DNA from: Rhodobacter sp.
Lineage (GTDB): Bacteria; Pseudomonadota; Alphaproteobacteria; Rhodobacterales; Rhodobacteraceae
Length of the DNA stretch: 35,018 nucleotides
Assembly (NCBI GenBank): GCA_003536295.1
Contig: DPZQ01000102.1
Coordinates: 3,004 to 38,021, forward strand
Direction of reading: 5' to 3'
Shown: positions 1 to 35,018 of the stretch, piece by piece
How positions within the stretch are numbered: position 1 is the stretch's first letter
How the letters are laid out: the number at the start of each line of letters is the position of its first letter
Translations under genes and position numbers: made by a program
The notes under the pieces: generated by a model
What the model was told of the DNA's origin: nothing
The model's input: the letters and a program-made list of their open reading frames with translations, nothing else
Database searches by the model: none

Positions 1-14
1 GCGGGGCTTTTTTT
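1..14 (+). terminator. possible 3-prime half of an intrinsic terminator cut by the window edge
   Basis: GCGGGGC followed by T7 at positions 8-14. The matching 5-prime stem arm would lie outside the window, so the hairpin cannot be confirmed. Confidence 0.25.
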
Positions 15-160
15 CATGCAGGAGGGGCTTTGCGCTTTTCTCTTTTCCTTGCTAAAAATTAGGACTATAAGACATCCAACTTCCCTAAATTGAGAAGATG
101 CGAGGCCCCTCGCAGCCGATTTACCGGCCGGGAAAGAAGTGTCCGGCAAGATTAAAGGAT

Positions 161-922
161 ATGCCCATGTCAAAACCATTAATGGCCAAAGCCACCGCCG
201 TTTGGTTGGTCGATAATACGACCCTTACCTTCCGCCAAGTGGCCGATTTTTGCGGTATGCACGAACTTGAAGTGCAAGGCATTGCAGATGGCGATGTTGC
301 AACTGGCGTCAAAGGCTTTGACCCAATTGGCAATAATCAGCTTGATGCCGCCGAGCTTGAGCGTGGCCAAGCCGACCCTCTTTATAAGTTGAAATTGAAA
401 TTCAATGCAGCCGCTGTTGGCGAAGAGCAACGCCGTGGCCCGCGTTACACGCCTTTGTCAAAACGCCAAGATCGCCCTGCGGCGATTTATTGGCTGGTGA
501 AATTTCACCCTGAATTGACCGACGGTCAAATCAGCAAGTTGGTTGGCACCACTAAGCCGACGATTTTGACGATTCGTGAACGTACGCACTGGAATATTGC
601 GGGCATCACGCCTATCGACCCTGTGGCTCTGGGACTATGCCGCCAGTCTGAATTGGATGCTGCGGTGCAAGTTGCAGCGCGTAAGAAATCTGGTGACGGC
701 ATTGTCATGAACGATGATGAGCGGCGCAAATTGGTCTCAACAGAACAATCGCTTGGCATGAATACAAAAGGAAAACTGGAAGAAGAAGATACCGTTTTGG
801 CCAATTTGGCTCAATTCTCGCGCCCCGAGCCCAAAGAAATTGAAGGCGACTTCTCTGACGCGGAAAGCTTCTTCAATCTGCCTGCCGCAAGCAATGACGG
901 CGAAGAAGACGAAAGTGCATAG
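161..922 (+). CDS. trcR: DUF1013 family protein (cell-cycle transcriptional regulator TrcR-like)
   Basis: The ORF 98-922 contains the alphaproteobacterial DUF1013 signature PLMAKATAVWLVDNTTLTFRQVADFCGMHELEVQGIADG. I chose the internal ATG at 161 because AAAGGA lies directly upstream (155-160). The start is uncertain (161 or 167). Confidence 0.7.
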   Translation: MPMSKPLMAKATAVWLVDNTTLTFRQVADFCGMHELEVQGIADGDVATGVKGFDPIGNNQLDAAELERGQADPLYKLKLKFNAAAVGEEQRRGPRYTPLSKRQDRPAAIYWLVKFHPELTDGQISKLVGTTKPTILTIRERTHWNIAGITPIDPVALGLCRQSELDAAVQVAARKKSGDGIVMNDDERRKLVSTEQSLGMNTKGKLEEEDTVLANLAQFSRPEPKEIEGDFSDAESFFNLPAASNDGEEDESA

Positions 923-960
923 CCTGACCCGCTAAAAATGCCCTCTTTCTGTAGCTTAGG

Positions 961-2145
961 CTACATAACGGGGGTTTTTTTTGCCCATTTAGCAGCGGCG
1001 CGCCCTGCCCATTGGCCTGTGGACAGACAAGTGGTAAGCAAATAGCCTCCCGTGGGCGCTTCCCAATCAAGCATTTCACCGCAGGCAAATATATTCGGTA
1101 AGACTTTAAGCGACAGATCAGGCCCAAGGCTTGACCAAGCAATGCCTCCCGCGGTCGAGATGGCTTGATCAATGTGCCTGGGGCCCAGCAAAGGAATAGG
1201 CAGGTTTTTTATAAGCGCTGCAAGATCATGCGCGTTGCGGCCAAACTCCATCACCAAGGCTGCCGCGACATCCGATAGACCCAATTTGCGTAGCCGACTA
1301 GACAGGCTTTCACCCACACGCATTTTTGCTAAACGCGCCACAACCTTTGCCATAGGCACGTCAGGCTTCAGATCGATTGTTAGTTTTGTTCCGTCACGCA
1401 GGGGCGCACTTATACTATAGATGCCGCCGCCTTCGATGCCTGTCCTACTAAGCACCAGCTCACCGCGCGACAGATGCGTGCCTGCTCGCAGAGCCACGGA
1501 CTTTAGGGCTTTGCCGAAAAAGGGGGTCATATGAGCTGACCATCCCACTAAAAACCCCATGTTTGCTGGCTTAAACGGTGCGATTGTCACGCCTTGCGCT
1601 TCCAAAAGGTTTGCCCATGCTCCATCAGACCCAAGCCGCGGCCAACTGCCACCACCCAAAGCCAAAACCACAACCTTAGGGGAAATAAGCTGGTGACCCT
1701 GTGGCCCTTCAATCCGCAGTGCCGAACCCTCAAAACCCGTAAAGCGCCAGCCCCAGTGATGGTTGACCCCTAAGTCTTGCAACCGCGAAAGCCACGCCCG
1801 CAAAAGCGGTGAGGCCTTCATGGCCACTGGAAACACCCGCCCAGATGAACCTGTGAACAGCTCTTGCCCAAGACCGGAGCAAAGGTTTTGCACTTCGGCA
1901 GGCCCAAAAACCTTTATCATGGGGGCAAGAGCAGGCGTGCTAAGATGGGCTAAAAAATCTTCTGTGCTTTTTGTGTTGGTGATATTTAAGCCAGACTTGC
2001 CTGCCATCAGAAATTTGCGGGCGGGGCTTGGTTTGGTGTCTAGCAAAGTGACCTTTAGACCCGCCAGCGCTAGCTCTTGCGCTGCCATAAGCCCAGCGGG
2101 CCCCGCACCGATCACCACAGCCCTGTCGGTCATCGTTTCATCCAT
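961..2145 (-). CDS. HI0933/YhiN-like NAD(P)/FAD-dependent flavoprotein
   Basis: N-terminal dinucleotide-binding motif VVIGAGPAGLMAAQELA, then KFLMAGKSGLN, and a C-terminal GEMLDWEAPTGGY motif typical of this family. The start at 2145 is preferred because AAGGGG lies 9 nt upstream; ATG 2133 and the ORF start 2178 are alternatives. Confidence 0.75.
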   Translation of the reverse strand: MDETMTDRAVVIGAGPAGLMAAQELALAGLKVTLLDTKPSPARKFLMAGKSGLNITNTKSTEDFLAHLSTPALAPMIKVFGPAEVQNLCSGLGQELFTGSSGRVFPVAMKASPLLRAWLSRLQDLGVNHHWGWRFTGFEGSALRIEGPQGHQLISPKVVVLALGGGSWPRLGSDGAWANLLEAQGVTIAPFKPANMGFLVGWSAHMTPFFGKALKSVALRAGTHLSRGELVLSRTGIEGGGIYSISAPLRDGTKLTIDLKPDVPMAKVVARLAKMRVGESLSSRLRKLGLSDVAAALVMEFGRNAHDLAALIKNLPIPLLGPRHIDQAISTAGGIAWSSLGPDLSLKVLPNIFACGEMLDWEAPTGGYLLTTCLSTGQWAGRAAAKWAKKTPVM

Positions 2146-2221
2146 TGTTTTCAGCCCCTTGGCCTGCACACTGTTCACGGTTTTAATGGTCAGCGCCTGT
2201 CATAAGCGTTACAGTACTGCT

Positions 2222-2848
2222 ATGACACAGAATGCACCAGACTTTGAACTCGAAACAGCACTTATTGTGCAAGGTTATCGCTTTGTTGCAGGGGTAGACG
2301 AGGTGGGGCGCGGCCCCCTTGCAGGCCCCGTCACCGCCTGCGCGGTGCGCCTTGACCCAAATCATATTCCGCCCGGCCTTAATGACAGTAAAAAACTGTC
2401 CCAAACCAAACGGCTTGTGCTTTATAACGACCTACTTGCCTGTGCAGATGTAGCCGTTGCCCACGCCAGTGTAACAGAAATAGACGTCCTAAATATTTTG
2501 CGCGCGAGCCATTTGGCAATGTGCCGCGCTTTGGCTGGGCTAGGTGCGGCTGTGGATTATGTGCTGGTTGATGGCAATTTGCTCCCTCGAGAGCTGACGC
2601 TGCCTGCGCGGGCGGTGGTCAAAGGGGACGGAAAATCACTTTCCATCGCCGCCGCGTCCATCGTGGCAAAAGTGGTTCGCGATCAACTCATGGTGGATTT
2701 AGAGGAACAATTTCCCGGCTACGGATGGGCAAAAAATGCAGGATATCCCACAAAAGCCCATTTTGAGGGTCTTCAGAATCTAGGGGTAACCCCACATCAT
2801 AGACGTTCTTTCAAACCCATACACAATATATTGTATCAAGAAAATTAA
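2222..2848 (+). CDS. rnhB: ribonuclease HII
   Basis: GVDEVGRGPLAGPV active-site motif, DSKKL, and the IAAASIVAKV motif. ORF 1763-2848 is trimmed to the ATG at 2222 because the upstream part runs antisense through the flavoprotein gene. Confidence 0.9.
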   Translation: MTQNAPDFELETALIVQGYRFVAGVDEVGRGPLAGPVTACAVRLDPNHIPPGLNDSKKLSQTKRLVLYNDLLACADVAVAHASVTEIDVLNILRASHLAMCRALAGLGAAVDYVLVDGNLLPRELTLPARAVVKGDGKSLSIAAASIVAKVVRDQLMVDLEEQFPGYGWAKNAGYPTKAHFEGLQNLGVTPHHRRSFKPIHNILYQEN

Positions 2849-2858
2849 ATAACCTCTT

Positions 2859-2896
2859 GATTCAAAAAGAAATTGACCTCGAATCGCTAATGAATC
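2859..2896. promoter_or_regulatory. cluster of three GANTC (CcrM) methylation sites in the ccrM upstream region
   Basis: GATTC at 2859-2863, GAATC at 2881-2885 and GAATC at 2892-2896. All lie within 38 bp and 51-88 bp upstream of the ccrM ATG. Confidence 0.6.
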
Positions 2897-2934
2897 ATTG
2901 TAGGCATAAGAAACGGCAAAAAATGTCGGCGTAA

Positions 2935-4068
<1,134 letters not shown>

Positions 4069-4082
4069 TGAACTTTACAAAT

Positions 4083-4106
4083 GGTGGCCCTGATCACAGG
4101 GCCACC
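4083..4106 (+). terminator. stem-loop immediately downstream of ccrM
   Basis: A perfect 10-bp stem, GGTGGCCCTG (4083-4092) with CAGGGCCACC (4097-4106), and a 4-nt loop, 15 nt after the ccrM stop. No clean T-tract follows, so terminator function is inferred only. Confidence 0.5.
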
Positions 4107-4471
4107 AACCGAAAGTATTTTAGTAACATGGCCTCGACCCGCCTGTTACTCACACGTAGCCATAGCGATTGGATAAGCGCAATTTCAGCTATGAAAGTAT
4201 AACTATAGGTTAGCTGTGGCGCGGAAGTTTTTGGGAGAATTTGAACTAGTGTATATAAGCATAGCCTATCAGGCGTTGCCTGGTGGTCTGAGTGGTATTA
4301 TAACTGCGGTAGGCCCGTGCGGGCTCCAACTTGCCTTGCCCCAATGCACTCCGTTTCATACGATATTACTCAATATAATTTGCAAGTTTCAACCAAAAAA
4401 TCTTGTATTGTGCTCGAAGCTCCAAGATTAAAAGTGCGCCTAAAGCGTGCGGCGAAACACATCAAAAACCT

Positions 4472-5521
4472 TTAAACCAATATAGCCAGATCATAGGCTT
4501 TGCGCATAAGGGTAGGCAAGTCATCGGGCTGAAACAGATTATGTGCCACAAAGGCCCCTCGTTTTGGGTCAGCTTGTCCAACTTGAGCCGTTAAAACCTC
4601 CATATCGGCGTGAAAGTGGGTGAAAGTATGGCGGAAGACCCCTGCCTTTTGCCAATTAGTCTCAAAAGGGGGGGGGGCTTTTACATTGTCCCAATCTGAG
4701 CCTGGCCAGCCCAGCATACCACCCAACAACCCTTTTGGGCGGCGCTCTTCTAAAAGCCAGGCCCCATCTTTGCGCCGCGCGACCCAAAGGCTGCCTGTAC
4801 GCGTTGGTTTGGGCGCTCGAACCAATTTTTTGGGCAGATCAGCTGCGATACCTTGTGCCCTTGCGTCACAAAGCACGGCCAAAGGGCAAATCCCGCAGCT
4901 GGGTGTGCGCGGTTTACATACTGTGGCCCCCAAATCCATCAATGCTTGGGCATAATCGCCTGCACGCGCTTGCGGTGTTTGGCTTTCTGCCAATGCAAAA
5001 AGGTGTGGCTTGGCGGTAGGTAGGGGCTCTGTTACTGCAAAAAGGCGTGCCATGACGCGCTCGACATTGCCGTCAAGCACGGTTTCGGGTAGGTTAAATG
5101 CGATAGCGCTAATGGCGGCGGCAGTATAGGGTCCAATGCCGGGCAAGGTCAAAAGTGCTGCATGATTTGCGGGGAACTGGCCGCCATAAAATTGGGTGAC
5201 GGCGCGCGCACAGGCCAATAGATTGCGCGCGCGCGCATAATAGCCGAGGCCCGCCCATTCGGCCATGACTTCGGCGTCTTGGGCTCGTGCTAAGTCTTGT
5301 ACCAAAGGCCAGCGCTGGGTAAAGCGGGTGAAGTAGGCCTTAACCATGGCAACGGTTGTTTGTTGCAACATCACCTCTGAAAGCCAGATCTGATAAGGAT
5401 CAGGCCGCACCCCAGCCGCGCACTCTGAGGGGCTCACGCGCCAAGGCATGATCCGAGCGTTTGCGTCGTACCAAGCCAAAATCGGTTGACTTATGTACTT
5501 TGGAGCGAATTGCACACGCAA
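4472..5521 (-). CDS. mutY: A/G-specific adenine DNA glycosylase MutY
   Basis: HhH-GPD region (LPGIGPYTAAAI), Fe-S cluster loop CKPRTPSCGICPLAVLC, and a C-terminal NUDIX-like domain. Confidence 0.9.
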   Translation of the reverse strand: MRVQFAPKYISQPILAWYDANARIMPWRVSPSECAAGVRPDPYQIWLSEVMLQQTTVAMVKAYFTRFTQRWPLVQDLARAQDAEVMAEWAGLGYYARARNLLACARAVTQFYGGQFPANHAALLTLPGIGPYTAAAISAIAFNLPETVLDGNVERVMARLFAVTEPLPTAKPHLFALAESQTPQARAGDYAQALMDLGATVCKPRTPSCGICPLAVLCDARAQGIAADLPKKLVRAPKPTRTGSLWVARRKDGAWLLEERRPKGLLGGMLGWPGSDWDNVKAPPPFETNWQKAGVFRHTFTHFHADMEVLTAQVGQADPKRGAFVAHNLFQPDDLPTLMRKAYDLAILV

Positions 5522-5611
5522 TATTTATCTTTCCCATAAAATTTCGCGTTTTGGTACTGGCCCATGGAGCACCCGTACGGTTACAGTAGCCTGATTGAGA
5601 GCAGAGACCAG

Positions 5612-6145
5612 ATGGCAAAAGCATCAAAAGTATCCCCGCAACCTAAAACCCGTCGAATGCGTGGGTTTGAACCAGCCTTTGGCTTGATGCAGCGCGATGT
5701 TCGCACCGTTTCGGAAACGCGCGGCTTTGCCGTTACAAGGCTCTTGACCCATTGGGCCGAAATTGTGGGAGCGGATTTGGCCGCCATAACAAAACCTTTA
5801 AAGGTTGGTTATAACCGTGAAGGGATGGGAGCTACGCTTACGCTTTTAACTCGCGCCGCTACGGCGCCCCAAGTACAAATGCAACTGCCAATTTTGCAGG
5901 AAAAGGTGAATGCAGTTTATGGCTATAAGGCCATCGCCCGCATCACCCTAACCCAAACGGCTCCAACAGGCTTTTCTGAAGGGCAGGTCGAATTCACCGT
6001 CGCCCCCACAGCTAAAGTGCCCCCCCCCGATCCTGTTATACTGGCCCAAGCGATCCACGTGACACAGGGGGTGCAAAACGATAAACTGCGGTCAGCTCTT
6101 GAAGAGATGGCTAAAAATATCTTAAGTCGAACAAAGAAATTATGA
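5612..6145 (+). CDS. DUF721 domain protein (DciA-like)
   Basis: The pattern LLTHWAEIVGADLAAITKPLKV...LTLLT matches the DUF721 family, and divergent placement next to mutY is common in alphaproteobacteria. The start is set at ATG 5612 (MAKASK); the ORF opens at 5564. Confidence 0.65.
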   Translation: MAKASKVSPQPKTRRMRGFEPAFGLMQRDVRTVSETRGFAVTRLLTHWAEIVGADLAAITKPLKVGYNREGMGATLTLLTRAATAPQVQMQLPILQEKVNAVYGYKAIARITLTQTAPTGFSEGQVEFTVAPTAKVPPPDPVILAQAIHVTQGVQNDKLRSALEEMAKNILSRTKKL

Positions 6146-6153
6146 GGTTTCGA

Positions 6154-6843
6154 ATGTCTAAGAAATATATTCTTGCCGCTTTAGTGCTGGCTGCTGCGGT
6201 GGGGTTAGGCTTGAATAGCTTGCGCTTGAATGAAAACCAATCTGGCATGGCGTCAGAGCTGGCCCAAACAGCCACCGCGCAAACGTCCGTGGCCCCCGAT
6301 GCGCCAAGTGTGACCACCACGCTGGCCGAGCTGACCTTGGGCAATCCCGGAGCACGAGTGACGATTAAAGAATATGCGTCACTCACCTGCCCCCACTGTG
6401 CAGCTTTTCACAAAGACGTCTTCAAACCGTTGAAAGCCGAATATATCGACAGTGGAAAAGTGCAATTCATCATGCGCGAGGTGTACTTTGACCGCAATGG
6501 TCTTTGGGCATCGATGATGGCGCGCTGCGCTGGGCCTGATCGTTACTTTGGCCTGTCGGCGCTGTTGTTTGAAAGTCAAAAAGAATGGGCCCATCTAGAA
6601 GATCCATTGGCCGTAACAGATCTGCTTAAGAAAAAGGGGCGTCTCGCCGGTATGAATGACGCACAAATTGATAGTTGCATGGCTGATAACGACATGGCGA
6701 AAGTAATGGTCGAAGCCTATCGCACCAATTCCGAAACCGACGGTGTGCAAAGTACGCCTACTATTTTCGTCAATGGCAAAAAATACGGTAATATGGCCTA
6801 TGATGAGCTTAAGGTTATTTTAGAAACAGAATTGGCAAAATAA
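6154..6843 (+). CDS. DsbA-family thiol:disulfide oxidoreductase (exported)
   Basis: N-terminal hydrophobic signal or anchor (KKYILAALVLAAAVGL) and a thioredoxin-fold CPHC active site. GAGG lies 6 nt upstream of the ATG at 6154. Confidence 0.8.
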   Translation: MSKKYILAALVLAAAVGLGLNSLRLNENQSGMASELAQTATAQTSVAPDAPSVTTTLAELTLGNPGARVTIKEYASLTCPHCAAFHKDVFKPLKAEYIDSGKVQFIMREVYFDRNGLWASMMARCAGPDRYFGLSALLFESQKEWAHLEDPLAVTDLLKKKGRLAGMNDAQIDSCMADNDMAKVMVEAYRTNSETDGVQSTPTIFVNGKKYGNMAYDELKVILETELAK

Positions 6844-8000
6844 TGACCATGTCTTTGCCCTTGGCTGGCCTAAAGGTCGTTGAGTTGGCACGCATTCTTG
6901 CAGGGCCTTGGGCAGGACAAACCTTGGCTGATTTGGGGGCCGAGGTAATTAAGGTCGAATCCCCCCAAGGCGATGACACGAGACAATGGGGCCCCCCCTT
7001 CATTGCTCAGCAAGACACTCACTCCGCCGCCTATTTTCATGCGACCAATAGGGGCAAAAAGTCGGTGGTGATTGATTTTAGCCAAGCCGAAGGTCAGGCT
7101 CAATTGCGTACCATGCTGGCTGATGCCGATGTGTTGATTGAAAACTTCAAAGTCGGAGGCCTGGCTAAATATGGTCTTGATTATGCCAGCTTGGCACAAG
7201 CCTTCCCTAAGCTAATCTATTGTTCCATTACGGGTTTTGGTCAAACTGGTCCTTATGCGCACCGAGCAGGCTATGATTTTGTCATTCAAGGCATGGCTGG
7301 ACTGATGAGCATCACAGGCGCGCCTGACGGGCAACCCCAAAAAGTTGGGGTTGCCGTGACAGACATTTTAACAGGCGTTTATGCCAGCACGGCAATTTTG
7401 GCCGCGGTGGTGCAGCGCGGGTTGACGGGACACGGACAACAGATTGATATGGCTTTGATGGATGTCTGTGTGGGGGTCTTGGCTAATCAGGCGATGAATT
7501 ATTTGGCTACGGGTACAGCGCCTACAAAAATGGGCAATGCCCACCCCAATTTGGCTCCTTATGCGGTTTTTGATTGCGCTGATGGTTGGATCATCATTGC
7601 TTCGGGAAATAATGTGCAGTTCCAGCGCCTTTGCGCGCTTTTGGGCCGCCCAGAATTGGGTCAAGGCGCGGCCTATCTGACCAATGCCGATCGAGTTAAG
7701 AATCGCGATGATTTGACCCGTGATCTGACAGCTTTAACGGTTCAAATCTCAAAGGCTGAGCTCTTGGCTGCGTGTGAAGCGGCAGGGGTTCCGGCAGGTC
7801 CAATCAATGCGATTGATGAGGTTTTCGCTGACCCTCAGGTCATCCACCGCAAAATGCACATCAACCCAGACGGCATGCCAGGCGTGCGCACACCGATCAG
7901 CTTTATGGGCTTGCCAACGATCGTCGGTAAAAGCGCGCCATTATTGGGAGCAGATCAGGCGCTACTATCAGCACCGATCGCGCAAAAAAATGACCTATAG
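6843..8000 (+). CDS. family III CoA-transferase (CaiB/BaiF family)
   Basis: The N-terminal pattern LAGLKVVELARILAGPWAGQTLADLGAEVIKVESPQGDDTR is the hallmark of this family. The start overlaps the dsbA-like stop (TAATG). Confidence 0.85.
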   Translation: MTMSLPLAGLKVVELARILAGPWAGQTLADLGAEVIKVESPQGDDTRQWGPPFIAQQDTHSAAYFHATNRGKKSVVIDFSQAEGQAQLRTMLADADVLIENFKVGGLAKYGLDYASLAQAFPKLIYCSITGFGQTGPYAHRAGYDFVIQGMAGLMSITGAPDGQPQKVGVAVTDILTGVYASTAILAAVVQRGLTGHGQQIDMALMDVCVGVLANQAMNYLATGTAPTKMGNAHPNLAPYAVFDCADGWIIIASGNNVQFQRLCALLGRPELGQGAAYLTNADRVKNRDDLTRDLTALTVQISKAELLAACEAAGVPAGPINAIDEVFADPQVIHRKMHINPDGMPGVRTPISFMGLPTIVGKSAPLLGADQALLSAPIAQKNDL

Positions 8001-9204
8001 GTTTGGGCTACGTCTTTTAAACCTGCTGACCCCATCACCCGCACCCCAAGCGGGCCCCATACCCTTTATCCCTCGCCCCAGCGGCAAATTGATTTTGCTG
8101 AATGTTTCAGACCCTGTTGCCATGCAAAGTCTTTTAGCTTTGGTGCCGCGTTTGATCGAAGAACTAGGGGCTTCGGTCCTGATCACCTCGCAAAGCGCAG
8201 GGCCTTTTTCGTGTTCCGATATAGCCTTGATCGAGGCCATTTTTGTTCCAGGGCCCCGCGATTCGCCCTTGGAGGTGGTAGCTTTTCTGGATCATTTCCA
8301 TCCTGACGCTATTTTGAATATCGGCGACCAACTGCCCCCCATATTGATAGACACTGCAGCCAATCGCACCATTCCGCTTTTCCTCCTTGAGGCAAAGGCT
8401 CCGCGTTTGCTGAATTCGGGGTTTGACTGGTGGCCAGGCTTGATGCGGGGACTTTTGGCGCGGTTTCGCACCATAGTGGCGTTGGATGGTGGTGCCCTTT
8501 TAAGTATACGCCAAGCGGGAGGTCGTGGGGATTCGGTGCAAGCCCTAGGCCGAATGGAAGAGGCGAGTCCGATCTTGCCATATGATGAAAAAAGGCGCCA
8601 AAATCTCGCTAAAATTTTGAATACCCGCCCGATTTGGTTGGCTGCTGACATAGAGAGTAGCGAAGAGGCAGCAGTGATCAGCGCCCATGCAAATGCCCTA
8701 TCTGTGGCGCACCGATTGCTTTTGATCATCGTGCCGCGCGAGGCTGCTCGCGTACCAGCGCTTGAGGCGCTGATACTAAGTCAAAAAAATTGGGGCGTCG
8801 GACTTGAGGCGCGTAATGAGTTACCCAACCAAGAAATTGAAGTTTTGATCGCAGGCCCCGAAGCTTATGGACTTTGGTACCGGCTATCACCCATCACTTT
8901 TTTGGGGGGCAGTCTTTATGGTGAGGGGTGTGCTCGAAACCCCTTTGAGGCGGCGGCCATGGGTTCAGCGCTGATGCACGGGCCAAGGCCAGGTGCCTTT
9001 GGCACCTATCTAGGCCGATTGGGAGCCGCGCGCGCCGCAGTAGCGGTCAGCACAGGCCAAGATTTGCACGAAGCTTTGACTGATCTCTTGTCGCCTGACC
9101 GCGCGGCCCTGCACGCCCAAGCTGCGTGGGCTGTTGCCTCGAACGGCGTTGACGTAACTGACCAAGTGGTTGAAATGGTACGCAGCGCTATAGGAGAGGC
9201 CTGA
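7990..9204 (+). CDS. waaA: 3-deoxy-D-manno-octulosonic acid (Kdo) transferase
   Basis: C-terminal FLGGSL...NPFEAAAMGSALMHGP motif and conserved synteny directly upstream of lpxK. ORF 7774-9204 is trimmed to the ATG at 7990 (MTYRF) because the upstream part overlaps the CoA-transferase in another frame. The N-terminal region is divergent. Confidence 0.75.
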   Translation: MTYRFGLRLLNLLTPSPAPQAGPIPFIPRPSGKLILLNVSDPVAMQSLLALVPRLIEELGASVLITSQSAGPFSCSDIALIEAIFVPGPRDSPLEVVAFLDHFHPDAILNIGDQLPPILIDTAANRTIPLFLLEAKAPRLLNSGFDWWPGLMRGLLARFRTIVALDGGALLSIRQAGGRGDSVQALGRMEEASPILPYDEKRRQNLAKILNTRPIWLAADIESSEEAAVISAHANALSVAHRLLLIIVPREAARVPALEALILSQKNWGVGLEARNELPNQEIEVLIAGPEAYGLWYRLSPITFLGGSLYGEGCARNPFEAAAMGSALMHGPRPGAFGTYLGRLGAARAAVAVSTGQDLHEALTDLLSPDRAALHAQAAWAVASNGVDVTDQVVEMVRSAIGEA

Positions 9205-10166
9205 TGCAAGCCCCTAAGTTTTGGTATCAAAAAGCAGCTCTTGCGGCATGGGCCTTGTCACCCTTGGGGTGGATCTATGGTTGCACCACCGCGGCACGGG
9301 TGAAAAAGCGGGGCCTGCACGCCCAAGTGCCGGTGATTTGTGTTGGTAATCTAAATATCGGCGGCACGGGCAAAACCCCATTTGTTTCCGACCTTGCGCA
9401 AAGATTGTTGGGGGCACAGATCGTCTCGCGCGGATATGGGGGTCGCGTAACAGGACCTGTTCTGGTTGATTTGACGCGTCATACGGCTGCGGATGTTGGT
9501 GATGAGCCTTTGCTTTTGGCAGCATTTGCACCCACATGGGTGGCCAAAAACCGTGCCGCAGCCGTCGAAGCGGCCCAAGCGAGTGGAGCGCGAGTGATTC
9601 TTATGGATGATGGGTTTCAAAATGCGACCGTCTCAAAAGACCTGTCCATTTTGGTGGTGGATGCCAAACGTGGCTTTGGAAATGGATTCTGTTTGCCAGC
9701 GGGCCCTTTGCGCGAACCTATCAGTGCAGGGTTAAAACGCGCTGATCTTTTGGTGCTGATAGGCACCCCTCTTGACGGGGCGACGTTCTTGCAGCGCTAT
9801 GAAATCACGATCCCTTATGTGCAAGCCAACTTGCAACCCTTAGCTACTGGCATGACATGGCAGGGCGCACGTGTGATGGCCTTTGCGGGCATTGGTCACC
9901 CTGAAAAATTTTTTACCAGCCTCAGGGATGTGGGTGCAAATATTATAGATAGCCAGGCGCTTGATGACCATCAGCCTCTGACCGAAAGCCTAATGGTGCG
10001 GCTTTCTGCGCGTGCCAAAGCGGCTTCTGCGCAGCTCGTGACTACGGAAAAAGACGCAGTCCGTTTGCCAAAATCATGGCAAGGCCAAGTGTTAACTTTA
10101 CCCGTTCGTTTGCAGTTTTTGGACGAAGAACCCCTTTCAAAAGTGCTGCAGCGGCTATCCCTCTAA
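9204..10166 (+). CDS. lpxK: tetraacyldisaccharide 4-prime-kinase
   Basis: P-loop VICVGNLNIGGTGKTP, the SRGYGG motif and DEPLLL. The start overlaps the waaA stop (TGATG). Confidence 0.9.
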   Translation: MQAPKFWYQKAALAAWALSPLGWIYGCTTAARVKKRGLHAQVPVICVGNLNIGGTGKTPFVSDLAQRLLGAQIVSRGYGGRVTGPVLVDLTRHTAADVGDEPLLLAAFAPTWVAKNRAAAVEAAQASGARVILMDDGFQNATVSKDLSILVVDAKRGFGNGFCLPAGPLREPISAGLKRADLLVLIGTPLDGATFLQRYEITIPYVQANLQPLATGMTWQGARVMAFAGIGHPEKFFTSLRDVGANIIDSQALDDHQPLTESLMVRLSARAKAASAQLVTTEKDAVRLPKSWQGQVLTLPVRLQFLDEEPLSKVLQRLSL

Positions 10167-10330
10167 GGGTTTTTGCGCTGGGAGCTATACATTCCGATTG
10201 AAACAGTCTAGAAGCCGGCTCACGGCCCGAGGATTCCGGGGCAAACGGCAGGGAGGCTGTTTTGCGATTGGGGAATAGGTGCCGTTTTTTAGGCACCATG
10301 GGCATTAAACCGCCCCGATCAGGAAAAAAT

Positions 10331-12667
10331 ATGACAAAAATTTTGATAGCCGCGCCCTTGGCAGCGGCCCTTGTGGCCAAGGGTTATGAAACCTTAACGC
10401 CTGTACAAGATGCCGTTTTGGCAGAAGGTGTTTCGGGACGAGATCTTTTGGTTTCAGCGCAAACGGGCTCGGGCAAGACTGTTGCATTTGGGATGGCCAT
10501 AGCGGATGAGCTTTTACGTGGCGCGGATAAGCTTTTATATGCTGACACTCCTATGGCTCTTTGTATTGCTCCTACGCGCGAATTGGCTTTGCAAGTAGCA
10601 CGCGAACTTGACTGGCTTTATGCTAACACGGGGGCAAAAATCGCTACCTGTGTGGGTGGGATGGATTATCGCACCGAAAAACGTGCACTTGAGCGTGGCG
10701 CGCATATTGTTGTGGGCACTCCAGGTCGTTTGCGCGACCATATCGAGCGGCGCTCGCTTGATCTGTCGGGTTTGCGCGCTTGTGTCTTGGACGAAGCCGA
10801 TGAGATGCTAGATCTTGGCTTTCGCGAAGATTTGGAATTCATCTTGGAAAAGGCCCCCGAAGACCGCCGCACCTTGATGTTTTCGGCCACCGTCCCAAAA
10901 GCGATTGCCGAGCTTGCAAAAAACTTTCAAACTAACGCGTTGCGTTTGCAAACAGCGGGAGACGCGAAACAGCATGTCGATATTGAATATCGTGCCTTGA
11001 ACGTTTCGGCGCGTGACCGTGAACATGCGATCTTTAATCTGTTGCGCTTTTACGAAGCGCGCACTGCGATTGTTTTTTGTAAAACCCGCGTTGCGGTGAA
11101 CCATCTTTTGGCCCGTATGGGCAACCGTGGTTTTCAAGTCGTGGCCCTATCGGGTGAGCTAAGCCAGCAAGAGCGAACACATGCGTTGCAAGCGTTGCGC
11201 GATGGCCGTGCGCGCGTTTGTATTGCCACTGACGTTGCTGCGCGTGGTATTGATTTACCCGGACTTGATCTGGTGATACATGCGGATCTTCCGTCAAATT
11301 CGGAAACGCTGTTGCACCGCTCGGGCCGTACGGGTCGGGCGGGCTCAAAGGGCGTGTCTGCTTTGATCGTGACGCAGCCTGAATTCCGTAAAGCGCAACG
11401 CTTGTTGCAAGGCGCGAAGGTTGTGGCTGAGTGGGCTAAAGCCCCCTCAGCAGAAGAAGTTTCCGCTAAAGATGATATGCGTTTACTTGAGCACCCGTGC
11501 CTTGTGCAGCCTGTTGGCGAAGATGCTGATATTGCTGCGATCATTCTTGAGCGTTTCGGCCCTGAACAAGCGGCTGCAGCCTTTGTCCGCCTTTGGCGCG
11601 AAGGGCGCTCTGCCCCAGAAGAGTTGCAAGATGTGTCAAGTTCTGCTGCGCCCGCCCCGCGTGAGCGCGCTGAGTTTGGCGATTCCGTTTGGTATAGCAT
11701 TTCGGTTGGCCGTGCAGGCCGAGCGGAAGCGCGGTGGCTTTTGCCGAAAATCTGTGATGCGGGCGATATTACCAAAAATGAAATTGGTGCGATCCGCGTA
11801 CAAGAAGAGCAAACCTTTGTTCAAATTGGCATGGCCGTGGCCTCTAAATTTGGTGATGGTTTAGATTTGGAAGAGGGCGTGACCATGTTGCGCCTTGCAG
11901 GCGAGCCAACGATGGATCGCCCAGAACGTAGTCCTGGAAAATCCTTTAGCAAAGGCGCCCCGCGCGCGCCACGTGAAGATCGACCCGCTTATCGTGACGA
12001 CAAGCCTGCCTATAAAGAAGCGCCTGCCCGTACAGCTCGCCCCACTTACCGCGACGACAAGCCTGCTTTTAAAGACGCCCCGGCCCGTGCAGCTCGCGCC
12101 GAGCGTTCAGAAAAGCCAGCCTACACGCCCAAGCCATCGCGTTTTGTTGACGAAGACGCCCCATCATCGCCACCCCGAAAAGCGTATGACCCGTCGCAAG
12201 ACGGTGTAGTGCAATCTTACGGCGCGCGCGATGACGCCCCGCGCAAACCTTATGCTAAACGCGATGGCGCATCGAAGCCCTACGCCAAACGCGATGGCAC
12301 AGCGAAGCCATATGCTAATCGTGACGAAACTACTGCCAAGCCCTATGCAAAAAAGCCCTTTGTAAAACGCTCGGAAGGTGCTGAACCTTTTGCAAGCCGT
12401 GACGGAGCTGACAAAAAGCCACGTTGGGTAGGAGCAGACAAAGCCGCGCCAAAATCGGTGGGCTTTAAATCGCATGGTGGAGCCGCGGATCGTCCAGCGC
12501 GCTCCGCTGGGTTTAAGACCCACGGTGCTGAGGGCCGCCCTGCAGGAGGTAAATATGAGGGCAAGCCGGCAGGGGCTAAACCGTATGTTAAAGCGGCTGG
12601 GCCAAAATCTAAGCCTGCGGCCACCGACACCTCAAAACGCTTTACTCCGCCGCGCAAAGCGAAATAA
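10331..12667 (+). CDS. DEAD-box ATP-dependent RNA helicase with DbpA-type RNA-binding domain and long basic repetitive C-terminal tail
   Basis: Motifs AQTGSGKT, PTRELA, DEAD (LDEADEMLD), SAT and HRSGRTGRAG. AGGAAA lies upstream of the ATG at 10331. The last 250 or so aa are rich in K, P, A, R, D and Y and contain tandem repeats. Confidence 0.9.
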   Translation: MTKILIAAPLAAALVAKGYETLTPVQDAVLAEGVSGRDLLVSAQTGSGKTVAFGMAIADELLRGADKLLYADTPMALCIAPTRELALQVARELDWLYANTGAKIATCVGGMDYRTEKRALERGAHIVVGTPGRLRDHIERRSLDLSGLRACVLDEADEMLDLGFREDLEFILEKAPEDRRTLMFSATVPKAIAELAKNFQTNALRLQTAGDAKQHVDIEYRALNVSARDREHAIFNLLRFYEARTAIVFCKTRVAVNHLLARMGNRGFQVVALSGELSQQERTHALQALRDGRARVCIATDVAARGIDLPGLDLVIHADLPSNSETLLHRSGRTGRAGSKGVSALIVTQPEFRKAQRLLQGAKVVAEWAKAPSAEEVSAKDDMRLLEHPCLVQPVGEDADIAAIILERFGPEQAAAAFVRLWREGRSAPEELQDVSSSAAPAPRERAEFGDSVWYSISVGRAGRAEARWLLPKICDAGDITKNEIGAIRVQEEQTFVQIGMAVASKFGDGLDLEEGVTMLRLAGEPTMDRPERSPGKSFSKGAPRAPREDRPAYRDDKPAYKEAPARTARPTYRDDKPAFKDAPARAARAERSEKPAYTPKPSRFVDEDAPSSPPRKAYDPSQDGVVQSYGARDDAPRKPYAKRDGASKPYAKRDGTAKPYANRDETTAKPYAKKPFVKRSEGAEPFASRDGADKKPRWVGADKAAPKSVGFKSHGGAADRPARSAGFKTHGAEGRPAGGKYEGKPAGAKPYVKAAGPKSKPAATDTSKRFTPPRKAK
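11981..12094 (+). repeat. in-frame 57-nt tandem duplication inside the helicase tail
   Basis: RPAYRDDKPAYKEAPARTA (11981-12037) is followed directly by RPTYRDDKPAFKDAPARAA (12038-12094). Confidence 0.85.
12245..12361 (+). repeat. in-frame 30-33-nt tandem repeats (about 4 units) inside the helicase tail
   Basis: The units read KPYAKRDGAS, KPYAKRDGTA, KPYANRDETTA and KPYAKKPF. Confidence 0.85.
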
Positions 12668-12672
12668 TCAAG

Positions 12673-12697
12673 GTCGCCCTTCGGGGCGGCTTTTTTT
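12673..12697 (+). terminator. rho-independent terminator of the helicase gene
   Basis: A 7-bp GC-rich stem (GTCGCCC with GGGCGGC, one G-U pair) with a TTCG loop, followed by T7 (12691-12697). It begins 6 nt after the stop codon. Confidence 0.85.
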
Positions 12698-12699
12698 CT

Positions 12700-14085
12700 T
12701 TAGGGCTTTACGCCCCACGCGGCACATTTTCGTTCTATTGTTTTCCGCGAAATACCCAAAAGACGCGCCGCCTCGGCGCGGTTGCCGAGGGTTAGGGCCA
12801 AGACATCTTGGATGTGGAACCGCTCAACCTGGTCAAGTGCATGGTTTTTTATAAGGGATTTTTTTCCCTGTGTGCCACCGTCAAACGGGGTGTCAAACTG
12901 CTGATTCAGAAGTGCTTTTTTCACGGTATTTTTTAATTCTCGCACATTTCCGGGCCAAGAATATTGTGCCATCAAGTTGGCGCCTTTCTCGGAAATTTCC
13001 AACGCAGGCATTTTCGCATCGTATGCAAATTGGGCCATGAAGCTTTCTGCCAATTGACGAATGTCGCCAACACGTTCGGACAATCTTGGCATCGTTAGGC
13101 TTAAGGCCGATATGCGGTGATAAAAATCAGGCTCAAGGGTAGCTGTAGAAAGGGTGGCGTTTGCTGCGGCGATGAACCTGACCGAGATTGTGCGGGTTTG
13201 AGGTGATCCTACGGGGCGAATAACTTGTTCTTCAATGGCTTTTAGTAAAACGCCTTGGACCTGAGGGGCAAGATCGTTTACGCGGTTTAGGCACAGCACT
13301 CCCTTATTAGCCCGCATGATTAGGCCGTCTTTGATGCTTCCATCAGCGGCTACAAAGCCGAAGAGCTCGGCTGCTGCAGTTTCGGGGTTAAGGCTGGCGC
13401 AGGCAACACTTATAAAGGGCCCGGTGGCACGTTCGCTGAGTGCATGAAGCATTCTGGCGGCGCTCTCTTTTCCGGTTCCGGTTTCGCCCGTGATTAGAAG
13501 TGCGTCGTCTTGCTTGGCGAGTAGTTCGATTTTATCTCGCAAGGCTCGCATTACGCTGGAGTTGCCCAGAAGCCCAGTTTTCGCAGCAGCTTGTGATAAG
13601 GGTATATATTTGTGTGGGGCAAGGGGGCGAAGGTGTAATTTGCTGAACTGCTCAAGTGATTTTAAGGTGCGTTCAACATTAAGCGGTTTTTTTAAAACAT
13701 CACGCACGCCAGCCTGCATGGCATAGATAGCAGTATCAAGATCGAATGAACGCGTCATTACAATAGCATCTGACACAAGACCCTGACCGCGCCAGGACAT
13801 CAGCCATTCCAAACCAGACATGTCAGGTAAAATGTTTTCAATTATTATTAGGTCAAAAGCCTGCCCTTTAAGCTTTTCCTCGGCAATTTCAGTTGTTTTG
13901 GCCCATTCCACATGTTTGCAATTAAGCGAAATCATGCGTGTAAGCTTACGTACTGTCGTTTCGTCATAGTCAATGATTAAAACAGAATTGATCAAAAAAC
14001 TGCCGGCTTTTAGCGGAGACTTTAGGTTCTTTACCGGTATATTTGTTCCGCTATTTTTTGCGCCCGTCGTGCTTGCACCATTCAA
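12700..14085 (-). CDS. atypical NtrC-family (receiver + AAA+ + Fis-HTH) transcriptional regulator with degenerate phosphoacceptor, GAFTGA and Walker B motifs
   Basis: The receiver domain is VLIIDYDE...DLIIIENILPDMSG...VMTRS...KKP. The AAA+ domain has Walker A GETGTGKE and WPGNVREL. The C-terminus carries an HTH (AARLLGISRKTIERK). The ORF opens at a TTG and no ATG lies upstream of the receiver domain, so the start is uncertain. Confidence 0.8.
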   Translation of the reverse strand: MNGASTTGAKNSGTNIPVKNLKSPLKAGSFLINSVLIIDYDETTVRKLTRMISLNCKHVEWAKTTEIAEEKLKGQAFDLIIIENILPDMSGLEWLMSWRGQGLVSDAIVMTRSFDLDTAIYAMQAGVRDVLKKPLNVERTLKSLEQFSKLHLRPLAPHKYIPLSQAAAKTGLLGNSSVMRALRDKIELLAKQDDALLITGETGTGKESAARMLHALSERATGPFISVACASLNPETAAAELFGFVAADGSIKDGLIMRANKGVLCLNRVNDLAPQVQGVLLKAIEEQVIRPVGSPQTRTISVRFIAAANATLSTATLEPDFYHRISALSLTMPRLSERVGDIRQLAESFMAQFAYDAKMPALEISEKGANLMAQYSWPGNVRELKNTVKKALLNQQFDTPFDGGTQGKKSLIKNHALDQVERFHIQDVLALTLGNRAEAARLLGISRKTIERKCAAWGVKP

Positions 14086-14099
14086 GGCGGTGACCTATT

Positions 14100-14225
14100 T
14101 CAATCTAAGCGAACAGAGGGCCCCGCAGCGGCGGCGGCTGTTGTTTGGCCCATTTGTCCAAGCGTAAATTGCGCTGCAAAGGACAGAACTACTATAGCAA
14201 TAAATGCTAGATACATTGTTTTCAT
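14100..14225 (-). CDS. candidate 41-aa small exported or membrane protein (below the ORF-track cutoff)
   Basis: My own translation is MKTMYLAFIAIVVLSFAAQFTLGQMGQTTAAAAAGPSVRLD. The ATG lies 5 nt after AGAGG and 12 nt after the FDH gamma stop, and the ORF ends 14 nt before the regulator ORF. The N-terminus looks like a signal peptide or transmembrane helix. I recognise no homology. Confidence 0.35.
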   Translation of the reverse strand: MKTMYLAFIAIVVLSFAAQFTLGQMGQTTAAAAAGPSVRLD

Positions 14226-14237
14226 TGTGGCCTCTGA

Positions 14238-15464
14238 TTATTCATTGGGATGGTGGTCAGCTGGCTTGCCAGTCACGTCTGTGTACCAGATGCTGTGATG
14301 CTCTTTGGCCCAGTTTTCATCTACTTCGCCTTCGCCCATTGCTTCAAACGCGCCCTGCATACCAACCGAGCCAATATAGATATGTGCCAACGCAATGGCC
14401 ATAAAGACAAATGCGATGATCGTGTGCCAAACTTGGGCCAGTTGCATTTCAGCATGATGGGTTAACTGCTCGGGCAAAGGATCAACGCCAAGAAGCCAAG
14501 GCAGTCCAAGCGAATTGATATGGGCAAAGCTGCTGGCAAAAAGTTCCAATTTGTATGGGAACAGCAATGACAGTCCTGACACGGAAATAGACAGTCCCAG
14601 AACTACAACCGCCCAAAATATTAGTTTCTGTCCAGCATTAAATTTGCGCGCTGGTGGGTGGACACCCTTTGTAAAAAGACCTCCGCCAACCATTAGCCAC
14701 TTCAGATCGTCCCGGTTTGGGATGTTATGTGCGATCCAGCAGACAGTGATCCAAACCAAGCCAATCATAAATGGCCAAGCGAAATTATTGTGGATCCACT
14801 TTCCGATAGTTGCGTAGCTCGCGTAGAACTCATGCCCAAGCAGAGGAATAAGGGCGACCCGGCCAAATAGTTGTAAAAGCCCTGTCAGACCCAGAATTAC
14901 AAAAGCCCCTGCCATTAGCCAGTGGCCAAAACGCTCAACCGCTTTAAAACGTGTGATTTTTTGTCCAGAAAGCCCAGAATCGATCATGATACGGCCACGA
15001 ACTAAGTAAAAAAGTACCAAAAGCGCTGTTACACCCAACAACGCTGAGCCGCCATATTCACGTAAAGGTCCGGCCCGAAATGCTAGCCAAGCCATACCTG
15101 TGTCTTGAATGATTTCGAGTGATTCGGGTGTGCGTGTCGAAAGCGTCATGTCCGCTGAACCATAGCGCAATGCGCGCCACAGCTCAGGGTCAGAGGCGCC
15201 ACCTAAGGTCCCAAGTTGATTTGTCGTAACGGCGCCAACCGCATCGCTGCCGTCGTTTTGTGAACGAAAACTGCTGTCAACTTTTGCATTGGCTTGACGG
15301 GCCAAAACATCTTCAAGTGTCTGTGCACCGCCTGTAGCACTGCGATCTATCGCGGCTGCGAGCCCGGTGGAGTTATCTTCTTGTGCCAGAACAGGCGACA
15401 CCATGTTCAATAAAAGAAAAACCAATGCGGTTGAAACGGTCTTAGAAATGCTCTTGGCTATCAT
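14238..15464 (-). CDS. formate dehydrogenase gamma subunit (cytochrome b) with N-terminal signal peptide and periplasmic extension
   Basis: The C-terminal half has FdnI-like transmembrane helices with conserved His residues (ERFGHWLMA, WIHN, VWHTIIAFVFMAIALAHIY). The start is set at ATG 15464 (MIAKSISKTVSTALVFLLLNMVSPVLAQ, signal-like). The longer TTG start at 15527 falls inside a hairpin. Confidence 0.8.
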   Translation of the reverse strand: MIAKSISKTVSTALVFLLLNMVSPVLAQEDNSTGLAAAIDRSATGGAQTLEDVLARQANAKVDSSFRSQNDGSDAVGAVTTNQLGTLGGASDPELWRALRYGSADMTLSTRTPESLEIIQDTGMAWLAFRAGPLREYGGSALLGVTALLVLFYLVRGRIMIDSGLSGQKITRFKAVERFGHWLMAGAFVILGLTGLLQLFGRVALIPLLGHEFYASYATIGKWIHNNFAWPFMIGLVWITVCWIAHNIPNRDDLKWLMVGGGLFTKGVHPPARKFNAGQKLIFWAVVVLGLSISVSGLSLLFPYKLELFASSFAHINSLGLPWLLGVDPLPEQLTHHAEMQLAQVWHTIIAFVFMAIALAHIYIGSVGMQGAFEAMGEGEVDENWAKEHHSIWYTDVTGKPADHHPNE

Positions 15465-15508
15465 GGTTTGTCCCAGCCCTTGTTGGTTATGCGTGGTGTT
15501 CGTCAGAG

Positions 15509-15537
15509 CGGGCCCGCATTTAAGCAATGCGGGCCCG
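15509..15537 (-). other. perfect 12-bp inverted repeat (stem-loop) between the FDH beta and gamma genes
   Basis: CGGGCCCGCATT (15509-15520), loop TAAGC, AATGCGGGCCCG (15526-15537). No U-tract follows on the transcribed strand. Confidence 0.7.
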
Positions 15538-15563
15538 TAGAGTTCCGCTAAACGTTGAAACGC

Positions 15564-16157
15564 TTAGTTGGATTTTTGCTCATAGGCTGTACCCCAACCC
15601 CAAGCGCCAGAACCAAAGCCGCGGGCGACTACACGCTCACGGTAGATGGCCGACACAACGTCGCCATCACCCGCCAAAAGTGCCTTTGTCGAACACATTT
15701 CCGCGCAGATAGGCAATTTGCCCTCTGCAATCCGATTGCGGCCATATTTTTGGAACTCGGCTGCCGAATGATCTTCTTCGGGGCCACCGGCACAGAAGGT
15801 ACATTTGTCCATTTTGCCACGGCTTCCAAAGTTACCAGCCTGAGGATATTGTGGCGCGCCAAATGGGCACGCGTAGAAGCAATAACCGCAGCCAATACAA
15901 AGATCTTTCGAGTGGAGCACTATGCCGTCGGCTGTTTGATAGAAACAATCCACGGGACAGACTGCCATACAGGGCGCATCTGAACAATGCATACAGGCGA
16001 CCGAAATTGATCTTTCACCTGGTTTGCCATCATTCAAAGTCACCACGCGGCGCCGATTTATGCCCCATGGGACTTCGTGCTCGTTCTTACATGCTGTTAC
16101 GCAAGCATTGCACTCAATGCAGCGTTCGGCGTCACAGAGAAATTTTGCTCTTGCCAT
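15564..16157 (-). CDS. fdh3B: formate dehydrogenase iron-sulfur (beta) subunit, FDH3-type, four [4Fe-4S] motifs, no membrane anchor
   Basis: Cys motifs CIECNACVTAC, CMHCSDAPCMAVCP, CIGCGYCFYACP and CTFC...CAEMC. AGGAG lies upstream of the ATG. Confidence 0.8.
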   Translation of the reverse strand: MARAKFLCDAERCIECNACVTACKNEHEVPWGINRRRVVTLNDGKPGERSISVACMHCSDAPCMAVCPVDCFYQTADGIVLHSKDLCIGCGYCFYACPFGAPQYPQAGNFGSRGKMDKCTFCAGGPEEDHSAAEFQKYGRNRIAEGKLPICAEMCSTKALLAGDGDVVSAIYRERVVARGFGSGAWGWGTAYEQKSN

Positions 16158-16169
16158 TTTCTAAACTCC

Positions 16170-19085
16170 TTATGCTGCGCTAATTTTGCAAAGTGTGGCT
16201 TTGGTCTCTTGCATCAATGTTACCGAGTCATACCCATAGGTCTGCGCGGTATTTGAGGCTTCTCCCAAAACATATGGATCCGCCCCTTTGGGGTAAACGC
16301 TTCTTCGGTCTTCGCCTTGGAAGTGGCCGCCGAAGTGGAATGGCATGAAGGCAACGCCCGCACCCACCCGTTCGGTCACCATAGCCATGACTTTGACTTT
16401 GCCACCCTCCGGACCTTCGACCCAAACCTGTTCGCCGTCACGTATGCCCAAATCATTGGCATCGCGTGTGTTGATCTCAACGAACATATCTTGCTGAAGT
16501 TCGGCCAACCATGGGTTTGACCGTGATTCATCTCCACCACCTTCATATTCAACCAAGCGACCTGAGGTCAGAATGATGGGGTAATCTTTGCTAAAGTCTT
16601 TGGCCTGGATTGACGCAAACATTGTTGGAAGACGATAAAGTTTGCGGTCTGAGTAAGTGGGATAATCTTCCACCAGATCGCGGCGGTTGGTGTAAAGCGG
16701 TTCGCGGTGTAACGGCACTGGATCTGGGAAGGTCCAAACCACAGCCCGTGCTTTGGCGTTGCCAAAAGGTGCGCAACCATGTTTGATTGCAACGCGCTGG
16801 ATGCCGCCAGAAAGGTCAGTTTTCCAGTTTGTTTTGACGCCAGCAACTTTGTCAATTGCCGCACGCTCATCCGCTGTGAGATCACCATCCCAACCCAAGT
16901 CAATCAGCATCTGCATCGTGAACTCTGGGTAACCATCAGTCAGCTCTGCACCTGGGTTTGACACTCCTTCGGCTAACAGATTGTCACCATTCCGTTCAAC
17001 ACCGTAACGTGCGCGGAAGGGTAATCCTCCTTCTGCTACAGGTTTGTTGATATCATAAAGGTTTGGTGTGCCTGGGTGACCCATTTCTGGGGTGCCCCAA
17101 CAGGGCCAAGGTAGGCCATAATATTCGCCATCAGCAGGGCCGCCAACCGCTTTCAACGTTGTTCTGTCAAAGGTATGTTGATTGGCCATATGAAGCTTGA
17201 TGCGCTCGGGGCTTTGGCCAGTATAGCCAACAGTCCACATTCCGCGGTTAAATTCGCGGGTTATGTCCTCTACCACGGGCTCATCGCCTTCTATTGCGAT
17301 ATTGCGGAACAAACGATCGGTGAAGCCAAATTTATCGGCAAACATTTTGATGATCGTATGGTCAGGCTTGCATTCGAACAAAGGTGCAACTACTTGGTCG
17401 CGCCACTGGAGCGAGCGATTAGAGGCGGTTACAGAACCACGGGTTTCGAACTGTGTCGCTGCAGGCAGCAAATAAACACCGTCTGTACGGTCATGCATAG
17501 CGGCCGCTACGGTTGGGTATGGGTCAATAACCACCAACATATCCAGTTTTTCCATCGCGGTTTTCATTTCGGTGCCGCGAGTTTGCGAGTTAGCGGCATG
17601 CCCCCAAAGAACCATGGCCCGAACATTGTCGTTTTGGTCCATATTGTCTTTGTTTTCAAGGACGCCATCGATCCAGCGCGAAACAGGAATACCGTTGGTA
17701 TTCATCAAGCTGATTGGCTTACCGTCGCCGTCAAGTGCATCATTTCCGTCAGCACCTTTCAGATTGACGAAACGACCCTTGAGCCAGTCAAGATCTTCTT
17801 GCCAAACGCGCGCCCAATGTGCCCATGAGCCGGCGGCGAGGCCGTAGTAGCCTGGCAAGTCATGTGAAAGAACGCCGAGATCAGTTGCACCTTGTACGTT
17901 ATCATGGCCGCGGAAAATATTTGTGCCACCGCCGGATACGCCCATATTGCCCAAGGCCAACTGCAATACGCAATAAGCGCGGGTATTGTTGTTTCCGTTG
18001 GTGTGCTGTGTGCCACCCATACACCAAATAACGGTTCCAGGGCGGTTGTTTGCTAAGGTGCGCGCAACACGCTCAAGCTGTTCCCCCGGCACGCCTGTGA
18101 CGCGCTCAGTTTCGGCGGGGTTCCATTTGGCAACTTCTTCCCTGATTTGATCCATTCCCCAGACGCGGCTGCGGATAAAGTCACGGTCTTCCCAGCCATT
18201 TTCAAAGATGTGCCACAAAATGCCCCAAATCAAAGCTACATCTGAACCTGGGCGCATTCTAACATATTCGTCAGCGTGTGCTGCTGTGCGCGTAAATCTT
18301 GGATCACAAACGATCAAAGGCGCGTTATTTTCTTCTTTGGCTTTGAGCATATGCAGCAATGAAACGGGGTGTGCTTCTGCGGGGTTTCCACCGATCAAGA
18401 ATATCGCTTTTGAGTTATGAATATCGTTATAGCTGTTTGTCATGGCGCCGTAGCCCCATGTATTGGCCACGCCAGCAACGGTAGTCGAGTGACAAATACG
18501 TGCTTGGTGGTCCACGTTGTTGGTACCCCAATAAGCTGCAAATTTGCGGAACAAATAGGCCTGCTCATTATTATGTTTTGCGCTGCCTAGCCAATAAACC
18601 GAGTCAGGGCCGCTTTCATCACGGATCTTGAGCATTTCTGCGCTGATCTCACTGATGGCATCTTCCCAGCTCATACGGATCCATTCGCCAGCGACTTTTT
18701 TCATAGGATATTTAAGGCGGCGTTCGCCATGCGCATGTTCACGCACCGCAGCCCCTTTTGCGCAATGCGCCCCAAGGTTGAACGGGCTGTCATAGCCGGG
18801 CTCTTGACCGACCCATACACCGTTGCGCACTTCTGCAATAACGGTGCAACCCACTGAGCAGTGGGTACAGATTGATTTGATGGTTTCCATCATAGCGTCT
18901 GATGACGCAGTGGTTGCAGCCCGCGCTACAGTGCCGCCCATTGCACCAATAGCCGCAAGGCCACCGATGGTAAGGCCCGATCCACGCAGGAACGAACGGC
19001 GGTCAACTGATTTCTCAGCCACGCTATTAAGGAATGCGGGGCGATGTGCCGAACTGGCTATTCCGTTAGTTTTTTTTCTGAGCAT
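16170..19085 (-). CDS. formate dehydrogenase catalytic (alpha) subunit, molybdopterin/tungstopterin, Tat-exported, Cys-type
   Basis: Twin-arginine leader DRRSFLRGSGLTIGGLAAIGA, [4Fe-4S] motif CTHCSVGCTV, and an active-site segment HQARICHSTTV with Cys where FdnG carries Sec. There is no in-frame TGA. Confidence 0.9.
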   Translation of the reverse strand: MLRKKTNGIASSAHRPAFLNSVAEKSVDRRSFLRGSGLTIGGLAAIGAMGGTVARAATTASSDAMMETIKSICTHCSVGCTVIAEVRNGVWVGQEPGYDSPFNLGAHCAKGAAVREHAHGERRLKYPMKKVAGEWIRMSWEDAISEISAEMLKIRDESGPDSVYWLGSAKHNNEQAYLFRKFAAYWGTNNVDHQARICHSTTVAGVANTWGYGAMTNSYNDIHNSKAIFLIGGNPAEAHPVSLLHMLKAKEENNAPLIVCDPRFTRTAAHADEYVRMRPGSDVALIWGILWHIFENGWEDRDFIRSRVWGMDQIREEVAKWNPAETERVTGVPGEQLERVARTLANNRPGTVIWCMGGTQHTNGNNNTRAYCVLQLALGNMGVSGGGTNIFRGHDNVQGATDLGVLSHDLPGYYGLAAGSWAHWARVWQEDLDWLKGRFVNLKGADGNDALDGDGKPISLMNTNGIPVSRWIDGVLENKDNMDQNDNVRAMVLWGHAANSQTRGTEMKTAMEKLDMLVVIDPYPTVAAAMHDRTDGVYLLPAATQFETRGSVTASNRSLQWRDQVVAPLFECKPDHTIIKMFADKFGFTDRLFRNIAIEGDEPVVEDITREFNRGMWTVGYTGQSPERIKLHMANQHTFDRTTLKAVGGPADGEYYGLPWPCWGTPEMGHPGTPNLYDINKPVAEGGLPFRARYGVERNGDNLLAEGVSNPGAELTDGYPEFTMQMLIDLGWDGDLTADERAAIDKVAGVKTNWKTDLSGGIQRVAIKHGCAPFGNAKARAVVWTFPDPVPLHREPLYTNRRDLVEDYPTYSDRKLYRLPTMFASIQAKDFSKDYPIILTSGRLVEYEGGGDESRSNPWLAELQQDMFVEINTRDANDLGIRDGEQVWVEGPEGGKVKVMAMVTERVGAGVAFMPFHFGGHFQGEDRRSVYPKGADPYVLGEASNTAQTYGYDSVTLMQETKATLCKISAA

Positions 19086-19141
19086 TGCTCTCTCCCATAA
19101 TGCGGCGGCTTTTGCCGTCGGTTAGGTTAGGTCTGTTTCGC

Positions 19142-19333
19142 TTAAAAGCGTGCGGATTTGTAATAGGATTGCACGTGTAATGTGTCGCGCATGCCGCTGC
19201 CTTGGTTCAGCGTAGTTTCTGCTAAGGCGGCATCAGCGCCGGCAACTGTCGCTACTACTGCGACTGGTACCGTTGTTGCGATTTTTAAAAAATCGCGACG
19301 ATTTGATTTTTTTTCTCCTGATGAATTAGTCAT
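19142..19333 (-). CDS. small twin-arginine protein of formate dehydrogenase regions (formate dehydrogenase region TAT target family)
   Basis: A 63-aa protein with an NRRDFLKIATTVPVAVVATVAGADAALA Tat signal, located directly upstream of the alpha subunit. Confidence 0.7.
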   Translation of the reverse strand: MTNSSGEKKSNRRDFLKIATTVPVAVVATVAGADAALAETTLNQGSGMRDTLHVQSYYKSARF

Positions 19334-19423
19334 TCAAAAGTCCTTTCTTATGCGGACAAGCCGCGGGTTGGTTTTTGCGGCCTGGACCGCGGGTCGATAT
19401 GGGGCGATGCGCCCCCTGATCTT

Positions 19424-20035
19424 TTAGTCAGCAGTTATTCTAAAGGCTTCTTTTTCAATCGCCATAAAGTGGCGACCAATGGCCCCGATTGGCGCAAAGA
19501 ATAGAGATCCCTCCGCACCTTCGAGGTCAGTAAAGAAATGCCCTGCCCAAGGTGCTATGTGGCGGTTAAAGAAGGTCTTTTGTTGCGATAGGCTTACGAC
19601 TTCACCAAAGCGACCCATGATAAGGCCAGACATCATTTCAAGAACACTGGCAATATTATCTTCTGGCTCATAGATATTTTCAGCGCGCACGATGCTGTTT
19701 TTGGCCATGTCGTCGCGTAAGAGCGCAAGTGGCTTTTCATTTAAGAAACCTGTCATATAATAGCTACCATAGGGCAAAAGCTCTCCGCGGCCCAAACCAA
19801 TGAACAGCGCATTAAATTCACGCTCAACAGATTTCACCGAGCTTTGCACCGCCAGTTTGGCCAGAGTGCCAATTGCACGCCCCAGGTCTGTTTCATCGCC
19901 CGAAAGTTTAGCCGTTTTATCCAACAAAGCCTTGTTGGCTGGTCGAGCAAGTAGGGCGCTTAGAAAGTCATAAAGGTCAGCGCGCAGCTGATCTTCTTCG
20001 GTAATGACTTGGGTGGAATGGGCTGCTTGTGTCAT
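19424..20035 (-). CDS. TorD/DmsD-family redox-enzyme maturation chaperone
   Basis: About 200 aa, helical, with the LYDFLSALL...LF motif pattern of TorD-like chaperones. It sits upstream of a Tat-dependent molybdoenzyme, and its start overlaps the previous stop. Confidence 0.65.
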   Translation of the reverse strand: MTQAAHSTQVITEEDQLRADLYDFLSALLARPANKALLDKTAKLSGDETDLGRAIGTLAKLAVQSSVKSVEREFNALFIGLGRGELLPYGSYYMTGFLNEKPLALLRDDMAKNSIVRAENIYEPEDNIASVLEMMSGLIMGRFGEVVSLSQQKTFFNRHIAPWAGHFFTDLEGAEGSLFFAPIGAIGRHFMAIEKEAFRITAD

Positions 20036-20688
20036 GCTTGGCTTTCTAAGGCGTAGTCAAAATTAAACCGCATATGACGACGGCTGGTCAATTTTTGCGT
20101 GGTTTGAGCCGCATCTTCGGGTTCAAACTCTTCACCTGATAAGACTAGTGCCTCATCCTCAATAAACGTTTCTTGTGACATAACTTCGGGATTAGCAAGC
20201 TTTTCTTGTGCGGGCTCAAGGTCCTCGTCCGCCACTTCATCCTGTGTAGTAGCAGCAGCTTTTTCTTCAGCTTGGCTTATCAAGGCCTCGACATGTTTTA
20301 GCATGCCTTTTCCCACCACATAGGCCGACTTCATTCCCTCAAAGGTGACTGCAGCGTCTGTATAGTCTTCACCGTGATCTACTAAACCGTCAAGATTGGC
20401 CAAAACAGGGTTGCTGCGCCAAAGCGTACGCAGAGCGCGTCGGCGCAAACGGTCGGGAACGGCTTTTTGCATAAAGACGCTAAAATCATCACCCATTTTC
20501 AACGTGTCTGGATTGGGCAGCTCAAGTTCAGCCAACAGCTCCTCATCGGTTTTTTCGGAAATTGCTTTTTCTTGCGCGACTTTCTCTACTGCTTGTGCTT
20601 CAGCCTCAATCGCCAGTTTGGCTGCCAACTCTTCAGAGGCAACGGCTTTGCGACGGCGCGACCAGAATGTATCTTGGGCTTGAGCCAT
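20032..20688 (-). CDS. DUF3306-like protein (uncharacterised, acidic, probably disordered)
   Basis: N-terminal FWSRRRKAV motif, as I recall it for DUF3306, followed by an E/D/A-rich sequence. The ATG at 20688 overlaps the upstream stop (TGATG); GTG 20691 is an alternative. The family name is from memory and needs HMM confirmation. Confidence 0.55.
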   Translation of the reverse strand: MAQAQDTFWSRRRKAVASEELAAKLAIEAEAQAVEKVAQEKAISEKTDEELLAELELPNPDTLKMGDDFSVFMQKAVPDRLRRRALRTLWRSNPVLANLDGLVDHGEDYTDAAVTFEGMKSAYVVGKGMLKHVEALISQAEEKAAATTQDEVADEDLEPAQEKLANPEVMSQETFIEDEALVLSGEEFEPEDAAQTTQKLTSRRHMRFNFDYALESQA

Positions 20689-21248
20689 CACTGCACCACG
20701 TCAATGCTACGCGGAGCGCGGTACACGTCAGACAATTGTCGAATGCGTGCGTCGCCTTTACCATCATCTTTGGTGTCGATATTCTTGCGGTCGCGTTTGC
20801 GCTTAACAAAGACTTCTTCTACGTGATGTTGATCGCAAAATGCTTGGATTACAGCGATCAGCCCTTCGGGCATAGGCACCAGTTCAATCAGTCCGTCACC
20901 ACTGTCCATATAGTCTTGCCCATCATATGCCGATGCCGTGACAAAAGTTGGCACAAACGGGACCGCAGCGGTTTCATCTTCAGTTTCACGCATTACCACG
21001 ACCAACCCCGGTACTTTGGCCGATATGGTTACCTTATAGGCTTCAGTGTCTGATGACCAAAGATCCAAAGGCAGGGTCGCTGCATGATATTCAATAGTGT
21101 CGCCTTCGCTACGCATCTCACGCCACTGTGCGGGACCAGCGCCCGGAAGAACAGCAACGACTTGCCATACCCACTTAGCCCAGCGCGTCACACCCGGTGT
21201 GCGGCGCACTACAATGCCGACAGGTATCGTTTGTCTGGCTAATGGCAC
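20688..21248 (-). CDS. DUF3305-like protein (uncharacterised)
   Basis: A 186-aa protein with a GTG start preceded by GGGGAGAG. It is the first gene of the FDH operon and is paired with a DUF3306-like gene, as I recall for other proteobacterial FDH loci. The family name is from memory. Confidence 0.5.
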   Translation of the reverse strand: MPLARQTIPVGIVVRRTPGVTRWAKWVWQVVAVLPGAGPAQWREMRSEGDTIEYHAATLPLDLWSSDTEAYKVTISAKVPGLVVVMRETEDETAAVPFVPTFVTASAYDGQDYMDSGDGLIELVPMPEGLIAVIQAFCDQHHVEEVFVKRKRDRKNIDTKDDGKGDARIRQLSDVYRAPRSIDVVQ

Positions 21249-21577
21249 TTGCTCTCCCCGCGGTAGATTCTTCTTCCACTCTCAATCTTAATCATACGAA
21301 ATTGCCCGCGACAAAGAAAAAAACAGCAATTTGGGTGATTTTTCCAAAAAATCGTCAATTGGTGGACATTTTGGGTCATATGGTGTTATTGGAAACTTAA
21401 AATATAAGACATTTTGTCTTTTTCATAATAAATACTGCTTGTCTTTGGTGCTGTCTGGTTAATCAATCTTACCAATTGAGATAAAAGCGCTATTTTAATC
21501 TTTACCACTCTTCTGTTTGATGGATAGTGTAGTGTGCAAAGTGAAGCCCGTTTCAGATGCTGGGCAAAGGAGTTTAG
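21249..21577. promoter_or_regulatory. 329-bp AT-rich divergent control region between the FDH operon and the polyferredoxin operon
   Basis: No ORF is present, and the region is clearly more AT-rich than its flanks. It contains one GANTC (21266-21270), small palindromes (AAGAC-N5-GTCTT at about 21406-21420) and AAGGAG (21567-21572) before the ATG at 21578. The promoters themselves were not identified. Confidence 0.6.
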
Positions 21578-23533
21578 ATGAAAAAACGATTGGTGCTCTG
21601 CGATTGCCAAAAAACCCAAATTCTGGACGTCGATATTTTGAGTGCTGCGTCAGGATTTGAATGTTCGCGCGTCTTTACGGGCCTTTGCACACATCAATTA
21701 CCCGAGGCTCAAAAGCTTATCGCCGAAGGCAACGTGTTACTGGCATGTGGTCAAGAAACTGCCCGCTTTTCGGAATTGGCTGCCGATATTGGCGCGGATG
21801 AGCCCGATTTTATCGATTTACGCGACCGAGCAGGTTGGAGCGATGACACCAATGCGGCGCCCAAAATGGCGGCCCTTTTGGTGGATCATTTGCGGCCTGC
21901 ACCCCAGGTCAAAACCCGCGATGTCGAATCGCACGGCATGTGTTTGATTATTGGTTCTTCTAGCCATGTGTTTGAAGCTGCAGCACAATTAGCGCAAAGT
22001 CTTTCTGTGACCGTTTTGTTAACCGACCAAAAAGTTGACCTACCACTAACTCGCGATTATGAGGTGGTGGCGGGCAAAGTACGCAATGTCGCGGGCAGTT
22101 TTGGACGGTTTGAGCTGGTTATCGACGCGTTCCAATCTCTTGACCCATCTGGGCGTGGGGCCATGCGTCTGACCGTGCCACGTGACGGGGCACACACTCA
22201 GTGTGACCTGATCCTAGACTTGTCAGGTGAGGTGGCTTTGTTCCTGGCCCCCCATAAACGTGATGGCTATTTGCGCGCTGACCCAAAAAGCATGCCCGCT
22301 GTCGCACTAGTGGTTGCCCAGGCCGCCCAAATGGTGGGGACGTTTGAAAAGACCGTCTTTTTAAACTTTGAAGAACATCTCTGTGCCCATTCGAGGGCGT
22401 CCCAAAAAGGATGTAATCGCTGTTTAGACATATGCCCAACAGGCGCGATCATGTCTTTAGGTGAACATGTTGAAATTGACCCGATGATTTGTGCGGGTTG
22501 CGGCGCTTGTGCGGCGCTATGCCCGTCGGGGGCGATCACCTATGATGCGCCAAAAGCCTCTGACATTGTTAAAAGAATTGGCGCTATGGCTCAAGCCTAC
22601 AATAAAGCAGGCGGAACGGCTGCGCGCCTATTGGTCCATGATGATCATGGCGCTGAAATGATCAGCCTGGCCGCGCGATTTGACAAAGGTCTGCCCGCTG
22701 ACGTTATACCAATGCATGTGTCTGCGCTCTTGTCGGTTGGCCATGCTGAGATTTTGGCCGCATTGACCTCAGGTTTTGTGCATGTTGATATTTTACTGGC
22801 TCCAACCAGCGAGAAAGAAACGATCGATTTCGAAATTGCCCTAGCGGTTGCAATTGGTGCTTCGGGACGCGTTGGGCTTTTAGATATTTCTGATCCTTCA
22901 GATCTGTCCAAAGCGCTTTACGGCGTAAAGACAAGTGCGCTTGATTTTGATCCTATTTTGGCCTTGGGCAATCGCCGCCAAGTCACCCGTTTATCCGCTC
23001 AGGCCCTTAATCCCAACACAGAGCTTCCTTTGGCATTGCCCGAAGGTGCGCCTTATGGGGCGGTTTTGGTTAATACCGATAGCTGCACGCTGTGCCTGTC
23101 TTGCGTGTCGCTATGCCCCTCCGGAGCGCTGCTTGATAATCCCGATATGCCGCAGCTACGCTTTCAAGAAGATGCCTGTTTGCAATGTGGAATCTGTGCC
23201 TCGGCCTGTCCGGAAGATGCGATCACATTGGTGCCGCAGCTTGATATCAGCGCAATCGCCTTGGGCCAGCGCGTGTTGAACGAGGAAGAACCCTTCTGCT
23301 GCGTTGAATGCGGGGCAGCATTTGGGGTGAAATCAACAGTTGAAAAGATTTTAAAAAAACTAGACGGTAAACATTCCATGTTCGCCGAAGGCGGCGCAGG
23401 GCGGATCATTCAAATGTGTGATAAATGCCGCGTGAATGCGCAATTTCACCGCGAAAACAACCCCTTATCGGGGGGAGAGCGCCCGCGCATGCGCACCACA
23501 GAAGATTACCTAAGCAAACGGCGCGACCATTAA
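21578..23533 (+). CDS. 651-aa cytoplasmic polyferredoxin (two 2x[4Fe-4S] ferredoxin modules plus C-terminal Cys4 ribbon-like motif)
   Basis: Cys motifs C-x10-CNRCLDICP, CAGCGACAALCP, CTLCLSCVSLCP, CLQCGICASACP, and a terminal CCVECG...CDKCR. A strong AAGGAG RBS is present and there is no signal peptide. Confidence 0.8.
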   Translation: MKKRLVLCDCQKTQILDVDILSAASGFECSRVFTGLCTHQLPEAQKLIAEGNVLLACGQETARFSELAADIGADEPDFIDLRDRAGWSDDTNAAPKMAALLVDHLRPAPQVKTRDVESHGMCLIIGSSSHVFEAAAQLAQSLSVTVLLTDQKVDLPLTRDYEVVAGKVRNVAGSFGRFELVIDAFQSLDPSGRGAMRLTVPRDGAHTQCDLILDLSGEVALFLAPHKRDGYLRADPKSMPAVALVVAQAAQMVGTFEKTVFLNFEEHLCAHSRASQKGCNRCLDICPTGAIMSLGEHVEIDPMICAGCGACAALCPSGAITYDAPKASDIVKRIGAMAQAYNKAGGTAARLLVHDDHGAEMISLAARFDKGLPADVIPMHVSALLSVGHAEILAALTSGFVHVDILLAPTSEKETIDFEIALAVAIGASGRVGLLDISDPSDLSKALYGVKTSALDFDPILALGNRRQVTRLSAQALNPNTELPLALPEGAPYGAVLVNTDSCTLCLSCVSLCPSGALLDNPDMPQLRFQEDACLQCGICASACPEDAITLVPQLDISAIALGQRVLNEEEPFCCVECGAAFGVKSTVEKILKKLDGKHSMFAEGGAGRIIQMCDKCRVNAQFHRENNPLSGGERPRMRTTEDYLSKRRDH

Positions 23534-23596
23534 CGCGCTTGCCAAGACAAACGAAATAAAGACCAACTTGTTGGTCAATAAAATAAAGGATACCTT

Positions 23597-23797
23597 ATGG
23601 ATGACGAGTCAAACATTGCGCTGCGCAAATTCCTTAAGCAAGTGGGCGTCACCTCACAACAAGCCATAGAGGAGGCGCTGCGCGCCGCAGGCGATCATGC
23701 CGCAGGGCAAGAGTTTGTCGCAACCATGACCTTGACGGTCAAGGGCCTAGACCTTGAACATCAAGTGACAGGCACAGTCAAAGGACCTGCAAAATGA
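23597..23797 (+). CDS. 66-aa conserved hypothetical protein (DUF6494-like)
   Basis: The motif RKFLKQVGVTSQQAIEEAL matches my recollection of DUF6494. AAGGA lies 6 nt upstream, and the stop overlaps the next start (ATGA). Confidence 0.55.
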   Translation: MDDESNIALRKFLKQVGVTSQQAIEEALRAAGDHAAGQEFVATMTLTVKGLDLEHQVTGTVKGPAK

Positions 23798-24876
23798 GTG
23801 TGACCCGCGATCTGGTTCTTGAGCAGCTTAAAACCGTTCTAAACCCCCTCAATGGCAAAGATATCGTCTCGGCGGGTATGGTCAAAGCCCTGACCGTTGA
23901 CGAGGGCGTTGTACGCTTTGTTTTAGAAATTGATCCCGCCCGCGCTAAAGCGATGGAAGCTGCCCGCGCAGAAGCAGAAACTAAAATCAAAGCTTTGGGC
24001 GCTACCAGCGTCTCTATCGTTATGACCGCCCATGCCGCTGCTCCACCACCGCCTGACCTAAAAGGGGGGGGGCATGGCCATGCGCATGGTGCTGCGAAAG
24101 CCACAGGCCCTGAAAAAATACCAGGTGTTGATCGCATTATTGCAATTGCCTCCGGCAAAGGCGGGGTTGGTAAATCAACAGTAGCAGCTAATTTGGCCAC
24201 TGCCCTTGCCGCAGAAGGTCGACGGGTGGGTTTACTTGACGCTGATGTTTATGGACCTTCGCAACATAGAATGCTGGGTATCACCGGGCGTCCTGCCTCG
24301 CCTGACGGCAAAACCATTTTGCCTTTGCGCAACCATGGCGTAACTTTGATGTCTCTAGGTCTGATGACGCAAGAAGATGAAGCCGTTGTCTGGCGTGGAC
24401 CCATGTTGATGGGGGCCTTGCAGCAGATGTTGTTTCAAGTGCAATGGGGCGCTTTGGATATCCTGATCGTTGATTTGCCACCTGGAACGGGTGACGTGCA
24501 AATGACCCTAACCCAAAAGGCGCAGGTTGATGGCGCGATCATCGTGTCAACACCGCAGGATATTGCATTGCTAGATGCCCGTAAAGGCATTGATATGTTT
24601 AACAAGATGAACACACCGATAATTGGCTTGATAGAAAATATGTCGACTCATATTTGTTCAAATTGCGGCCATATTGAACACATTTTCGGCCATGGCGGCG
24701 TCACAAAAGAAGCCAAAAAGCTAGGTGCGCCTTTGTTGGCCGAAATACCGCTGCATATCGATATCCGCACGACCTCGGACGGCGGAGCGCCTATCGTTGT
24801 GTCTCGCTCAAATTCCGAGCAGGCGGAGATTTTTCGAACACTGGCGCGTCATTTGATTGCAACAGGACAAGCATGA
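23794..24876 (+). CDS. apbC: Mrp/NBP35/ApbC-family Fe-S cluster carrier ATPase
   Basis: N-terminal DUF59-like domain, deviant Walker A SGKGGVGKST, and a CSNCGH CxxC cluster-bridging motif. It has an unusual PPPPDLKGGGHGHAHG linker. Confidence 0.85.
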   Translation: MSVTRDLVLEQLKTVLNPLNGKDIVSAGMVKALTVDEGVVRFVLEIDPARAKAMEAARAEAETKIKALGATSVSIVMTAHAAAPPPPDLKGGGHGHAHGAAKATGPEKIPGVDRIIAIASGKGGVGKSTVAANLATALAAEGRRVGLLDADVYGPSQHRMLGITGRPASPDGKTILPLRNHGVTLMSLGLMTQEDEAVVWRGPMLMGALQQMLFQVQWGALDILIVDLPPGTGDVQMTLTQKAQVDGAIIVSTPQDIALLDARKGIDMFNKMNTPIIGLIENMSTHICSNCGHIEHIFGHGGVTKEAKKLGAPLLAEIPLHIDIRTTSDGGAPIVVSRSNSEQAEIFRTLARHLIATGQA

Positions 24877-25598
24877 ACCTAGTTCCACGTTTTCCACCCT
24901 TGCTGCATGGTTTGGCGACGGGCCCAACCAACCCATTTACCGTAGCATGTGATCAAGCCAAAGAAGGGGTTGACGCCGGCCTTCTGACCTGGTCTGTCGG
25001 CTTCGATCGTATGCGTGCAGCTCTTGTATTGGCGCCTGAAACGGCCCTTGAGGTGGCCATGATTGGTTATGGCGCAACCGCAGTTGCGCTGCAAAACGCT
25101 TTGGGCGTTCTGGTCCCACCTGAAACCGCAGTGCATTTGCAATGGGATGGCGGGCTTCGCCTGAATGGTGGCAGCAGTGGGAAATTCTATTTCGCTGCGT
25201 CAACCAGCGACCCAAAGGCCGTTCCCGATTGGTTGGTAATCGGCCTTGAGCTACATCTTGAGCTTCCCATGGACTATGACCCTGCCAAAACCCCTGACCT
25301 TACGGCGCTTTATGCTGAAGGTTGCGGTGATATTGACCCGATTGAACTTTTGGAGTCTTGGGCACGCCACAGCATTTTGTGGATCAATGAAAGCGAAACT
25401 GCTGCTGGGCGTGCCAATGTGCACCGCGAGTTTGCGGGCCTTTTGTGGAAAAAAGGCGAGCAAGTCAGCATCCCTTTTCAGGGCCAAACAATCACAGGCA
25501 CTTTGATGGGGCTTGATGAAAGTTTCGGGGCCTTAATCAAAACTGAACAGGGCCAAACCCACCTTATTTCGCTGACAACCCTAGTTAAAGAGGTCTAG
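24873..25598 (+). CDS. biotin/lipoate protein ligase-fold protein, degenerate (BPL-like plus C-terminal DUF4444-like domain)
   Basis: The segment HLQWDGGLRLNGGSSGKF resembles the BirA KWPND...KxxGIL strand. The C-terminal ITGTLMGLDESFGALIK resembles the BirA SH3-like tail. The start overlaps the apbC stop (ATGA). Confidence 0.55.
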   Translation: MNLVPRFPPLLHGLATGPTNPFTVACDQAKEGVDAGLLTWSVGFDRMRAALVLAPETALEVAMIGYGATAVALQNALGVLVPPETAVHLQWDGGLRLNGGSSGKFYFAASTSDPKAVPDWLVIGLELHLELPMDYDPAKTPDLTALYAEGCGDIDPIELLESWARHSILWINESETAAGRANVHREFAGLLWKKGEQVSIPFQGQTITGTLMGLDESFGALIKTEQGQTHLISLTTLVKEV

Positions 25599-25600
25599 CC

Positions 25601-26080
25601 ATGTATCTTGCTCGCGCCATTCACTTTGATGAAAGTGACATGAATGTTTTTCATAAGCCCGCCCGTACGGGTGAATGGGCTATTTCAGGTGGTTTTGAAT
25701 TTTCAAATTGGAGCGATGGCGATCTGGTAGGCAAGGCCCGTCAGGCCTTTGCGAATGGTTGGCTGGGAATTGAAACATTTGGCCGTGTCACCTTTGTTGC
25801 CGTGACCAAGGTTGAGCCAACTGAATATCAAGCTTTGCTTGAACATTTGGCCAACCACTTCGTAGAAGTTTATGGCGCCCCCTCAAAAGAGGCCGGCTTG
25901 ACCGTCGCACAAGAAGAGATACAGCATATGGCCGATCTGTGCGACGACCATGACCCCAACACCGTTTTAACAGTGTTGCGTGAATTGTCTGATGTGGGTG
26001 TGAAAGAGCAGTTTCGCTTTATTGAAGCTTCGGCTGCTGATCTTGATCAGTTGGCCATTCACGGCTCGCTTGATGAGTGA
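25601..26080 (+). CDS. 159-aa conserved hypothetical protein (possibly DUF6505)
   Basis: The ATG lies 2 nt after the previous stop, which suggests translational coupling. I recognise no catalytic motif, and the family name is an uncertain recollection. Confidence 0.45.
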   Translation: MYLARAIHFDESDMNVFHKPARTGEWAISGGFEFSNWSDGDLVGKARQAFANGWLGIETFGRVTFVAVTKVEPTEYQALLEHLANHFVEVYGAPSKEAGLTVAQEEIQHMADLCDDHDPNTVLTVLRELSDVGVKEQFRFIEASAADLDQLAIHGSLDE

Positions 26081-26117
26081 TGGCCCTTCAAGGCCGTTTT
26101 TCACTCCAATCGACAGA

Positions 26118-26918
26118 TTATTTAGGTTGCGCGTTAAAGACAAACAGCTTTTTCCCGTCGATCTGATAGCCTTCGATTAATGCTTTGGCTCGTGGGCTGA
26201 CCAGCCACGCCTCCAACCGCTTAGCGGCTGCAACATTCATATGGGCGTGTTTTTCAGGATTGACGGGAATATAGGCATATTGGTTGAATAACAGCGGATC
26301 ACCTTCAAAAACGATTGCAAGATCTTGTTTGTTGCCAAAGTTCAGCCAGCTGGCGCGGTCTGCCAAAATATAAGCATTCATGCCGGCGGCGGTGTTCAAA
26401 GCAGCGCCCATCCCTTGGCCGACTGACTTATACCAGTCACCTTCGGGAGTGATATGGGATTTTTTCCAAAGGTTCAGCTCCACCTTATGAGTACCGCTAT
26501 CGTCGCCACGGCTGACAAAATCGGCTTTGCTTTGCGCGATTTTGTCAAAGGCTTCCACCGTTAGGGCTGATGATTTGGCTTGGGCTGGGTCGACGCTTGG
26601 GCCGATGATAATGAAATCATTATACATAATTTCGCGGCGATGGGTACCAAAGCCTTGGTCTATGAACTTATCTTCTGCGGGGCGTGAGTGCACCAAAATT
26701 GCGTCTACGTCGCCTTGCTCTCCCAATTTGATTGCTTGGCCAGTGCCCACGATCAAAAGCTGTACATTCAGATCAATATCGGCCTGAATTTCTGGTAAAA
26801 GCACTTCCGCCAAGCCCGAGTTGGCGAATGAGGTTGTCACGGCCATTTTAAAATCTTCGGCAATTGATGCCAATGGTGCACAGGTCAAAACGGCGGCTAA
26901 AACCGCTTTTTTTATCAT
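26118..26918 (-). CDS. tupA: tungstate ABC transporter periplasmic binding protein (TupA-like)
   Basis: Signal peptide MIKKAVLAAVLTCAPLASIA, then the MAVTTSFANSGL motif (the TTS anion-binding motif of TupA-type proteins) and HSRP...GTH. The start overlaps the tupC stop (ATGA). Confidence 0.7.
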   Translation of the reverse strand: MIKKAVLAAVLTCAPLASIAEDFKMAVTTSFANSGLAEVLLPEIQADIDLNVQLLIVGTGQAIKLGEQGDVDAILVHSRPAEDKFIDQGFGTHRREIMYNDFIIIGPSVDPAQAKSSALTVEAFDKIAQSKADFVSRGDDSGTHKVELNLWKKSHITPEGDWYKSVGQGMGAALNTAAGMNAYILADRASWLNFGNKQDLAIVFEGDPLLFNQYAYIPVNPEKHAHMNVAAAKRLEAWLVSPRAKALIEGYQIDGKKLFVFNAQPK

Positions 26919-27631
26919 GCCAAGATGCCTCCGTTCAAAAATGTTAAAGCTTCGCTCGTTGCCGGGGTGGTAAAGAATGTAGCGCTGGGGCCTTGGTCAT
27001 GCAAAAGACCGCGATACAAAAATATAACGTCATCGGCCAAGCGGCGGGCTTGGGCGACGTTATGGGTCGACATGATCAGCCTTGTACCATTGGCTTTTTC
27101 ATCCATCAAAATGGCTTCGATGTCTTTGGTGGCGCTGCCGTCTAAATTGGCGCATGGTTCGTCCAAAAACAGCACTTGGGGCTTGCGGACCAGTGCGCGC
27201 GCCAGCGCTAGCTTTTGCTTTTCTCCGCCCGAAATTGCTGTGCCCATTACCCCAAGCAGACCACCCAACCCAATTCTTTCGGCTATCTCTTGCGCGCGAG
27301 CATAAGCTGTGGCTTTCGTGGACCCATCAACAAGTAGCGGATAGGCAATGTTGTCCAAAACGGTGCGGCGCAAAAGAATAGGCGTTTGAAAAACAAAAGC
27401 CTGAGATTTGCGGGCTGCAAGGGTGGTGCAGGCCCAATATAATCGGCCGGATCTGATATGCTCTAGCCCATGCATAGTTCGTAAAAAAGTGGTTTTGCCG
27501 CTACCGTTGGGCCCAAGTACAACAGTAATGCCGCGCCCCGACAGCTTATAGTCCAGCGGACCCAAAATACGTTTACCCTGTTTGACAACCTGCACTTGCG
27601 ACAGTGTCAGAGGAAGGATCGGGGTTACCAT
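26915..27631 (-). CDS. tupC: tungstate ABC transporter ATP-binding protein (TupC-like)
   Basis: Walker A GPNGSGKT, signature ISGGEKQK, and Walker B LFLDEP. It overlaps the tupB stop by 7 nt. Confidence 0.7.
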   Translation of the reverse strand: MVTPILPLTLSQVQVVKQGKRILGPLDYKLSGRGITVVLGPNGSGKTTFLRTMHGLEHIRSGRLYWACTTLAARKSQAFVFQTPILLRRTVLDNIAYPLLVDGSTKATAYARAQEIAERIGLGGLLGVMGTAISGGEKQKLALARALVRKPQVLFLDEPCANLDGSATKDIEAILMDEKANGTRLIMSTHNVAQARRLADDVIFLYRGLLHDQGPSATFFTTPATSEALTFLNGGILA

Positions 27632-28329
27632 CGGCTGCCCCTCTCGGTGCGTGAGATATGGTGCATCACCAGATTAACGAGTAATGCACTGGCTATCAGT
27701 ACAAATCCCAATGCTAAAGCCATGGCGAAATTGCCTCGCCCCGTCTCTAGTGAGATGGCAGTGGTTAACACCCGCGTGGCATGTTCGATATTGCCACCCA
27801 CGATCATAATCGCCCCCACCTCGCCTATGGCGCGGCCAAAGCCTGTCAGGCTGGCAGTCATCAGGCCGCGCTTACTGTCCCATATTAAAGTACGGGTGCG
27901 TTGCCAGCGGCTGGTGTTGATTGAAATTAGTAGATCGTGATATTCAGCCCAAAGATCACGTACGACCTGATGAGCAACCGACGCGATGATCGGCGATATA
28001 ATGATGGTTTGGGCGATCACCATGGCTGAGGTTGTGAACAAAAGCCCCAACACCCCTAAGGGTCCCGAGCGCGACAAGATCACATAAACCATCAACCCGA
28101 TGACTACAGGCGGTAAGCCCATCAAGGCGTTCATTACCGCAATGACCAAACGGCGAAATCGAAACCGCGATATGGCTAGCCACGCCCCCAATGGCAGGCC
28201 AATGGCCACAGATAAAAGCGTGGCTGTGAGCGTCACTTTGAACGAGCGAGCGGTGATTTCGATTAAGGTTGGGTCAAGACTGATAATCAGCCTGCCGGCT
28301 TGGGTCAAGCCGGCCCAAATATCATTCAT
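27625..28329 (-). CDS. tupB: tungstate ABC transporter permease (TupB-like)
   Basis: A 234-aa polytopic membrane protein of the small anion-ABC permease type, in the same operon as the binding protein and ATPase. Confidence 0.7.
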   Translation of the reverse strand: MNDIWAGLTQAGRLIISLDPTLIEITARSFKVTLTATLLSVAIGLPLGAWLAISRFRFRRLVIAVMNALMGLPPVVIGLMVYVILSRSGPLGVLGLLFTTSAMVIAQTIIISPIIASVAHQVVRDLWAEYHDLLISINTSRWQRTRTLIWDSKRGLMTASLTGFGRAIGEVGAIMIVGGNIEHATRVLTTAISLETGRGNFAMALALGFVLIASALLVNLVMHHISRTERGSRW

Positions 28330-28406
28330 AAATTTGCGCCATGTTGCTGTTTTTAAATGCTTAAGGGTAATGGCCCGTAATCACAAGTCTGAAGTAGAGC
28401 ATGGAG

Positions 28407-28438
28407 TTTTGGCGCCCAATGGTGGGAGGGCGCCAAAA
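28407..28438 (-). other. 11-bp stem-loop between the NAD-FDH alpha gene and tupB
   Basis: TTTTGGCGCCC (28407-28417), a 10-nt loop, and GGGCGCCAAAA (28428-38), 4 nt downstream of the fdhF stop on the transcribed strand. No 3-prime U-tract follows, so it could be a partial terminator or an RNA stabiliser. Confidence 0.55.
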
Positions 28439-28442
28439 GCTT

Positions 28443-31199
28443 TTAGGCGGCTGACATTTTTACCGCCGCAAATTTAAACTCAGGAATTTTTCCAAATGGA
28501 TCAACGGCAGAGTTGGTTAGAATATTTGCTGCAGCTTCGACATAGGCAAATGGCACAAAGACCATATCTTTGGCTACGCTGCGATCTGGCCGTGCCAACA
28601 TCACAATCGAGCCGCGCCGAGTTTCAAGCCGCACCATACCGCCCAGCTCAACCCCCAATTCGCGCAACGTTTCCGGATGGACCGAGCAGTTGGCCTCCGG
28701 TTCGATGCTGTCTAGCACTATCGAGCGGCGCGTCATAGAGCCGGTGTGCCAATGCTCAAGCTGACGGCCCGTGGTTACGATCATTGGGTATTCTGCATCT
28801 GGCAATTCGTCAGGCGAAATAATCGACGCGGGTGTGAATTTGGCACGTTTGTTTGCGCGTGGGAAGCCATCACTAAATACAATGGGTTGGCCTGGATCTT
28901 GTGGGCTTAAGCTTGGGTAAGTGACTGCGTTTTCCACGCTAAGACGATCCCAGGTGATATTGTCGAGTGACTTCATATTCAACTTCATCTCGGCAAAGAT
29001 ATCGGCTGGTGAGTTATAGCTCCAGCCCAGGCCCAAACGATTGGCCAGCTGCGTCGTGATCAACCAATCTTCGCGCGCCTCCCCAGGAGGGGTGACTGCT
29101 GCACGTCCCATTTGTACTTGTCGATTGGTATTGGTTACTGTACCGGATTTTTCATAAAAAGCCGCAGCAGGCAAAATGACATCTGCATAATTGGCAGTCT
29201 CTGTGATGAAAATATCTTGCACGATCAGATGCTCAAGCTTTTCTAGTGCGTGGCGCGCATGGCTAACATCGGGGTCTGACATAGCGGGATTTTCACCCAA
29301 AATATACATGCCCTTGATGCTTCCTTGGTGTACCGCTTCTAAGATTTCTGTCACGGTCAGACCTTTTTGATTTGAAAAGTCTTGCGAACCCCAAACAGTG
29401 GTAAAATTTGAACGGATTTGGTCATCTGTGACGGTTTGATAGTCGGGCAAGAACATCGGAATTAGACCTGCATCTGAGGCTCCTTGTACGTTGTTTTGGC
29501 CCCGTAAAGGATGCAGACCTGCGCCTGGTTTGCCGACATTCCCTGTCATCAAAGCCAAAGAAATTAAGCAACGTGAGTTATCGGTGCCGTGGATATGTTG
29601 GCTAATCCCCATGCCCCAAAAGATCATGCCTGCTTTGGCATTGGCAAATAACCGAGCTACCTCGCGCAAAGTCTGGGCTGGAATACCACAGATTTCTTCC
29701 ATTTTTTCAGGTGAGAAATTGGCCAGATGTGCCTTCTCAGCTTCCCAGTTTTCGGTATATTTATCGATATAATCTTGGTCATAAAGACCTTCCTCGACGA
29801 TGACATGCATGATTGCATTCAGCATCGAAACATCTCCGCCTGGACGAAACTGCAACATATGTTCCGCATGGCGCTTCATTGCAGTGCCGCGCGGATCCAT
29901 GATGATCAGTTTGCCGCCGCGTTTGGTGAATTGTTTGAAGAAGGTTGCAGCAACAGGGTGGTTTTCGGTTGGATTAGCGCCGATCACAATCGCTACGTCA
30001 GAATGTTCAATTTGGTTAAAGGTCGCTGTCACGGCTGCCGAGCCCACATTCTCCATCAAGGCTGCGACAGATGAGGCGTGGCAAAGTCTGGTGCAATGGT
30101 CGACATTATTATGACCAAATCCTTGGCGGATCAGTTTTTGAAAGGTGTAGGCCTCTTCGTTGGTGCATTTGGCCGAACCAAAGCCAGCGATTGTGGCACC
30201 GCCATGTGCTTGCGCTAAGTTGGACATGCCATTGGCCGCAAAATCAAGCGCCTCATCCCATGTGGCTTCGCGGAAATGGGTAAAGGGATTGCCAGGGTCG
30301 ACATTCAGACCTTTGGGTGCATTTTCTTTGCGGATCAAAGGTTTTGTTAAACGGTGTGGGTGGTGGATATAGTCATATCCAAACCGCCCCTTCACGCAAA
30401 GCCGCCCCTCATTTGCAGGCCCATTGATACCTTCGACATAAACGACCTTATTTTCCTTCATGCGCAAGCTGACCTGACATCCAACCCCACAGAATGGGCA
30501 GATGGATTGAACTTCTTTGTCAAAGTCCATCCGATCACCTAACTGGGCACTATCAACGACCGAAGCGGGCATCAACGCGCCTGTGGGGCAGGCTTGCACA
30601 CATTCGCCGCAAGCCACGCAGGTGCTGTCACCCATCGGATCGCCAAAGTCAAAGGTCGGATAGGCGTCGTGCCCGCGCCCTGCCATGCCGATCACATCAT
30701 TAACCTGCACGTCACGGCAAGCCCGCACGCAAAGGCCACATTGGATACAGGCGTCTAAATTGACCCGCATTGCCACATGGCTATCATCAAGCAAGGGAAT
30801 GTGTTCTTTCTTTAGGCTTGGAAAACGACTTTTGGCCACGCCATTTGCTTTAGCCATATCCCAAAGATGGCTGGATTTATCATGGGCTTGGTCTTGGTTT
30901 GGCTGATCTGCAAGCAAAAGCTCCATCACCATTGCGCGCGACTTTATGGCCCGCTCACTAGTGGTTTTGACAACCATACCATTGGTGGCATTACGACAGC
31001 ACGAGGCGGCAAGCGTGCGCTCCCCATCAATCTCAACCACGCAGGCGCGGCAGTTGCCGTCAGGATTATAACCCATTTGGTCTTTGTGGCAAAGATGCGG
31101 GATTTCGGTACCGTTGCGTTTTGCCACGTCCCAAATAGTTTCGCCTTGCGCTGCGGTGACTTCTGTCCCGTCTAGCATGAATTTGATTTGCTCAGTCAT
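28443..31199 (-). CDS. fdhF: NAD-dependent formate dehydrogenase alpha subunit (FdsA/Fdh1A type, Cys-type)
   Basis: N-terminal [2Fe-2S] and NuoG-like Fe-S motifs (CHKDQMGYNPDGNCRACVVE, CIQCGLCVRAC, CVACGECVQACP, CPFCGVGC) and an active-site segment HCTRLCHASSV. There is no Tat signal. The start is set at ATG 31199 (GAGG 6 nt upstream), 1 nt after the beta gene stop. Confidence 0.9.
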   Translation of the reverse strand: MTEQIKFMLDGTEVTAAQGETIWDVAKRNGTEIPHLCHKDQMGYNPDGNCRACVVEIDGERTLAASCCRNATNGMVVKTTSERAIKSRAMVMELLLADQPNQDQAHDKSSHLWDMAKANGVAKSRFPSLKKEHIPLLDDSHVAMRVNLDACIQCGLCVRACRDVQVNDVIGMAGRGHDAYPTFDFGDPMGDSTCVACGECVQACPTGALMPASVVDSAQLGDRMDFDKEVQSICPFCGVGCQVSLRMKENKVVYVEGINGPANEGRLCVKGRFGYDYIHHPHRLTKPLIRKENAPKGLNVDPGNPFTHFREATWDEALDFAANGMSNLAQAHGGATIAGFGSAKCTNEEAYTFQKLIRQGFGHNNVDHCTRLCHASSVAALMENVGSAAVTATFNQIEHSDVAIVIGANPTENHPVAATFFKQFTKRGGKLIIMDPRGTAMKRHAEHMLQFRPGGDVSMLNAIMHVIVEEGLYDQDYIDKYTENWEAEKAHLANFSPEKMEEICGIPAQTLREVARLFANAKAGMIFWGMGISQHIHGTDNSRCLISLALMTGNVGKPGAGLHPLRGQNNVQGASDAGLIPMFLPDYQTVTDDQIRSNFTTVWGSQDFSNQKGLTVTEILEAVHQGSIKGMYILGENPAMSDPDVSHARHALEKLEHLIVQDIFITETANYADVILPAAAFYEKSGTVTNTNRQVQMGRAAVTPPGEAREDWLITTQLANRLGLGWSYNSPADIFAEMKLNMKSLDNITWDRLSVENAVTYPSLSPQDPGQPIVFSDGFPRANKRAKFTPASIISPDELPDAEYPMIVTTGRQLEHWHTGSMTRRSIVLDSIEPEANCSVHPETLRELGVELGGMVRLETRRGSIVMLARPDRSVAKDMVFVPFAYVEAAANILTNSAVDPFGKIPEFKFAAVKMSAA

Positions 31200-31200
31200 A

Positions 31201-32886
31201 TCAGACCTCATCCGCGAAATGTTTAAGGGTAAGTTTGATCGGGTTTGGAGCTGCTTGCCCCAAGCCACAAATCGATGCGTCCGTCATTACATCGCAAAGA
31301 TCATTCAAAAGATCAGCATCCCATTTGGGGCTTTGCATCAGTTTAACAGCTTTTTCACAACCCACACGGCAAGGCGTGCATTGGCCACAGCTTTCGCTTT
31401 CGAAAAAGCGCAACATATTTAGAGCTGCATCACGTGCGCGGTCTTTATGTCCCAAGACCACAACCGCGGCTGAGCCGATAAATGTGCCGTGGGGTTGAAG
31501 TGTGTCAAAATCAAGCGGCACATCATGCATTGAGGCAGGTAAGAGACCAGACGAAGGGCCTCCCGGCTGATAGGCTTTAAACTCATGGCCTTGGGCCATG
31601 CCACCCGCCGCTGCAATCACGTCTGTGATGGTTGAGCCCGCAGCCAAAAGATACATGCCAGGATTTTTCACGCGCCCCGAAACCGAATAGCTGCGTAAAC
31701 CTTTGCGACCATTTTTTTCAACGCTGTTAAGGATTTGTGGCCCCTCGCGGCAAATGCGGGTGATCCAATGCAACGTTTCCACATTGTGCACCAAGGTTGG
31801 CATGTTGAATATGCCACTTTGCGCCACATAGGGCGGACGTTGGCGCGGGATGCCGCGCTTACCTTCAATCGATTCGATCATCGCACTCTCTTCGCCGCAA
31901 ATATACGCTCCAGCTCCACGGCGCAGATCAATAAAGCCCGCTTTAACGAAACCTGCTTCCTCTAGTGAGGCAATTTCGCGACGCAAAACCTCAAGAACAG
32001 CGGGATATTCATCGCGCATATAGATAAAGCATTTCTCCGCCTCGACAGCCCAGGCAGCGATCAACATGCCCTCAAGCATCAGATGTGGGGTGCGCTCAAG
32101 GTAATAGCGATCTTTAAAGGTGCCGGGTTCGCCCTCATCTCCGTTGACGGCTACAAAGCGTGGGCCCGCATTTGCGCGCACAAAGCCCCATTTGCGTCCC
32201 GAGGGAAAGCCCGCGCCACCGAGGCCGCGAAGGCCTGACGTCAAAAGTGTTTCTTGCACGGTTTCCCAATTGCCTGAACTGCGAAGCTTTTCTAATTCGG
32301 AATAACCACCCGCGGCGCGGTACTCTTCCAATGTTTCATATTGTGGCATATGGGCGTGTGTATCACCGGCCGCGATGGCCGCTGTCACTTTTTCAACCGT
32401 TGCGTGGTCGATATGATTATGGCCAATTTCCAAAGTTGGTGCCGTATCGCATCGCCCCATACAAGGGGCGCGCAGCACGCGTACTTGGCTTGGGTTGGCA
32501 CCACTTTCAAGGGCGGCTATCAGTTGTTCGGATCCAGCCAATTCGCAGGACAAACTTTCACAAACCCGAATGGTCAAAGCGGGCGGCGTGGCCTCATCTT
32601 CGCGGATAGGATCAAAATGTGCGTAAAATGTAGCCACTTCCCACACTTCGGCCATGGAAAGACGCATCTCTTCTGCCAAAGCGCGCAAGTGCGGCGCTGA
32701 AAGATGGCCAAACTTATCTTGAATAAGATGCAAAAACTCGATCAACAAATCGCGTGAGCGCAGGCGGTCACCCAAAAGCCCTTGCACATCGGCCCAAGCC
32801 TTATCGTCAAGTTGGCGGCCTTTGGAGGTTAAACGGCCTTTGCCTTTGCCAGATTTCCAAACACCTTTGTTATCATCAAGCGCCAT
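31201..32886 (-). CDS. NAD-dependent formate dehydrogenase beta subunit, NuoE-like/NuoF-like fusion (Fdh1B type)
   Basis: The N-terminal third has a thioredoxin-like [2Fe-2S] pattern (CESLSCELAG...CMGRCDTAP). The remainder is NuoF-like (GLRGLGGAGFPSGRKWGF for FMN/NADH, SCGQCTPCRVG for [4Fe-4S]). Confidence 0.85.
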   Translation of the reverse strand: MALDDNKGVWKSGKGKGRLTSKGRQLDDKAWADVQGLLGDRLRSRDLLIEFLHLIQDKFGHLSAPHLRALAEEMRLSMAEVWEVATFYAHFDPIREDEATPPALTIRVCESLSCELAGSEQLIAALESGANPSQVRVLRAPCMGRCDTAPTLEIGHNHIDHATVEKVTAAIAAGDTHAHMPQYETLEEYRAAGGYSELEKLRSSGNWETVQETLLTSGLRGLGGAGFPSGRKWGFVRANAGPRFVAVNGDEGEPGTFKDRYYLERTPHLMLEGMLIAAWAVEAEKCFIYMRDEYPAVLEVLRREIASLEEAGFVKAGFIDLRRGAGAYICGEESAMIESIEGKRGIPRQRPPYVAQSGIFNMPTLVHNVETLHWITRICREGPQILNSVEKNGRKGLRSYSVSGRVKNPGMYLLAAGSTITDVIAAAGGMAQGHEFKAYQPGGPSSGLLPASMHDVPLDFDTLQPHGTFIGSAAVVVLGHKDRARDAALNMLRFFESESCGQCTPCRVGCEKAVKLMQSPKWDADLLNDLCDVMTDASICGLGQAAPNPIKLTLKHFADEV

Positions 32887-33102
32887 GTTTCATCAGTTCC
32901 AATTGGGATGCCGCGTCACCGCTGGCACAGGTTTAAATTCTGGGGCCATCCTTCGGGGTATTTTGCTCTAAAATCAAGATCAAATTTACGTTAGATAATA
33001 GCTTTAGACTATCAATTATAGTTTGACATCTGCGTTAAAGTTCTCGTGAAAGCTCTGCAAGGCCCCCATAGACAAGCGGGGTTTTGCTGCTAAAGTCGGC
33101 GC

Positions 33103-33330
33103 ATGAATTGGTCAACAGAATTAGATACATTGGGGCTTTTATGCCCCTTGCCCGTGCTCAAAGCGCGCAAACATTTGTCAATGATGCAATCGGGCGAACG
33201 GATGCGGCTTTTGGCTAATGATCCGATGGCACAAATTGACGTACCACATTTCTGCACGACCGCAGGTCATCGCCTTATCAGCCAAGAAAAAAATGGTGAT
33301 CAACTGGTCTTTTTGATAGAGCGCGCCTAG
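33103..33330 (+). CDS. TusA/SirA-family sulfur-carrier protein
   Basis: A 75-aa protein with the conserved active-site motif DTLGLLCPLPVLKARK. Confidence 0.8.
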   Translation: MNWSTELDTLGLLCPLPVLKARKHLSMMQSGERMRLLANDPMAQIDVPHFCTTAGHRLISQEKNGDQLVFLIERA

Positions 33331-35018
33331 GTCACGCCAAAGCTACTATAGGGTAAAAAACGGATCAAATCACCGGGTGATATGTCAACTGCCTCATCTG
33401 GCAGCTCAACCAACCCATTGGCCCATGACAGACCACTGATACGTCCCGACCCTTCTGAGCCAAAGATCTCCACTTTCCCTTTTTCAGTCATTTTGGCACG
33501 CAGATATTCTCGACGTCCGGCTTTTTTGCGTTTAAAAAAGGCCGCGGGCAGCCAAAACCCCTGGGGTTCGGGCCACTCGCCTCCTGCCAAACGCGAAAGT
33601 GCAGGATAGCCGAAAATCAATGCACAAACTAATGCCGCAACAGGATTACCAGGCAGGCCAATCACTGGCACCCCTTGCCAAAGCGCCAGCGCTAAGGGGC
33701 GCCCGGGTTTCATTGCAATACGCCAGCTTGTGAGATGCCCATGCTCTGATAAAAGCCGAGAAACATGATCTTCGTCCCCCGCCGAGGCGCCGCCTGAGGT
33801 CAAGATCACATCAACCAACTTTGCGGCCCTATCAAGGGCTCGAGCTATTTGGCGCGGACGGTCTGGCTGATGGCCCAGATCAACTGCCTCATATCCCCAG
33901 CCTTTCGCAAGTCCAAGGAGCATCGGTCGATTGGCGTCGTAAATCTCATGCGGCAAAGCTGGTAGATAGGCTGAGGGGATAATTTCGTCACCGGTAGACA
34001 AAACCCCAACTCGCAAGGGCCGATATGCCATGACCGATGCAATCCCAAGCGAGGCCAAAAGCGCCAAGTCAGGTGCGCGTATCTTATGACCTGCCGCCAG
34101 AGCGGGCGTGCCAGCCACGACATCTTCGCCCGCTTTGCGGGTGTTCGCGCCCGCTTTGATTGGCCCATCAAACGTGATCGAGGCCACATCAATCGCGCAA
34201 TCTTCTTCTAGCACCACCGTATCGATGCTATCGGGCATAACGGCCCCCGTTAGAATGCGCAAAGCATGGCTCTTTGGCACGCGTCCTTCAAAGGGCTGAC
34301 CTGCCGCCGCGCGCCCTGCCACCAACGGCAGCCGTACCACCCCTCGCATTGTTGTTTTCTCATGGGCAAAACCATAACCATCAACCGCAGAATTGGGCAG
34401 CGGCGGGTTTGAGCGGTGGGCAATCGCATCTTGCGCTAAGATCCGCTCCATCGCCTTGGCAAGGGGCAGGTTTTGCACGGTCGTCACGGGGGACAACACC
34501 TCTTTAAGTCGAGCAAGAGCCTGATCGACTGGGGCCCAAGTTACGCCTTGGGGCATCGCAAATGTATCATTGCGCATGCGTGGCGGTAGTTGCATTGGAG
34601 GCAAGGCTGCGCGCAGCGCCTCTGAGTGGTTTGAGCCCAAAATCTGTGACCCACCTAAAAGCGCGGCAATCTTACCGCTTTGGGCCAATTCAAAAAAGGC
34701 GAGCGCCAAAAGGGAGGCACTGGCTGAGGCTGGGTTTTGACCAAGCTCTTTTGCGGCCTTTACCTCCTGTGCAATAGGCTTTTGGGTGACTTGCGCAAGG
34801 CTAAGTGGCTTTTGTGAAGATTGCTGTGACAAAAGGCCTAGCGCATGCGGTGCGACAAAGCCCATGTTGCTAAAGGCTCCAAGGCTCAGTGGGTTTTGGG
34901 GCGCGTCACTTAGGCCAAGCAAAATCTTTTGGCCTGCATCAAGGGCTTTTTGCACCATGCCGGCCAAAGCGGCCTTGGCTATTGGATCGCGTTCATAGCT
35001 CTGAATTTGTTCACCTTC
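33327..35018 (-). CDS. moeA: molybdopterin molybdo/tungsto-transferase MoeA with an unexplained N-terminal extension, 5-prime end outside the window
   Basis: From about residue 138 of the listed ORF (ATG 34556), the sequence has MoeA length (409 aa) and motifs (NSAVDGYGF, LSTGDE, TSGGASAGDED, GLPGNPVAA). The same frame stays open for 137 codons upstream to 34967 and on to the window edge at 35018. Confidence 0.8.
   Translation of the reverse strand, partial: EGEQIQSYERDPIAKAALAGMVQKALDAGQKILLGLSDAPQNPLSLGAFSNMGFVAPHALGLLSQQSSQKPLSLAQVTQKPIAQEVKAAKELGQNPASASASLLALAFFELAQSGKIAALLGGSQILGSNHSEALRAALPPMQLPPRMRNDTFAMPQGVTWAPVDQALARLKEVLSPVTTVQNLPLAKAMERILAQDAIAHRSNPPLPNSAVDGYGFAHEKTTMRGVVRLPLVAGRAAAGQPFEGRVPKSHALRILTGAVMPDSIDTVVLEEDCAIDVASITFDGPIKAGANTRKAGEDVVAGTPALAAGHKIRAPDLALLASLGIASVMAYRPLRVGVLSTGDEIIPSAYLPALPHEIYDANRPMLLGLAKGWGYEAVDLGHQPDRPRQIARALDRAAKLVDVILTSGGASAGDEDHVSRLLSEHGHLTSWRIAMKPGRPLALALWQGVPVIGLPGNPVAALVCALIFGYPALSRLAGGEWPEPQGFWLPAAFFKRKKAGRREYLRAKMTEKGKVEIFGSEGSGRISGLSWANGLVELPDEAVDISPGDLIRFLPYSSFGVT

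Follow-up and report, generated by a model that had tools for sequence, protein, structure and literature searches.

Layout of the locus

The window, a 35,018-nt stretch of Rhodobacter sp. DNA, carries a formate dehydrogenase (FDH) operon on the minus strand and a divergent five-gene operon on the plus strand. All 12 genes lie at the positions given in an earlier note on this DNA, as do their overlapping starts and stops and the AT-rich spacer of 329 bp. The features are as follows.

14238–15527, minus strand: gamma, cytochrome b membrane anchor, probable start near 15464
15564–16157, minus strand: FDH3-type beta, 197 aa
16170–19085, minus strand: FDH alpha, catalytic subunit, 971 aa
19142–19333, minus strand: small Tat-signal protein, 63 aa
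19424–20035, minus strand: TorD/DmsD/NarJ-family chaperone (PF02613)
20032–20688, minus strand: DUF3306 protein, about 218 aa from the ATG at 20688 (ORF 20032–20691)
20688–21248, minus strand: DUF3305 protein, 186 aa, cytoplasmic; its gene opens the FDH operon
21249–21577: divergent AT-rich promoter spacer, 329 bp
21578–23533, plus strand: polyferredoxin, 651 aa
23597–23797, plus strand: DUF6494 protein, 66 aa
23794–24876, plus strand: Mrp/ApbC/NBP35-family Fe-S cluster carrier ATPase, 360 aa
24873–25598, plus strand: biotin/lipoate-ligase-fold (BPL-fold) protein, 241 aa
25601–26080, plus strand: DUF6505 protein, 159 aa

The earlier note had described tight gene coupling on both strands, and the ORF ends and junctions bear this out. 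On the minus strand, TGATG at 20690–20686 combines the DUF3305 stop TGA with the DUF3306 ATG at 20688, and DUF3306 and the TorD-like gene overlap by ATGA at 20035–20032. The plus-strand ORF ends give ATGA overlaps at 23794–23797 and 24873–24876 and a 2-nt gap at 25599–25600. The spacer is AT-rich as claimed (37.1% GC vs. 51.8% for the whole window); it has no Rfam match and no sigma-54 consensus. The accessory proteins were likewise said to be cytoplasmic, and a simple hydropathy and motif scan, rather than a trained predictor, agrees: in none (0/7) was there a twin-arginine motif with hydrophobic stretch, or a TM-like segment.

Two further statements needed revision. FdhD and FdhE had been reported missing from the window, and neither is among the ORFs scanned (at least 110 aa); the absence of FdhD is nevertheless uninformative, because relatives carry FdhD, MobA, MoeA and MobB beside the same cluster. 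The accessory genes had also been described as wrapped around one FDH, but the five-gene operon actually lies between two. Downstream, and missed before, are a second FDH related to the Methylorubrum tungsten FDH1, a TupABC-like transporter whose genes adjoin the operon, and a MobB-MoeA fusion 7 kb from it.

The formate dehydrogenase

Alpha contains the domains Molybdop_Fe4S4, Molybdopterin and Molydop_binding, with a Cys-His active-site motif (ICHS) at residue 198, and matches the Shewanella oneidensis FdhA structure (PDB 9VAP_A) at 1389 bits. It has its own Tat leader (RRSFLR, residues 29–34), overlooked in the earlier note, besides the separate small Tat protein (RRDFLK at residues 12–17 and a hydrophobic stretch). 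The latter, at 32 bits, falls short of the 48.45-bit cut-off of TIGR02811 "formate dehydrogenase region TAT target", and is the counterpart of Shewanella FdhX (SO_4508). Beta matches 9VAP_B at 336 bits, passes the curated NF038355 FDH3_beta model (348 bits, cut-off 240), and has four ferredoxin-type Cys motifs and no signal peptide. Gamma matches TIGR01583 (143 bits, cut-off 116) and PF01292; sequence and hydropathy show a Sec-type signal as well as an additional N-terminal domain (about 120 aa), and translation probably starts at an internal Met near 15464, followed by that signal.

The enzyme is thus of a known type, FdhX-A-B-C, called "FDH3" in Methylorubrum and FdhA1B1C1 in Shewanella. The solved homolog SoFdhAB (PDB 9VAP), encoded alongside fdhT and fdhX, is an O2-tolerant tungsten enzyme with Cys-W and about five [4Fe-4S] clusters (PMC13066108). 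The enzyme of the window is Cys-ligated, Tat-exported and probably tungsten-containing, and is predicted to pass electrons to quinone via cytochrome b.

The accessory proteins

Family assignments made in the earlier note were confirmed by profile searches at Pfam gathering scores. DUF3305 (PF11749, 124 bits) also aligns with the C-terminal half of NCBIfam NF011058 "MobA, DUF3305 domain-containing" (E 1.8e-16), a curated fusion family; conservation analysis gave it no conserved Cys or His cluster. DUF3306 (PF11748, 66 bits) has a conserved N-terminal W-S-R-R motif and an acidic, low-complexity C-terminal half. The TorD-like protein matches Nitrate_red_del (PF02613, 97 bits), scores under the TorD and DmsD equivalog cut-offs, and is the counterpart of Shewanella SO_4507, named FdhT in PMC13066108; a TorD-fdh clade has been described (PMC4464133). 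DUF6494 (PF20104, 87 bits) conserves an N-terminal R-K-F-L-K-x-V-G-V-T-S-Q motif. Conserved Cys/His sites suggesting direct metal or cluster binding were absent from DUF3305, DUF3306, DUF6494 and DUF6505 alike.

The Mrp protein matches PF10609 (ParA/NUBPL, 330 bits) and, N-terminally, PF01883 FeS_assembly_P (DUF59, 58 bits), scores 340.5 bits against the ApbC model, slightly under its cut-off of 348, and keeps Walker A GKGGVGKS and the CxxC motif CSNC at residue 288. The BPL-fold protein matches PF16917 (BPL_LplA_LipB_2, 199 bits) and PDB 3BFM, a "BPL-like protein of unknown function" (E 3e-62); its C-terminal DUF4444 match, at 31.1 bits, falls slightly under the gathering score of 31.6. It appears catalytically dead, with ligase hallmarks missing: a 15-residue deletion occupies the site of the Gly/Arg-rich loop of a canonical-like relative, and no Lys follows the WP(N/D) motif. 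DUF6505 (PF20115, 264 bits) belongs to a small family (480 clusters at 50% identity) and is 74–81% identical across genera among its best 120 hits. Its AlphaFold2 model (pLDDT 89.5) has an alpha/beta fold for which Foldseek found no PDB neighbor (best match E 0.39, TM at most 0.27).

The 651-aa polyferredoxin, counterpart of Shewanella SO_4506, has multiple Fer4 domains (Pfam) and two non-Fe-S alpha/beta domains. Its cysteines form four ferredoxin-type motifs, a C-terminal Cys4 site and an N-terminal set of four. Of the 16 ferredoxin-motif Cys, 15 are invariant across 84 orthologs, as is the C-terminal Cys4 site; C308 is kept in 81, and the N-terminal Cys in 79–80. HdrA, FwdF and MvhB are the best-scoring matches of the ferredoxin domains, and the N-terminal region has a marginal likeness to HdrA (E 0.007–0.011). 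The protein resembles an electron-transfer protein more than a scaffold.

An alternative reading is a redox-support or repair module in place of an assembly line. The polyferredoxin, with DUF6505, the BPL-fold protein and DUF6494 as partners, would supply low-potential electrons in the cytoplasm, either for a reductive step (cofactor sulfuration or reduction) or to keep clusters reduced in an aerobe, and would be neither cluster donor nor chaperone. The invariant ferredoxin motifs with two further Cys4 sites and the HdrA-like features are consistent with this, as are the aerobic hosts and the O2 tolerance of the solved homolog. So is one locus (L086) where the genes between DUF3306 and TorD encode a GltD-like Fe-S flavoprotein and a 2-oxoacid:ferredoxin oxidoreductase and where a large polyferredoxin is not seen within 10 kb, although these genes could be mere metabolic passengers. 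Against it, the similarity to HdrA is weak (E about 0.01), the consensus of the Rossmann-like segment, on reading, has no GxGxxG motif, no acceptor step is evident, and Mrp, a cluster carrier, fits assembly better. We regard such a module as rather unlikely.

Gene neighborhoods

We located 81 Rhodobacterales loci through DUF6505. Most contain each of the other genes (BPL 80, Mrp 79, polyferredoxin 73, DUF3305 73, TorD 71, FDH alpha 67), those missing being mostly explained by short contigs or insertions, and the accessory set is linked to an FDH3-type enzyme in about 70. Recurrence of the same gene set in about 70/81 related loci and in other orders is more than chance. A 209-kb repABC plasmid of Sulfitobacter carries the whole block, together with genes for a sigma-54 regulator and a Tup-like transporter. 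Gene order differs from Rhodobacterales in Hyphomicrobiales and Gammaproteobacteria, yet the FDH3 link is kept. Sinorhizobium, Bradyrhizobium, Microvirga and Methylobacterium have one co-directional string, BPL-DUF6505-DUF6352-DUF3305-DUF3306-TorD-X-A-B-C, while the gammaproteobacterial operon reads DUF3305-DUF3306-polyFd-TorD-X-A-B, with the polyferredoxin gene inside it and FdhD, DUF6494 and DUF6505 alongside. In loci of Sinorhizobium, Microvirga and Gammaproteobacteria, DUF6494 lies close to the FDH cluster. Mrp is found in none of the Hyphomicrobiales or gammaproteobacterial clusters.

Two layers can be distinguished: a widely shared core of the TorD-like protein, DUF3305, DUF3306 and the large polyferredoxin, and a lineage-specific extension of DUF6494 and DUF6505. 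In our sample, only Alphaproteobacteria have the BPL-fold protein plus one of Mrp and DUF6352.

Linkage to the FDH3-type enzyme is strong, not absolute. Within 13 kb of the FDH3-type operons of Azospirillum (TorD-X-A-B-C) and Variovorax (X-A-B-small-C), no DUF, BPL or polyferredoxin gene is seen, so the enzyme can apparently be made without these helpers, unless the genes lie elsewhere or were omitted from incomplete plasmid gene tables. Conversely, DUF6505 has no FDH3-type enzyme nearby in 3 of 14 diverse contexts. One is an Mrp-DUF6505 pair amid tRNA and ribosomal genes, where no FDH occurs within 10 kb; in the other two, DUF6505 is unlinked to any FDH. Persistence of the pair without FDH points to an Fe-S role for DUF6505. 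The earlier proposal that the accessory genes are tied functionally to a Tat-exported Cys-type FDH with small Tat partner is supported by linkage in Rhodobacterales, on repABC plasmids and in rearranged orders. On the question, raised in that note, whether the seven genes travel together and only with such an enzyme, they stay with it in many lineages but are not one unit; strict dedication to FDH is contradicted by the DUF6505 contexts and the Azospirillum and Variovorax operons.

These FDH-free contexts, and the fact that Mrp/ApbC is normally a housekeeping Fe-S carrier, could mean that Mrp, its partner DUF6505 and the other plus-strand genes are general housekeeping genes whose place beside FDH reflects inherited synteny and no particular functional link. 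The linkage, however, survives rearrangement across orders and classes as well as plasmid transfer, and in Hyphomicrobiales BPL and DUF6505 share a co-directional string with fdh3. Inherited synteny alone is insufficient to account for this, and we consider the housekeeping explanation very improbable.

Moco and tungsten genes (FdhD, MobA, MobB, MoeA, Tup) surround the accessory set in several lineages, which favors a role in FDH biogenesis (below). The five-gene operon might instead serve tungsten-cofactor enzymes generally, including the adjacent cytoplasmic NAD-linked FDH1-type enzyme, and not the periplasmic FDH specifically, as its position between two FDHs, beside TupABC-like genes and near the MobB-MoeA fusion, would allow. 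The FDH1 W cofactor of Methylorubrum is made by MoeA1-MobB, MobA and FdhD, and moeA1-mobB-tupBCA form a gene cluster (PMC13197769); M. bullatum has three MoeA-like genes directly next to its BPL/DUF6505/FDH3 cluster; and maturation of heterologous FDH1 alpha is an unsolved bottleneck (PMC13396061). But a true FDH1 alpha (77–80% identity) is adjacent in only 2/81 loci (L035 and L079) and an FDH1 beta-like gene in only 3/81; the Hyphomicrobiales module is co-directional with fdh3 genes with no FDH1 nearby; FDH3 and Tup, but not FDH1, are present in the Sulfitobacter plasmid block; and the published FDH1 W pathway is reported as defined without these genes (PMC13197769). A general tungsten role is accordingly improbable.

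A proposed maturation pathway

The best reading of the accessory set is cytoplasmic pre-export maturation: the region would hold the biogenesis genes of an FdhX-A-B-C FDH, to which we give a probability of roughly 0.6. Each biochemical step is proposed from family membership and gene context. All accessory proteins would act in the cytoplasm, ahead of export. The TorD-like protein, by analogy with its family, would hold the alpha precursor via its Tat leader until bis-MGD insertion. DUF3305 and DUF3306 may act at cofactor hand-over, because DUF3305 is also found fused to MobA. Mrp, the polyferredoxin and DUF6505 would load the [4Fe-4S] clusters of alpha and beta, five in all, or keep them reduced, and as a guess the dead ligase-fold protein and DUF6494 could be adaptors. 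Several observations count against this pathway: the redox-like character of the polyferredoxin, the absence of conserved Cys or His sites from the four DUF proteins, the DUF6505 contexts away from any FDH, and the Azospirillum and Variovorax operons.

Expression in Shewanella favors the maturation reading: SO4504/4505/4506 and SO4509 all belong to the set down-regulated in the so2426 mutant, and RyhB RNA-seq tables give like responses for SO_4506, SO_4507, SO_4509 and SO_4510. An account of the DUF3305/DUF3306/TorD/fer4 part was published earlier by Bay et al. (2015). For the BPL-fold, DUF6505, DUF6494 and Mrp genes, the literature searched contained no link to the FDH3-type enzyme and no experimentally shown role, in keeping with the earlier note. 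The two operons are good candidate helpers for building a CO2/formate enzyme of biotechnological interest.

The gene set and its enzyme

The earlier note had described coupled genes for uncharacterised proteins wrapped around a Tat-exported formate dehydrogenase (FDH). Its open reading frames, overlaps and gap, and its AT-rich 329-bp spacer, are all found again by our ORF map and composition analysis. The features that matter here are as follows.

Features of the window
12700-14085, minus strand, sigma-54-dependent response regulator, directly downstream of gamma
14238-15527, minus strand, FDH gamma (429-aa ORF)
Upstream of gamma, minus strand, FDH beta (197 aa) and alpha (971 aa)
19142-19333, minus strand, Tat-signal protein of 63 aa, twin-arginine leader RRDFLK
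19424-20035, minus strand, TorD-family gene (PF02613, 97 bits)
20032-20691, minus strand, DUF3306 ORF (PF11748, above gathering score)
20688-21248, minus strand, DUF3305 (PF11749, above gathering score)
329 bp between the minus-strand DUF3305 and the plus-strand operon, divergent spacer, 37.1% GC against 51.8% for the window
Plus strand, first gene, polyferredoxin, 651 aa (Fer4 families, above gathering score)
Plus strand, second gene, DUF6494, 66 aa (PF20104, above gathering score)
Plus strand, third gene, Mrp, 360 aa (PF10609 at 330 bits, and PF01883, above gathering score)
Plus strand, fourth gene, protein of biotin protein ligase (BPL) fold, 241 aa (PF16917, 199 bits; a DUF4444, PF14563, match slightly below gathering score)
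Plus strand, fifth gene, DUF6505, 159 aa (PF20115, above gathering score)
26118-28329, minus strand, TupA-, ABC-ATPase- and TupB-like genes, downstream of DUF6505
28443-31268, minus strand, second FDH alpha, 1343 bits to the Methylorubrum extorquens tungsten FDH1 (PDB 7VW6/7E5Z)
31201-32886, minus strand, NuoE-NuoF fusion, FDH1 beta-like partner of the second FDH
33327-34967, minus strand, MobB-MoeA fusion

The genes are translationally coupled: ATGA is shared by the TorD and DUF3306 genes at 20035-20032, and the plus-strand genes overlap by ATGA at 23794-23797 and again at 24873-24876, with 2 nt (25599-25600) separating the last two. The DUF3305/DUF3306 junction reads ...CAG TGA TGG... on the minus strand, with TGATG at 20690-20686, which makes the ATG at 20688 the probable true start of DUF3306. 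Every accessory protein has a Pfam match above gathering score, which bears out the families proposed from sequence. The helpers look cytoplasmic, as had been claimed: a simple motif and hydropathy scan saw nothing resembling a signal or membrane segment in the seven accessory proteins, and only alpha (RRSFLR) and the small protein (RRDFLK) showed Tat leaders. FdhD and FdhE had been described as absent, and no FdhD-NarQ or FdhE domain occurs among the window ORFs scanned; in Sinorhizobium, Microvirga and gammaproteobacterial loci, FdhD lies next to the cluster. Four features had been overlooked, namely alpha's own Tat leader, the Tup-like genes, the second FDH and the MobB-MoeA fusion.

The Tat-exported enzyme is of FDH3 type. 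Beta passes the curated NCBIfam FDH3_beta equivalog NF038355 (347.9 bits, cut-off 240), and alpha and beta score 1389 bits to PDB 9VAP_A and 336 bits to 9VAP_B. That structure shows the Shewanella oneidensis MR-1 enzyme SoFdhAB (SO_4509/4510). The paper on SoFdhAB describes it as an O2-tolerant Cys-tungsten enzyme that contains 0.78 W per protein and some five [4Fe-4S] clusters; a chaperone, FdhT (SO_4507), and a small protein, FdhX (SO_4508), are encoded alongside it (PMC13066108). The enzyme, FdhT and FdhX are already known. The window's alpha ORF is uninterrupted, with the Tat leader at residues 29-34 and ICHS at residue 198; alpha is the bis-MGD catalytic subunit, and the position of the ICHS motif predicts Cys rather than Sec as its metal ligand. 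Tungsten dependence is plausible by analogy, given the W content of SoFdhAB and the neighboring Tup, MobB and MoeA genes.

Gamma passes TIGR01583. Compared with the FdnI-type profile its ORF is about twice as long, and it has a probable internal start (MIAKS...), followed by a Sec-type signal, an extra domain of about 120 residues and the cytochrome b part. The small Tat protein scores 32.2 bits to TIGR02811, under the cut-off of 48.45; it has a twin-arginine leader and a conserved C-terminal H-V-x-x-Y-Y region, and occupies the same position in all related loci. The TorD-like protein, with the Nitrate_red_del fold and translationally coupled inside the FDH operon, falls below both the TorD equivalog (47 vs. 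132 bits) and the DmsD equivalog (28 vs. 162 bits); its sequence places it in the TorD/DmsD/NarJ redox-enzyme maturation family, and leader binding is predicted.

Linkage in Rhodobacterales and on plasmids

DUF6505 is the most specific of the families, with only 480 clusters at 50% identity among 1.84 billion representatives, and was therefore chosen as marker. One genome per species was scanned; at least 567 species have a relative, and the best 80 loci are all from Rhodobacterales. A protein alignment of 42 sequences (A2) was too diverse for locus finding, and a narrower alignment returned Rhodobacterales only, so that wider diversity was sampled through plasmid records and single look-ups. 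Adding one looked-up locus to the best 80, tblastn with the window's proteins found BPL in 80 of 81 loci, Mrp in 79, polyferredoxin and DUF3305 in 73 each, TorD in 71, DUF3306 and DUF6494 in 69 each, and FDH alpha in 67. The misses are mostly short contigs, or insertions of 3-6 kb that move FDH past the 10-kb flank.

Three loci (L043, L051 and L062) have DUF6494-Mrp-BPL-DUF6505 with no FDH seen within 8 kb upstream; in L043, none of the six upstream minus-strand ORFs tested has a Pfam match. Their upstream region is partly common to another locus, L075, whose polyferredoxin sits 5.7 kb further upstream, and the FDH-less arrangement is probably due to insertions. A genuine FDH1 alpha adjoins in only two of the 81 loci (L035 and L079), and Tup-like genes adjoin in about 20.

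The whole block is carried by repABC plasmids of about 200 kb in Sulfitobacter and Pseudosulfitobacter: sigma-54 regulator, gamma-beta-alpha-X-TorD-DUF3306-DUF3305 (X being the probable FdhX counterpart), polyferredoxin-DUF6494-ApbC-BPL-DUF6505, and the Tup-like transporter. Plasmid records carried FDH3-beta in 99 cases and DUF6505 in 78.

Between polyferredoxin and DUF6494, on the other strand, many relatives carry one more gene, of about 250 aa and without a Pfam family (L001 7209-7946, L091 7136-7900; homologous stretches in L043, L060, L075 and L078). The window lacks it and has a 63-bp gap at that place. A 594-aa Mrp::BPL fusion in L001 (8217-10001) was considered as Rosetta-stone evidence and discarded, since its Arg-rich nonsense junction marks a frameshift in a long-read MAG; the fusion occurs in none of the 80 other loci.

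Linkage in other lineages

Other orders provide the stronger test of linkage because gene order differs there. Annotated records of Sinorhizobium, Bradyrhizobium and Microvirga, and tblastn in Methylobacterium, show a co-directional BPL-DUF6505-DUF6352-DUF3305-DUF3306-TorD-X-alpha-fdh3B-gamma cluster with polyferredoxin divergent and Mrp absent. DUF6494, FdhD, MobA, MobB, MoeA-like and Tup-like genes lie near the cluster in Sinorhizobium and Microvirga, and three MoeA-like genes lie upstream in Methylobacterium. This Hyphomicrobiales-type pattern recurs in two metagenomic contigs, and a Stappiaceae genome has the layout of the window. The operon of uncultured Gammaproteobacteria reads DUF3305-DUF3306-polyferredoxin-TorD-X-alpha-beta; it is flanked by FdhD, a PBP-like regulator, DUF6494 and DUF6505, and is without BPL or Mrp.

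The idea that the helpers travel with FDH stood in its main part, while that of an exclusive association did not: beyond the top 80, 11 of 14 diverse DUF6505 contexts adjoin an FDH3-type enzyme, three do not, and the enzyme also occurs without the helpers. The unlinked three are a DUF7715-like outlier, a lone gene and an Mrp-DUF6505 pair. This pair lies at 8923-10453 of L097, a Rhodobacteraceae metagenomic contig, amid ribosomal and tRNA genes and with no FDH3, BPL or polyferredoxin within 10 kb, and suggests that DUF6505 is primarily the partner of an Fe-S carrier. As for the enzyme, the FDH3-type operon of Azospirillum is TorD-X-A-B-C only and that of Variovorax X-A-B-small-C only, with a sigma-54 regulator; neither has DUF, polyferredoxin or BPL genes within 13 kb.

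Linkage is thus conserved, not absolute, and together with its exceptions shows the accessory set to be layered. The core is X-A-B-C. Some lineages add TorD, and more add DUF3305, DUF3306 and polyferredoxin; DUF6505 and DUF6494 form a further layer, followed in Alphaproteobacteria by BPL with Mrp or DUF6352. The set is not obligatory for the FDH3 enzyme type.

DUF6352 (335 aa; e.g., L082 14534-15550) follows DUF6505 in the Hyphomicrobiales-type clusters (L082-L087), whereas Rhodobacterales have Mrp upstream of BPL. It was tried as a divergent Mrp and rejected, having neither Walker A nor CxxC; without P-loop and CxxC it is no obvious functional replacement for Mrp.

The accessory proteins

DUF3305 aligns (E 1.8e-16) to the C-terminal half of the curated NCBIfam family "MobA, DUF3305 domain-containing," a domain fusion that would link it to bis-MGD synthesis. 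Alignments of DUF3305, DUF3306, DUF6494 and DUF6505 have no conserved Cys/His cluster.

The polyferredoxin has four ferredoxin-type motifs. Among 84 orthologues 15 of its 16 Cys are invariant and C308 is kept in 81; the C-terminal Cys4 is present in all 84 and the N-terminal C8/C10/C37/C57 set in 79-80, while the short gammaproteobacterial forms lack the N-terminal set. A profile of its non-Fe-S parts gave marginal matches to the N-terminal regions of three HdrA chains (E 0.007-0.011), and GxGxxG was not seen in the polyferredoxin alignment consensus (A5); HdrA-like Fe-S flavoproteins combine an N-terminal Cys domain with a thioredoxin-reductase fold that binds FAD and a ferredoxin domain inserted in it. 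Identity as a NapF-type ferredoxin was rejected, the TIGR00402 score being 44 bits against a cut-off of 102 and the protein having 651 aa with extra domains. In one related locus, L086, a GltD-like Fe-S flavoprotein and a two-subunit 2-oxoacid:ferredoxin oxidoreductase lie between DUF3306 and TorD (12931-17723), and no large polyferredoxin was seen within 10 kb; this combination favors a redox role for the polyferredoxin.

Mrp has a deviant Walker A (GKGGVGKS, residue 121) and a CxxC (CSNC, residue 288), and scores 340.5 bits to the ApbC equivalog, slightly under the cut-off of 348. By these motifs it is assigned to the Mrp/ApbC/NBP35 Fe-S carrier family.

The BPL-fold protein is homologous to PDB 3BFM over residues 6-238 (E 3e-62). 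Ligases such as BirA, LplA and LipB have a Gly/Arg-rich loop that binds the ligand and a catalytic Lys after (K)WPND. When 10 homologues were aligned, the FDH-linked proteins lacked 15 residues at the place where the canonical-like protein of L088 keeps the loop, and their Lys after WP(N/D) was replaced by Ser, Val, Leu or Ala. The earlier "degenerate" is therefore justified, both elements being missing, and the FDH-linked proteins are probably not ligases, though of the same fold family.

DUF6505 is 74-81% identical across genera. An AlphaFold model from 78 diverse sequences reached pLDDT 89.5 (an earlier one from 28 close homologues, pLDDT 62, was set aside); Foldseek found no PDB neighbor for this predicted model (best E 0.39, TM at most 0.27), and sequence searches with DUF6505 and DUF3305 gave only chance-level matches in the PDB.

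Tat-consensus-like fragments are conserved near the N-termini of DUF6494 (R-K-F-L-K) and DUF3306 (W-S-R-R-R-K), neither followed by a hydrophobic region. That they mimic a leader for the TorD-like chaperone is pure speculation.

The spacer, the regulator and the probable tungsten genes

The divergent spacer was searched for RNA elements such as a Moco riboswitch; no Rfam match reached gathering threshold anywhere in the window, nor E of 1 or less in the spacer. The flanking sigma-54 regulator prompted a search for a sigma-54 promoter, which was rejected: the spacer has no -24/-12 consensus, matches across the window do not exceed chance, and only 2 of 61 related spacers match. A 9-mer, GGACATTTT, recurs in 9 of the 61 related spacers, and window positions 21361-21380 hold it as GGACATTTT(G); the recurrence is too weak for a binding site to be proposed.

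A sigma-54 regulator and a Cache-domain protein also flank FDH3-type operons in Variovorax, a gammaproteobacterium and a Sulfitobacter plasmid (L093, L090 and L098). The gammaproteobacterial Cache-domain protein is a sensor kinase with HisKA/HATPase domains. No kinase adjoins the regulator in the window.

To the right of the five-gene operon, the best NCBIfam matches of the Tup-like genes are TupA (202 bits, equivalog cut-off 400) and TupB (171 bits, equivalog cut-off 320), both under threshold. The ORFs of the second FDH overlap by 68 nt, so its alpha probably starts later than the listed GTG. A tungsten-specific cofactor pathway was described in Methylorubrum in 2026, with a MoeA1-MobB platform, MobA, FdhD and a moeA1-mobB-tupBCA cluster (PMC13197769). 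The window likewise has a MobB-MoeA fusion and Tup-like genes; its right-hand part matches that pathway, which places the five-gene operon between two FDHs in an apparent tungsten/formate island.

Related systems

The closest known system is SO_4503-SO_4511 of S. oneidensis MR-1, encoding FdhD, two conserved hypothetical proteins, the Fe-S protein SO_4506, FdhT, FdhX and FdhA1B1C1. The window has the TorD-like FdhT and a probable counterpart of the small Tat protein FdhX, and alpha and beta are close homologues. Position, annotation and the gammaproteobacterial layout suggest that SO_4504-4506 may correspond to DUF3305, DUF3306 and polyferredoxin. In transcriptome tables the annotations are FdhD for SO4503, conserved hypothetical for SO4504 and SO4505, and Fe-S protein for SO4506. 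The so2426 mutant has reduced expression of all four of SO4504, SO4505, SO4506 and SO4509, and RyhB RNA-seq tables show a like response of SO_4506, SO_4507, SO_4509 and SO_4510. A single word-filtered search from a gammaproteobacterial DUF6505, not aimed at Shewanella, returned no Shewanella protein. Gammaproteobacterial polyferredoxins are about 575 aa and lie inside the operon, unlike the divergent 651-aa protein of the window.

Methylorubrum (Methylobacterium) extorquens FDH3 (fdh3ABC) is similar through the beta model, the gene cluster being known from Methylobacterium bullatum (BPL-DUF6505-DUF6352-DUF3305-TorD-alpha-beta-gamma); unlike the window, Methylobacteriaceae have DUF6352 in place of Mrp. 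NapF/NapG with TorD/DmsD/NapD systems also pair a cytoplasmic polyferredoxin and a leader-binding chaperone with a Tat-exported bis-MGD enzyme, but the window's polyferredoxin is four times larger than NapF, which has about 150 aa and four clusters, and neither the Nap/Tor nor the Methylorubrum W systems have a counterpart of DUF3305, DUF3306, DUF6494, DUF6505 or the dead ligase fold.

The operon class with DUF3305, DUF3306, TorD and fer4 was already described bioinformatically in 2015: Bay, Chan and Turner reported fdh operons that encode a TorD/DmsD-family chaperone and a small "fdh tat" protein together with DUF3305, DUF3306 and fer4/hybA (PMC4464133). DUF3305 and DUF3306 are there "putative membrane proteins," whereas our hydropathy scan finds no TM-like segment, and the BPL-fold, DUF6505, DUF6494 and Mrp genes go unmentioned. 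The 2026 papers on the tungsten pathway (PMC13197769) and SoFdhAB (PMC13066108) do not discuss the accessory genes, and the literature searched has no mention of DUF6505, DUF6494, DUF4444, the Pfam/TIGRFAM accessions or 3BFM. The last, a "biotin protein ligase-like protein of unknown function," is an orphan structure and a direct homologue of the 241-aa protein. A known operon core and an extension new to the literature searched thus make up a metalloenzyme accessory cluster, its extension uncharacterised and partly of novel fold, beside a biotechnologically relevant enzyme. The finding is a solid testable lead, not a surprise.

A possible role in enzyme maturation

The best-supported reading is that the accessory genes serve the biogenesis of the FdhXABC enzyme, in the cytoplasm and ahead of export. 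Judging from family behavior, the TorD-like protein would bind the alpha leader and gate cofactor insertion, and Mrp would carry [4Fe-4S] clusters. Genomic context suggests that DUF3305 and DUF3306 may act at bis-MGD hand-over, that DUF6505 may work with Mrp or in Fe-S delivery, and that the polyferredoxin may supply either clusters or low-potential electrons; for DUF6494 and the dead ligase fold, an adaptor role is a guess.

A stronger proposal is that DUF6505, the dead BPL-fold protein, DUF6494, DUF3305/DUF3306 and the polyferredoxin are new cytoplasmic machinery required for assembling O2-tolerant Cys-tungsten periplasmic FDHs in aerobes; we hold this tentatively, at a probability of about 0.3. 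Such machinery might couple Mrp Fe-S delivery and W-bis-MGD hand-over to the Tat-leader chaperone. Cys-tungsten FDHs of SoFdhAB and FDH1 type are leading CO2-reduction biocatalysts because of their oxygen tolerance, and maturation is what limits how they can be produced (PMC13066108, PMC13396061, PMC13197769). If the proposal is true, the lack of this machinery in standard hosts would help explain poor heterologous maturation.

The known helpers (TorD-like, FdhD, MoeA1-MobB, MobA) leave five or six conserved, enzyme-linked genes unaccounted for. If these are not maturation factors, their strong linkage still needs explaining. If they are, they would add steps to molybdo- and tungsto-enzyme biogenesis, give a function to four DUF families and an orphan PDB structure, and provide concrete co-expression genes for producing these FDHs.
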